Assembly (NCBI GenBank): GCA_965637545.1
Contig: OZ281498.1
Span: 27,652,001-27,716,000 of the forward strand
Reading direction: 5' to 3'
DNA: 64,000 bases
Source: Phallusia mammillata
Lineage: Eukaryota
Part shown: positions 1 through 64,000 of the stretch, piece after piece
Layout: each line of letters begins with the position of its first letter
Position numbering within the stretch: position 1 is the stretch's first letter
Made by a program: the position numbers and the translations under genes
The notes under the pieces: model-generated
Told to the model about the DNA's origin: nothing
The model's database searches: none
Seen by the model: only the letters and a program-made list of their open reading frames with translations

Positions 1-1806
1 CTAACCTCATTTTTATCGCATTGTATTTAGGGTAAAGGCGTTATGGTGTACTTTCGCACCATTGTGTGGGCAAGAATAATGATGGCTACTATTTGCGGGA
101 AAGATACTGTAACAAACACTAAATGGCATTGTATGCGCTGATACCATGAACAATACGATAGATGTGTTAAAAATAATGTACACTGGTGTATTTATATTTG
201 AACGTTTTTTTTTTAATTCCACAAACAGGTTTTTCCTTCCAAACACAAAACTGATTGCTGTTTCGTGTTTTAAGGAAAGTAGGTCGACAGTCACGCGTTT
301 CTGGAGAAGTTTTCGCGTTGCTGCTTTCCTTAATGCATCACTGCTATCCAGTTATTTGCGCAATTCTTCTCCAGTTTCGAATCAGTTTCTGTCGAATGAG
401 ATTTCCTTTAACCAACGCAAGCTATTGTTTATATATCCACAAGCGGCTATAAAACGCCTTGACAGGGTAAAGCAGGAAATTACACAATTACAATTTGACA
501 TTTCTTTAAACCCACAGACCAATTAAAGTTATTTGTGTGGCAGACATTAGATGCAGAAATATTAAAGCGCAAAAAAAGCTTAGTGCTTTATAAAAATAAC
601 ATATTACAAAACATTTGCTGCTATAAATTGACCCGCCATTGATAAATGATTCAATAAATTTTTACACGTCTAATTAAACTGGTACAACAAATTTCAAATG
701 GCGGTTTAAGATAATACAAAGTGTTACGAAATGGAAGTTTCATATGGTAGATATGCTGAACACGCATCCATAAAGTTTTTGAGCATATTTTTGAGTTTTG
801 TGCACCACACATACACTCACAAATTGGCTTCGTGAATCAGCACTATAGCGTTGGGCAGCTCGATGCCTATAAATAGGAAATTGGAACGCATATATGAGTC
901 TGAAGGCTGTATTGAAGCCGTAAGTATAATGGCTGAGACCAAGGATATGCTTTGTTACCCAATTTGCCATGGTCGAAATATTTTGCAAGGTTTCTGTTGT
1001 AAACGGGACTTGACCCCAAACGAGTTCACTTCCTGCTACGCCTTCCAACCCCAGTTGTTTATGACGTTTCCTTCTTTCCAAGTTGTTTCTAGGAGCGATC
1101 TCTGCATCACATGGAAACTTGTTTGTCGGAACTACGAAACTCTAGACGTCTTATGACCCTTGCACATCGTATTTTCGCAAAGGCAAATAAGGTCCCAAGA
1201 TTCAATCTAGGGGCGGCCCAGCGAAACTTTGTTTAAATCCGCCGAACGCGATTTCATCATTTCAATCACATCACTCACGAATCTAACGCGGTTATTGTCG
1301 AATCGTTGCAATTAAACATGCTACGCTCGTCACGTTTTTGAGTCGTTGCCAGGAAACAGGCAGTGACGTAGCGATAAAATGACGTCGGTGATTTTCACAA
1401 GCCAAATTTATTTAGTTTTCTTTCCGGGGTGGCAAGTTCCGCCATCGCAAATCATCTGTTGTAAAATTACCGAGTAAAACCACAACTATTTTACAGCCAT
1501 CCAAAATTAATGTCACAGTTCTGTTACGTAAAGGAATGCGTCTAATGTCTTTCATGTCAATGTAATGGTTCTCGTTTGTTTAATTAACTGAAAACAGTAT
1601 ATTTCATAACAAATTTTTCACAATGTTTATCACTGTTTGGTTTAAAGTTCGTTACAATGTAAAAGACAAATCGCGCGAGAGCTGATTTGCCATTAGCTTA
1701 ACGATTTATTTCTGTTAATTTCTTCCAAAACATTTTTAAAAAACTAATGATATCATTTTGTTGGTGAAATTACAAGAGCGTGACGATAACCAACCAACCA
1801 TGAATC

Positions 1807-1817
1807 GGGAATTTCCC
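1807..1817. promoter_or_regulatory. NF-kB (kB) site upstream of IL-17R-like gene 1
   Basis: GGGAATTTCCC, a palindromic GGGRNNYYCC-type site about 510 bp upstream of the ATG at 2325. Confidence 0.55.
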
Positions 1818-1860
1818 TCTTTGACGTAAAATTTCTCCGAACATTTTGAGTTTCGAAAAC

Positions 1861-1873
1861 AGTTTCGTTTCCT
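1861..1873. promoter_or_regulatory. ISRE/IRF-binding-like element
   Basis: AGTTTCGTTTCCT (reverse complement AGGAAACGAAACT, tandem GAAA half-sites), 44 bp from the kB site. Confidence 0.4.
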
Positions 1874-2324
1874 TCCTGTTAACTGTTTTTTATTGTACAG
1901 TTTAACGAATATAATGTTTTTTTGAAAAAATAATTATGTTTTTGCTATAAAATAATATTTAATGATATTTTTAGGAACGGCTAGTTTAAAAGTATCATAT
2001 TTAACCGTTTAAATAGATAGGGTCAGCTACTTGCAATGGCCACTAGTGGCTCCAGCTGATCCATTTTTGTTTGCGTCGTTGCTATTTCAATGCACATAAC
2101 TGATTACTTACTGCGCGTGAACGAAATAAATGAATTGAGTTGGGCTAAAAACTCAAAATAACGGATAAATTATAAACTGCAACTGTAAGCAGTATTTTAA
2201 AAAATGTTGTTTGTTTAAGATGATTTTTTTGTAACTATTAATTTTGTAGATGAATAGTAACATTTGTGTTTTTACTTTCAAAATGTTAATTTTAAATGTT
2301 TTTAGATGATCTGGTTACAGTGCA

Positions 2325-5300
2325 ATGTTTTCTTTAATTTTTTGTTGTTTCCTGATATCATTGTTTAATTCATGTCATCCACAAAGCTGTGAATGTCCCA
2401 ACAATTGTTCAACAACATCTACTAATTTATCGGGAAAAACTAACCACTCTATCAGTTGTTCAATTGTTAATGATTCCAGACAATGTGGAAACTTCACAAA
2501 TATCCAAGTCTCACCCCCACTGGATCTTACTGTTTCTGGTTACGTCGAAGAGATTAATTCAGTCCGTTATGCTGCACTTAAAATCACCTGGAAACCACCA
2601 CAAGATGTCACTATCACCAACTTAAAAGCCTTTCAGATAAGTTTAAACTGTGTGAAAGGTCAATGTACCGGCTCCAAAAATGTGTTTTATTGCATAAACA
2701 ACCCACTCAGTTTCAACAAGCATGCCCGTGCGTCCTTTAACTACGACTGCATGTGTTATCGAGTACATCCCGGGGATGTTATTGAAGTTATTGTGGCCAG
2801 TCTACCCCACATGGCTGACACACATGCCTACAACATCAGCAAGGAATACACGATTGATTGTAACAAACTGCAAAATGGAGAAGCATCTGAATGTCTTAAA
2901 GTGAATGTAAAATCATGGTGTGTTGATAATGAAGTCAAAGTAGAAGTGAAATATCATGTGCCGGGCTTTTTTACTGATCGACAACTAGTTGTTCGTGGCG
3001 TCATCAAGGATAGTCAGGTATTGGAGGCGTATAAAAAATATACAATTCAAGATGTTGATGGGAAGTTTCCTGTTTATATTAATCAAACAAAGTTGGATAT
3101 TAGCAAAGACATTGAATTTGAATTGTCCGGAATTTACAAAATGCGAACACAAAGAGATGTTGCGGTGTTGAATATTTCATCTTGTTCAGTGCCTCTGGTT
3201 GTCAATGAACCAAAATTATTGACTCCTATTCTTGCACCTGTGCTGGTCATTGTGTTCTTTGTGATAGTTTCTACTATTGTGGCTTACTTCATCATCAGAA
3301 AAACATGTTTTCCGAAGTTTTTGAAGTTGTGCTGCCCCGCATGGTTCGTCAAACGTCTAAATCCCTCACAATTTTCTGCAAACCGGGAAGACGCAAACCA
3401 GGTGACCATGCGTGATGATGTAGGTTTTAAGGGGGGTGTGGATGAACTATCTGGTCCCCTTAAAGTTTTAGTCACGTTTGTTGAAGATCACCCAAAACAT
3501 AAAGATATTGTTCTCAAGTTTGCTGCTTACCTACATCATGACCTTGGCTTCGAAGTTATTTTAGAGCTTTGGCAGCAAGATGAAATTTACCAAGATTGTG
3601 CATCATGGATTGAAAAGGCAATTGACCAATCAGATAAGTGGATTGTTATTTGGTCACCAGGAGCCAGAAAAAGGTGGGATGAATTTGCCACATCGGACTG
3701 CCACAAGCAAGACTTATTTACACCGCTGCTGAAAAAAGCTAAAAAGGATTTGTTTTACGACAAAAACAAAGACCGGTATTTTTTCACTTATTTTGATTAT
3801 TGCTCCAGTTCGGACATTCCCAAGGTTTTCTGTGACTTAACATTTTGTAGATTCAAACTCATGCAAGACTTTAAAGAGCTTTACTTTGGATTATATGGAC
3901 AACCATTGTATCAGCCTGGCGTTAAATCTGTGGAGAAAAAAGTTGAGTTTTCAACTTATGCAAAACCTGATGTCACCAAGTACGGGCTGGGATTGAAACA
4001 AGCGGTATCGGAAATGTCAAAAATTGCAAAGGAAAATCATGAATGGTATTTGTACAAGCCCTCACCAGTGTTAGCACCGAAAAACACGGAGCACGAACCT
4101 ATAAGTATAAGTGATGATTTCGTTTGTGTCAATCACATGGATATCATTCCTCCATCTTCGCCGATCCTTGATGCAGGAGAATTCAAATATAAATCTCAAA
4201 GTTGTAATCCACTTAAGGTGCAAGAAAACACTTCAAGGGATGTTAAACCAGATAAGAATTACGACGACTTTGGTGAAAGTTTAGAAATCAGCGGTTTCAT
4301 AAGTGAAGAAGATTTTGCACTGCAGAAAATCGAAGAAGCTACTCAACCCAAACTGGAGCAGTGTTTAAGCGAGGTTTCACCAAATAAAGAAATAAAGTCG
4401 GAAAACAAAAACGTCCCCACATTCTCCAACCCGAGATTCCAACAACCTAATATTGGTGACATTCAAGACAGTGTGGCAACTGAGGAGTCGTTTAGGAGTA
4501 TTGAAGTTAGTTGTTTATCTGACACAGATGGCAATTTTACCCAAAATTTAACTAATATGCCAGGAAATGTTCTTCATTACATCCCAGCTGTAACCCATGA
4601 CAACAGAGCAAGGCAAATGTCAAGAGACACAAAGTTTAGGCAACAAAATGGTAAAACTGTTTGTGAACACATTGATACTGAGGAGTCATTCAAGAGCATT
4701 GAAATCAGTGGTTTGTCTGACATGAATTCTGCTTCGGCGAGACAGGTTCCAGCTCAAAAATCTGTTCACTTTTCCGACACAAGAACTCAGCAACATACAG
4801 AACATGAGGTTGTGGACTCGTTAGATGATGTGAATTTGGAGATGAGTTGCCTTTCTACTGTCCCTACTGATTTAAGAGATAATCAGATGCGACAACAGAT
4901 GCCATTCACACATCCTGGCAGAAAACTGAATGATCAACAAGCAAGTGCTCATACAAGTGAAGTTTCTGATTCCTTTCGGAGCATTGAAATCAGTTGTCTA
5001 TCAGATGGTAGTAAATCCTTTCCACAGAAAAAACCTGTACAGACAAACCACCTTTTTCCAAATCCCAATCCAGCTTCTAAAAACCAACAACTTCAAGTTC
5101 ATAGCGTGGCAGATTCTAATGAAGATTTAAATGACTCCATCCAAACCATAGAAATCAGTAAAGATTTTATATCTCAAAGTTTCAACCAAGGGGCATCTCC
5201 TAGTTCAGAAATTGGTCCCAGCATCGAAATAAGTCAATATTCTGGTGATTTTGGACCTGACAGTTTCACAGCAAATCACCCAGCAAGTAAAACTATAGAA

Positions 5301-5720
5301 AAGTTTGAAACTACAAACCAAGGTGTGGATTTAAATAAACATGTACAGTGGGGTAAATGTGATTCGTTTCAAAGTGTTGAAATTAGTCAGGAATATTCAG
5401 AGTCACTTTCAGTTCAAATGCTACCATCATTACATGATGCTGATCAAAAAGCTCCACAACACCCACGGACTTTACCATCAACATCCCAACCTCTGGATAC
5501 AAATGCAAGGAACAAAGAAACAGAAAATTTGCAACCTAGAAGGGGCTTCAATTTTTCTTTCGACCCCTCAATTAATGCTGATTCATTTCACTTCCGCAGC
5601 GACACAAGTGATTTTAACCAATATGTTGCCAGCGAGGAAGTTCAACCAAAAGTCATCATCGCCCCGATTGATATGGAGAATGATCCTTGGAAATCTTTGG
5701 CTTCATTAAACAAATTTTAG
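2325..5720 (+). CDS. IL-17 receptor-like type I membrane protein with SEFIR domain and long Ser-rich tail (single-exon ORF, 1131 aa)
   Basis: Hydrophobic Cys-rich signal peptide; FN3-like ectodomain (PPLDLTVSG...LKITWKPPQD...LKAFQISL); TM segment ILAPVLVIVFFVIVSTIVAYFII; SEFIR-type segment KVLVTFVEDHPKHKDIVLKFAAYLHHDLGFEVILELW...KWIVIWSPGA...YFDY...FKLMQDFKELYF. Orthology to IL17RA-E cannot be decided by eye. Confidence 0.9.
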   Translation: MFSLIFCCFLISLFNSCHPQSCECPNNCSTTSTNLSGKTNHSISCSIVNDSRQCGNFTNIQVSPPLDLTVSGYVEEINSVRYAALKITWKPPQDVTITNLKAFQISLNCVKGQCTGSKNVFYCINNPLSFNKHARASFNYDCMCYRVHPGDVIEVIVASLPHMADTHAYNISKEYTIDCNKLQNGEASECLKVNVKSWCVDNEVKVEVKYHVPGFFTDRQLVVRGVIKDSQVLEAYKKYTIQDVDGKFPVYINQTKLDISKDIEFELSGIYKMRTQRDVAVLNISSCSVPLVVNEPKLLTPILAPVLVIVFFVIVSTIVAYFIIRKTCFPKFLKLCCPAWFVKRLNPSQFSANREDANQVTMRDDVGFKGGVDELSGPLKVLVTFVEDHPKHKDIVLKFAAYLHHDLGFEVILELWQQDEIYQDCASWIEKAIDQSDKWIVIWSPGARKRWDEFATSDCHKQDLFTPLLKKAKKDLFYDKNKDRYFFTYFDYCSSSDIPKVFCDLTFCRFKLMQDFKELYFGLYGQPLYQPGVKSVEKKVEFSTYAKPDVTKYGLGLKQAVSEMSKIAKENHEWYLYKPSPVLAPKNTEHEPISISDDFVCVNHMDIIPPSSPILDAGEFKYKSQSCNPLKVQENTSRDVKPDKNYDDFGESLEISGFISEEDFALQKIEEATQPKLEQCLSEVSPNKEIKSENKNVPTFSNPRFQQPNIGDIQDSVATEESFRSIEVSCLSDTDGNFTQNLTNMPGNVLHYIPAVTHDNRARQMSRDTKFRQQNGKTVCEHIDTEESFKSIEISGLSDMNSASARQVPAQKSVHFSDTRTQQHTEHEVVDSLDDVNLEMSCLSTVPTDLRDNQMRQQMPFTHPGRKLNDQQASAHTSEVSDSFRSIEISCLSDGSKSFPQKKPVQTNHLFPNPNPASKNQQLQVHSVADSNEDLNDSIQTIEISKDFISQSFNQGASPSSEIGPSIEISQYSGDFGPDSFTANHPASKTIEKFETTNQGVDLNKHVQWGKCDSFQSVEISQEYSESLSVQMLPSLHDADQKAPQHPRTLPSTSQPLDTNARNKETENLQPRRGFNFSFDPSINADSFHFRSDTSDFNQYVASEEVQPKVIIAPIDMENDPWKSLASLNKF

Positions 5721-5727
5721 GTTTATA

Positions 5728-5905
5728 TAAGCTATTGCTGTCGGGCATACTATAGCAAGTTTATAGAGCTTTTCTGGCAAATGTATTTTTATTCCGATGT
5801 TTCGTCCTCCAATACAGGTCGCCTTCATCAGGGTAAATAACACTGAATGCGACTAGTACAGTGCACGATAAAATACTTGCCAGAAGAGCTCTATAAACTT
5901 GAAAT
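5728..5905. mobile_element. Penelope-like element terminal remnant with internal inversion and a degenerate hammerhead, in the 3' UTR of IL-17R-like 1
   Basis: Inverted arms caagtttatagagct(t)ttctggcaa / ttgccagaagagctctataaacttg; minus strand carries ccCTGATGAagg...cGAAAcaTCgg; related sequence at about 7960, 29090, 57990 and 63450. Confidence 0.6.
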
Positions 5906-6724
5906 TTTGTTTGTAAAAATTTTAAATTTTTTTATGTCATTTTACAATTCTATTTAGATTCATGAAATTGGGTCCTTTGAACTTTTAGTCAAATGATAAA
6001 AAGCAAGTTTAAAACATACAAATGCCACTGTACTTCTGTGTGCTCTGTAATATGCTGCTGTGCTTGTGTTTTTATTTACCAACTTTTTGTCTTTTACACA
6101 CATAACTTCCAACAGTTTTTATCCTCATGTTTTAAATACTTTTTAGGTTTTTGTACAAAGATGTTTGTATTTTCTCTTGTACTCATTGTGTTTTACAAGT
6201 GGCTGTATTACCTTAAGCCTTAAGGTAAATCAAATTGGATTTTAAGTCTAATTTTAGTTTCAGCATGTAATGTTTCATGTGTTTTGCCACCAAGACTTTT
6301 TAGTAAAGTGTTATGAAGTGAAAAAATATTACTGTGAGCATTCAAATTGCCAATGTGAGATTTTTGCCATTATGAAATTTGTTTGTGTTTTAACATTACA
6401 ATCATTGCAACTGCCAAAATTGTGAGTGTTCCAGCAAATATACAGTGTCCATTTTTGTGATATTTTGTTGTACGACATGAAATTGCCAAATGTGAAGCAG
6501 TATGTTTTGTTCTGTGGCCATTCTTTGTTTTTCCATCATTTTTGTCACGCTTTAACTTTTTTTATGTGCACTAATTAATGTAAATAGGTAATAAATTTCT
6601 GCACGAAATTTTCGTATGGTTGCAAATAAATATGTGACAATTTTTAATCAAATTTGACAGATTAGTATCTCGTAAGTATAGCCCACCAAAAAGACATAAA
6701 TGAATAACTGGGATCAGCCCTGAA

Positions 6725-6979
6725 CATGCGCGCCAGCAGAAATTTTCCAAGGGGGGTAAAATTTTTACAAATTTGCAGGGATAGGTTACTATATCAAGTA
6801 ATTATGTACACATCCTTTGTTTAGACATTCACTTTGACTATATCAATTTCCCTTTTTTAAAAGCATTATCGTTTTCAGTCATCACGTTGGAGAAAAATGT
6901 TGTAATTTTGCGGTACTTTGAATTTTCGGGAGGGGGGGGTGCAAGTGCCCCCTCTTGCCCCTACGTGCCGGCGCCCATG
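6725..6979. mobile_element. hAT-type MITE
   Basis: TIRs catgcgcgcc / ggcgcccatg; perfect 8-bp TSD gccctgaa (6717-6724, 6980-6987). Confidence 0.85.
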
Positions 6980-7576
6980 GCCCTGAAACGTCGATGCAGA
7001 CCAGCGATCACGGCACAGATTTTCTAGCCTACGCCTTGCCATATGATGAATGCTTGGTGACTGGCAGATTCGATGTAAGGCCTTCAATGGACCTGGTGCA
7101 CTACAATGATTAAGAGCCCACAAAAAAGACTACAGTAACGAAGGTAAGGAAGCACAAAACACATCTTTCCCGCAAAACAACGTTGACAGTAAAAGTTTTG
7201 GTTTCTTCTAACGAAGGTTAAAGACGGGAAGGCAGAAGTTTTCGGGTATGTCCGTAAATCAGTGATTCTTAAACTGTGTGCTGTAAAATATTAAATTTAG
7301 AAAATCCAAACTTTTCTGGTATTTAGGACTTGATGACGAAATACGGGCGTACATGAGGTTTCAAAGTTCTTTTACCAAAACTAAGTTGAATTATTACGGT
7401 AACTTCTGTGTGTTTGACCTGCAAAGTGTACCACCGAAAAGATAATTTAGTTTGTTATAGCGCCGTATGCTTAAACGTTTGACAGCCACTGTAATAAATA
7501 CGCAGTATGGCTTTTGAACGCTCTGTTTTGCTTTCGTGCAATGACGTAACGGGAAAACACCTGGTGTACGTAACTA

Positions 7577-7587
7577 GGGGATTTCCC
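7577..7587. promoter_or_regulatory. NF-kB (kB) site upstream of IL-17R-like gene 2
   Basis: GGGGATTTCCC about 550 bp upstream of the ATG at 8138. Confidence 0.55.
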
Positions 7588-7959
7588 GAAACTGTAAAAG
7601 CTGTTTCGGCCAAAAAAAACAAACAAATTGCATTTGTGTTGAACTTGAAACAAAAACATACATATTAAAGGGTTGAAAAACACGCTTAGGTCTAAAAAGT
7701 TTAAAGTAGTGCTGTTTAAATGGGTACGAAAGTGTACATACTTGTAGTGCCGCAGGCCGGAAAAGTGTAGATGCGTATATATATTTAGCGCAACATAATA
7801 TTTCTCATCAGTTACGCACACGCAGTTGACGCAGCTGACGCAACTTAGTGGTGAAACTTGTTTCTGCTTGCGAAAGGGTTTTTGTTTAGTACTGACTACT
7901 GAGGTTTTAATCTAACGGTAGTTTTTAAATAATTATTAGAAGAATATGGTTATATGACA

Positions 7960-8055
7960 TGTTCGTATTGGACATCGAAACGTTGGCATATTAAAATAAA
8001 AAACTGCCGGAAGAGCTGAAATTTTGTTGATACATTATGCCTGGCAGCAACAGTA
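7960..8055 (+). mobile_element. Penelope-like remnant, 5'-truncated (GAAAcgTT half of the hammerhead only)
   Basis: ttcgtattggacatcgaaacgttggca...aactgccggaagagctgaaattttgttgatacattatgcctggcagcaacagt closely matches the reverse complement of 63450-63545. Confidence 0.6.
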
Positions 8056-8137
8056 TGTTCATGGGTATATGACAGCTGTTTTTTATTGATGTACAGGTTT
8101 CTTAAACATAGAGTAGCAAGCTTGGTAATGTTTAGCT

Positions 8138-10375
8138 GTGATGTATCGTTTGTTACATTTGATTTTCCTTCTATCAACTTTGTTGTGGTGTGGACATGTA
8201 ACTGGGCTGATGTGTCCGAAGGAAGGCGAATGTTTGGTCAGTTCCAGCAAAGGACCGATCAGGTGTATAACACAGGAGACCAAATGTTCAAATATAAACG
8301 ACACTCTTGCTCCTAGCCCAGTGGCCAAGCCAACTAAAGTAACTGTTGAAGTTGTAAAACCTGTCGGAAGTCAATACTCCAAAATCCAGATGCAGTTTTC
8401 GTGGCAACCTTCAACTAATGCCTTGCAAACGTTTCAAGCTTTCGAGATTGACGTTCAAAGAATGGGCATATTTATTTCTCAGGACAGAAACATTATGTCC
8501 AAGTTTTATTGTTTTCCTGATGGACAGAATTTGCAAGAACTCTTTCCTTTCACTGTAACTGATTGCTATGGAAACCTAACTAATGAAGTAATCGAGGCCG
8601 GGGACGACATTGATATATTTGTACTTAGCTACCCACTACAAAAAAAGTCTACAAGTTTAGCTGATATTCATTTACATGAAAAAGTATCTATTAAAACTTG
8701 CCGCAACTTACATTCCGATGGCCACCAACTGACAGAATTTTGCAGCTTGAACCTTTTCATAATTGAATATTTCTGTGAAAATGCGACATATCATTTTGGA
8801 TATCACATTCCAAGGTTGAACAATAAAACTACTAAAGCTGAACTAATTATTCAGAAAGGTGAAGAATATGAATCGAAATATCTTACTTCAGACAATCATG
8901 ATTACTACTATAAGCTTCCTGAAAACCATACAGCAATCATAACTGCAGAATTAGAGGTTGAAGGGATACCTCGCTCCCGTTTGCTTAAAATTCGTCGTAC
9001 AGAATGTGTTACTATCACTGAGGTTTCACCAAATCCAAAAATTGGGGTGACTCAGGGGTCCGTTATCGTCCCTATTGTTGTGGGGCTGTTTGTGGCAATT
9101 TTACTGCTGATTTTCTTAATACTTTGTATATGTCAACAACGTTTTAAAACTCCTGGCAAAAAGTTTTGTCTGTCTTGTACTAAGTCTTTAAAGCCCAACT
9201 CATCATCAGTTGAATCAGGATTAGGTGATGCTACGGTGATCAGTAATCCTAGTAACATGACTGTGTACATCGTATTTGTTGATGATCACCCAAAACACAA
9301 GGATATAATCCTTAAGTTTGCGTCGTTTCTACAGTGTGATTTAGGATTTCATGTTTTGCTTGAACTTTGGGAACAGGATGCGATCTACAAGGATTCTTTG
9401 ACTTGGATGGAAAATTCTTTAAACAAATCCGATAAAATCATCGTGGTTTGGTCACCGGGGGCAAAAAGAAGATGGGAGTCTCAAAATAAAGTTGATCAAA
9501 CTGACATGTTTTGTCCAGTTGTTAAGAAAATTAAAGGGGATCTTTTGATGAAAAGAAATACTGGGAAGTATTTTTGTGCCTTCTTTGACTATTGTTCAGA
9601 TACAGATGTCCCTAAAGCTTTCAGCGAGCTGTCGTTTTGCAACTTTAAGCTGATGAATCAATTTGAGGATCTTTACTTCAGGTTAACGACTTTGGAGAAG
9701 TTTCAGCCGGGAAAAGTTATTCACCAAAACAAAGTCACCACTAAAAGTTGTTTTACACACCAAGAAAATAAGTTTGGCAAAGTTTTGTCTGATGCTGTAG
9801 TTGAGATGTGTGACTTTGTGCAGTCAAACCCTGATTGGTCGGAGAACAAAGAAAAACAACTGGATATTTCTATCACAGAAGCAAATAAAATTGATGATGG
9901 TCCCTCACTGGTTAACACAATAAACCTTCCTCCATTGCCATCACTTAAAGTTGAAGCCAAATCTGTTAAACATAATGAAACATCTACAGCAAACTCTCAA
10001 ATCCCACCTCCACAATTAAATGAACCTGTGATTTTGGATGACAGCATTATAATGCCACTGGAAATTAGTGTGTTAACAGACAACATCAGTTTTGCGACAG
10101 AAAGTCTCCCGAGCCGCCAACCAACCGAACATGAGGAAGCCAAGATTGTGTTGAATCCAAACTCTGAAGAACAGAAGCCAGTGTCGGATAACTTCAAGGA
10201 CAGTGGGATAGGAAGTCCTGAACCTAACCCATTGTTTCATGTCTCTGCGTTTTCCTTTGCTGAAAGCGATATTGCAGACAATGCAGCTGCATACAGACCT
10301 GTCTGTATTGAACCTATAGACATGAAAAACGACCCATGGAATTCACTTGCACAAATTAACAATGTCAGTGTATAG
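8138..10375 (+). CDS. IL-17 receptor-like type I membrane protein with SEFIR domain, paralog 2 (single-exon ORF, 745 aa)
   Basis: Signal peptide; FN3-like ectodomain (MQFSWQPSTNALQTFQAFEIDV); TM segment VIVPIVVGLFVAILLLIFLILCI; SEFIR segment VYIVFVDDHPKHKDIILKFASFLQCDLGFHVLLELW...KIIVVWSPGA...FFDY...FKLMNQFEDLYF. Confidence 0.9.
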   Translation: MMYRLLHLIFLLSTLLWCGHVTGLMCPKEGECLVSSSKGPIRCITQETKCSNINDTLAPSPVAKPTKVTVEVVKPVGSQYSKIQMQFSWQPSTNALQTFQAFEIDVQRMGIFISQDRNIMSKFYCFPDGQNLQELFPFTVTDCYGNLTNEVIEAGDDIDIFVLSYPLQKKSTSLADIHLHEKVSIKTCRNLHSDGHQLTEFCSLNLFIIEYFCENATYHFGYHIPRLNNKTTKAELIIQKGEEYESKYLTSDNHDYYYKLPENHTAIITAELEVEGIPRSRLLKIRRTECVTITEVSPNPKIGVTQGSVIVPIVVGLFVAILLLIFLILCICQQRFKTPGKKFCLSCTKSLKPNSSSVESGLGDATVISNPSNMTVYIVFVDDHPKHKDIILKFASFLQCDLGFHVLLELWEQDAIYKDSLTWMENSLNKSDKIIVVWSPGAKRRWESQNKVDQTDMFCPVVKKIKGDLLMKRNTGKYFCAFFDYCSDTDVPKAFSELSFCNFKLMNQFEDLYFRLTTLEKFQPGKVIHQNKVTTKSCFTHQENKFGKVLSDAVVEMCDFVQSNPDWSENKEKQLDISITEANKIDDGPSLVNTINLPPLPSLKVEAKSVKHNETSTANSQIPPPQLNEPVILDDSIIMPLEISVLTDNISFATESLPSRQPTEHEEAKIVLNPNSEEQKPVSDNFKDSGIGSPEPNPLFHVSAFSFAESDIADNAAAYRPVCIEPIDMKNDPWNSLAQINNVSV

Positions 10376-12052
10376 TTGTGTGTAAATTTTGATCAAATAA
10401 GTTGCAGGTAACAATTGTCAATCACTTTTTATTACACAAACCATGTTATATGTGCTAACACAAAAACCAGTGTGTTTTGTAACAGTTTTTTATCTATTGT
10501 TTAATTGTGCTGTCATTATGTACTGTATGTTCCAATTGCTGTGTTTTTGTACCATGACAAAGTTTTTTTGTAATATTTTAATAACCTGCCACCTTTTTTA
10601 TTGTGATTTGTATATATTTTAAGCATTTCAAGTCTTTCTGTACTACATAATAGTTTTAGTGTTGTCAGATTTTTGCCAAGGAGATTTCCCAAGCCATATT
10701 TTCTGCGGACAAGTGCAATTATTTTTCACAGATGTTGCCAAAAGTATGAAATCACCAAAACGCTGCTTTAATTAAACCTATACGGTGTTACACATATCAG
10801 CATTTTTAAGTAGATTGACTTTTTGTAAAACTTTGTTATGATGGAGTTTTTTTGCTATGTTAATGTTTTCCAATTATTTTTGTGTTATTGTTTTTTGTGG
10901 TAGTTGCAAGCTAATGGCCTGAAGTTTTCAATTGTTTCTAATTTTACATCTCATAAATCAATGTTGCAAATTAAGTTGTTTTGTTATATTTTATAAGCCT
11001 CTAGGAACTGCCCTGTTAGGAATCACTGTATGAAAAGAATAAAACAAACTGTAGGTAATATAACAAAATCCCCCCAAATTACGTTTAAAATATAAAGTAA
11101 AAATGTGAAAGCTAATCGTAAACCAAACAAGCTTTTCATAATTAAAAGAAATTTGGCAGTAGCGGAAATTAAATTGATTTAAAGAGAGGTTTTTAAGGCG
11201 TGGGTATATTTTCGTATATTTGAGTGTTAAACTTTGATTAACCAGGACTATAGGCTATTGTGTTAAAAACAGACTTGGGGATTAATTTTAACTTCAAAAC
11301 CCGCCGAATTAGAAAATAGTTCACAACAAAAATATGTGGTGCATATAACGTTGTTTCTATATTTAGTTGAGCTACAGGCCGTGCATGAATTGTGTTTTGC
11401 TCTTTATGGCAATCGGCCAAGCGAGATTAATCTTACTGGCATTGAAAACCTTCCTGTATGAAACTTTTATACAATCGCCGGCTGCTGCAACTGAGCCATG
11501 CAGGGGATTGTTCCCTTTGCTGCAAGTTGATTAATTTCCTGATAAAGAAGTTTCATTTTTCTTCCCTTAGTCGGGTTTCGTGCCAAGCTTGAAATCTGGC
11601 GTTGCCAGTTCGCCTTTTTTAATTCTTCAAGAGGTTTCTAAGATACTTTACAATCTTTTTGCCAAACAATAAGAACACATTTCACGCTTTTATACCCCTA
11701 ATTCCATTTTAGAATGACACAAGTTGCTGTCGAGACGTAATTTTCTGTACAATATTTTGGCCTGTTTGTTTCTCGTTTGCCAAACAACTAGTCCAAAAAA
11801 TAGTGTTTGGCATCAAAGTTGAACTAAATTCACTCGTTTTAAATCCTGTGGGTCTGCCCTTTGTTAATTTGTTACGTAGCCAAAGAACTTTGCGCTATAA
11901 AACCGTGTCCTTAATAGCGTTTCAAACGGGAATACCAACTACGCAGCATCTTATTTTAACTGCAATAGGTTATTAGATGTAAATTGTATTTTTAAAATGA
12001 GTGTATGTAAATTAAACACGCGGATTTTAAATCAACTATTTACGCCCTAAGT

Positions 12053-12330
12053 CAGGACTTCCCAAACTGTGTGCCGCGACCCAAATTGGGGTCGCAAAAT
12101 ATAATTTTGGGGTCGCGATACATCATGTGTTATTATGTCATTGCCACAGTTAATGGTATACGTGCGTACGTTTATTGGGTCATTGTCACAATAAATGATA
12201 AACGTGCGGTAATCTATTGTTCAAACATCATTCACGTTTATAGGCTATAGACTTTGTACCCAACAGGGGGTCACCTAGAAATTTCTTTTCTAAAATGGGG
12301 TCACAGAGCAAGAAAGTTTGAGAAGCCCTG
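12053..12330. mobile_element. hAT-type MITE
   Basis: TIRs caggacttcccaaact / agtttgagaagccctg; 8-bp TSD ccctaagt / ctctaagt (1 mismatch). Confidence 0.8.
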
Positions 12331-13088
12331 CTCTAAGTTAAGGTTATGCTTCTCATACCAAAATGTGGGTCGCCGTTTAATTCAGTTGTGTCGTTCGTAA
12401 AATTAATGCACAAAGAATTTAAATTACGGAGTGCGATACTTTTTTACTTCATATCTATCTGACCTTTCTGACTTACAGATTCTTGCAGTAAGAGGTTGTG
12501 ATGAAGGTCTCTGTAACACTATACGAGTTTCGAAACATATTTGTTGTGTGAAAACAAGTTGGTTAAGGGCATGAATAATTGCTTTTTCGACAGCAGTGGT
12601 TTGATGACTGAGTGTTAACAAAGCCGCAAAACCGCAAAGCCGCAAAACCGCAAAACCGCAGCATTATGGGAAACAAAGCGACTTCCCGAAACTAATAATG
12701 ACAAACGAACAACACAAAAAAGGCAGTTCTCGACGAAACTGTTGTTGCATGGCACATATGAAACCGCACGTCATGGAAAAATTCATTATAGTTCCACCGT
12801 ATGCTGAGTTGAGTTAACATATAGCAACACAACTGCATTAAAGCAATCACCAAGCCGGAAATAGCTGCGCAACGTTAAAACGTTATTGAGCGCAAAACAG
12901 TGAAGGGCACAATTTGTGGATTATGACTAAACACGCTGCAGCTACACCGTATTATGAAGGGTTAAGACCGTTTTTATACTTATATTACTTTGCAAAAGAT
13001 CACTTGTGTTTAGGATGTCTTGAGTTGGTGGAAAATGGTTGAACGCGCTGCAGCTACACCGCTAACATTGTTTTAATTACCCCCAATG

Positions 13089-13303
13089 CAGTAGTTCTCA
13101 AACTGTGCGTCGCAAAGCCCTGGTGCTTCGTTTTGATTTTCTAAGGGCGTCGCAGAATAGTTCCGTTTCGTGGCTTTTTGTTGTTGTATCAATAAACACA
13201 ACTTTAATAATAAGTTTTCTCATTAACTTTTATTTGCTGGTGCGTCGCAAGTCCAAAAAACTTGTCCAGGGGTGTCGCATCAAAAAAAGTTTGAGAGCCA
13301 CTT
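13089..13303. mobile_element. hAT-type MITE
   Basis: TIRs cagtagttctcaaact / agtttgagagccactt; perfect 8-bp TSD ccccaatg (13081-13088, 13304-13311). Confidence 0.85.
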
Positions 13304-13329
13304 CCCCAATGCTTATGCTACTTTGCGTA

Positions 13330-13500
13330 AGGCCGGTAGTGTTTTGGTTGGCCTGAACAGTTTTTACTTTTTGCGAGGAAGCTCAAAGAGGAAACGCAAC
13401 TTTGAGAAACTTTGTATCGAATCCAAACATCGTTGTAACACCAGGAAACTGAGAACAAGGAAGCCATGCAAGTTGCCACATCGGGAAATATGGAACTGAG
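13330..13500 (-). mobile_element. Possible degraded hAT transposase C-terminal (dimerisation domain) fragment
   Basis: Frameshifted pieces SSIFPDVATCMASLF... and ...SIQSFSKLRFL loosely resemble FPNxxxLL...ERSFSKLKLI; weak. Confidence 0.3.
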
Positions 13501-16500
13501 TCGCGGAAAAACAACAACAATTGTTTAAAACTTTTTACAGAAGCACATACGTTACTGTACAACTATATTGAGGAACTTTAGTAGTACTACAGAGTTTTTT
13601 ATAAGCTGCTGTTGGGTGGACTTTTGTGCGAAATACTTGTATTAGTTGTCGATTAAACTTCCGGTATTTTGAATGGAGAAAAGGAAAACACATCCGTGCA
13701 CGCACTGACTTTTTCAAAAATGCAAGATGGCGGAAGTAAAATTACTGATTGTGACGCCACTAAAGCGAAAAACGATATTTAAGAAAAACAAATTTTAATC
13801 ACTCCGCTTGGTTATCACAGACTTAATCGTCTTCGATTCACCATGTACAGTCAAAATCTCGGCCGAATGGTCTGGCGCGCCTGACCCACATACAGACATA
13901 AAAAAAGCCTTGATCGGGATTCGTTAACGGAAGTGTCCTGGGCTCGAACCCCGTGAAAAAAATTTCTTAAACCCATGTTAATTATGATCAATCAATTAAC
14001 TCATTATTTTAAAATACGCTGAAAAACCCTGGACATGGAATAATATATCTTTTGACTGTTTTTTATCTTGTAGATGCGTTGAGTAACTCGGAGTTTAACA
14101 AACCCAGCTATAATAGCGCCCAAAGTGACCGGTGTCATGGTTTTCGCCCGTTTAAAGCGAACTTCGGAAAAACGAGACTCTGAAAATGTAGAAACTTATG
14201 GCACTCGAGTAGTTCACAAACATGAGTTGGGTTTGTCGAGTTTGCTGAAATTGTAGCTTTCGGAAGTAATCACCAATTCGGAAACGTTGTGCTGCGTTGA
14301 AACGTTTTAAAGCGCTACAAAATGAGGCCACAATTGCTAGATTATTAAGTTGACCTGAAGCACATGGCCCATATGCAGGCATAAAAAATGGCGCTCTGAA
14401 ATTGAAAACCACCAAATCGGTCGCTGTATTTTAATTTTAATGACCCTGAATCGTCGCAATTGCTTTACTTGCGAGGAAAATTCATCAACAAGAAAAGATT
14501 CACTACCAGGCGATATGTGTTATATGGGTTTAGCAAGTTTGCATATATGTCTCCTATTCTCAGATAACACGTGACAAAATAAAAATAACGTCTTGTGATT
14601 GGTCGACGGTGAGGGCGTAAACGAACCACATTTGCAAGACGAATCATACGGAACCCGCATATGAAACTGCGTCATGTGGGGAAAAATGCAAAGATTATTG
14701 GAAGTTTTACAAGTACAATATGTAAAGATGTTTTTATGAATCGACTGCACGCGATTTCCCAGTGAATAGGAAATGAAAAGGCCTCCATGTAGGGGATTTG
14801 TGTTTCGATTGTTGGTTTTGTTTTTAATTGTACGAAGGGCATCGAACATTAAACTGAAAGAAGCGATGTTGAAAAGCCCATTTAGGCCCGAAATTTTCAT
14901 GGACAGGCCTATACAGTTAAGCATTAGGAAAGACCAAGACAACAAACACAATAGACAATTGGTCTCAAACTAAGCGTGTTAGGGCTGTTTGGCATTACGT
15001 CATGTCAAGCAACTGGCTACTTAGCTAGTTTCAACAAATACTGAGATAGAGTATAAAGTCAAATTAAGCTTGTTGTATTTAAGAAACGTAAGCCCGAACC
15101 CGGCCCGAAAAAACAACATTAAACGAATTCTATAAATTTCGTGGAGTTTGACTAAATACCATCCACTATTTGGCGCATGTGTTATCGAGTTATAACGCAG
15201 GAAACGGTAAACAGACCTTGATTTGGTCGCAATAACTAATATTAAAATCAGTTTTTTCCACACTCACAGTCGCCCGGAACATCTGTTGTGTACTTGTAAA
15301 TTTATTTTAATTGCATTCTTTTATATTTTGAAATTCGAAGACTTTTGTGGACGCCAAATAAAACTTTAGGTCGAACGTTGTAGTAAATTGTTGGTATATC
15401 AGATTGACAAATAAACGAAAACGCATAATGGAGGTCGCCATACACTATACTACAGTACGCTAACACACATACAACGATATGTAACCAAGTAATAAAACTA
15501 ACTGTTGAGCAGATGAAGGAACACCAGCATTGAAACTATGTTGTTGTATGGATGCACAGGGACTCTACAAACATAATAATTGATAATAAGCGACAAAAGC
15601 GCTCACGTGACCAATGAGAAGAATCGCTTCTATGCTCACTTGCACCATCTACCGGCGAATTAACTTCCTGTCAGTGAAGAAAAATGCCTCGTAATAATGT
15701 CATCCAGTTTTTCGTGGTGCGTCGAATAACTGAACTACACAAGGCAATCCTTAAAATAGAAATCGCAGAATATTTTACTGTTTCTATGCAAATTGGCGCG
15801 AAATTTGAGGAACGCAAAGCTGACCTGCAGGGGTACAGCACTTGCTATAAAAGCTGGAAAGTGACCTTTGGTTTTCATTTTGTTTCGAGATCAATTGAAG
15901 ATGAATGGAACTGGAGTTTGGATGCAGCTTTGAAAGGCAAGTTGGTTTTTATATTGTAGTTGTTGATTTGTTTCTTATTAAACGGTTGCGTGATAAGGTG
16001 TTATGAACGAGAAAGTTGAAAATATTGTTTGCAAACTTTAACCTTAGGTTTTACAGTGCTTCTTTTTTCTTTAAATCCTTTTAAAAACCATTAAAACATT
16101 GTACTGGTTCCACTTAACACAGCGTCAATACTCTGCAATCTAAAGTCTTGTACCTTGCGTAATAACCCTGCGGTAAAATGTGTTTGCAAAAAACACTGCT
16201 TGTGGGAAGCGTGTCACGCGTTGATTGGTCGAAAGCCTCCAGACATGTTGCCCATAAGTAGCACAGGTTTATTATCGCGTCATTTAAGGGTACTTTTAAG
16301 TTCAGTTTATGTGACCTAAGCTGGTTCTCTTCGCGCAAAAACTAATATCTTAACAAAAGTGTTCTCGTCTACCACTACCACTGTTTAAAATACTGCATTA
16401 AGATTTAATACAAGAAGTGCACGTATATATACTCCCGCATTTTGCACCGACGGCCTCCCTTTTGATTTTTATGTAATACATCGGGATAGCAATGATTTTG

Positions 16501-16559
16501 TTCACAAAGTGGGCCCGGATTCTCCCCAAGTTAATAACACTGTAAATAGTAGCTTTACT

Positions 16560-16720
16560 AAAAAACAAATTGCCAGCGATGTGGAATAAAACGTATTCAT
16601 TTTATTAATCAGACGTTTCGACAAAAACCATTGTCATCACCAGTGAATGTAAAATACAAGCGGAAACAAGCGCGTTTATATACACAGAAAAGTAACGAGC
16701 AACTGTAGATATACTTAAAC
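16560..16720 (-). mobile_element. Penelope-like terminal remnant with a minimal hammerhead motif (A6G variant)
   Basis: Minus strand attca-CTGGTGA-t-gacaa(tggttt)ttgtc-GAAA-cg-TC-tgatt followed by AATAAA. Confidence 0.55.
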
Positions 16721-19700
16721 ATTTATCAACTACATAGGTTAAGCTTAAATTTAAAAGTTTTTATTTCTGTTTTTGCAGTTTTTTGCGGCAAAAACTAAAA
16801 TCTTAACAAAATGTTCTCATCTACCATTACTAACCTACGCAGCACAGGTTAATAACACTGTAGATATACTTTATGCTTTAAACATTTATTAAGTAGATAG
16901 GTTAAGTTTTAAATCCAATGTTTTGTCTTTTTTGTTTTTGCAGCCAAGGACATAGGTGGACGCTGGAAACGGATGACGTCAAGAATATTGCGCAATCGGT
17001 TTTCGCGTAAAATAATAATCGGTTTAAAACAAAAACAGCCAGAATCTTGTTTTACTCGTTTTTATTTCTCTTATTTTTCACTTTTCCTCATTTCCTTTTT
17101 ACTCATTTTTTTTTATTGTTTTTTTGTTATGTTGGCCGCGGTCTTTTTTATTTTTTTTTATTTTTTTATTTTTTTCAAGATTCTGGATTGTTCGCGCGTA
17201 ATTCGATTCGAACAATTATTCCCGCGCTAAGTAAACCATGACGTCATAATTCTATTCACAGTGTAACTTATAATTGCGGTTTATTATGTGTAAGTAATAT
17301 ATTATGGGGTAATGATATTTTGGTGGTTAATTACGTAAGCCGATTGTGACGCTTTCTTGCTGACGTCATATCCACAGCCTCCTAGCCAGTTGGAATTTCT
17401 CGGATTGTAAGTATTAGATTGAAACTTGGCGCATGTTTTGTTTATTAACCACGGTTTGGGGGCAGTTTTGGTCTGATATATGACGTCAATATGGAGCTAT
17501 GTCGTCACAATGCATGGTTTGTGACGTAGATCCCAACGCAAACCATTTTCTTAATTAAGACTTTGGCGCTGCATAAAAGTGAACCGATTTAAATTTGTTC
17601 GTTCAATCACAGTAAAACAACTGAAACTTTGTCGTACATTAAAAATGGAGAACGCGCTAAAACAATGAATGGTCCTTGGACCTTTACTCACTGGCACCAC
17701 CTTCCGGCGAGTTAATTTCCTTGCAGTGAAAAAACAAAAACAAATAAAAATATGGATTTTAAATTAAGATTTTAGCGTTATATAAAAGCAAACCTATTCT
17801 ATAGTTTATTGCAATAAAAGCTGATGATGTCACCTTTATTCAGAATCGACTTTACGATGAGGGAGGTACATTCGGCATCAGAAGGTGGAATCGGAACCGG
17901 AATCGGAATCGGATTCGGAATCGGATTCGTATCGATAGGTTGGCAGTTAATTGTTGTGACCGAAGTTAATTGTTGAAAGTTTGTTGTAGGATTCGGATTC
18001 ACACGAGGAAGTGGATGGAGTGGGAATCACCTTGCAGATATGACCTTGAAGATGAGGTGAAGGTCACCAACCGTCGAATACACAACAACGCGAAAACCCC
18101 GAGGTTTGCAACTTGTAGAAAAAATTTGGTTTGTTAACATTTTCGGTTTACTAAAAAATAAAAATAAAAAAATAATGGAAACCATTTTTTGGCGGACGGA
18201 AAGCGCCTAAAACAACAAATAATTCTTTGTGTTTGTTTCTGCAACATTAACTAATAAAAAGGGCACTCTGAAACAATTGTAACTTATTTCAGGAATCCAG
18301 CGCCTTCTCCAGAACCTGTCCACCAAGGTGAAGTGAACGTCACCTACCAAGTGGAAGGACACCCGTCACCGGAACAAACGTCGATTCCACAAAACAGGAA
18401 AATGATGAGGTTTGCGATTTTTGAGTGTCAAGTTGACTCAAGTAAGCTGTATAGAAGAAACCTTATAGTTCGAAGCATGGTGTAACCGGTCTGTCGTGTC
18501 ATTCATCCTGCTGGATTCATTATTTTAAACATACAATCAACAGTCCTTTTTCCGTCTGGGTTTCCTGCAAAGAAAGATTAAAAAACAATTACAAAATAAA
18601 TAAATTTGTTAACAGTTTGAAATCGTTTTTTGTCGTACATTAAAAATGGAGAACGCGCTAAAACAATGAATAACTATTTACATACGATTGATTGAAAGGT
18701 GGGAATAACTTGTTTCAGGAACCTACAGCCTTCTCCGCAGCCTCCCTGTCCACCAAGAAGAAGGTCACCAATCAAGTGGAAGGACACCCACCATCGGAAC
18801 AAACGTCGAATCCACAAAATCCCGAACATGACGAGGTTTGCGGATTTAGTTCATTAACAGTTTTGATTTAAAACATTTTTAAAAATAACAAAAAAGGTTA
18901 TTTAAACAAGAAACAAAAAAGCCAATATATTTGTATAAAACATGACGTTTCGACATCAACTTGTGACATTCTCAAATGAATGAATGTAAAACCAAAAAGC
19001 ACGTAAAATCGTATTTGACTTTCAGGAATCCGCCATCTTTCCCTGAAAACTTCGTTCAAACCACCAACATTTCCACCAACTTGAAACCCGATAAGTTTTA
19101 TTTTTTACGAGTCTGTCGTGTGTTCCACCCAGGGTTGATGATTTAAAATCAACATTTCCCATTTTCCATCCAGGTTCCAGCAAAGAAAGACTTAGTTTGG
19201 GGGGAGGTTGAAACTTAACTAACTATAATGTTAAATTTGTTTTATTATAATAATGTTGTAATGTACAGTATATGGTAAAATTCGTCATAATTGTTGTCGC
19301 GCCTATTTATAAATTATTTGTTTTTGTTTGTTGTTGTTTTTATGGTTGTTGTTGTTTTTGTTGTATAATCGATAAATACCTTATTTTCACAACCCTGGGT
19401 GTAGTGACGTCATCACAAATCACAATTATTGACAATTCTCCTAACCCAGTATTGTTACCATATTTGGTTCGGTCAAAAACACGACAGACATTTTTGATTT
19501 TGCTCAACCAAGTTAAATAAATAAGTTTCAGTAAACTGTAATTATTAACTTCATAAAATCAATAACTTAATCTTTGTTAAATAGTGTTCATTTCTAACCG
19601 GAGGTTTAATATTAACCCGTTTTTTCAAGAACAGGTTCAAGTCAGTTTAAATTGAGTTAGTTGGGGTTGAAGCAACGATGGCGACCAACTGGACAAACCT

Positions 19701-21638
19701 ACGGAAAATCGCGGTTTAAAATTCGGAATAAAAATATAACGAAAAAATTTGTTAGCACTGCGGGGTTTGAAAATAAAATGTTTTGCCTCAAACTAACGAC
19801 TTAGATAAGCCCTACAATTATTTGTCAGTTCCCAAGTCATTACCTTAACTGTAACATTACATCTGTAAGCTCCTTTAACCGTAAAATTAAACTGAAACTT
19901 TTTGGCCCTGGCGAATTCCTTGCCCCACTAACCATCCCTAATCATAACTTCAGTTCAAACACGCTTCACACAGTAATGCCGCGGTAAATTTATGTTCCTA
20001 ATCCCTACGTTAGCCCAACTGTAGCCCCAATGTCTTTACCGTAGCTCAACCACGGTGAACGACCTCACCTTTAAAACTTTATCATAATTATAATCACAAT
20101 TGTTACATTTTATTTACCGATATCCCGTCTAACAACATTTAATTAGAAATTACACCCGTCTTTTATCATATTAGATGGCCTTGTGTTTGAACCGACTTGT
20201 TTCTGCCAAACTTCCAAATAATTAGAATAATTGAAATCACCCCGTAATTTAGAAACCTTGTTTATTTTTTTGTTTTGTTTTTTACTTTACTTTCTCTATC
20301 TTTCCTTTTTGTTCTCTCTTGTTTTGTTTTTTACTTTTTTATTTTTTTACTTTTTTTTATTTTTTATTTTTTTTTATTTACTTTTTTATTTTTTATTTTT
20401 TTACTTTTTTAAATATATTTATGCCGCATTATAATATGTTGGGTTGTGCACTCCCTTCATATTATGCTTGCGGCAATTAAATTAAACTATAAAAAAGCGA
20501 CCGAATAATTTTAACCTAATCGTAAACGCGCTGCCTAATAAAGATCCGTAGATTTAACCGGTTGACTGCCATCGTTGATGTAGTAAAGGTTAACGAATGG
20601 ATTTATACGAAGAGACGTCATTGAATAACAAAAGTGAGTAGCAGACAATTATTAAATAATAATTTGCACCTAAAAAAAGAATCATCTGTGTTTTTTAGAC
20701 GTTCTCAACGCGGCTGCCAGCGCTTTTCGTGCGCCAGTCTGTTTTCCTCGTTTCGGTTGTAGTTCTGCACCGAACGAGGGTTTCTCTACTGCCTTAGACG
20801 AAACCCATTGCGTGGGTTGACACCTTGACGCGGTGCAATGGCTTTTAAACCAAGATCAACCCGCAGAACTTTAATGCTGTGACAATAAATGAAAAATTTT
20901 CGTCTTTCACTTGTAAATAAAATTGGCGTTCTGTTAACTGGCTTTATTGTGTTTACAATGCAGTAACTAATGCGGTCAAAATATCAAGACAACGTTTAAC
21001 CGATATCCGGACATATTATGTCGGTTAACCGGATAACAAAAGAATGACGCTACACAATTTCGAAAGCCAGGTAGATCTAGCCAATTTGCAGTGAACTACT
21101 TCAATTAAAAAGTACATTAATTGCCTCTTGTGTATGCTTTTAACTAAAGAATTTAAGTAATATTATCCTAGCGAGCGCATGTAGGCTATTGTAACGAATG
21201 TGTTGAATAGTGCAAGCTTTGTAAAGAGATTGAATCAAGAAGCTCTGAATTCATGCGTTTTTAAAGGCGGAACCCCTGTCTGAGGAATTTTTACGATTAG
21301 ATAATGGGAGATGTAAAACAATTGGATGTATCGTGGTTAATCAGGCATTCACTATTGAGGCAGTAAAAGTTAAAAAAGTGCAAACTTGTAATGTGCCGGA
21401 CATAAACATTTGAAAAGAAATTTAATAGATTTATTATTGCCCAGTTAAGCGGAGGCCAAAATAAAATATCCGCATATAACTGCTATCCCGGTATTAAAAT
21501 TTATTGATATTTAAAAAATATCTTGATAAATTATCGGAAATTTGCACGTTGCCGATAAATAATGTTCGTCGTGCATATATGTGATCGCTCATCCAAACAT
21601 AAAAGTGAAACAATTAAAAAACTTGAGCAGGGTGGAAC

Positions 21639-21808
21639 CGGTCACGTCTAAAACTGCGGGCCCACTTGGATCACTTGGCCCGCTTGGCCCAGCACTTCAT
21701 GCAATTGAAAAACTGCGGGCCCGCTGTATCCATTGCTTGTTGCGTCTCTCGCAGGGAAAAATGGGCCAAGTGCTGGGCCAAGCGGGCCCGCAGTTTTAGA
21801 CGTGACCC
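21639..21808. mobile_element. GC-rich MITE with 9-bp TSD (Mutator- or Merlin-like)
   Basis: 24-bp TIR ggtcacgtctaaaactgcgggccc / gggcccgcagttttagacgtgacc; 9-bp direct repeat gggtggaac at 21630-21638 and 21809-21817. Confidence 0.8.
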
Positions 21809-22532
21809 GGGTGGAACTGGAAAAGTTGTTGTTTTTTCTTATAGAAAAGCGTGATTAACTATTGCAAACGACAAAAGTTGTATTTGCCTGAACAAGGCAA
21901 CAACGGCCTAAAAATACAGCAAATTATAATCTGTTATTCACGGTTTTGGACTGATAAAAAGTGATTGCTTTTGTGGTAATAATTCCGTTCCCCTTTTTTA
22001 CACGACAACAGTTTTGGTTGATATGTGAGTATGTGACATCTCCGGTTTAAAGCAAGGTTCGGTGTTTTCTTTTACACCAGTGGTTCCCAAACTATGGTAC
22101 AAGAATATAAAAAGAAATTGACAGAAGTTGCAAGAAGCTCAGTATCAGATTATGCTCTGTGCTTTTTGTGTAACAATTGCTTGTTTGTTTGCTCCAGTGT
22201 TTAGTTGTGTGTAAAGCCTTGTTAATGATCTTTCAAATGCTGTTTAATCCTTTTATAATGGTTTTTATTTTGTATTTTAATCTTAACTGACAATTGACAC
22301 ATGTGAATTAGCATCTGGTAAAATTTCCCACTCTTATGAATATTTTATGCACCAATAACCCAAGATTTCATTCTTCAGTTAGAGCTGCTCAGATATTTGT
22401 TTATGATATATATATGTGTATTGCTCAACGTCATTGGTTCTAAATTCATTCACTATACAAGTTTTCTTTCTATAATGGCTAACAATTTAATGTTTTCAAA
22501 ACACAGGTTTTACTATTTTACCGCTGCAGTAA

Positions 22533-22769
<237 letters not shown>

Positions 22770-22792
22770 CTCCGACACTCGCTCATCCAATC

Positions 22793-24141
22793 ATGACCAT
22801 CCACTTGCTGCATATTTACGACCGAAACGGAAATTCTTTATTTGCGAAGGAATGGAGCAGAAAAAAGTCTTCGAATCTCACAAAAGTTGAAGAACAAAAA
22901 TTACTTTTTGGGATGATCCATTCAATTAAATCTTTTGTAACAAAGATGTCTCCTAAAGATGGGTAAGATTTTTATCACCAAAATAAACATTTTTTTTTGT
23001 GTAAAAATGAGGTTTTTGGTGTCAGGATGTTTTTTGTTGTATGCAATATATTTACCAAATAATCAGTGGTGGGATTCAACTGGTTCGCACCAGTTCTATA
23101 GAACCGTCTCACAAAATTTTATGAGATCAGCGAACCGGTTAGCATTACTGGTTACTGTCAATGGATTTTTGTAACAGAACTGGCTGAAAAATATGACTTT
23201 TGTGTTAGAACTGACTGAAAATATGACTTTTGTTATAGAACCGGCTGACAAAAAATTGAATCCCACCACTGCATATAATGGAACCAAACTCATTTAAAAC
23301 TTTGTGTTAACACTAGCAATTATTTTTTTCTTTCAGGAAGATTACTTACATTGAAGCAAATGTACAACAAATTGATGTTTTTGTGTTTCAGCAAAGAAGG
23401 TTTCATTAGTTACACAACAAGCCGCTACAAAATTCATTTCTATGAATCGCCAACTGGTTTAAAATTTATTCTCCTCACTGATATCTTCGTGGGAAACATT
23501 CGGGAAACCATGAAGAAGCTCTACAGCTCAGTAAGTTGTTGTTTGTTTAATTGCAAAACCACTTCAATTGCCAATTCAGACTATGTAACCTTGATCAGAT
23601 TACAATGTTACAATGTGCTTCATGTTGCAATATCCTACTTAAACTTATTTAAAAGCTGACAGTTAGGGCTATTAGGGTTGGGGTAAGAGTTTGTAGTTAC
23701 AGTAACATAACAATTTGTTCTCAAATGCCCCTTTAAGGCTTAATATTCACACACACACATCAACATGCTGTATCGTGAGGTGTTTCATACCATGTAAGGA
23801 AAAAACAGATACAGTGGTGTGAATAGTAGACTGTATTTTCAGGGAGCCATGTTATAACATCTGAAGATATATATATATGAAATAGAATAAAGTGTGAAAT
23901 AAAAATCAACCAGCAATGTTTCTTAATCTGAACGTTTGCACCAAAACCCAAGTGCTATTTACAAAGCACAGCAAACAATTAAGTTGGGCTACTAACATAT
24001 AAATTTTTTTTCCAGGTATATGTTGAGTTTGTCGTTCGCAATCCCCTGTGTCCCTTAAATGAACCAATTCGAAGCTCCTTATTTGAAACCAAACTGGAAA
24101 CATTTATGACCGGACTTTCTTTCTTCGAAGACTCAAATTGA
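22793..24141 (+). CDS. TRAPPC1: TRAPP complex subunit 1 (Bet5); 3 exons 22793-22962, 23392-23530, 24016-24141
   Basis: Spliced translation MTIHLLHIYDRNGNSLFAKEWSRKK...EEQKLLFGMIHSIKSFVTKMSPKDG|KEGFISYTTSRYKIHFYESPTGLKFILLTD...LYSS|VYVEFVVRNPLCPLNEPIRSSLFETKLETFMTGLSFFEDSN*; GT-AG, phases consistent. Confidence 0.93.
23064..23271 (+). mobile_element. hAT MITE family A copy (TRAPPC1 intron 1)
   Basis: TIR cagtggtgggattca / tgaatcccaccactg; TSD caaataat / catataat. Confidence 0.85.
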
Positions 24142-25004
24142 CTTTAGTTCCTTGTAAATATGTTTGTACTCTTACGTGTTTGTCAAATCTTTCTGCATTA
24201 ACTGCAATAAACTTGAATTGCATGCTTTATAACTTGTGTGTGCTCACAATAAGCTCCTGGCACCAGAGTTATGTCAGGTTGATCCAATGCAGATAATTAA
24301 TGGCAGACACACAACTGAAGTCCAGAAGTTTCTCTGTGGTGGCAATTTTTGCTGCAATATATTCCTGGTGATCTGCTGATTTTTATAAACTTAGCCTATT
24401 GTGTTTTGGAAGTAGGCCTGTTACTGCTTTGTCTTAAAAAATGTTTCATAGCATATGAGACTTAACATGAATACTTGAGCAGGCAGACTTGTGTGTATTT
24501 CCTCCCTAGAAATACGGTCAAATTTATTGTAAACACTTTTTTCTGTGCGACTCCCACAATTCAAGGCTTCCATTGGCAACAAACCCAAACAAACAAAGTT
24601 GCTAGTGTTTTAAGACATTCATGTAAAACATGTCACACAAATTAACTATGCAGTGGTTAAAGACAGTTCAGCAAGCATTTTTATAATGTAATAAACATTA
24701 CAGAACCTTTGTTAATTGCGGTTTGGTACAAAAAACAAACTGAAAATTTTGAATGTGATCAATATATAACAGTCTTTGAATGCGATTAATTTATAACGGT
24801 CAGCTGTAAAAAATGCGAGTCTCCAACAAATCTGTGTTCTTGCTGCATTGCAATATGCCCATGGACAAGATTTTACAAACGATTCCGATATCTTCAAAAA
24901 CTTTGGTTCATACAACTGGCTACAGCAACAATGAGTGCAACTACAGAAAATTCCCGGCACCATAAACAACAAAAGATGATTGTTTTCATGACAGAGACAC
25001 ATTA

Positions 25005-26859
25005 TTATCGCTTCTTTTTCCCGGCAGCAATCGAGTCGTGCAACCCCATGACAAGCTGCTCGAACTTTTCGTACAAAAGTGTGCCGGATTCGTCGAATAA
25101 TTCCCCGACACACTTTGTCATGCTTGTGGTTCGGTTGTCAGTGTTATCTTTCACAGATATGGTCAGTGCGTAATTCTTGTCATACCTGTAACGCAAGACA
25201 TTGTTTAATGATTTATAGTCAAACAACTGGCATCTGTGAACAGATGGTGGTTGTAAAAATGTATTCAACTAGTCATAAAAAATGTGCTAGTACAGAAAAT
25301 GTCCCAAAACACTAATGCTCAACTGACGATACCAGCTACATTTATTGACTTATTACAGCAATAACTTACAGCACATTTGAATTAGTCCCTGGGAGACCGG
25401 CTGATTCCGTATGACGCCATTAATAGGCCTGGCGTACTATGATTGTTAACATATGACTAAGTGTGCTGCAAGTTACAGCTGTGATCTGTCCCCCCAAACT
25501 CATTTGGGATTGCTCTAGTCTAAATCTGTGTATGTAAGAAAGAAGAACTAACTCAGGGGTGATCCCATTGATTAAAGTTGTGCGGCCCGCAGAAAAACTT
25601 GGATTTCAAATGTACTGGCAAACGAGTCAAATTATTAAATTTTTTTGAGCAGATTAGTGCGCCCGGTGCAATTTTTCTGCCATCTGACAATATATTGCTA
25701 GAATTAAATGTGAATTTTACTTGTAGTATAAGGCATTTTTGGTATGCAACAAAGTAAAATTACTTTGTGTTATATAAAGGTGCAGCCCGCGATCTAATCA
25801 TCACAATTGTATTTGGCCCAACAGTGACAAAGGTTGCCTACACCTGAACTAACTTACAACAATGCGGACAAACCTGGCCATAGCTGATGAAAGAGTCCAA
25901 ACAATATCAGGTTCTGTTCCAACTGGATCCTTTTGATGGGCGACCAAGAAAACATTCTTCTCACGAAAGTTTGCATGCAAGGTTAAAACTCCCATCAGAA
26001 TGAAATAGAAACACTGCAAAAAAGTTGTGGGTTTGTTTAAAATTCTAGCTTGATCCATTTTAAGTTAATCGAAGATATACTAGTTGGTAACATTCTGATT
26101 TCACAAACTATTCCTTGCAGGTGACTGAAATATTCTCTAATTAATTCAGCAAAACCTAGACATGTATAAACTAGAGATGGCTTGGCTAATGCCACCTCCA
26201 AAACTTTCTTTACGAATTACAGGTTACAGTTTTGGATTGAGCAAAACAGCAAAAATGAATCCTTATTTACCACACAGAGTATAAGAACAGGTTTCGATTC
26301 TGGGAACGGATGTAGAAAGTCCCACAACAACGCAAGCAAAGCGAACAAGACAGCAGTTGTGCAGATGCCCAACCTCGTGTCAATCAACCCAAAGTTTTCC
26401 TCATAGCCAAGATTCAAAAGCACCTGAAAAGTTCACTTGTTGATTTTGTAGTAGTTGATATGAAAAAGCATTCAATTTGGATTCCAGTATTTTCTTTGGG
26501 TCAATTTACAAGCTGAACTTAGCAAAGGTAAGACGTTGTTGGGCGCAAGAAAGTGGATGGCACAATTGGTGGATGATGATTAAACGCGCTGCAGCTACTG
26601 AGCTACAACGTAAATATACATTTTGCTGAATTTGAAATAAATATAATTATACAGCAAGGGAAATTTCGAGTCCTCATTGAAACTCTATCTTGGATTAAAC
26701 CTATGTGCTATGTTTTATATTACTTTAAATACCACGTCCCGTGTTCTGGTCACATAATTATAAAAGATTAGGTACCTTTTTTGCAGCATCGTCCATCGCT
26801 ATTCTCACAGCATTTTGGTCCCATTTGTCGACTTTGATTGGTTTATCTTCTTCAGACAT
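25005..26859 (-). CDS. SPCS2: Signal peptidase complex subunit 2 (SPC25); 4 exons
   Basis: [28 protein letters not shown]|[51 protein letters not shown]|[32 protein letters not shown]...LSSAMAR|[13 protein letters not shown]...[31 protein letters not shown]. Confidence 0.93.
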
Positions 26860-27951
26860 GATTCAATGTCGCAGTAAGTATTATTTACTTAATCCTAAAC
26901 AAACAAAACAAACGAGTTATGCCACATGACATGTGCAATTTCAATCAATGAATTACCGCGCCACGCATGACTGATTTCGCTTTCCGACAGCCAATCAGAT
27001 CATCGTACGCATCCTTGCGGGAAGAAACACTTTAAATGTACTGGATTTCTTGTTATATCTACTGTGTTATTGTGTGCTGTGTTTTTAAACATTATTAATC
27101 ATTTCACTTGTAAAACGTTTATCAAAAAGATAAACAATACCCGATATAAAAGTTACATCTGAGTTTAAAAAACATTTGCTCAGTAAATTAAGAACAAAGA
27201 AAATGTCACAAAAGTGATTTTTGCTCATCAAAAGTCTCAAGCAACTGCCGCTTGTTTTGTTGCCTAGCATGTGACAAAAAAACGAGTCATATCATACATT
27301 TCTTGGTTAAGTGCTGCTTAAATGTTTCAGTTTATTAGGTTTCTTGCCTATAACTAATGCTTGTTATTGCTGTCATGTTGTTGTACTTAGTTTTCTGCGT
27401 AACTTCCATATTTAACTAAAAGATCCTACTTTCATTTTAAGAGAAACTTTATTTTGACAATATTGCACAAAATCATTGATATGAACTGAAACATGAAACA
27501 GGCACTAATTGCACATGACAGAAATAATCATACACATATGAGTAAGTTGCTACGGGCAACAAATCACTTAAATCCACTATTATCATTATTATGTTAAAAT
27601 CATCACATGGTGGGAGTATATCGGCATTATATGAAACAATAGTTGTATGTAGGAAAATATACTCGGGCACAGTTACATGACATTGCATAAAAACTCTCGA
27701 CAGTAACAAATCACAAAATCACAGTTGCTACAAAAGTTGACTGGTTTGGATTAGATTAAAAGTTTTATATGACAAAGTAAGCAATGAAATTCTCTACTGT
27801 GATGGATGCAAAACAGTAAATAAATATTTTCAGCATTGTAAACATGTAAGCCGCTAAATATGCTCCCAAAGTATTGAACAGGTGAGTCACTCCGGACTTT
27901 GTGTTTTGACGGATTGACAAGCTGTTTTGCTGTTTTTATTTCATTCGGATC

Positions 27952-30900
27952 TCATCTTGACCACCACCACTTCTTATTTACCTGCTGAAAATACATACAA
28001 CATTTTTCACCTAATCAAACATCAGTCAAAGTTATGTTAATTCCATGAATATAAGGTTATTGCCAGGCATAGTTTCAGTAGTGGAATTCAAGTTCTGTTA
28101 CAAAAAGTCCATTGACAGTAACCCGTAATGCTAACTGGTTTGCTGATCTCATAAAATTTCGTGAGACCGTTCTATAGAAACGGCTGAATCCCACCACTGC
28201 ATGGTTCATAAACTGTCCTTTTGATCAACCAAACAGGGTAAACATGATAGGTTTGGTGTATAAGAATGATTATGCTGGGTAGTTACAATTACCCTGCTGA
28301 AGATGCACCAAATGAAATGTTGGAAACTCATATGAGTCAAATATAATTGACAGTTTAAGTCAATTCTTATTAAAGTATCTTTTTTGGCCCCAACAAATTA
28401 GTGCTTGCAATCATAATGGCCCAACATTCGTTACGGTAACATGTTGATTGTTTTAGGTGGACCTAATTGTGTAAATTATTGTGTTGTGTCCGAAGTAAAC
28501 AGTAAAATCAAATGAATTGTTTTCTTACCTCGTCATTCAACGAATTGGAGCTCTTGCTTCAGTGAAACAAAAACAATTAGAAATTAAATCATTGTATTTG
28601 AGATCATTTTGGCAAACATTCATCGTGCACAATTAAAAAATCATTACAGTAACTCATAAAAATCATATTTGACCATTATCATTAGCTGCAAAACTTTATT
28701 ACATAAATTGGCTGCCAATTTTTCAAAATTAAGATAATTGTTCAATCTTTTAGGTTTCTGCATTGAAATTATTGTTTGCAAACTACGATATTTATCAAAA
28801 GTGTTATTACCTGGCTATACCTTGTGGGATAAAAAGGAAATCTGTGGGAATGAATTACCTGGCTATATCTTGTGGGATAAAGAGGAAATCTGTGGGAATG
28901 AATTGTTTCAGCTCTGTGTGGTTTTTAACATTCTTGGTTTTCTTAAAAACCTTTCGGCTGCAAAAAAGGTTTGTTTTTAGAAAAACTGTCAACCGGATAT
29001 CGAAGTGATAAACAGAATAAATGCAACTGTACATGGGTATAACTTGTTTAAACTTTTAAGTTTATAGAGTCGCCTACCTGTAAAGGACATCGAAACGTCG
29101 GAATAAAAATACATTTGCCCGAAGAGCTCTATAAACTTGACATTATGCCTGGCAGCAATAGCTTATGTATTGTTTAAACTTTATGACAAAGTTATTTGAT
29201 TTTTTGACAAAGCTTGTCTTGTGATGATGCTTGGGAAAATTACTGACACCCACCAGATGATTGTTTATGGAAAGTGAGTTTCAATTCGTATTCCATTACT
29301 ATTTGTTACCATTAGAGCTATTACATTGCTGTGACCAGTTTGAATTGCGATAATACTAAATCACAACTACCACACAAGCAAAGGTGTATGCTTTAAAATG
29401 ACTATTTAAAGTAGCATGTACAAACTACGTTACAAGAACAATAGCAGTTTGACTTAATGTAAAATCCACTTTCTTTGTTTATATATAAGAATTGTTTCGT
29501 TTACCTTAGAAACATTCTTGTCAGGCCAGTGAGTGTTTTGAAGTAAAACGAAGACTGAACGACGTAAAATCCCTTTAAATTCTTGCGCAGATGATACGGA
29601 ACCTGCAGATGAGACTTCTTCAGCCAGGATGTGCTGGGAAAATGATTTTTCGACACTGACCCGTTGAAAAACACAACCACGTAATCCTGATGTTGTACGA
29701 GAAGTTCCAACGTTGAAACCAGGTACCTTAAATATTACAACAATGTTTCTAAGCAGATCTTTCACAATACAGTACACCTCCGTGAAACAGCATACGCTTA
29801 ATTTGCATCTTTGCCTAATTTGAAAAAAACATAACTTGAGGTACAAATGATTTGTACTGTGGTGGGGCTATAACTAATCAACATCAGCTAATCCAGATCT
29901 TCACTAATTGCTTGTTTTTATTGGGTTCGGATTAAATGAGCTTCAAATATTCTATTGTGTTGTCAATAATAACTAGAAGGGTGGCTTAGCACATTTTACT
30001 ATAGCATATACACTACAACCTATTCTGCAAACTGTAATATATTCTCTATATTTATTTATATTGGGTCCCATATTAGCCAACATTTTTTATAATCTTGATT
30101 TGTTTCTGCAGGCAGAAACTCATGGGTCCCCAAAACCGCAAAGTTGTAAACAGACAACCATAAGAAACGGTGCTATAAAGTCAAACACAGTGATTGGTAG
30201 TGTTCCTAAAAAAAAAGTTATGTAAAGTACAAACTGTCTAAATCTCATGCAATTGAGACATTGTTATAAGTTTGTGTGCCTAAATAGCATAAAACACTGA
30301 CATCTCAAAATGGCATATTACACAAACTGTCAAAATGTATTGTTGATTAATTCACCCATTTTGGGGGGTTGGTAGGGTAAATAATAGGGCTGCAGGGTGA
30401 AACACAATATTCGACAGCTACAAATGCCAAATTCATAAAACTATCAAAAATTCATCCAAATCGGACGTTTTTTAAAAAATAGGTGACTTAAGCAGTAAAT
30501 ATTGGGCTACATGGTGAAACACAATAATCGACGCCCTAAAATGGCATAATGAAGAAACTGTCCAAATTTCATCCAAATCAGACATTGTTTAAAAAATCAC
30601 CCATTTTAGGGGTCTACTGGGGTAAATATTGGGGCTACAGTGTAAAACACAACAAACGATGCCCTAAAATGGCACAATGAACAAACTGTCCAAATTTCAT
30701 CCAATTCGGACGATGTTCAAAATTTACCCATTTTAGGGGGCTAGTGGGGTAAACACTGGGGCTATCGAGTCAAACAAAACAAATGGCACATCTACATAAT
30801 TATATCTACCATCTGTGAAAATTTCATCCAAATCCATCAAACATTTCAAGGCAAAACGAGGTGGACAAACTTTGGGGAGAAGAAAAAAAAAGAAAAGAAA

Positions 30901-33900
30901 AGAAAACAAATCGAGTAAAATCAATATGTGTCCCCTTCAGGGAAGGGGACCCATAATAAGTTTTACTCACAGAAAGAGATTGTCCATCACCCAAATGTAG
31001 TTGGGAACACTAGAGTCAGGAAGATATCGACCAAATATTTCCACGATAGCTTGCTTTTCCTTGTAAAATCCTGTTAAAACATGAAGTATTGTACAAGTAT
31101 TGTAGGCTTTACTAATTTAGGATGATTAGCTCAAATGTTTAAACTAGTGATTAATATTGTGCTGCTACAGTTTTTACTACCAAACAAAATGACTCCTCTG
31201 TAAAAATAGTTACATAGTTTATACTTCAGTGTTAAGGTTAATGACACGGTCACACAGAGTTACATTCTACCTCCATGGGAGATGACTCGTTTGTAATTCT
31301 GAATTGCTCTCCCGTCAATCCTGTAGTCTTCGTTTCCAATAACAACATTTTCCCAAACAGGATCTTCCTTCATTGTTGCAGGAATCGTGGGAAGCAAGAT
31401 TTCTGGGTCTGTTTTCTCACCATTGCTGGAAGCTGCAGAGTAACATGGGACATTACAATGTTGAAAGAATGAAGAAGTTACACAAACTAACCTGCTGCTG
31501 AAGAACTGTTTGAACCGATGCTTGGTGCAGATGGTCCATCAACTGAAACAAAAAAGGACGAGAAGGAACTGATACGAGTGTGTAATAATTTTCTTAGTTT
31601 AATAAATTGACTTAAACCATGGACAGTAATAGATGCCTTAAAAACATCTTATAATGCATTACATCTAATTCTGGAACTAGCAATAACTAAAACCCATTTT
31701 CATCGAAAACAGAATTTATTGTTTTTACCAATATACTCGTAAATAAATACAGAAACTTTGAACTGTTAAAATATTAACAGGCTATTGCAACATGCCAATT
31801 TTTTTTAATTGTGTTGTTATGTTGTATCACCATGCTACACAACAATTTTATAAACTGTACCTTGTGTTTCCTGTGTAGGGGTTTGAACATTAATGTCATC
31901 GAGAGCAATTGAGAGGACCAGAGATGATGGAGGAACAATTGATCTTCGTCGTAAAGAGGAAGTTGGTGAGACCGTCTCGTTTGTTGCATCCCGGTCATCT
32001 GCGTCGTTCTTTAGATCAATGCTCACCAACTCGGCCTTGGCTGAAATCCAAAGGCAATTTTGTTTTTAGTTTATTCATTTATGCGACCTGTTTATTCACA
32101 AACAGAGGAATCTAAACAGTTGCACAAATAATTAAATTATGCTATAATCCATATCATTTTTTTAACAAATGGATTTCTGTATTGGATTCTTCTGTATTTT
32201 TTCTATTCTGAATTTCTTCCTAACATGGTAAAATTAGTCTGGGTAAAATTATAGTTCGTACAATTTTATTTCCAGCAAACATGGTCATACCTGCGTTGAA
32301 CTGTTCCTGTGTTTCATTTTCATCCTCTGAGGAGTCGGTCAACATATCAATGCTTCCAATAGTGTCGTATCTCACACGATTTGTTTCTCTGAAACCAAAA
32401 CAGGTGAGATATTTAATTGAGTTATATGTTTCTGACTACAGGATTTTAGTTAATAATTATTTTGCTCATCAACTTATTTGGACATAACCAAAGCCAGAAA
32501 TCAGCAAAAGTTTAAAAAGCCAACTCTATAAACTATTCAAATGTCCGTTTAAGCAAAGACATAAATATGACAAGACCAGTGGTGGGGTTCAGCCGGTTCG
32601 CACCGGTTCTATAGAACCGTCTCACGAAATTTTATGAGATCAGCGAACCGGTTAGCATTACTGGTTACTGTCAATGGACTTTTTGTAACAGAACCGCCTA
32701 AAGATGTGACTTTTGTGATAGAAACGGGTGACAAAAAATTTGAATCCCACCACTGGACAAGACCACCATTCATATTCAGCATTTAAGTGTTATTTCACCT
32801 TGTAAATTCTTGTTCTTCTTCTGTGTTTGTTCCAGCCTCATCTGGTTGCAGATGCAATTTCTTCAAAGGTTTTACTGAAACTGGGTCGGCAAAAATCTGA
32901 TCGCCCACATTCAGGTCCTGGAATGAGTTGGTAGGGACACGATATATCTGATCTACATGTTCACTTGTGGCCTCATCTGTCACTTGCACCAGATCAGCTT
33001 GGTCATGCGTCTTGGCATCAGATTCTTCTGTTGCCAGTTCAATTTTGTCAGCAATATCTGTTATCAACTGAGGGTTGTTGTCTATTTCACCAGTGAAAGA
33101 AAAGGGATCAAAATCACCTGCTGCAGTAACGTCAGATTGAACCACATCTTCCAGCTGCTGTTCTGAATTGACATGATTATCAACCAGTACCTCTTGAACC
33201 TCAGTGGTGTCTTGATTTTGTGCACCAGCCTCATCAACATGAACATTGTTTGGAGCATTCAATAGACTTCCCTCGTTGGTTGTGAAATCTTGATTTTGTA
33301 TTTCAACCTCATGAACAGCTCCTTGAGTATAAGGCACACTCTCCTCAACTGTGGTGGAATCTGGTCCTTTCTCACCAAACAGAGATTCATCAATATGACC
33401 TGGAAGAAGATTAACTTCAGTTGTCACTTCAACATCTGACACCTCCTTGAGTGGAACTGTTTCATCAAGTTTAACTGGGATATTTTGTTCTTCAAGTTCT
33501 GCAGCATTTTCTGTTTGTTCTAACACAATTTCCTCGATGCCTGTAGAATGTAGTTCTTGTTCACCAAACAGGGATTCATCAACTACTACTCGTTTATTTT
33601 GTTTGTCGGATTCTGTACAACTTTCATTGTCATCAGGCTGCAAATTTATGGCTTTGTCAACTGGCATTCCATCTTCTGGAACACTTGTTTGTGACTTTAT
33701 ACTGGTCACCATACTCTCTACTTGGTTTGCAGGGGTCAGGCTGTCTATAAGTTTTGTGTCAGTGTTGGGATTTCCATTATTCAGTGCCACATCATCACTA
33801 GCAGGAGCTTCAACCAACACAGCAATGTTTTCCCTTTCCAGCATAAAGTCAGCTATCATTGGTTTGAGTAAATTATTTTCATCCATCAATTTTTCTGCAT

Positions 33901-36900
33901 CTCTGTTTTCCTCTTGGGTAGGTTCAGTGGGTTGAAATGTCATTTCTTCATTGCCAATCATGGGTGCATCAGTATTTAGGGGAAATTCTGAGGCATCTCT
34001 GTCAATACTACTTTCTTTAGCATTGTTTTGCAAATTTGGCACCGGCTCACTGGTAGGGAGATTCACTGGGTCCAACAGGTCTTCAAATTCCAGTGTGTTT
34101 GCAGATATTGTATGTTGTTCATCATAGACTTGCTCTTCCTTGTATGTCTCTGTTTTTGCGGTGATCTCAGTTGATACAGCAGTAACCATTTCTTCCAGAT
34201 GTTTTTCCTCATCATGTGTAACAAGGTCATCTTCGTTCATAGACACTTGGCAGTTTTTAGCTATCTCTGCATCTTCAACATTTTCTTGCTCTTGTACACT
34301 GGTATCCAAAGGTGTTAACACCTCCTCTTTGAAAATGTCATGATGTTCCACATTTTGTGCCGATCCAATACCAAGAACTTCAAATGATTTGCTGTCAAGA
34401 TTAGTATCAATGTCAGGTGAAGAATCCATGTTATTTGTATCATCGATGTTGTTGGGTTTAACATGCACTGGAACTGTAATATATTTTTCTGTTGTTTCTC
34501 CCTCGCCAAAAGACAACAAATTGTTATTATATTGGGAAATGACTTCTTGATTGTGTGTGACATCTGGTGTTTCAGTATCAATGTCATGTTGACCTTGAAG
34601 CATTGGAGTAGGACCTGTTTGGGACTGAGTTGCTGTTTCATCGTCAAACATATTACTAGGCCCTTTGTCTGGAGTTATTGAAGAAACGTTACTGGTTTCA
34701 TCTGTTGTTTGTATTTCGGGCAACATATTGACATCATTTTCTGCATTTGTTACTGGAATAAAATGTTCAAACAACTTGTCACATGGCTTGATTTCACCTG
34801 GCTCTAGCAACTCTACATTCTGACTTTCCTCATGTGAATGGTCAATGGTAGTTGTTCCAACGCTATCTTCTGTCACAGCAAAATCAACATTACGGCTCGG
34901 CTCAAGTGTATGGACATCACCGCTACTTGGTTGGTCACCTTTCTTCACCAAAGAAGTCTCACCATCACCATCGCTTTCCTCATTGGCATGAACAATAGTA
35001 GTTTTTCCAATGCTATTTTCCATCCCGACTAAATCACCATCACTGCTTTCATGAATGGCATCTTGTATTGAATCTCCTTCTAAGTTTTCATTCCGTTCTA
35101 TTGTATTAATTGTCCAATCCGTTAAATCATTATCGGTAACTTCAGCTTTAAGATCTGTCACATTCAATGGTTTTGGTGTCTCCAACATATCTTTATCATT
35201 TTCTGTTGGCACTGAACCTTTATCTTGAATCAAATTTTCTCCAGAACTTACAATAGTGGCTTCATTGAAGAAACCATCATTTTCTTTCTCATCTGTAGTA
35301 CTGGTTGTTTGATCTTCTGAATTTTGTGTCTGGGATGTATAGACATCAATTAGGTCAGTATCAGCGATTTTCGATTCTCCAGATAATATCAGTTGTTCAT
35401 TAGTGGTGCTTGGTTCAGTATATGTGTCTTTCCAGTCCTCATAGTCGCTAGTTTGATCAAGAATGCACCAGGAACCCTCTGTGGTTGTTGGGCTTTCATC
35501 CAAATCCTTTTCTAATTGTGATTTTCCGTCTTCAGGAAAATCTGATTCTAGTGGTTCCTGCAAACTTGAAACACTGTGTGAAGTTGGGTTTGTTGAGAGC
35601 AATGTCTCAATCTCAGCATTACCGGGAGCCTCTGGTGGAGCCAAACATGTGTCTAGTGATTCCTCTATGCCACTGGAATCGAAACCAGCAGATCTTTCTC
35701 CCCATAAGTGGTTATATTGAGTGGCCAGATCATCATCATCATCATCCAGTTCACTATCCATTAGATCTTTCATATTTTCTTCAACCAAATCTTTAATTTC
35801 TTCAAAACTTTTTTCACTTAATCCATCTGACTCCTGATCCTCGTCATTTTCTTCCGGCTCCGACTCCTCCTCAATGACAGGCAGCGTGTTGATTGGCTGC
35901 CCACTTTGCTGGAATTCCTCCCAATCGGAATCAAATGAAACCAACGTCCCAGAGCCCACAACTGATCGCAGATTATTTAAGTTGGTCTGACCAGCAAAAA
36001 GAGATTCCTCAACAAACACCTCATTATTCATTTGCTGTAAGTCATTGTTCAGAGCATTTTCTACTTTCGCTGAGTCATTATCTTCAAGCATGTCATCAGG
36101 CTCCATAAAAACTGTGCTGGGAACAATGTTACTCTGTACATTCACCGGTTCATGTCGCAGGTATGCAGCGTTCAAATCGATTTTTCTCTTTTCGCGAAGT
36201 GGAGCAACAGGTGTGCTTTCGAATGGATTGTCATCGAATTCGAGAGATATCTGACTGATGTTATCTCCAAGTTGCATTTCACCACAATCAGAATCATCCA
36301 AATCAGACACGTTTATCTGATCCGAACCAAACAAACTTCCCTCTTCTGAAGATGATGGCAATCGTTCTTCATCCTCATGAAGTTCAACAGGAGCAGTTTC
36401 CACTTTATTTATGAAGCTGTTCTTCTTATCAGTTTCTGCTTTTGCGACGGCATCGTTGGTTTTAATTATTAGACTATCATCTGTTACATTTGACTCCTCT
36501 GTATTTTGTTGAACAAAACTTCCATTTTCATTTGGTGATTCACTTTTTTCTTCAAGCAGATTTTGCAAACTACTTTTGTTAACAAAAGTTTGATCCGAAT
36601 TCCCTTGCGATCCAGATTCACTTATTCCTTTTAGGTTCATGTTTGTGTCTTGGGTATCAATTAAGACAGATTGATTTTCTGTGTCAAAGCCAAGAGGTAT
36701 TTCAAGGACATTTGTGTCATTCAGAAGGCCAGGATTTATTTGAATATTGAGGCCAATCTGTTCACAGTCCCCAGTCACACTGGCCACATTAAACTCTTCT
36801 TCAATTTCTGCTACGTTTATAGCAATTTTCTTTTTTCCTCTTGGTGGAGCCATTGGCATGTTTTCTGACAGATTCTCAACCAGTTTTGTCGCTTCTTGAT

Positions 36901-39900
36901 TTTCGATGCTGAACATTGCCGTTGCTTCCAAATCATAGTTAATATCAGTTACATGTTTTAGATTGGTGCTGCAAATGCTTGATGATATCTCCTCCTCATC
37001 ATGATTGGGTGTAACATCTAGCAGCATATTTCCTTGTTCCTTGTCTTCCTTTTCCGTGGTGTCCACTTTGGTTTGCTCAATACTTTCAAATTCCAAATCC
37101 TTTAATGTTGCATCTGGCTGCAATTCCTCTGTGGTGAGTGTGTCAGGATGCACGTTGAAATTGTCAAGTGGGAATTGTTCTGCTGAAGATGAAGTTTCTG
37201 TCAGTTCTAAAGTTGGGAAATCAGGTTTCGTCGACATTACAAGGTCAACAAGTTCATTATTCTGTGGAGGATCCATAGGTTTTGTAAATAAGTCTGCTTC
37301 ACCATTCTGATCAACCCCTTCATCGACGACTTTATTGACATCTAATAACTCTTCCTCAAATTTCTCTTTTTTAACAGACTTCTTTTTTCCTCTAGGTGGC
37401 GGTGCAGGATTCCCTTCATCAAGATGTGTGTGCAGTTGTAAAGTTTCAGGTGCAGCAGGACTACTTTTTTCTTCCTCAATGCCTGGGATCAGCACATCTA
37501 CTACATTGGTATTTGTTTGAGGGACTTGATCTTCAGTCCACTTAGTAGTGCTGTAGGGTTGTAGCTCATTTTCAAGGTGACCTTCAGTTAACTCATCCTC
37601 CTGGACAACAGTGTTGTCAGGAATATCAGGCGAAATAAGCAGATTTGCATTAGAATCTGGTTCCTTTGTAGTCATAACAACAGCACTATTATCCTCTATT
37701 TCATTCGGGAAACCAAGCTGTTGACTTGTTGAAAGTTCTAAAGTAGTGAATAGGTTTTGGTCAAAAGACATGTCAACAACCAAAGTAGAATCTGCTGGAG
37801 TTTCAGGCACAGATGTTGATGAACTAATTTCATTGCTACCCCTTGAACTTGTAGTCATTGGTGCAGTTCCAAATGTGTTGTTGTCATGTTCAAGAGAATC
37901 TTGACTTACGTTGTCACCATTTTGCATTTCATCAAATCCGGTGTTCGCCACTTCCAGTTCATTGCCAGGGATTTCTGAATCCACAAGATTCTCACCAGTG
38001 TTTTCTTCTAAAGAAAAAGGGTTCGTTGGCGTATGTGTCTGGAACAAATCTAAATTATAGCTATCTTGTTGTTTCCCAATGTCCATCTCCTGTTTTGAGT
38101 TGGGTTCTGAAGCTTTGTTTTCCACAGAAAGAAGAGAAAATGTCTGAATATCTGCCTGATCATCTGGTGAGGATTGCAACAAATCAATTTCGGTGAGTGT
38201 TTGGACACCATTATTCAGCACATTTGTTTCATTGTCAGGTAACTGTTGAAACATGTCAAGTTCATTTACTGTTTCTGGGTGGGCAATTTCAGTTAACTCA
38301 TCAGAGGGTTTGTTGTCTTGGGCAATTGGTTGTCTCTTCTTTTTTCCTCTTGGAGGAGGAGCAGGATTCATAACTTCAACATCTGGATGCTTCCTTTCAT
38401 CACTGATACCACTTGTGGAGAATATCGACTGATTTTCTAGCAGTTCTTTGATATTAAGCGTCTCATGAAAAATACCCTGACCAGACTTATCACTTGTGGA
38501 CGCTGACTGATTTGTATCCAGATGGCCAATACTCATCTCATGAGATATATCACTTGGTAATTGTTGTGAATCAATTGGCCCTAAATGTAGTGAAGCATCG
38601 CAAAACACAGGTGATGTTCTTTCTTCACTTGTGGACACAAGAGGTGTCGGCTGACTATCAGGCATTGTACTGCTAAATGGGTGTTCCACTTGATCAATGA
38701 GGTCTGTATCAAATTTCTGACTTGGTGCTAAATCTGAATCAGCTTCAAAAAAGTTTAGGCTTTGTTCACCAACATCAGGAATTAGTGTTGGTGCAGCAAC
38801 TTGTTTTGCTGCGTCTGTTGTTTCCCCAATTTCACCCAAAAGGGATAGATTTGCTGGAAGCTGCAAACTATATTCATCCATGTTTAGTTCTTCATGTAAA
38901 TGATTTGTTTGAAGATTCTGTTCGGAGTTTAATGGGGCCGATGCAGTTTCCACTTGGAGTAGTGATGACCACTGGGTGTCACCATGCGCAGGTTCACTGC
39001 CACTACTGGTTTCCGCAACAACACTTTCCTGCAAGTCACCATTTTCAAGTGGAGTGATACCTGAACTGCTTAATACATTGACTGGTTCTCCTAGTTCAGG
39101 TTGGAACAGGTTTTCACTCTTTGACATTGTGGCATCAAGTGGTAAAGAGCTTTCTATAGCTTCTGGCAATGAATCATTTGCAATTGAATTTTCCACTGAT
39201 GTTGTAATATCAACCTCTGTTTCCATTTGGTCATTATCCGGCAAATTAGTATCAATGTCTGCAGTGATCGGCGTATCCTGTTTCAAGTCGCTATTGATTT
39301 GTTCCTGTTCTGGTGGATCCACTGTTAGTTGACTTTCTAATGGTTGGACCACAGTATCAACTTCAGTACATTGATTGCTTGGTTCCATTTGCAATGCACT
39401 TGTTTCTGCATCAGAAGCAACACCTTCAGTAAAATGCATATCCTCATTTTTTATCATGTTTACACCGTCATCATCTGTTGTTGGAATACTTATATTATCC
39501 TCTTTTGCTTTGGTGACAACATCTTCTGCAAGTTCATTTAGGTCTGCATTACCTCCACAATCTTCAGTATTTGCTTCACTTGCATCAAGTTGGGCATCTC
39601 CATCTGGAAGCAAACTTTGACCCCTCAGAGTTTCACTGATTTGTTGATTATCTGGATTTGCTTGTGCTAGCTGCAAGGTGTTTTCATGTTCATGTGGTTC
39701 TTCTTCTATACCATCGCTTTCATTCTTAGCTGGGACATGTTCATGTAAGACCTGAGAGCTGTTAATGTCTTCTTCAAATGTCGGGTTTTGATGTTCTTGT
39801 TTCGAATCTGAAACTTCATTATTTCCATCAGAATCAGACGAACATAATGATTTCACACAGTTTCCCATTTCCACCTCACTTTCTGGTTTTCCCTCCTTTG

Positions 39901-41377
39901 CCTGGTCATCTGACATATTTGTCCAGGACATGTTGTCTTCCATCTCTGATTTGTTTACCTCACCAACAATGTAAACATCATCTACAGATAGCAGTCCATT
40001 GTTTACTTGATTCAAGTCAGGCTCAAACATTCCTTCCTGTCCATCAAATGGAGAATCATTGCTTTCAGTTTGACTCATAACTGGAAATAAATTACTTTTT
40101 GAAGTTTCCGAGCTCTCTACATTATCCACATTGCTCAACAGGTGACCTTTAGTTGACACTGTAACAATAGAATCAGATTCTATTATTGATTCAGGTTTAT
40201 TGACATCACAAAGAGTGGTGATGTCATCATTTCGTTGGGACTCAGCTGGGTGAATATTAACTCTTTCGTCAACAAAACCGATTTCATCCGATGCTCTGGA
40301 CAGTTTACCACCTTCCAATGGACCTGCACTGATTGCGTCGGTTAAATTTATAGAGTTCAATCCATCCTGGCTGTCTTTAGAACTCTCTAATGCCTCACTT
40401 CCATCCATAAGTGATAGAAAATCCAAATTATTGCCACTATGGCCTGTGGTTAAATTGTCGGTCTCTTGATCAACAGTTTTTTGCACTTCTCTGGTTTCAG
40501 TTTTTTCTTGTTCGGAACCAAATATGTCCATGAAATTATCACCACTGATTAAGTTTGTTTTGTTGGTGGTAAATCCATTTTCAGCATCTATTGAATTTGT
40601 GCCACTTTGTGCTGGTTCTTTATGTTCTGCAATTAATTGAAAATCAACTTGGTTTGTGGGTGACATCGGAAAAGCAGAAGTCAACGCAAAATCTAGTCCT
40701 AAGTTATTATCAGGTTTCATGTTATCATCCATGTTTGGCACAGATGTTGAGTCAGCAGTTTTGTTGTTGGCCTGGTTATCTAACATCAACCAATCAAAAT
40801 TAGAAGCAGGCTCAGCATGTGATGGGTTGTGTAAGTTTTCTGTAGTTTCGGCAACATTTTGGGTTGCAAAGAAATCCACTAAATTACTTGTTTCAGATTG
40901 TTGTGCTGCTGTATCAGCTAGTGAAGGCACAATTCCAAATACTGGCTCATTCCGTTCCACAGCTTGCACTTTGGTTGTTGGTGGGTTGTCAAATAAACCT
41001 AGTAAATCTAAAGGCTGATTCTGGGTCTCGTTAACTGGAAAAGCAGCAGAGTTTTCACCTTGAACTTGTGAGGTTGAGGTGATGTCTAACAAACTAAATG
41101 CATCAAATTCTTGCCCTGTACTTGTCGCTCCACTTTCTTGATCATTCCCTAATGATAACAAATCATAATAGTTTTCATTTTGTTGCACAGATTGTCCGCT
41201 AGAATTGAAATCAGTTGTATCCAAAGTGCTGAATATATCCAATACTTCATCCGAGTTTGTTACAATTGCCTCATTTCCCAATTGAACTGGTGTTTGTGTA
41301 GACAAAGTAATCTCGCTTAAAGCTGAAGTGTCATCAGAAGCACCATTGACATCACAATGACCGTAGGGTGATGTCAT
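27952..41377 (-). CDS. Giant acidic low-complexity protein with C-terminal BNIP2-N plus BCH (CRAL-TRIO-like) domain; BMCC1/PRUNE2-C-terminus/caytaxin-like
   Basis: 8.58-kb exon 32799-41378, then small exons encoding WENVVIGNEDYRIDGRAIQNYKRVISHG|GFYKEKQAIVEIFGRYLPDSSVPNYIWVMDNLFL|YLVSTLELLVQHQDYVVVFFNG...SWLKK...LRKNLKGFYVVQSSFYFKTL...|RKVFKKTKNVKNHTELKQFIPTDFLFIPQDI, ending QVNKKWWWSR*; matches the BNIP2/ATCAY/PRUNE2 BCH consensus; splice phases consistent. Confidence 0.88.
28076..28199 (-). mobile_element. hAT MITE family A copy (shortened)
   Basis: cagtagtggaattca ... tgaatcccaccactg; degenerate TSD catagttt / catggttc. Confidence 0.75.
28807..28902. repeat. 48-bp tandem duplication spanning an exon 3' end and splice donor of the BCH gene
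   Basis: ttacctggctata(c/t)cttgtgggataaa(a/g)aggaaatctgtgggaatgaa x2. Confidence 0.9.
29087..29167 (+). mobile_element. Penelope-like remnant (5'-truncated)
   Basis: ggacatcgaaacgtcggaataaaaatacatttgcccgaagagctctataaacttgacattatgcctggcagcaatagcttat; same family as 5728-5905. Confidence 0.6.
30122..30957. mobile_element. Non-autonomous DNA element with internal tandem repeats of about 120 bp and a terminal hairpin (Helentron/HINE-like)
   Basis: Inverted atgggtcccc / ggggacccat; 3-4 copies of ggggtaaatattggggctaca...aaatttcatccaaatc; terminal hairpin tatgtgtccccttc-aggg-aaggggacccata. Confidence 0.55.
32577..32755 (+). mobile_element. hAT MITE family A copy
   Basis: Family A TIRs; perfect 8-bp TSD gacaagac. 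Confidence 0.9.
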
Positions 41378-41664
41378 ACTTTAATTGTGTGCTCATAAAA
41401 ATCTTTATTTGTAGAACTCCATATTTTCCAAAAGCAGTTTTCAATTTACAACTAAACAGTTACTTTATTTCATTATTACCTAACTTTAGCGAGTGTGACA
41501 TCACTACCACTGCTGCAAAACAAAACAGTTTATTTGTGCATGAAGCGCAACAAGCACATTTAGGTGACAACTTGCAGTGAAAATCATTTTGTCGTGAATT
41601 GCACTTTCAGGTGATGTTAAATATTAACCAGCATTGATCAAACAAACAGAGGTGTCGGGTGTTT

Positions 41665-44310
41665 TCAATGATATGTTTGCCACACTCGTTGAACCACTGG
41701 TAAGACTTGCTTCCGTGATGCCTTGCAGTTGTACATTCTAATAAACAAAACAGTTAGATACACACACATGTATATGTTAATAGGTGTATAGTTACTTTAC
41801 TGCAATAACTACACATATATTTACATGCAGTAGTGTATTATAGTAGTTTTTTTCTAAATCAGATCAAATATACCTATAACCTTTCAAATTAATCCTATGT
41901 TTTAAAGCACAACTCAATATAGCGGATAACTCATAAAATATTTACCTTAAAAACACAAAATCCTCTCTGGTAAAAGGCAATTCATCTGCCGACACCACAG
42001 TCACTTCCAACAATTCAGACGCACAGAGTTTTGAAGTAATCTGCATTTGAACAATGGGTTATTTCCAGCACGTCTGTAATTACGTGATTATCTGCAATCC
42101 CTAATTACAGGATTACCTCATCCCTTAATCTTGTATCTGTTGTGTGAATAGTAATTGGCTTGTATGGTTTGTTTGTTCGGTCTCTTGTCGTAGGTAACAG
42201 TGAAATCCATGCTGTGTAATTGTTGGCTTTGCAGAATTCTGAAATTGTTTCCGCGACATTGTCACGTTGGAAAAAAGTGTCGCTTGTTTGGTGAATTGTG
42301 CTAAATAACGACTTGTGTGAATCTTTTTCGAGGTATTTTGGATCCTAAACAGAATATCAAAGTTAATACAGTAATGTTTAAATAAACACAGTGTTATACG
42401 CATGCACCATTTGGGCTTTTTGAAAGGGTATTTTTGTGCCACTTTGGAAGGTAAACCTTACAGTATTTTGCCGAAACCATTCATTTCAACCTTAAACAAA
42501 ATCTCGTTTTTGAAGTGTTTATGTCCAAGAAAATTTTAGCATTAGGAAATTATTTAGGTACACATGACACAAACTTGAAAAGCACATGAAAAGAATTGCC
42601 AGTGATAAAGAATAAACTGTATTTTTTCACTGTTGATGACAATTATTTTGTCAAAGCGTCTGTGTTATAAAATGTCTACATCATCGGCAGTTTTGTTTTT
42701 AGGAAATTATTTGCCCAGAAAGCAACTACATTTTTAATTTATGTGTTGTGTAACTGGTCTGTTAGGTAAGTGGTAATAACACAACTTGTTTTACCTTCAG
42801 CATAATGTCTGTTGTTGTTAGTCCTTCCACATCAAACTTTGCGTTGTTTAGTTGATTATAATATTCAGTAACCTCATCTGCATTTTTCCCAGCTTTCAGT
42901 TTTTCAAAAACCTCAACATCTTCTGGTGTTGTTTTCCCAACGCTTGGATCAAAGTTGCATGTGTCAATTAAAATTGAACCTGAAACGAAGTTCAATAAAG
43001 TTGTAGACGAACAAGAGCACATTAGTTTAAAATAAGAGCATGTAAACATTTAAAGTAATCAATTTTTTCATGCGCGATTACAAAACAAATACATCCCTAA
43101 TATTTGAGCTATAAGTTATATATGTAACAGAATTTAAAGTGTGTACAAACATGTATTCGTAAAAAAGAATGCACATTGCATATTTAACCCAAACATGAAA
43201 ACTGTTGATGTTGTGAAGATGGTATATTTTTGTGGCCAATGCTAAACTTTACAGAGGCACAAGTTTTACTAACTTAAAAGCATCAATTTGATTTCATCTG
43301 GTATCATTGCAGATTCCACATTTTTCACTGTTTCCATGGCAATCAGCGTGGAGCAGGATCCGATGGTTTTAATGTTTTGTGAAATATTGGGTCGGATTTC
43401 GGTGACCACTGGATGGTGATCAACAATTTCAACAACATGAGGTTCAAGAAAAGAGAGTTTCCTGGAACAACACCAACAGTTTAACTTTAATATTAACACT
43501 TGTTGACTATATAGTCAAAGAGTTGAAACCATTGGGAGTTTGAGGTGTAGAAGGAATCATTAATTTAACCAACTCCAACTCCTGAAATCCATCCAGGATG
43601 ATACCCACCTTGGCAAACTGTTGTGATCAACTAACGTCACTTTGAAGTTTTGTTTGAAACTTGTCAAAAATTCCCAATCAACTTCATTTTGGAATAATAA
43701 ACTATCAACGTTAATTCCAATTTTTGCAACCATAAAACTAATTTCTGTGCGGAGTTTTAGATCCTTTCGGCAAATGTTCATCACAGGAATGTAAACAGAT
43801 GATTCTTTACCAACCTAGGTGATAAAGTTTTTTAGTTTTTTTTTTCATGAACTTCTTATCATTGAGAAACACGTTGATTAATACAAATTGGTACATTTGA
43901 TTATTTCACTGTTTTTATGTTATCGTATTTATCCTATTGTGACCTAGTTGTAAGTTTTTTTATTCTACCATTTGTGTGTCTTACAATCAAATATGGCTTA
44001 CAGTAAAGTAAACATGGTTTCAATTTAATGGTACACTCCTGTATGTTTGTTACATTGCCAATAAAATCACAAACCTCACTCACTTTGTATTTAAACCATG
44101 CGAGGGTCAGAGCGCTTACAAATGAATCAAGATCGCACGATTCATTTCCAATCACTAAGTGGACGGATTCTTTCTTCATTCCTGCATTCTGAAATGGAAT
44201 AAAAAAGGTTTGAATGGGGACAAAGAAACACTTTATCCCGAAACTTGTCTACTTACCTTCAGGGCTCTGTAAGAATCATTCGTTTTCGATAAATATTGGT
44301 TTACTTCCAT
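41665..44310 (-). CDS. PRUNE1: Prune homolog, DHH/DHHA2 exopolyphosphatase; 8 exons
   Basis: MEVNQYLSK...|HLVIGNESCDLDSFVSALTLAWF|IPVMNICRKDLKLRTE...VTLVDHNSLP|VVEIVDHHP...IGSCSTLIA|SILIDTCNFD...TTPED...AKFDVEGLTTTDIMLK|DPK...|...FVFLR|MYNCKASRKQVLPVVQRVWQTYH*; metal-binding motifs retained. Confidence 0.88.
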
Positions 44311-45005
44311 TCTAAATTTCTGCTGGCATAAACGAAATAAAGTTGCAATGCGCATTGTTTTGCAAGTTGCAGTAAAAAGTATGATACATTTTTATCTTCT
44401 TAAAACAGATATAAGAAACTCTTTACATAAAATACATTTCCAGCTTCATGTATGCACAAGTTTAAAATCTTTTCATAACATGTTAACTTATCAGCTCTCA
44501 AAGTTACCATATTTAGTTCTCTATCAAACAAGGCAATAAAGGTCCTTCATTAGTGGACCAACATTACTAAGTTGCACAAACAAACAAGTTAAAGCGTTAC
44601 AGAACACATTGCAAAACACAACTGCCTGCTGTGTTTATTTATTGACCGAATCAAACATAAACAACCACATGTGATTACAACGCCCCTGCCACGCCAGCTT
44701 CAACCGTCGCGCGCAAATTAATTCCACTCTTCGTCACAAAACTGCTGTTATAATGGAGGTTTTTTATTGTTGGTCGAAAAATTTACGCTAACAATAAAAT
44801 TGCATCTTGCTTAAATATTTTACAAATACTATTATTTTTCGGAATATTTTTATATGTCAGCTTCACGCATGAATGATTTTGTTCCAACACGGCGACCACG
44901 TCATCGAATCATTGAACCGTGAAGTTACACGAAAGTTGGAAACGTTGAAGAAAACTTTTGAGTTTTTTTGGAAATTTGTTTTAAAGTGTAAGAACGGTAA
45001 TAAAT
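44311..45005. promoter_or_regulatory. Bidirectional promoter between PRUNE and SSR3 with a UPRE-like TGACGTGG (44896-44903, minus strand)
   Basis: Head-to-head ATGs about 695 bp apart; ccacgtca motif about 100 bp upstream of the SSR3 ATG. Confidence 0.55.
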
Positions 45006-47453
45006 ATGGCTCCAAAACAAGCGAACTTCAGCAAAGAAGAAGAATTGCTATTGCAGGACTTTGGACGAAACTTATCAAAGAAATCGTCGGTTATTTTCTA
45101 CGTTCACGCAATTTTCGTTTCAGCAATTCCATTATGTAAGTTTATAAAACACCGATAATTGCTGCAATTCTCGTTAGGTTGATTACTTTTGATTTGAACA
45201 GTTTCTTATTTTCTATGAAGAGAAGTTCATGTTTTAATTTAAAACTGTTGATTTGTATAAACTTTGTAAATATGTAATATGCTTTGAAACTAGGTTTGAA
45301 GTTGTGAAATCTTTTTCAACTTCTGTCCTATTTATTTGCAGGGTTGTTCAACCGAGTACATCAGATGGAGCTGGTTGACAACGCCGTCCTATTTGTTATT
45401 GGAACGCTTGTCAGTGCTTATCTTATTTCTATGGCTTACAAAAACAACAAGTTTGAAATGAAGCACAAGTATGTTGGCATGTCTAATTCTTATTGCAAAA
45501 AAACGTGGTTAAAATGTATGCTATTTTTTGTTTTACTTTGGCCCATATCTACATATTTTCAATGATGGTTTGTTGGCATGTTACATTTTTATTGCAAAAA
45601 GTGGTCATAATCAGGGTTTTTTTAAGGTTTGGTTTGGGTGACCGCTAAGTAGTTTTAAGAGACCGCAAGTGTTTCATTTAAATACCAAAAACTGTAGTTG
45701 TAGTTGCAAGTCCAAATTTTGGGAAACCGCTGGAGAAATTTGGGGGACTGTTTCGGTCCCCCAAAACACCTTAAAAAAAACACTGGTCATAATCACTTTA
45801 TAAATATGTTGTTTTGTGTTTGCTTTCTTTCGTGCCACACCTTCTAACTTAAAACTATGCCCATTTATAAGTTTTGCTTTTACTCTTGTAGTTGTTAAAC
45901 AGTTAACCTAACATGTTTGTTTTCTTTAGGGCTATGCATATTTTTAATGATGGTCTGTGAATTGATAGGGCTTTGTAATTTTACTTTTATATTTGTTAAA
46001 CAGTTAACCTAACATGTTTGTCGATTTTTGAAATGTTGGCATCCAAGTTCGCTTTGTAGAAAAAAAAACTTGGTCTGAAAATGCTGCTACAATAAAGTTT
46101 TTCCGGGACAACAAATATAATTGATATAGCTCAGACTTCGTACTCTTGAATCATTGAACCTTCCAATCCCAAATAAACTTTAAACATGTTTTTTGATTTG
46201 TAGAATTGCCCAGAAGAGGGGTGAAGGTGTTGCTGCTGAAGTTTACAGCAAAACAGCTGAATCAGATTCTTCCAAGAAGATTTCAAAGAAAGAAAAAGAT
46301 GAAAGGTAAAAATGACCAAGATAATATACCCTATTGTTCCCTTTGTATATGCATTTAGCACATGAGATCACAGGCATCTAGGATCAACATTTCCCGCGTT
46401 CTCGCATGCTTGACTCTTAAGTTCACATGCAAAACCAATTTAGAGGTCAAGGACAATTAAATGCCTTTGGTGCAAGATTTCTGCATGCAACCCAAAAAAT
46501 CTGGATGCAAAAAATACTTGCAGCTGCCAAACTCTGCAGACTGTATTATGGCGTGCAAACCCATCTAACACATGGTAACTGATGAACAGCATAATAAGCG
46601 TGATTCATTACGCTTAAATTTTAATGGCTCACTTAAGGGGTCAATGAAGTTAAAGTATGACATTGAACCATAATTCAAATCACAAGCATTTATATGTTTT
46701 TGGCAAATGAAAATAAAAAAAAATGCTGTTGCACCTCTCTGATAAGAATTCGGTCACTGTCTGTGCTGTACAATAACTACATGATGTAATAGGATTAACA
46801 TAAGTTCAATTGTTTTCCTAGAATTTTGTGGAGAAAGAATGAGATTGCTGAAGCCGAGTCGATGCAGCTTGCCGTCTTTTACAGCAACTCCCTCTTCCTG
46901 ATCGTTCTCATTCTCTCATCATTCTACTTTTTCAAGAACTACACTCCCATGTTGTATCCTTTCAGTGTTTATTAAACCACAAATAACAAAAATAGCAGTA
47001 ACAAACAGTGGTGGCATTCAATTTTTTGTCACCCGGTTCTGTTACAAAAGTCATATTTTTCAGCCAGTATTGTTACAAAAAGTCCATTAACAGTAACCAG
47101 TAATGCTAACCGGATCGCTGATCTCATTGTATAGAACCGGTGTGAACAGGCTGAATCCCACCACTAGGTAACAAACATTCATAAGAAACACCTTTGTGGG
47201 TTGTGTTGTTATAAGAAACGTTTCTTGTTGAAAAACAAAACAAATAACACCTAATGCAGTTGGTTTAATAACTCTTTCTGGCTTTTCGAAATCTTTTATA
47301 TCATTTTAGTTTGGTAACTGAAATAACAGTGAATTTAGTCAATTATTCTAGTCCAGAAGTTTCCTTAACAAATACTTCAACAGCAACTACATGGTTTCCA
47401 TGGTTGGATCCAGTGCAGTTACAGCTCTACTCTCAACATCATCAAAGAAATAA
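45006..47453 (+). CDS. SSR3: Translocon-associated protein gamma (TRAP-gamma); 5 exons
   Basis: [43 protein letters not shown]|WLFNRVHQM...[12 protein letters not shown]|IAQKRGEGV...KKEKDER|[26 protein letters not shown]...KNYTPMF|[22 protein letters not shown]. Confidence 0.94.
45612..45785. mobile_element. hAT-type MITE (SSR3 intron 2)
   Basis: TIR cagggtttttttaagg / ccttaaaaaaaacactg; perfect 8-bp TSD gtcataat. Confidence 0.85.
47006..47167 (-). mobile_element. hAT MITE family A copy (SSR3 intron 4)
   Basis: Family A TIRs; 8-bp TSD gtaacaaa. Confidence 0.85.
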
Positions 47454-47557
47454 GAATTTGATACTTTTGTACTTGTTGGTGAAGCAATCATGAACATTTC
47501 GATGGATTTGAGACCAAAAAAGAGCAATAAATTTGACTGAAGCACATAATTGTGGTG

Positions 47558-50500
47558 TTACGGATGTTTCATGTACATTAGTCGTGAGTTAGATTGTGGC
47601 GATGAATATTTATGATGAGCTGGTGATCCACTGGAGCCAGGCGAAAAAGACATCTACACACAAAAAAAACATAATTGGTGTTTGTACACTAGCTGTTGAC
47701 GAAAATTATGGCTAAAAAATCTTACTAATTCTAAACAAAAAAACAACATAAATGAAAGGCTGTTGCAAGGTTTAATTTTTATGTAATGTATGTCTCTATA
47801 TTCTTACCATTTCTTTCTCTGACTTGACTTGGAATCTTCCAGGTGAATTTGACCTTGAGTGTGAGTTATGTGGAAACTGTGAAGTGGCCTGAAAATAGAA
47901 TATTAGTTTAGTCTAGGTATAAATTAAGATTACATTAAAAGCAAAAGTATATAACATCTGTTCAATACAAAGTATGGTGACCACATCTTGCAACATTGCC
48001 TTGTAGTTAACTGAAGGAGCTTGTGTGTATGATCAGACACTTATAAAAAGTAGAAGGTATTTAGGTTGAAAGTAATTTGTTTCCCTTACCTGTTGTGACA
48101 AACTCTGTGGCATCATTCTTATTCGATTCCTGCTTTGATCCTCCAGAAACCCAGGCTCCGGTTTACCTTGAAAAAAAAGCCTTTATGTTAGATAAACAGT
48201 CACCTCAGTAAAATGGATTTGGTTAAAGCAGATCTTCACCTAATTTGGACAAATCTGGATACAAGAGATTTGTAATGTGGTAAGGCTTTCACTAATCAAC
48301 ATTGGTTAATCCAGATTTTCACCTATTCCGAACAAATTAACGAGATTTACTGTAATTAGGTTATTACAAGTTACATAACATCGCATTGCTGTATTAAGCA
48401 GACCAACAAAAGCTCTCCTACCATGGTGTGCACTTCCACCTCGGTCTGGTGTTGAGTAAGATGAATAAGCACCTGAAATGAGAATGTTCGTTAAAGCATG
48501 TTAGTGAGACGCAACACAACAATGGTTCTTACGTCCTGGTGTGGTTGTAACGACTGAATGGTGGTTGCTCCCGTGAGCCGGAGAGAGATACGATCCATGA
48601 GCTGTAATAAAACATGTTTTCTATAAATTTTAACGAATGGTCTTTAGCGTGTAAGGTAATGTTTTATAAGTGCACTTCAAAATGAAATAGATCTGACACA
48701 ATTGATTATGAGAGCATGACATCAATCTTTAAGTGTTTGTATTGATTCTTATAGGCATATTATTAACATAATTTCAATAGATGGTCTTATCTGGTAACTT
48801 AAGCATGCATGAAAGGCCAAAATGTTTTTCTTTGAAGGTACCGTATTTTACAGACCATAAGGCGCAATTTAAATCCTTTTTTTCGTCATAAATTGATCGT
48901 GCGCCTTATAAGCCAGTGCGCCTAATGTATGGATCAAGTAGTACTTTATTGCCTACACTCAAAACCAGTACCGACACTATTATACGCTAACCATGCTTTA
49001 TACGGTAACCCATACTCCTTAAAATACGTTGCGTTCTATAGCCCGGTGCGCCTTATGTATGAACAAAACGCTAATCAAAGCAATTTATTGACAGTGCGCC
49101 TTATAATCGGGTGCGCTTTATGGTCCGTAAAATACGGTATTGTTCTGTACACTTCGAAACAAAATTTATGTGACACAGATTATTATGCCATCTATCGTTT
49201 AGTGTTTGTTTTGATTACTACAGGCCTATTATTAACATAATTTCAATTATAACCAATGGTCATGACCTGTAACTTAGGCATGCAAAACGCTTTTGTATGA
49301 GGATATTGTTTTGTAAACTTCAAAACTAAAATAATGTGACATATATGACTATAAGAGCAAGACATCTATCTTTAATCTTACCAGCATAATTAGAATCATG
49401 CTTATGTTGTGGTGAGGAATACATTAGGGTTGGTCTAGCATACATGTGGATGCCCTGTGCATTGGGACTGTGTGGTCGTTTAACACCTTGCTGCATGGAA
49501 GGGTTACCTGCTGTGTGAAGAAAGTTTTACCAAGTTTGCATTAAAACAGCGCAAGCAGTGGTGAGATTCAGCCGGTTCGCACAGGTTTTATAGAACTGTC
49601 TCACAAAATTTTATGAGATCAGTGAACCGGTCAGCATTACAGGTTACTGTTAATGGACTTTTTGTAACAGAACCGGCTGACAAAAAATTTGAATCCCACC
49701 ACTGAGCGCAAGTAATAACATAAATTAAATAACAACAGATTCAACATAAGCTGGCTTGTTTAATTATTTATTGTTTTGACCTGGCATTGTTCTGGACGGC
49801 TGAGACATGTAAGTATGTTGTCCGTGGCCTTGAAGCCGTGGTGCTGTAAACATCATAAAGTGAATTTTCTATTTGTCTTAAAGCAGTTTCGTTGGTGGCA
49901 AGTTTACATACCTTGGCCCATCGCGTGTCCACTTACACGCATTCCGTGTTGGGAAAAGGGGCTTGAAACGCCAGCAATTTCACTAAAAATAACAAAAAAT
50001 TATCAATAACTGTTTAAACTTGTCTAACAAAACATAACATAGCACAAACTTTTGTTCTCGCTGTCTCGCTTTTCGTTTGCTTTCTTCATGAAGCAAGGCT
50101 TTAAATTGCCAAAACAAGTGATGCTTCTCTTCTCTCAGACCTGAGAGTTTATCTTTCAACTTGTCAAGCTGCACACAATATTTATTTTACCAAATACACT
50201 TTTACCAACCAAAGTGCAAGGTTGTTATCAGACAGTACATGAATGTTATACAGCATCAGTGACCTGCTTGAACAAACATCCGACCAATTTCTATTTTTTA
50301 AAACATGCAATTTAAATGACAGTATACAGTGCCGGATGAAGGGTCTGCTGGCCTAAAGGCACATTTTTTAAATGGCCCGAAAATCAGGGTGTATTTTTGA
50401 CTGGCCTGTAGGCACATGCCTACTTTGCCTAATGGTTAATCCGGCACTGACAGTATATACACAGTGGTGGGATTCAGCTGGTTTGCACTGGTTCTATAGA

Positions 50501-51191
50501 ACCGTCTTGCGAAATTTTATGAGATCAGCAAACCGGTTAGCATTGCTGGTTACCGTCAATGGACTTTTTGTAACAAAACAGCATGAAAAATATGACTTTT
50601 GAGATACAACCGGCTGACAAAAAATTTAAATCCCACCACTGTAACAATGTGTATGTTTTTAAAAATATTGTTTGCGATGAATTTGTTGTTTTAGCGGGTC
50701 TCAAAACACTATTTGTATCATACCTGTTCTTTAATTTCCTCCAGCGTCGAGTTTTCTTCTTCAATCTTTTTCCGTATTTCTTCTTCCTCTCGTGCTTTTT
50801 GCTCCGAAACTTTCTCGGCTTCCGCCGCTTCTAAAAGGGAAGTAAAACAAATTTTAAGTACAAGATTAATTTCTATCAAGAAAAGCTTTCGCAGTAGCAT
50901 CTGCTAAACGTTACTGCTAAATATTTATATTACAAATGGCAGTCTTTGTTTCAAAACAAACTTGAATGCCAAAATAGACAATAGACAATAAACAAAACCG
51001 TATGTAGGAAAGGGTCAACAACTTTGGAAATGTGTTCTGTAGTAGCTTGTAGGGTGTTTGATACTAAAATATTTATACACAAAGCCTTTAAAATTACCTT
51101 GTTTTCGCTTTTCTCTTTCTCTTACAATATGACCTCTTAAAGCTTGTTGCATCATAGGAGAAACTTTTTCTCTCTCAATTATTGCTGGCAT
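47558..51191 (-). CDS. GPS2: G protein pathway suppressor 2 (NCoR/HDAC3 complex subunit); multi-exon
   Basis: MPAIIEREKVSPMMQQALRGHIVRREKRKQ|EAAEAEKVSEQKAREEEEIRKK...STLEEIKEQ|LDKLKDKLSGLREEKHHLFWQFKALLHEESKRK matches the GPS2 N-terminal coiled coil; low-complexity H/S/P-rich downstream exons end ...LMYMKHP* (the 3' exon structure is less certain). Confidence 0.85.
48841..49137. mobile_element. Tc1/mariner (pogo/Tigger-like) MITE
   Basis: TIR ccgtattttacagaccataaggcgca / tgcgctttatggtccgtaaaatacgg flanked by TA on both sides. Confidence 0.85.
49556..49704 (+). mobile_element. hAT MITE family A copy
   Basis: Family A TIRs; perfect 8-bp TSD agcgcaag. Confidence 0.9.
50462..50641 (+). mobile_element. 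hAT MITE family A copy
   Basis: Family A TIRs and internal sequence; no matching TSD recognised. Confidence 0.8.
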
Positions 51192-52389
51192 GCTGCGATT
51201 ACTTCACTTTAGAGCTTAAAATACCTAAATTAACAAACAATACTTTGCACACTAAGCAAAAGAAAACATAAACAACGAAACCAAAAATTTCCTCAATATT
51301 TTTTTCGCAATTATTATGATTTCTATGAATGAAAAAGCGCGCACTTCTTTGTAAATATTCAGCGGACAATATTAATGCTAAAGTAAATACTGTTTTTAAT
51401 ATTGCGAACATAATAATGTTTTTAATGTTGTGAATATAGATTTCATATAAAGTTACGGCATTTACTGCTGCAGACTTAGTTTTCTTTTTATTTATGCGTT
51501 AATAGGTATGGCAGTATTTATTTTGTACCTGAAATGTCTACTGTTGTTGTCTGTATGTTTATCATATGCTTTTTTTCGAAGCCTAAGCGAATTAATGTGT
51601 TATTATCTGATTAATTTGGATCATGAATTCTTATAACCTTAAAAAAATGATCATAATTCTAATTTTACATTCTAATTCAACAATATTACATCAGGAAAAT
51701 CTAGGATAAAAACTAGGATCAATGCAATACTCATGCACATTTTGATACTTTTATATGCATAAAAAATCATGAACAAGTTATATTCTCTGATGTGTTTTTA
51801 CAATGATTATGTGTAAATATGGCATAATGAGCAAGGTATTATAGTGTGTTTGTCAAAAAGTATTTCTTGGTAGAATAAAGTTTTTCTCTGATCAAAGTTC
51901 ATGTTGGTTTCTAGATTTACTGAGTTGGAGAAAAAAGTGTGAAACAAAATAAGATTCTCTGTTAAGTTAATTATTTTATTGATTTCAGTGATGGTGACAC
52001 CTCCGACAAAGTTGTGTAGTGATTCAAAAATTGACTTTACAGCAAAAAAATGTGAACAGAATGCACACATGGAAATATTACCTGTCAATATGCAATCATA
52101 CAAGGCAACAAATTGAAGTAAGTGAGTTTGTATCGATCTTTTGACATGTTCAAGAAGAAGCTTTCGCATTCTGACTCAATAAATCTTCTCAGAGAAGGTC
52201 ATTGTTAATTGGTTAATTTTTTAACGTATGTTTACCAATTTAAAGCTCATCTCTGGCACAAAACTAAAATCACTGCGGTGTTACTATTCAGCTTGCATAC
52301 AGTTTGGTATGCGATCAAAATTAGCACCATGGCATATAATAGGGTTTCATTAAACACACCAGAGCCACAAAACACATTAAACTGTGGTA

Positions 52390-55300
52390 TTAAACTGTAC
52401 GTAGTTTGACTACAATCCCGTTTTCGGATTAGAGTGAGAGACCAACAATGGGTTTTGGTTCTGGTGTGTCAGCATTTCTGTAAACCTCGAATCTTCGGAG
52501 GATTTGTGCAATTATCACTCGCATTTGGTGCATGGCAAAGTGCTGACCAATACAGTTTCTGTAAATGTTAAAAATATTTTTTCACACAAACAGACAGTGT
52601 TTAGGTGTTGGTTTATTGTTGAATGACGAAAATAGACAATATACCCATCATGGAATTTAGTTAGAGCATTTTTACCAGTTGGTTTGATTTACTTTTTTTC
52701 TGGCCCAATTTAGCAGTTGGTTTGCAATGTCACAATTGACTAAAACAATCACACTACTATCAGATGAATGACGTGTTTGTTTGGTTCATGCGCCACAATC
52801 AGGTTGCATGCAAGTCATTCACTGTATGTGCTTTGCTGGTGAGAGTGTGCAAGTACAGGCAAGGTATTTAAAGTTAGTCTAAACTACGAAGGTGTTGTTG
52901 GTGCTGATTTGTGTGGCCCTTTTTGCGTTTGTTGAACCTAAATAGAGGCTTTCCAGCTTCCTAATACCTAAACAGATTTACTAAACAACTTGCTTGGCTT
53001 TATCTTCAAACAGATCATAATTGTTTTAAGTGCAACTTTTCTCTGGCAAAAAATGAAATTTATTTCATGAGAACAGTGGTATGTTTGGAAACTGTTTTCA
53101 ACATTTCATTAGACTAGTGAAATATTAATCATACAGACATTTAGTGTTTTACCTTGGCCCAGCAGAAAATAGAACAAATGCATATGAAGATCGTTCGGCT
53201 GAATTTTCAGGAGTAAATCTTTCGGGGTCATATTTCTGTGAATTAAAAAAAGGTTTATCAGTTAAAGGGGTTAATGCCATTGTGTCATTAATCATTATTT
53301 AAATCTGTCCTGCATTAAACTTCCTCATTTAATTGCCAGCTATTCTCCTGTGTTACTTTTTGTAATGAAGGAAAATGAAACAATACATTGCTGCCAGCAA
53401 TTTGCTGGTTGTTTTGTTTTTACTCTCCATAGAACAGAGTTTTTAATTTGGGTTAATTTAGCCCCAGAAGAACATTGACTTGTTATTAAAATACGCAAGT
53501 AAACATGTGTGGATTTAGTGTGTTAAAAAACTGATCTTTAAAAGAGGGCTATACCATGTGATTTTGAAGCATCATTGCATACAGACTCCAAAAGTGCTCA
53601 GTTTGTAAAAGTGAATTAATGTGTTTTGGACAAATTGTGTCTCACCAATGGATTTTTCCATATTTCTCTATGCCGATGCATTGCAAAGATGTTCACTGTT
53701 ATAATTTGTCCTTTTTGTAGTTTAATTTCTTTGTATCCATTAAACCGATGCGATATTGTGATGTCTTCGTCAAGTTGACGAGCAATAAGATGAACAACCG
53801 GCATCAAACGAAGACTCTCCTTGATGCATTGGGTCAGATATGGCAAGTTGCTCATATCAGAACTGCAACACAACATTGGCTGGTTTTATGTGGTTTTAAT
53901 GCTATGGTAAAATTGTCAGTCATTTTTTTAGTTTTTCATAACTTACATTTTTACTTCCGGTCTGCTTCCGATTGCGTCATTAATCTCTTCCCGGCATCTT
54001 TGTTGAAATTCTGGATGTTTCGAAATTAGATACATGAACCACGATAAACCTACAAAGTAAATATTGAGATTAATTTGTACAAGCAAACTTGTTGACTTTG
54101 TTATTACCGTTTGAAACTGTGTCTTGTCCGGCTGAGAAAAACGTACGAACCTAATTTACTACATCTTTATCTGTTAACCCCACTCCGTCTCTATCCTACA
54201 ACACAATAAACAAACACAATATGTTCGTTGATTAGTTGCATGTGAGCAGTAGGCGCTCGTTGTATCTTTTAATGTTCACCTTGGTCTGTATGAGCACATC
54301 AAGAAAATCAACATATTGTCCCTTCCTTTTGCGGAAATCGAACGACTCTCCTGTCGCCTTATCGTCAACTTTCGTCGTTTCAACTGAATCTGACTCCAGA
54401 GAATTCAATACCGCTCGTCTCTCCCTTATAATCTGCAACGAAACATTCTCAAACCACCCTTATTTGGTCACAAAACAATCTTTTCACCTCGGCAACTTTG
54501 GCGTGAATCCGTCCAGTTATATATCAAAGAACCTTTTTCCATCTTTTGTCATCTTGTATATGCAGTCACTATGGTAGAACGGATTAAACCAGCGCCGCAT
54601 CATAATCTGAGAAGCTTCTCGGACTAGTTGGTTATAATCTTCGCCAGTCCTACGACACAAACAAGAATACATTAGTACCTGGAAACGTATTTTTAGCTTA
54701 CCAATGAGGAACTCCTGAATTCATTCGACCCGGTTGGAATAAGGCTGATTTCGCGTGATGTGTATGCGTGCCTCTGCTTGACACAAAACTTTTCAACGAT
54801 AAACAGAAACTGATTCAAGTGCAATCAAAGCTCCAGTTTTGTATGCAAACACAATGTGGATATATATGTAAAAGCACCAAGCCAATAAATGATAAGCTGC
54901 AGACAGTGCTCACTGTTTCAACCATAAGGTCTCATCAGCGCAGCTGGTGACAAGAGATAAGCCGTATTGGCTAGTGTAGTCATACAACGGCACTCCTGGT
55001 GGATATCCATTTGAATGAAGGTGATAAATAAAACGGCTGTCTTTTGTACTTAAATTTGAGAGTATGTGCAACACCATTGTTGTAGGTTCTACCAAAGTTG
55101 GATGGGATTCGAACCACTATCATTTCGAGTATAAACCCTAAAAGAGTTGAAACTCACCCCACATCTGGTACTTGTGACATTATACACTCCATCATGTTTC
55201 GGTACGAAGCTTCGCTCAACATCTCAGATATATCTGTGGCTTTTCCGCTGATGGCAACTTCCTCGCACCAATCGATAACTGGTTGACAGTTGAAGTTGAA

Positions 55301-56341
55301 AACCTCGCAGTGTCTGCGTTTAAATGTGACTTGTAAGATGGCCCACAAGGCTTCTAGTATGCATGGTAAACTGTAAAGGTTGGTTGTGCACCAACTGTGA
55401 AATGAAAACAAGGCGCTTACTGTTGTAGAATGTTGAAGTGGAAGATCGGAGTTAAAAGTCGTCTATGTCTCTTCCATGTTTCTCCGCTGGCAACCACAAG
55501 TCCATCACCGAGAAGAGAAGTGGCGAATTTCTTGTAACCGGGCGCTTTAGGAGCTAAAACAACAAAGGGCCAATATACTTCGGCTTGCACAAAGATAAAC
55601 CAATTGGGAAACTATCAACCAAGTAAACCAAGTTTGTCACAAGCGCAACAAACCCAGAATCAGTTTTTGCTGAACTGACATGATCTGGACAGAATAGTTT
55701 TGACAATATCGGGGTGAAAAACGTCTAAGAACATAATAAATGGACCCAACCAGTAGCAGAAATAAGCTGGATGAGTTTTTGACATTCCCACCATTTCCAA
55801 CAAGCCTTCATATTTGTTAAGTGGAACCTGCAGAAGATTTGTGTTCGGATTTTACAGAGACATAACACAAGCAATGTCATCGCAAAATTAAATCAACAAA
55901 CACAGGTTTCAGACAAACTGTTTCCCATCAGTGCAGATGGTGATGAGAGATCGGTCGTATTAGCAAACGTAGCTATCCAACGGCACTCCAGTACGTTGGT
56001 AGCAACAAGTTAAACCGAAGGTTGGCGAACAAATCTTTCGAGAAACTTATACAAACCATAAACTATGAATACTGTTGGAGTTAAACAAAAACTTAGCCTA
56101 AAAAAATTGTAGTGAAACTAAAATTTCTGACCTTTTTCAGATGTCCGTACAACCAATGAGCATCGTCGTCACATGACAACAACTTCGCTGTCCTTCGCAA
56201 TCTCACTTGATTCTGCACGAACGGTTTCACATATTTGACGATGACAGTGGAGAAGACAATCACAGGTAGAAGATATGCGAAGACATAACCCAGTACGAAC
56301 TGAGAGGCTGAAATATCTGCTGCTGCAGGTGAGGGTGACAT
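52390..56341 (-). pseudogene. CYP4-clan cytochrome P450 copy A, 11 exons, disabled
   Basis: CYP4 motifs ([38 protein letters not shown]) but with a +2 AT insertion in exon 5 (about 54520), an in-frame TAG in exon 7 (DVVN*VRTFF) and a CAA>TAA in exon 11 (GLSL*SENG), relative to intact copy B. Confidence 0.85.
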
Positions 56342-57127
56342 CTTGCTATAACACGCTACCCGGAATGACTCATTTAGAAAATTGTCTCAAGGTTTTGAAC
56401 TTGTAGAAACAAAAAACGTTTTGCAACGTGCTGTGTTACACATTTGCTTCATTACGGAAAACATTAACAGATTCCGGGAAGAAACAACTTTTTCTATACA
56501 ATTAATCGAGGCCATATTTATGGCTTGTGTCAACATAACCCGTGCCTCACTGAACTTAACCTAGTCAATATTCGACTAACGGAGCACTTTGTGTCGAAGA
56601 GAACAACCATAAACTTGTTTCATGACACAATCGCAACATCTCATGTGATCGACTTTTTGCACAAACTAGCAACAAAACATTTGTAAATCGAACTTCGAGT
56701 CATTAACGGCTTTTGACTGATGTAGTTCGTTGAACGTGGCAACTTGACCTCTTTTCTGATCAAACAAGTGGAATTAACAAGTTTAAAACTGACTTGACTT
56801 CGACCCTATAAACACATTCGCAAAAATATTTACATAACCAGTTCGTTTCGACAAACCTTTGGCCATTTTCAACTAATGTTCTCTGACGTTTTCGCATTTT
56901 GATCTAATAAATCTTGTCAGACAACGTCAAAACGCGACGAACCCGGCAATTAAGTTCAACTTTCTAATCCTGTCAACATATGTTTCTTTGTTCAAGGCTT
57001 ATTTCTGACACAAAACCTTGCGGTAAAATTACAGCAGTGTTTATTACAAAGATAACATGAAGATCAAAATTACAAAGATAACATGAAGTAACAATTAACA
57101 CACAACATCTAACACTGAACAATTAGT

Positions 57128-61810
<4,683 letters not shown>

Positions 61811-62056
61811 CTTGCTATAGCACGCTACCCGGAATGACTAAGTTAGCAATTTGCCACACAGATTTAACCTTGTACGAACAAAAAAACGTTTTGCGATGTC
61901 CTGCGTTGCGTTCGATCAATTTCGTGGAAACATTTACAGATTCCGAGAAGAAATGACAACCTTTTCTGTGAAATTGATCGTACACGCAAACTTGATTTGT
62001 GTCAACATATCCCTCGCCAACACAAATTTACTTTAACTGGTGTGGTTAATAGGCCA

Positions 62057-62340
62057 AAATATCTGCTGCTGCAGGTGAGGGTGACATCTTGCTATAACAC
62101 GCTACTCGAATTGACTAAATCAGCAAATTATCTGAAGGCTTTCAACTTGTAGGAACGAAAAACGTTTTGCGAAGTGCTGCGCTGCACGTTCGAACCTTTT
62201 TGGAGAAACATTTACGGATTATGAGAATTGACAAACTTTTCAATAAAATTGATCAAGCCCGCAGACTTTGTCAACACAACCGTTGCCTCATTGAACCTTA
62301 ACATTGACTTTGGCCGATGTGGTTAATATTCGACGGATTG
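62057..62340 (-). pseudogene. Duplicated CYP4 promoter plus first codons (MSPSPAAADI), truncated
   Basis: aaatatctgctgctgcaggtgagggtgacatcttgctataacacgctac matches the start of copy A (56311-56360); exon 1 breaks off after about 10 codons. Confidence 0.75.
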
Positions 62341-62434
62341 CAAACTAATGCGCGAGTGTACAATATACAAGTTACAACAAATGTTCAAACATTTTCAACT
62401 GTTTCTTAATTGAGCTTTGGTTGTTTCGTTGCAG

Positions 62435-64000
62435 ATTATAAGGGAGAGACGAGCGCTGTTGAACTCTCTGGAGTCAGATACAGTTGAAACGACGAAAGTT
62501 GACGACAAGGCGACAGGAGAGTCGTTCGCTTTCCGCAAAAGGAAGGGACAATATGTTGATTTTCTTGATGTGCTCATACAGACCAAGGTAAACATTAAAA
62601 GATACAACGAACGCTTGCTGCTCACATGTATTTTATCAACGAACATGTTGTGTTTGTTTATTGTGTTTTAGGACCAAGACGAAGTTGGGTTGACAGACAA
62701 AGATGTAGTAGATGAAGTTCAAACGTTTTTCTTAGCCGGCCAAGACACAGTTTCAAACGGTAACAACAAAGTCAACAGGTTTGCTTGCACAAAGTGGCCT
62801 TAATATTTACTTTGTAGGTTTATCATGGTTCATGTATCAAATTTCGAAACATCCAGAATTATCAACAGAGATGCCGGGAAGAGATTAATGACGCAATCGG
62901 AAGCAGACCGGAAGTGAAAAAAGTTATAAACGATTTTATTTAACTGCTTTGATTTCTGCATCATCAAACTTCTACACAACGCAACTATAGTCGCGCTTTT
63001 ACACAGCCAACAAGCAACACATATTAGCGTTTTCCCAGCAGCGGTTGGATTAAACATCTGTTGTTGTTTTTCTCATACACTATGAATAGTGCTGGAAAGA
63101 CTAACGTTGGCGTCAGCTGACACGAGAGAAAACAAGTTTGCAAGTCAAACAAACATGTTTTTCCCCAATGCTTTAGACCTGAGGTTCTTGGCCAAAACGA
63201 ATGATCAAAACTATATGTTTGGTTTGTAAAAGAAACTGAAAGGTTATTAATAATTTCGATATCTCCCTAGAGGGAATCAAAGGAACGAAATGTTAACTTC
63301 TTCTGCTTTAGACATTCAAATAACTACCCACAGCATTGCCGGATTAACAAACGTTGTAATCAAAGTGTCAAACTTTTGTGGCAATATGGACCCTAAGTGT
63401 CTTTATATTGTTAAAATACCTTGCATAAAGCCACATAAACCAAGCATATGAATACACTGTTGCTGCCAGGCATAACGTATCAACAAAATTTTCAGCTCTT
63501 CCGGCAGTTTTTTATTCTACTGTGCCAACGTTTCGATGTCCCATACGAAACACCTTCATCAGGGTAATGACATACATTGCAAACACAAGTTAAATAATGA
63601 CATACATTGCAAATACATTGCAAACACAAGTTAAAGCGAAAAGGGCGGCGAAACACACACAAAAAAGGCGGTAGAAAAAACGCAATGCGCACCAATGGTC
63701 GTGTGATAACACCTGGCTCAATGGTGCAAAAGGCTAACCTGCCACATAATTTATAAAATTGCAGCAATTTTTCAGTTAAAGAAGATCATTGTTTACTTCT
63801 TCTTAGACACACCGACAGTGCGACCACGTCGTCCGGTTGTTTTGGTGTGTTGACCGCGTGTTGATGCCGGTTGTTCATCTTGTTGGCCGCCAACTTGACG
63901 AAGATATCGCATCGGTTCAATGGATACAAAGAAATCAAACTACATAAGGGACAGAAATTGTCGGTAAACTTCTACGCATTGCATCGCCATGAGGAAATAT
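62435..64000 (+). pseudogene. Inverted partial CYP4 copy C (exons 6-9; runs off the window)
   Basis: IIRERRALLNSLES...DFLDVLIQTK|DQDEVGLTDKDVVDEVQTFFLAGQDTVSN|GLSWFMYQISKHPE, then a +1 frameshift; exon 9 has a replaced 5' part and an 8-nt deletion. Confidence 0.82.
63522..63568 (-). ncRNA. Minimal type I hammerhead ribozyme motif within a Penelope-like terminal repeat (63450-63570)
   Basis: acc-CTGATGA-a-ggtgtttc(gtat)gggacatc-GAAA-cg-TT-ggca: intact core, 8-bp stem II including GU pairs, palindromic ACGU stem III, short stem I. Confidence 0.6.

What the first reader, a model, noticed from the sequence alone, without database searches (positions are those of the whole stretch)
4278..5387. 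Array of about 8 pLxIS-like (IRF-recruitment) motifs in the tail of an IL-17 receptor-like protein
Seen: after the SEFIR domain the otherwise low-complexity tail repeats one short motif: SLEIS (4278), SIEVS (4497), SIEIS (4695), NLEMS (4833), SIEIS (4980), TIEIS (5145), SIEIS (5220) and SVEIS (5373). Several are preceded by (D/E)SF(R/K/Q) and followed by (C/G)LSD, while the spacers are unrelated. Established: STING (LLIS), MAVS (LAIS), TRIF (LEIS) and TASL use a pLxIS motif whose Ser is phosphorylated by TBK1/IKK-family kinases to dock IRF3/IRF5; vertebrate IL-17Rs signal through Act1/TRAF6 and are not known to carry such arrays. Inference: this receptor may be a multivalent IRF-docking platform that links IL-17-type cytokine sensing directly to IRF transcription in an invertebrate chordate without classical interferons.
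Basis: partly seen in the sequence, partly recalled or inferred. Interest (0 to 1): 0.85.

Follow-up and report, generated by a model that had tools for sequence, protein, structure and literature searches.

The report
Eight-copy docking motif in IL-17 receptor tail
A sea-squirt (Phallusia mammillata) IL-17-receptor-like gene carries eight selected copies of a five-residue Ser-hydrophobic-Glu-hydrophobic-Ser motif in its floppy intracellular tail, probably a phosphorylation-switched multi-site landing pad for a signalling protein whose identity (IRF, TRAF or other) is still open.

Summary
The window is Phallusia mammillata. Positions 2325-5720 (+) are one intronless, apparently transcribed gene of 1131 aa (UniProt A0A6F9DFC3, "IL-17 receptor A-like").

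Its disordered tail holds eight [LIV]E[IVM]S cores at the stated coordinates, against 0.11 expected from shuffles (0 of 20000 reach 8). Codons differ synonymously between copies while the spacers are unrelated, so the peptide motif is under selection.

The array lies in a roughly 390-aa insertion absent from the neighbouring paralogues. No ortholog carries it. A single copy in the next paralogue is conserved in a 41%-identical ortholog.

The IRF (pLxIS) reading is neither shown nor excluded:
- Only 1 of 8 copies is a strict pLxIS, and the invariant Glu is not a pLxIS feature.
- The complex prediction gave no answer.
- The genome does encode IRF association domains that keep the phosphate-binding Arg, and a TBK1 homolog.
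- The first Ser of the motif sits in the published optimal TBK1/IKKε context.
- A TRAF-type Px(Q/E)xT reading fits about as well.

Best reading: a lineage-specific, multivalent, IKK-family-phosphorylated docking array whose partner is unresolved. This scan noted the same stretch once before (s1-405484).

The parts
2325..5720 (+). Intronless CDS of the IL-17 receptor A-like protein (1131 aa)
   Evidence: Single ORF. Identical in length to UniProt A0A6F9DFC3 of Phallusia mammillata, with 2 aa differences.
2306..5841 (+). Extent of transcriptome-size contigs colinear with the genome (putative mRNA)
   Evidence: A 3536-nt contig in run X1, and contigs in X5, X9 and X13 from other studies, cover only this span. 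There is no depth upstream of 2306 and there are no joints inside the CDS. The tool marks 'RNA' as a guess.
2325..2384 (+). Predicted signal peptide (hydrophobic N-terminus, about aa 1-20)
   Evidence: Read directly from the translation; inference.
2511..2879 (+). IL-17R fibronectin-III-like ectodomain D1 (aa 63-185, weak match)
   Evidence: Pfam PF16556, E=2.6e-4, 21.1 bits, below the 26-bit cut-off. The precomputed annotation of P0001 lists PF16556.
3231..3299 (+). Transmembrane helix (aa 303-325)
   Evidence: A 23-residue hydrophobic stretch followed by a basic residue; inference from sequence.
3462..3893 (+). SEFIR domain (aa 380-523)
   Evidence: Pfam PF08357, E=5.8e-27, 95.3 bits. AF2 pLDDT >90.
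4173..5639 (+). Intrinsically disordered tail (about aa 617-1105) that holds the array; about 390 aa of it are an insertion relative to the paralogues
   Evidence: AF2 pLDDT <50 throughout. Alignment with the two + strand paralogues. DNA is unique in the genome.
4278..4292 (+). Motif copy 1, SLEIS (the only strict pLxIS)
4497..4511 (+). Motif copy 2, SIEVS, in the context ESFR-SIEVS-CLSD
4695..4709 (+). Motif copy 3, SIEIS, in the context ESFK-SIEIS-GLSD
4833..4847 (+). Motif copy 4, NLEMS, followed by CLST
4980..4994 (+). Motif copy 5, SIEIS, in the context DSFR-SIEIS-CLSD
5145..5159 (+). Motif copy 6, TIEIS
5220..5234 (+). Motif copy 7, SIEIS
5373..5387 (+). Motif copy 8, SVEIS, in the context DSFQ-SVEIS
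5658..5717 (+). Family-conserved C-terminal element (A-P-I-D-x-x-x-D-P-W-x-S-L-x-x-L-N), predicted helix
   Evidence: Shared with the paralogues and with 43 of 150 homologs, including vertebrate IL-17RA-type proteins. AF2 pLDDT 72-87.
10055..10069 (+). Single PLEIS motif in the neighbouring paralogue (CDS 8141-10375)
   Evidence: The island around it is conserved in ortholog P0029 at 41% overall identity.

Best explanation
Window 2325-5720 encodes a lineage-specific paralogue of the tunicate IL-17 receptor family. Its disordered cytoplasmic tail has amplified one short linear motif to eight copies. The core is S/T-Φ-E-Φ-S, and the fullest form is (D/E)-S-F-x-S-Φ-E-Φ-S-(C/G)-L-S-D.

Proposed mechanism, all inferred:
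1. Ligand-driven clustering brings an IKK-family kinase of TBK1/IKKε type to the receptor complex.
2. The kinase phosphorylates the Ser residues that flank the Φ-E-Φ core. The first Ser lies in the optimal TBK1/IKKε context.
3. The eight phospho-motifs then act together as a high-avidity platform that recruits several copies of one downstream signalling protein.

The partner is unresolved. An IRF association domain (pLxIS-like docking) and a TRAF MATH domain (Px(Q/E)xT-like docking) are the two leading candidates.

Shown: the gene, its domains, the array, its disorder, selection on the motif and its lineage specificity. Inferred: phosphorylation, the kinase, docking and the partner.
For: Array statistics: 8 observed against 0.11 expected, with 0 of 20000 shuffles reaching 8.

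Selection on the peptide, not on DNA:
- At the invariant Glu and final Ser, pairwise codon comparisons give 42 identical, 14 synonymous and 0 non-synonymous differences.
- Copies 2, 3 and 5 show 15 synonymous against 8 non-synonymous codon differences over 13 codons.
- The spacers are unrelated.

Disorder: pLDDT is below 50 across the array in p1 and across the single motif in the paralogue. Neither motif is modelled as docked on the SEFIR domain, which fits a motif that binds a separate protein.

A single copy is a conserved island (L-D-D-S-x-I-M-P-Φ-E-Φ-S-V-Φ-T-acidic) between the neighbouring paralogue and its ortholog P0029, at 41% overall identity.

Other tunicate relatives carry 14 such cores in 93 tails, against about 5 expected.

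Kinase fit:
- TBK1/IKKε need a hydrophobic residue at +1, strongly prefer F/Y at -2 and prefer a bulky aliphatic residue at +3. The optimal test peptide has the core Y-D-S-L-D-W (PMC3408500).
- F-x-S-Φ-E-Φ occurs 4 times against 0.37 expected, with 0 of 5000 shuffles reaching 4.
- Seven of eight copies have S/T followed by Φ-x-Φ.

Context: a TBK1 homolog is present, and TBK1/IKKε are recruited to the mammalian IL-17R complex (PMC7459424).

The gene appears expressed as a colinear transcript in contig sets from 4 studies and exists as an mRNA-derived UniProt entry.
Against: - No phosphorylation or binding data exist.
- The kinase preference is taken from human enzymes.
- The invariant Glu and the invariant last Ser are not explained by the kinase consensus alone.
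- Copy 4 has Asn at the first position.
- In the paralogue and several relatives the first position is Pro, so the first-Ser site is not a family-wide feature.
- No ortholog of the array-bearing tail was found, so long-term conservation of the array itself is untested.
- AF2 shows no pLDDT bump at the motifs.
Confidence: 0.55

Rival explanations
1. One reading: the motifs are pLxIS-type sites. Their last Ser is phosphorylated by TBK1/IKK, and each then docks the IAD of an IRF. The receptor would be a multivalent IRF-activating platform.
For: - All eight copies fit a relaxed p-[LIV]-x-[IVM]-S, and copy 1 is a strict pLxIS identical to the TRIF core LEIS (TRIF 207-210 per PMC9440496).
- In tunicate relatives the core is mostly L-E-I-S.
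- The hydrophobic anchors and the Ser are the invariant positions, as in pLxIS (PMC7672473).
- There are at least 8 IAD loci. The best one is closest to IRF5/IRF4 and keeps K-R-L-C-Q-S-R. I equate its Arg with IRF3 R285, which contacts the phosphoserine (PMC7672473); that mapping is from memory.
- A TBK1 homolog is present.
- A Glu at x is compatible with binding a basic surface.
Against: - Seven of eight copies replace the otherwise invariant Leu, or the Ile, of pLxIS.
- Glu is invariant although x is free in pLxIS.
- The last Ser is followed by C/G/K/Q, not by the hydrophobic +1 residue that TBK1 requires on peptides (PMC3408500). STING and MAVS share this deviation (my recollection of their sequences).
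- IL-17R signalling has no known IRF branch.
- The STING ligand-binding domain was not found in this genome, so no second pLxIS-type adaptor could be compared.
- The complex prediction gave no answer.
Confidence: 0.22
2. The motifs are TRAF1/2/3/5-type MATH-domain binding sites of the minor Px(Q/E)xT class, with S/T/P at P-2, E at P0 and S at P+2. They would work without phosphorylation. Eight low-affinity sites would give avidity for trimeric TRAFs and allow Act1-independent or inhibitory TRAF recruitment.
For: - The consensus Px(Q/E)xT is a recognised minor TRAF1/2/3/5 motif, with TANK P-I-Q-C-T as the structural example (PMC6125299).
- [PST]-Φ-E-Φ-S is seen in 7 of 8 copies. The paralogue and several relatives have Pro at P-2.
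- The invariant Glu matches the most conserved TRAF-motif position, P0.
- TRAF3 binds the distal tail of mammalian IL-17RA directly (PMC6610456).
- The genome has many TRAF MATH exons, including a TRAF4 ortholog.
Against: - The major motif Px(Q/E)E and the minor Px(Q/E)xxD are not met by any copy of the repeated core.
- P+1 is always a bulky hydrophobic residue. In the examples I recall it is E, A or C (TANK has C, PMC6125299).
- The two invariant hydrophobic positions and the frequent Phe at -2 are unexplained.
- P0 is never Gln and P+2 is never Thr in eight copies, which is odd for a Q/E and T consensus.
Confidence: 0.15
3. The Phe-containing copies are Atg8/LC3-interacting regions of the optineurin type (acidic-S-F-x-x-I/V). 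The array would target the receptor to autophagic or endolysosomal turnover. Alternatively the motifs are SUMO-interacting motifs.
For: - Copies 2, 3, 5 and 8 match the loose LIR pattern [EDST]..[WFY]xx[ILV], with a Ser just before the Phe as in the TBK1-regulated optineurin LIR (the optineurin comparison is from my own knowledge).
- TIEIS and the paralogue's PLEIS match an ELM-style SIM pattern (regex from memory).
Against: - Only 4 of 8 copies have the aromatic residue, and 3 of those have a basic residue at X1, which the stricter LIR pattern excludes. One of eight passes.
- The conserved single motif of the paralogue and its ortholog has no aromatic residue.
- Only 1 of 8 copies passes the SIM pattern, and the core has two hydrophobic residues rather than three or four.
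Confidence: 0.05
4. The array is a by-product of internal duplications in a fast-evolving, possibly redundant paralogue and has no specific function of its own.
For: - The gene is an orphan long branch in a tandem cluster of six paralogues.
- No ortholog keeps the array.
- Copies 2, 3 and 5 still show 67-83% DNA identity over 46 nt.
Against: - The spacers have diverged beyond recognition while all eight cores are intact.
- The invariant residues show only synonymous codon differences.
- The single-copy version is conserved across species in the sister paralogue.
- The gene appears transcribed and has an intact 1131-codon frame.
Confidence: 0.06

Closest known systems
pLxIS adaptor motifs of STING, MAVS, TRIF and TASL (vertebrates)
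   Same: A short hydrophilic-Φ-x-Φ-Ser motif in a disordered part of an innate-immune signalling protein. Copy 1 and most tunicate relatives read L-E-I-S, as TRIF does. The Ser and both hydrophobic positions are invariant.
   Different: - There are eight copies instead of one.
- Leu is replaced by Ile or Val in six copies, and Ile by Val or Met in two.
- Glu is invariant.
- The motif sits on a cytokine receptor rather than on an adaptor.
- No phosphorylation or IRF binding has been shown.
- The pLxIS-IRF axis is so far described in vertebrates and their viruses.
TRAF1/2/3/5-binding motifs (Px(Q/E)E, Px(Q/E)xxD, Px(Q/E)xT) in TNFR-family tails, TANK, LMP1, and the TRAF3-binding distal tail of IL-17RA
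   Same: P/S/T at -2, Glu at 0 and a hydroxyl residue at +2. Multiple low-affinity sites on a receptor tail. TRAFs are the established effectors of IL-17R signalling.
   Different: The major and PxQxxD consensus motifs are not met. P+1 is always a bulky hydrophobic residue. The motif never has Gln or Thr. Both hydrophobic positions are invariant, which TRAF motifs do not require.
Optimal TBK1/IKKε substrate motif (TBK1-Tide, core Y-D-S-L-D-W)
   Same: F at -2, a hydrophobic residue at +1, an acidic residue at +2 and an aliphatic residue at +3 around the first Ser of copies 2, 3, 5 and 8. The +1 and +3 preferences are met in seven copies.
   Different: It is a kinase preference, not a docking motif. 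It does not explain the invariant Glu or the last Ser. It was measured on human enzymes.
Vertebrate IL-17RA cytoplasmic architecture (SEFIR, SEFIR extension, distal regulatory domain)
   Same: SEFIR plus a helical extension, a post-extension Φ-x-Φ-P-P element, a long disordered distal tail, and a conserved C-terminal D-P-Φ-x-x-L-x-x-L helix.
   Different: Vertebrate and other tunicate IL-17RA-type tails in the searches have no motif array. The two fish hits with LEIS/IEIS align to the L-x-I-P-P-V-L-E-C element and are coincidental.

Membership tests
IL-17 receptor family (SEFIR receptors) | Cytoplasmic SEFIR domain | tested here: met
   PF08357, 95.3 bits against a cut-off of 23, aa 380-523. 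AF2 pLDDT >90.
IL-17 receptor family (SEFIR receptors) | Type I membrane topology with an FnIII-like IL-17R ectodomain | tested here: inconclusive
   The signal-peptide-like N-terminus and one TM helix are read from the sequence. PF16556 scores 21.1 bits, below the 26-bit cut-off. Full-length alignments reach Ciona IL-17RA and Clavelina IL-17RA-like proteins.
pLxIS IRF-recruitment motif | Sequence hydrophilic-L-x-I-S | tested here: not met
   It is strict in 1 of 8 copies (SLEIS). The other seven have I or V for L, or V or M for I. All eight fit only a relaxed pattern.
pLxIS IRF-recruitment motif | Ser phosphorylated by TBK1/IKK-family kinase on stimulation | not testable with these tools
   Only context is available. 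A TBK1 homolog is present. The last Ser lacks a hydrophobic +1 residue, while the first Ser has the optimal context (PMC3408500).
pLxIS IRF-recruitment motif | Phospho-motif binds the basic surface of an IRF association domain | tested here: inconclusive
   Complex prediction of IAD (L017) with tail aa 776-811 scored 0.01 against a mark of 0.34. The tool returned 'no answer'. Phosphoserine could not be modelled.
pLxIS IRF-recruitment motif | A reader is present: IRF with IAD keeping the phosphate-binding Arg (human IRF3 R285) | tested here: met
   There are 12 IAD exon matches, 10 over the cut-off. The R-L-C-Q stretch is kept in L017, L018, L019 and L021 and aligns to the same stretch of IRF4/IRF5. 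Equating this Arg with IRF3 R285 rests on my memory of the IRF3 sequence. The role of R285 is from PMC7672473.
pLxIS IRF-recruitment motif | Conservation of the motif in orthologs | tested here: inconclusive
   No ortholog of the array-bearing tail was found. The single motif of the sister paralogue is conserved in P0029.
TRAF1/2/3/5-binding motif | Major Px(Q/E)E or minor Px(Q/E)xxD | tested here: not met
   No repeated core matches either. The only hits are ATEE at aa 718 (overlapping the upstream flank of copy 2) and ASEE at aa 1102, far from any copy.
TRAF1/2/3/5-binding motif | Minor Px(Q/E)xT | tested here: inconclusive
   [PST]-x-E-x-S is present in 7 of 8 copies and in the paralogue. 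Ser replaces Thr, and Ser or Thr replaces Pro. Binding was not tested.
TBK1/IKKε substrate consensus | Hydrophobic +1 (absolute), F/Y at -2 (strong), bulky aliphatic +3 (minor) | tested here: met
   The full pattern is met in copies 2, 3, 5 and 8 (4 against 0.37 expected). The +1 and +3 preferences with an S/T acceptor are met in 7 of 8 copies (the consensus is from PMC3408500).
LIR (Atg8-interacting) motif | [W/F/Y]-x-x-[L/I/V] with acidic N-flank and no basic X1 | tested here: not met
   The loose pattern is met in 4 of 8 copies and the strict pattern in 1 of 8 (regexes from memory of ELM).

The most novel reading that the evidence does not exclude
An invertebrate chordate without interferons wires an IL-17-type cytokine receptor directly to IRF transcription factors. 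It would do so through an eight-fold array of TBK1/IKK-phosphorylated pLxIS-like motifs. The pLxIS-IRF docking principle would then predate vertebrates and could sit on a receptor rather than on an adaptor.
Probability: 0.2. Interest if true: 0.85.

Novelty: new variant of a known kind. Interest (0 to 1): 0.55.

Why it matters
IL-17 receptors are thought to signal through SEFIR-Act1-TRAF. Their long distal tails are poorly understood even in mammals.

Here one tunicate paralogue has multiplied a single selected five-residue motif eight times. That gives an unusually clean handle for finding what the distal tail binds.

If the partner is an IRF, the pLxIS docking principle would reach beyond vertebrates, and cytokine sensing would link to IRFs without an adaptor. 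If it is a TRAF, it would show direct, avidity-driven TRAF capture by an IL-17R.

Either way the array is a natural multivalent bait for pull-down experiments. It is also a test case for how disordered receptor tails evolve new signalling capacity by motif amplification.

Tried and rejected
1. Complex prediction of a Phallusia IRF IAD (L017:1408-2073:-) with tail aa 776-811 returned no answer (score 0.01). It is not evidence either way.

2. Ortholog searches for the array all came back blank:
- A whole-protein word search found only the protein itself and one distant relative.
- A tail-restricted word search found only the protein itself.
- The tail as a stand-alone query found nothing.
- An exhaustive HMMER search over 1.84 billion representatives gave 250 SEFIR relatives, none with more than two cores.

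3. A genome-wide pattern search for the extended motif found the four known copies plus 11 hits in short open frames, against 5 control hits. These are noise.

4. The STING ligand-binding domain was not found in six-frame search, so no second candidate pLxIS carrier could be compared. This does not prove absence.

5. AF2 of both cytoplasmic domains with a 51-sequence alignment gave pLDDT below 50 at the motifs. I rejected the idea of an intramolecular SEFIR-binding motif.

6. Two fish IL-17RA proteins have LEIS or IEIS just after the SEFIR extension. On inspection these align with the vertebrate L-x-I-P-P-V-L-E-C element, so they are not a conserved Ser motif.

7. The following were not met by the repeated core: TRAF6 PxExx(Ar/Ac), β-TrCP DSGxxS, SIM, and strict LIR (only copy 8 passes).

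8. The C-terminus of one Phallusia IRF (L019, Y-S-I-E-N-S-V-D) resembles the IRF3 S-S-L-E-N-T-V-D site. That comparison rests on my memory of the human sequence, and the PDB alignment did not extend that far. It is a lead only.

Full report
**What is there**

The window is Phallusia mammillata, contig C5:27652001-27716000. Positions 2325-5720 (+) are one uninterrupted ORF of 1131 aa. It equals UniProt A0A6F9DFC3, "Interleukin-17 receptor A-like", apart from two residues.

Pfam finds a SEFIR domain at aa 380-523 (95 bits). It also finds a sub-threshold IL-17R FnIII D1 match at aa 63-185. The sequence shows a signal-peptide-like N-terminus and one TM helix at aa 303-325. Everything after aa 325 is therefore cytoplasmic.

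Transcriptome-sized contig sets from four studies cover 2306-5841 colinearly. None covers the 1100 bases upstream. This fits an intronless mRNA, although the tool labels 'RNA' as a guess.

The eight motifs are at exactly the stated coordinates. [LIV]E[IVM]S occurs 8 times in the 571-aa tail, against 0.11 in shuffles, and 0 of 20000 shuffles reach 8.

The flanks are as described. [DE]-S-F-[RKQ] precedes copies 2, 3, 5 and 8. [CG]-L-S-D follows copies 2, 3 and 5.

DNA similarity between copies is limited to 28-46 nt around the motif. TRF finds no tandem repeat, and the tail DNA is unique in the genome.

Codon use differs between copies while the residues stay the same. Ser is encoded by TCG, TCA, TCC, AGT or AGC, Arg by AGG or CGG, and Leu by TTA, TTG, CTA or CTT. 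At the invariant Glu and last Ser there are 14 synonymous and 0 non-synonymous pairwise codon differences. The copies are therefore old and are held by selection on the peptide.

**Structural context**

AlphaFold2 with a 51-sequence alignment folds SEFIR plus its helical extension with high confidence. It leaves about aa 617-1105 disordered, with pLDDT below 50 and no bumps at the motifs. It models the last ~25 residues with pLDDT 72-87, ending in a short helix. The neighbouring paralogue behaves the same way, and its single motif is also in disorder.

This is the signature of a short linear motif read by a separate protein. I dropped the idea that the motif docks back on its own SEFIR domain.

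**Evolution**

The gene lies in a tandem cluster of six intronless SEFIR receptor genes. The array sits in a roughly 390-aa insertion relative to the two + strand paralogues. The downstream paralogue (8141-10375) has one PLEIS. The upstream paralogue has A-E-I-S at a comparable place.

In a tree of 43 tunicate relatives the 1131-aa protein is an orphan long branch. An exhaustive search and two tail-directed searches found no protein with the array.

The downstream paralogue does have a clear ortholog, P0029, at 41% identity. In that pair the island L-D-D-S-x-I-M-P-Φ-E-Φ-S-V-Φ-T-acidic is conserved within an otherwise diverged tail.

Across 93 homolog tails the core occurs 14 times, against about 5 expected. 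Most occurrences are in tunicates and most read L-E-I-S. They are not at one alignable position. Two fish IL-17RA hits turned out to be variants of the L-x-I-P-P-V-L-E-C element.

The motif is therefore a tunicate family feature that this one gene amplified. The amplification itself is so far seen in a single species.

**How it most likely works**

Every position of S/T-Φ-E-Φ-S is constrained, which points to a specific reader. Three published consensus motifs bear on it.

(a) pLxIS. This is a hydrophilic residue, then L-x-I-S, with the Ser phosphorylated and bound by IRF3 R285 (PMC7672473; TRIF 207-210 per PMC9440496). It explains both hydrophobic anchors and the invariant last Ser. However, only copy 1 is strict, and the invariant Glu is unexplained.

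(b) The TBK1/IKKε substrate optimum. It requires a hydrophobic residue at +1, strongly prefers F/Y at -2 and prefers a bulky aliphatic residue at +3. The optimal test peptide has the core Y-D-S-L-D-W (PMC3408500). The first Ser fits this strikingly well. F-x-S-Φ-E-Φ occurs 4 times against 0.37 expected, and 7 of 8 copies have S/T-Φ-x-Φ. The last Ser is followed by C, G, K or Q and fits poorly.

(c) The minor TRAF1/2/3/5 motif Px(Q/E)xT, with TANK P-I-Q-C-T as the example (PMC6125299). It explains S/T/P at the first position, the invariant Glu and a hydroxyl residue at +2. It does not explain the two hydrophobic positions, and the motif never shows Gln or Thr.

The necessary parts are all in the genome:
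- at least 8 IRF IAD loci
- IADs that keep the Arg of the R-L-C-Q stretch, which I equate with IRF3 R285 from memory of the IRF3 sequence
- a TBK1 homolog
- many TRAF MATH exons

In mammals TBK1/IKKε are recruited to the IL-17R signalosome (PMC7459424), and TRAF3 binds the distal IL-17RA tail (PMC6610456).

Taken together, my best reading is an IKK-family-phosphorylated, multivalent docking array (confidence about 0.55). Within it I put the IRF partner at about 0.2 and a phosphorylation-independent TRAF reading at about 0.15. LIR or SIM readings, and a purely neutral origin, are each about 0.05.

**What failed**

The tool states this is not evidence. The STING ligand-binding domain was not detected. 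The extended motif occurs nowhere else in the genome in a real open frame.

**Verdict**

The IL-17R assignment is sound. The IRF-docking interpretation is a legitimate but unproven hypothesis, and its sequence fit is no better than that of a TRAF-type motif.

The new point from this work is that the first Ser of the motif, rather than the pLxIS Ser, lies in an optimal TBK1/IKKε context. I rate the finding as a new variant of a known kind of receptor, of moderate interest. It gives a clean experimental handle: peptide pull-downs and kinase assays.

Noticed in passing
window 5658-5717 and 10310-10372: There is a family-wide C-terminal element, (L)-A/V-P-I/L-D/E-x-x-x-D/N-P-W/M/L-x-x-L-x-x-L/I-N/Q. 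It is present in 43 of 150 SEFIR-receptor homologs, including Ciona IL-17RA and vertebrate IL-17RA-type proteins (E-D-P-L-x-A-L-A-R-L-Q-E-E-L-F). AF2 models it as a helix with pLDDT 72-87 in both receptors although it follows a long disordered tail. Its function is unknown. DP[FW] also resembles an AP-2 appendage-binding motif (my own knowledge).
   Followed up: partly
G000:C5:27635218-27662375 (window -16782 to 10375) and G000:C8:12875771-12910516: Six intronless SEFIR receptor genes of 535-1131 aa lie in one tandem cluster, three on each strand. A second cluster of at least six SEFIR exons or ORFs of about 200-270 aa lies on contig C8.
   Followed up: partly
window 8141-10375: The neighbouring paralogue (744 aa) has QLDIS (aa 573), PLEIS (aa 639) and a DSGIGS β-TrCP-like degron (aa 687). 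Against its ortholog P0029 three tail islands are conserved: the PLEIS island, H-V-S-A-F-S-F-A, and the C-terminal I-E-P-I-D-M...P-W-x-S-L-A-Q-I-N.
   Followed up: partly
window ~4080-4180 and homologs: A post-SEFIR-extension element Φ-x-Φ-(x)-P-P is conserved from tunicates (I-I-P-P, I-V-P-P) to vertebrate IL-17RA (I-P-P-V-L-E-C-x-P). In a few proteins it happens to read LEIS, VEVS or IEIS.
   Followed up: partly
L019 (G000:C6:25530274-25533615), L017-L024: The IRF family is expanded, with 12 IAD exon matches including three tandem copies on C6. The C-termini share Φ-S-x-x-N-S-Φ-D-x-Φ-Φ. L019 reads Y-S-I-E-N-S-V-D-W-L-I, which resembles both the receptor motif and, from memory, the IRF3 S385/S386 site.
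   Followed up: partly
window 5808-5872: Contig depth spikes (up to about 520 against 33 over the CDS), and there are many short contigs with loose ends. This suggests a short dispersed repeat just 3' of the stop codon, inside or next to the 3' UTR.
   Followed up: no
G000:C4:17302524-17329662 and C4:6772749-6813971: There are clusters of TRAF-type MATH exons, several with in-frame stops. This suggests a lineage-specific TRAF expansion that includes pseudogenes. C2:22955449-22955829 is a clear TRAF4 ortholog.
   Followed up: partly
window 32795-41377 (-): A single 2860-aa acidic, Ser/Glu/Asp-rich ORF with repeated P-A-P-P-P-R-G-K-K-K elements. It was not examined.
   Followed up: no

What the first reader, a model, noticed from the sequence alone, without database searches (positions are those of the whole stretch)
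41300..41960. PRUNE and the giant BCH gene: separate operon cistrons that can also splice into a PRUNE2-like fusion
Seen (minus strand): PRUNE exon 8 completes DHHA2 (ASRKQVLP) and stops (TGA 41665-41667). Its 3' UTR has three AATAAA, the last (41404-41409) about 24 nt before an acceptor ttaaAG|t-ATG (41380/41378) that opens the giant exon, with an in-frame TAA just upstream. PRUNE exon 7 ends in phase 2 (tta ag| at about 41946) and the giant exon needs phase 2, so skipping exon 8 joins DHH to the giant exon and BCH in frame. Established: vertebrate PRUNE2/BMCC1 is a DHH + giant exon + BCH protein and, as I recall, human PRUNE1 lies directly upstream of the BCH gene BNIPL (verify). Inference: this locus may preserve an ancestral state in which one transcription unit yields a short PRUNE, a trans-spliced BCH protein and possibly a fusion. 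This would link invertebrate operons to both the vertebrate fused gene and the split pair.
Basis: partly seen in the sequence, partly recalled or inferred. Interest (0 to 1): 0.8.

Follow-up and report, generated by a model that had tools for sequence, protein, structure and literature searches.

The report
Sea-squirt PRUNE2 gene split in two
In the sea squirt Phallusia mammillata, the gene that other animals have as one long PRUNE2-type gene (enzyme domain, giant floppy middle, BCH tail) is cut by a stop codon into two tightly packed neighbouring genes, and I found no sign that they are spliced back into one protein.

Summary
The sequence observations are correct. On the minus strand, an 8-exon PRUNE gene (377 aa, DHH + DHHA2) stops at TGA 41667-41665. 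A 287-nt spacer with three AATAAA follows. ATG 41377 then opens an 8.6-kb exon that continues into BCH exons (model: 3164 aa). Exon 7 ends in phase 2, and a join to 41378 would be in frame.

The fusion idea is not supported:
- Spliced RNA contigs from four runs (three studies) all join exon 7 to exon 8, never to 41378.
- The in-frame acceptor is absent in the ascidian Clavelina.
- Skipping exon 8 would delete DHHA2 residues that are invariant in my alignment and that the aligned fused scallop protein keeps.

PRUNE-BCH linkage is real and old. Clavelina has the same split pair. A scallop, a limpet and an acorn worm have the DHHA2 end running on, in one open exon, into the long or giant middle region; BCH follows in the same gene model in the scallop and as a same-strand downstream gene in the other two.

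An operon is plausible but unproven. One RNA contig spans both genes, and the Ciona-type spliced leader is abundant in this genome, but no leader was seen at this gene. Contig ends place the hand-off nearer 41.46-41.53 kb than 41.38 kb.

Earlier scan notes supplied only the species name.

The parts
41665..44341 (-). PRUNE gene, 8 exons: 44341-44257, 44188-44084, 43814-43609, 43461-43274, 42979-42795, 42344-42117, 42040-41946, 41737 onward. CDS 377 aa, stop TGA 41667-41665.
   Evidence: Seven GT-AG joints in spliced RNA contigs of 4 runs. Assembled CDS has the same length as, and closely matches, P0121 = UniProt A0A6F9DP44 (98% over exon 5); P0121 carries Pfam DHH + DHHA2.
41665..41737 (-). Coding part of exon 8: the last 24 residues of DHHA2 (RMYNCKASRKQVLPVVQRVWQTYH) plus the stop.
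   Evidence: Holds invariant alignment columns N357, R362, K363 and P367.
41378..41664 (-). 287-nt spacer, which is the PRUNE 3' UTR. Three AATAAA (41534-41529, 41469-41464, 41409-41404) and upstream ATGs at 41501, 41473, 41422 and 41396.
   Evidence: PRUNE contigs end at 41535, 41523 and 41489; a giant-exon contig starts at 41457; one contig crosses the whole spacer.
41510..41527 (-). Best-looking acceptor in the spacer, TTTTGTTTTGCAG|CAG, 15-20 nt after the first AATAAA. My candidate trans-splice or hand-off site.
   Evidence: pyrimidine tract. Its position fits the contig ends. Use of this site is inferred, not shown.
41378..41383 (-).
   Evidence: No RNA joint uses it. It has no counterpart in Clavelina.
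32799..41377 (-). Giant exon, 8579 coding nt from ATG 41377 to the donor AAG|GTGAAA (last exon base 32799, phase 2). Acidic, disordered, with repeated PPRGKKK-type motifs.
   Evidence: Covered by RNA contigs. Only one island (residues 1673-1849) is conserved with Clavelina.
28855..32388 (-). Seven downstream exons: 32388-32291, 32040-31861, 31542-31492, 31432-31271 (BNIP2 motif), 31070-30971, 29726-29505 (CRAL_TRIO_2) and 28957-28855 (stop TAA). Full model 3164 aa.
   Evidence: Pfam on exons. tblastn with paralogue P0001. All sites GT-AG and the frame is open. The last 314 residues of the model (which contain the BCH region) are about 40% identical to scallop, shark and abalone relatives. These exon borders are predicted, not read from RNA.

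Best explanation
This locus is the ascidian counterpart of the PRUNE2/BMCC1-type gene (DHH-DHHA2 enzyme head, giant disordered exon, BCH tail). It has undergone gene fission.

In other bilaterians the last DHHA2 segment and the giant region are one open exon. In ascidians a stop codon follows the DHHA2 end, then a 0.3-0.5 kb spacer, then a new ATG. Two proteins result: PRUNE (377 aa) and a giant BCH protein (about 3164 aa).

The spacer is the PRUNE 3' UTR, so the second gene has no intergenic room of its own. Most likely both are transcribed from the PRUNE promoter, which is head-to-head with TRAP-gamma, and are separated by polyadenylation plus spliced-leader trans-splicing, as in Ciona operons. 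The hand-off probably lies around 41.46-41.53 kb.

Shown: two cistrons, their exon structure, conserved linkage, and the continuous exon in outgroups.
Inferred: the direction of change (fission), co-transcription, trans-splicing and the exact boundary.

An exon-7-to-giant-exon fusion is not part of the normal output.
For: Two cistrons:
- TGA 41667-41665 and ATG 41377, with an in-frame TAA upstream of the ATG.
- All four RNA assemblies splice exon 7 to exon 8.
- UniProt holds a 377-aa product.
- Clavelina is annotated with separate 374-aa and 2933-aa products 507 nt apart, with the same exon 7 donor and exon 8 start and a similar MT..SP start.

Fission:
- Scallop XP_060083778 carries DHH + DHHA2 + BNIP2 + CRAL_TRIO_2 in one model, with residues 317-800 in one exon.
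- Lottia has a 1937-codon open frame that starts in DHHA2, and a BCH gene downstream.
- Ptychodera has a 2182-codon open frame starting in DHHA2, then a further 907 codons, then a BCH gene.
- An unnamed metazoan contig has the PRUNE stop inside a GTGAGT donor and BNIP2 exons 250 nt on.

Operon-like:
- Same strand. One 11.3-kb RNA contig runs through PRUNE exons 1-8, the spacer and the giant exon.
- AATAAA lies within 60 nt of the giant ATG in both ascidians.
- The 16-nt Ciona SL occurs 3860 times in this genome, against 0 for the reversed control, and caps an ascidian PRUNE transcript.
- Ciona operons typically have no intercistronic DNA (PMC1488885).
- TRAP-gamma lies divergently upstream, as in Clavelina.
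Against: - No SL-bearing read or contig was seen at the giant exon. A 16-nt leader would probably be lost from k-mer-built contigs, so this could not be tested.
- A contig across two genes does not prove a single transcript (tool caveat).
- In one run the PRUNE and giant-exon contigs are separate (41535 and 41457), which also fits an internal promoter.
- A 5' end near 41.5 kb would leave four upstream ATGs in the leader.
- 16 of 18 Ciona operons lack AATAAA near the boundary; this locus has three.
- The direction of change rests on five non-tunicate lineages, and some fused models are automatic annotations. Amphioxus, echinoderms and cnidarians were not sampled.
- A beetle has PRUNE unlinked to BCH.
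Confidence: 0.6

Rival explanations
1. One transcription unit yields short PRUNE, an SL-trans-spliced BCH protein starting at 41378, and also a PRUNE2-like fusion made by skipping exon 8. This three-output state is ancestral.
For: - Phase match and an open 3214-codon join.
- AG|T ATG with AATAAA 24 nt upstream.
- Mammalian PRUNE2/BMCC1 does make N-terminal-only, C-terminal-only and full-length products (PMC2655648; PMC3327665).
Against: - No 41946-to-41378 joint in 4 RNA assemblies from 3 studies, although contigs drop rare forms.
- The giant-exon contig reaches 79 nt upstream of 41378.
- Clavelina has no in-frame stop-free acceptor in its spacer, and its annotation carries no fused product.
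- The join would remove the SRK..P segment of DHHA2 that the aligned fused scallop protein retains. From my own knowledge, this segment corresponds to substrate-binding Arg/Lys in family II pyrophosphatases.
- Outgroups show a continuous exon, not an operon.
Confidence: 0.1
2. Two ordinary neighbouring genes. The giant BCH gene has its own promoter or transcription start inside the PRUNE 3' UTR (about 41.46-41.53 kb). The spanning contig is overlap or read-through, with no operon and no trans-splicing.
For: - In run X4 the PRUNE contig ends at 41535 and the giant-exon contig begins at 41457, with nothing between. In X5 and X17 the PRUNE contigs also stop at 41523 and 41489.
- No SL was seen.
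- About half of Ciona genes are not trans-spliced (PMC1488885).
Against: - One run gives a continuous contig.
- There is very little room for a promoter: 287 nt here, and in Clavelina AATAAA lies 58 nt before the ATG.
- A start near 41.5 kb leaves four upstream ATGs.
- The arrangement is conserved across distant ascidians.
Confidence: 0.28

Closest known systems
Vertebrate PRUNE2 / BMCC1 (BNIP-XL)
   Same: Same parts in the same order: DHH-DHHA2 head, very large disordered middle exon, BNIP2 + BCH (CRAL_TRIO_2) tail. The mammalian locus also expresses head-only and tail-only products from alternative ends and promoters (PMC2655648, PMC3327665).
   Different: Here head and tail cannot be on one polypeptide without dropping exon 8. 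A stop codon, a 287-nt spacer and a new ATG separate them, and the only RNA form seen keeps exon 8.
Invertebrate fused 'prune homolog 2-like' genes (Ylistrum balloti XP_060083778; Lottia and Ptychodera loci)
   Same: Orthologous domain set and order. The intron at the exon 6/7 position is shared with the scallop.
   Different: In those species the DHHA2 end runs straight on into the long or giant middle region within one exon. Ascidians have an extra phase-2 intron (intron 7) and a stop after DHHA2.
Mammalian PRUNE1 - BNIPL neighbour pair
   Same: A split PRUNE and BCH gene pair lying side by side. The order ..MINDY1, PRUNE1, BNIPL, CDC42SE1.. appears in an ordered goat gene list. Adjacency in human is from my memory only.
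   Different: There is no giant exon between them. They are ordinary separate genes in a lineage without SL trans-splicing, and the split was probably independent of the ascidian one.
Ciona SL-resolved operons (Satou et al. 2006, PMC1488885)
   Same: Same-strand genes with the upstream 3' end next to the downstream start, and the same 16-nt spliced leader in the genome.
   Different: Trans-splicing of the downstream gene is not shown here. AATAAA is present here, whereas most Ciona operons lack it. The boundary is not mapped.

Membership tests
PRUNE (DHH-family phosphoesterase) | DHH domain with the DHH motif | tested here: met
   Pfam DHH 31.5 bits (cut-off 28.1) on P0121. D136 and H137 are invariant in alignment A1.
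PRUNE (DHH-family phosphoesterase) | Complete DHHA2 domain | tested here: met
   Pfam DHHA2 43.6 bits, residues 227-371, profile positions 2-125 of 126. Exon 8 supplies the last part.
PRUNE2 / BMCC1 | DHH-DHHA2 and BCH on one polypeptide | tested here: not met
   Stop at 41667-41665. All RNA contigs keep exon 8. The database protein is 377 aa.
PRUNE2 / BMCC1 | Giant disordered central exon followed by BNIP2 + CRAL_TRIO_2 (BCH) at the C-terminus | tested here: met
   2860-codon exon. Pfam BNIP2 and CRAL_TRIO_2 on downstream exons. 3164-aa model.
PRUNE2 / BMCC1 | Orthologous position: PRUNE head immediately upstream of the BCH tail on the same strand in other animals | tested here: met
   Clavelina, scallop, Lottia and Ptychodera. 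Not so in a beetle.
Ascidian SL-resolved operon | Same strand, with little or no DNA between the upstream poly(A) site and the downstream 5' end | tested here: inconclusive
   Only 287 nt from stop to ATG. Contig ends (41535, 41523, 41489 against 41457) suggest abutting ends, but contigs cannot map ends.
Ascidian SL-resolved operon | Downstream cistron carries the spliced leader | not testable with these tools
   Only assembled contigs were available, and no loose ends were reported. The SL exists in the genome.
Ascidian SL-resolved operon | A polycistronic precursor exists | tested here: inconclusive
   An 11,259-nt contig in X1 spans both genes with the spacer unspliced. By the tool's own caveat, a contig is not a single molecule.

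The most novel reading that the evidence does not exclude
Ascidians cut an ancestral PRUNE2-type giant exon in two with a stop codon and still transcribe both halves together, using spliced-leader trans-splicing to give the second half its own mRNA. This would be gene fission made possible by operon processing. It would be a natural hard-wired version of what mammals do at PRUNE2 with alternative promoters, and a parallel to the PRUNE1|BNIPL split.
Probability: 0.4. Interest if true: 0.6.

Novelty: new variant of a known kind. Interest (0 to 1): 0.45.

Why it matters
The result ties three facts into one history. These are the fused vertebrate PRUNE2, the side-by-side PRUNE1 and BNIPL genes, and the ascidian pair. 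All of them look like descendants of one old bilaterian gene with a DHH head, a giant floppy middle and a BCH tail.

In the open literature I could search, I found no paper that mentions PRUNE2, PRUNE1 and BNIPL together.

If co-transcription is confirmed, the ascidian locus would be a clean example of how spliced-leader trans-splicing lets a long gene break into two without either half losing expression.

It also warns that head and tail of PRUNE2 may work as separate proteins. That matters for reading PRUNE2/BMCC1 biology in cancer and brain.

Tried and rejected
- Phage-collection DNA search with the finding: irrelevant, no match.
- Word search with the 2860-aa giant ORF: no hit at E<=0.001. 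The exon is fast-evolving, and the blank says nothing about relatives.
- Pfam on single PRUNE exons, and a DHHA2 search of the window's own genome: no hits, because the domains are split across exons. This was solved by finding the full-length protein P0121.
- Look-up of the abalone short isoform P0076: not on record.
- BLAST of the ascidian giant exons against the scallop linker: nothing significant. The spacer therefore cannot be shown to be former coding sequence.
- Ascidian transcript contigs L009 and L010: neither runs into a giant ORF. The upstream 'ORF' on L009 looks like noise.
- A second Ptychodera PRUNE-like copy 1 Mb away is partial and uninformative.
- A same-frame read-through from exon 8 into the giant ORF is rejected: TGA and ATG are 290 nt apart (different frames), and the spacer is full of stops.
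- I did not scan metagenome contigs for SL-plus-exon patterns, because Phallusia RNA is unlikely to be in that collection.
- No human sequence was fetched or compared.
Full report
**Organism and setting**

The window comes from the ascidian Phallusia mammillata. An earlier scan note named the species. I confirmed it through two proteins that the databases attribute to that species:
- the BNIP2-like protein P0001, 100% identical to a paralogous locus elsewhere in this genome;
- 'Protein prune homolog' P0121 = A0A6F9DP44, the same length (377 aa) as my assembled PRUNE and 98% identical over exon 5.

Everything below is on the minus strand.

**Checking the observation**

- Exon 7 ends ...TTA AG| at 41946, in phase 2.
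- Exon 8 starts at 41737 and encodes the last 24 residues, including ASRKQVLP.
- The stop is TGA 41667-41665.
- Three AATAAA lie at 41534-41529, 41469-41464 and 41409-41404.
- AG 41380-41379 is followed by T and then ATG 41377, with an in-frame TAA at 41383-41381.
- ATG 41377 opens 2860 codons.
- Joining exon 7 to 41378 keeps the frame open for 3214 codons.

The frame match has a 1-in-3 prior. The AG has a weak pyrimidine tract.

**RNA evidence (one call allowed)**

I laid four runs from three studies on 39000-44700. They are recorded only as 'RNA?', but their contigs skip seven GT-AG introns, so they are spliced RNA.

- All four runs give the same PRUNE structure: 44341-44257, 44188-44084, 43814-43609, 43461-43274, 42979-42795, 42344-42117, 42040-41946 and 41737 onward.
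- All four join 41946 to 41737. None joins 41946 to 41378.
- In X1, a single 11,259-nt contig runs through PRUNE exons 1-8, then unspliced across the spacer and giant exon, and on for about 7.4 kb. That length fits my downstream exon model.
- In X4 the PRUNE contig stops at 41535 and a 9785-nt giant-exon contig starts at 41457.
- PRUNE contigs stop at 41523 in X5 and at 41489 in X17.
- No loose ends were reported. A 16-nt leader would probably be lost from contigs built from 31-letter words, so its absence says nothing.
- Contigs also drop rare isoforms, so a low-level fusion is not excluded.

**What the two genes are**

- P0121 (377 aa) has Pfam DHH (residues 29-185) and DHHA2 (227-371) above the curated cut-offs.
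- The downstream exons carry BNIP2 and CRAL_TRIO_2.
- I built a full model using the paralogue as guide and by reading splice sites. It has the exons 41377-32799, 32388-32291, 32040-31861, 31542-31492, 31432-31271, 31070-30971, 29726-29505 and 28957-28855.
- All sites are GT-AG, and the product is 3164 aa. Its last 314 residues, which contain the BCH region, are about 40% identical to scallop, shark and abalone relatives. These borders are predicted, not read from RNA.

**Other species**

A search with exon 5 alone, followed by look-ups, gave the key comparisons.

- *Clavelina lepadiformis*, a distant ascidian. A 374-aa PRUNE1-like gene is followed on the same strand, 507 nt after its stop, by the ATG of a 2933-aa BNIP2 + CRAL_TRIO_2 product whose first exon is 2580 codons.
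  - The exon 7 donor (TTTTTAAG|GTAAAT), the exon 8 start and the MT..SP start are shared with Phallusia.
  - GPS2 and a divergent TRAP-gamma lie upstream in both species.
  - Clavelina has one AATAAA, 58 nt before the ATG.
  - It has no spacer AG that would give an in-frame, stop-free join from exon 7.
- *Ylistrum balloti*, a scallop. XP_060083778 (1650 aa) carries DHH, DHHA2, BNIP2 and CRAL_TRIO_2 in one model. The exon that begins at the position of the ascidian exon 6/7 intron covers residues 317-800. The DHHA2 end, with ASRKKVLP, therefore runs straight on into the linker.
- *Lottia gigantea*, a limpet. A 1937-codon open frame begins with the DHHA2 C-terminal piece, and a BCH gene follows.
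- *Ptychodera flava*, an acorn worm. A 2182-codon open frame starts inside DHHA2, a further 907-codon frame follows, and then comes a BNIP2 + CRAL_TRIO_2 gene. The annotation splits these into three same-strand genes 350 and 110 bp apart.
- An unnamed metazoan contig. The PRUNE stop lies inside a consensus GTGAGT donor, and BNIP2 exons follow 250 nt downstream.
- A beetle. PRUNE is not next to a BCH gene.

From papers:
- An ordered goat gene list gives ..MINDY1, PRUNE1, BNIPL, CDC42SE1...
- The human and mouse PRUNE2/BMCC1 loci produce head-only, tail-only and full-length forms.
- Gupta et al. 2012 noted two group-I BCH genes in Ciona, and DHH/DHHA2 on some BNIP-XL proteins.
- No paper in the searchable library holds PRUNE2, PRUNE1 and BNIPL together.

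**Interpretation**

The comparison reverses the proposed polarity.

In the scallop, the DHH-DHHA2 head, the middle region and BCH are in one gene model. In Lottia and Ptychodera the DHHA2 end is continuous with a giant open frame, and a BCH gene follows on the same strand. According to the literature, vertebrate PRUNE2 is also fused. The simplest reading is a fused ancestor, with a split in ascidians and a separate split giving PRUNE1|BNIPL.

In ascidians the old exon now contains an added intron (intron 7), a stop after DHHA2, a spacer and a new start.

The exon-skipping fusion is unlikely to be a real product, for four reasons:
- It is unseen in RNA.
- It is not conserved in Clavelina.
- Clavelina carries no fused product.
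- It would remove N357, R362, K363 and P367, which are invariant in alignment A1 and kept by the aligned fused scallop protein.

**How the pair is probably expressed**

- The second gene has essentially no upstream DNA of its own.
- The genome holds 3860 exact copies of the Ciona-type leader, against 0 for the reversed control. The same leader caps an ascidian PRUNE transcript in a metatranscriptome.
- Ciona operons characteristically have the upstream poly(A) site abutting the downstream acceptor.

I therefore favour co-transcription with trans-splicing, at about 55-60%.

The contig ends fit a hand-off near 41.46-41.53 kb better than one at 41378. That zone follows the first AATAAA, where the best acceptor-like sequence of the spacer sits (TTTTGTTTTGCAG|CAG). 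Such a 5' end would leave four upstream ATGs, which is a weakness of this placement. An internal promoter remains a serious rival, at about 28%.

**Limits**

- Only assembled contigs were available.
- Amphioxus, echinoderms, cnidarians and vertebrate gene structures were not examined.
- Human PRUNE1-BNIPL adjacency rests on my memory plus the goat list.
- No N stretches occur in the window. No human sequence was fetched.

Noticed in passing
L001:1303-2382 (G000 contig C4, 20147878-20148252 region): A second BNIP2-family gene in this genome is intronless (359 aa, P0001). It is better conserved than the BCH tail of the giant gene: about 50% identity to vertebrates against about 35-42%. Ciona, Clavelina and Styela have the same short gene. 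It may be an old retrocopy of a tail-only transcript.
   Followed up: partly
window 32799-41377, minus strand (giant exon residues ~1000-1720): Repeated short motifs sit inside the disordered giant exon. There are three to four copies of (N/M)PxAPPRGKKK and two copies of DN(I/V)SQxSLExDxNxF. The PPRxKK motif and one 180-residue island (residues 1673-1849, E=1e-17) are the only parts shared with Clavelina. They look like docking motifs.
   Followed up: partly
window 28800-28895, minus strand: A tandem duplication of about 45 nt lies at the very end of the BCH coding sequence. It repeats the last codons (..IPQDIA) together with the AGGTAAT that holds both a possible donor and the stop.
   Followed up: no
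window about 50500-50630, 49590-49740, 32610-32790, 28080-28225, 23100-23295 (minus-strand reading): The same short element recurs at least five times in the window, including the intron just after the giant exon. As an ORF it reads ..[35 protein letters not shown]. It looks like a dispersed MITE- or SINE-like repeat.
   Followed up: no
G000, whole genome: The exact 16-nt spliced-leader sequence occurs 3860 times (0 for the reversed control). That is far more than expected for a simple SL RNA gene cluster. The copies are dispersed on all large contigs.
   Followed up: no
window 44348-51000; L004:1-9300: The four-gene order GPS2, TRAP-gamma (opposite strand), PRUNE, giant BCH is conserved between Phallusia and Clavelina. 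Separately, a GH38 alpha-mannosidase lies just upstream of the PRUNE2-like gene in both Lottia (L007) and the unnamed metazoan contig (L008).
   Followed up: partly
L006:31671-41037: In Ptychodera flava the giant open frame is broken once (about 38216-38317, with a frame change). RefSeq splits the locus into three genes and names the first 'serine-rich adhesin for platelets-like'. This is likely one PRUNE2-like gene, either mis-split or with a sequence error.
   Followed up: partly
L008:10001-13200: An unidentified metazoan contig from an ENA assembly has an intronless PRUNE body and only a short linker before the BCH exons. It is a compact version of the fused gene, without a giant exon.
   Followed up: partly
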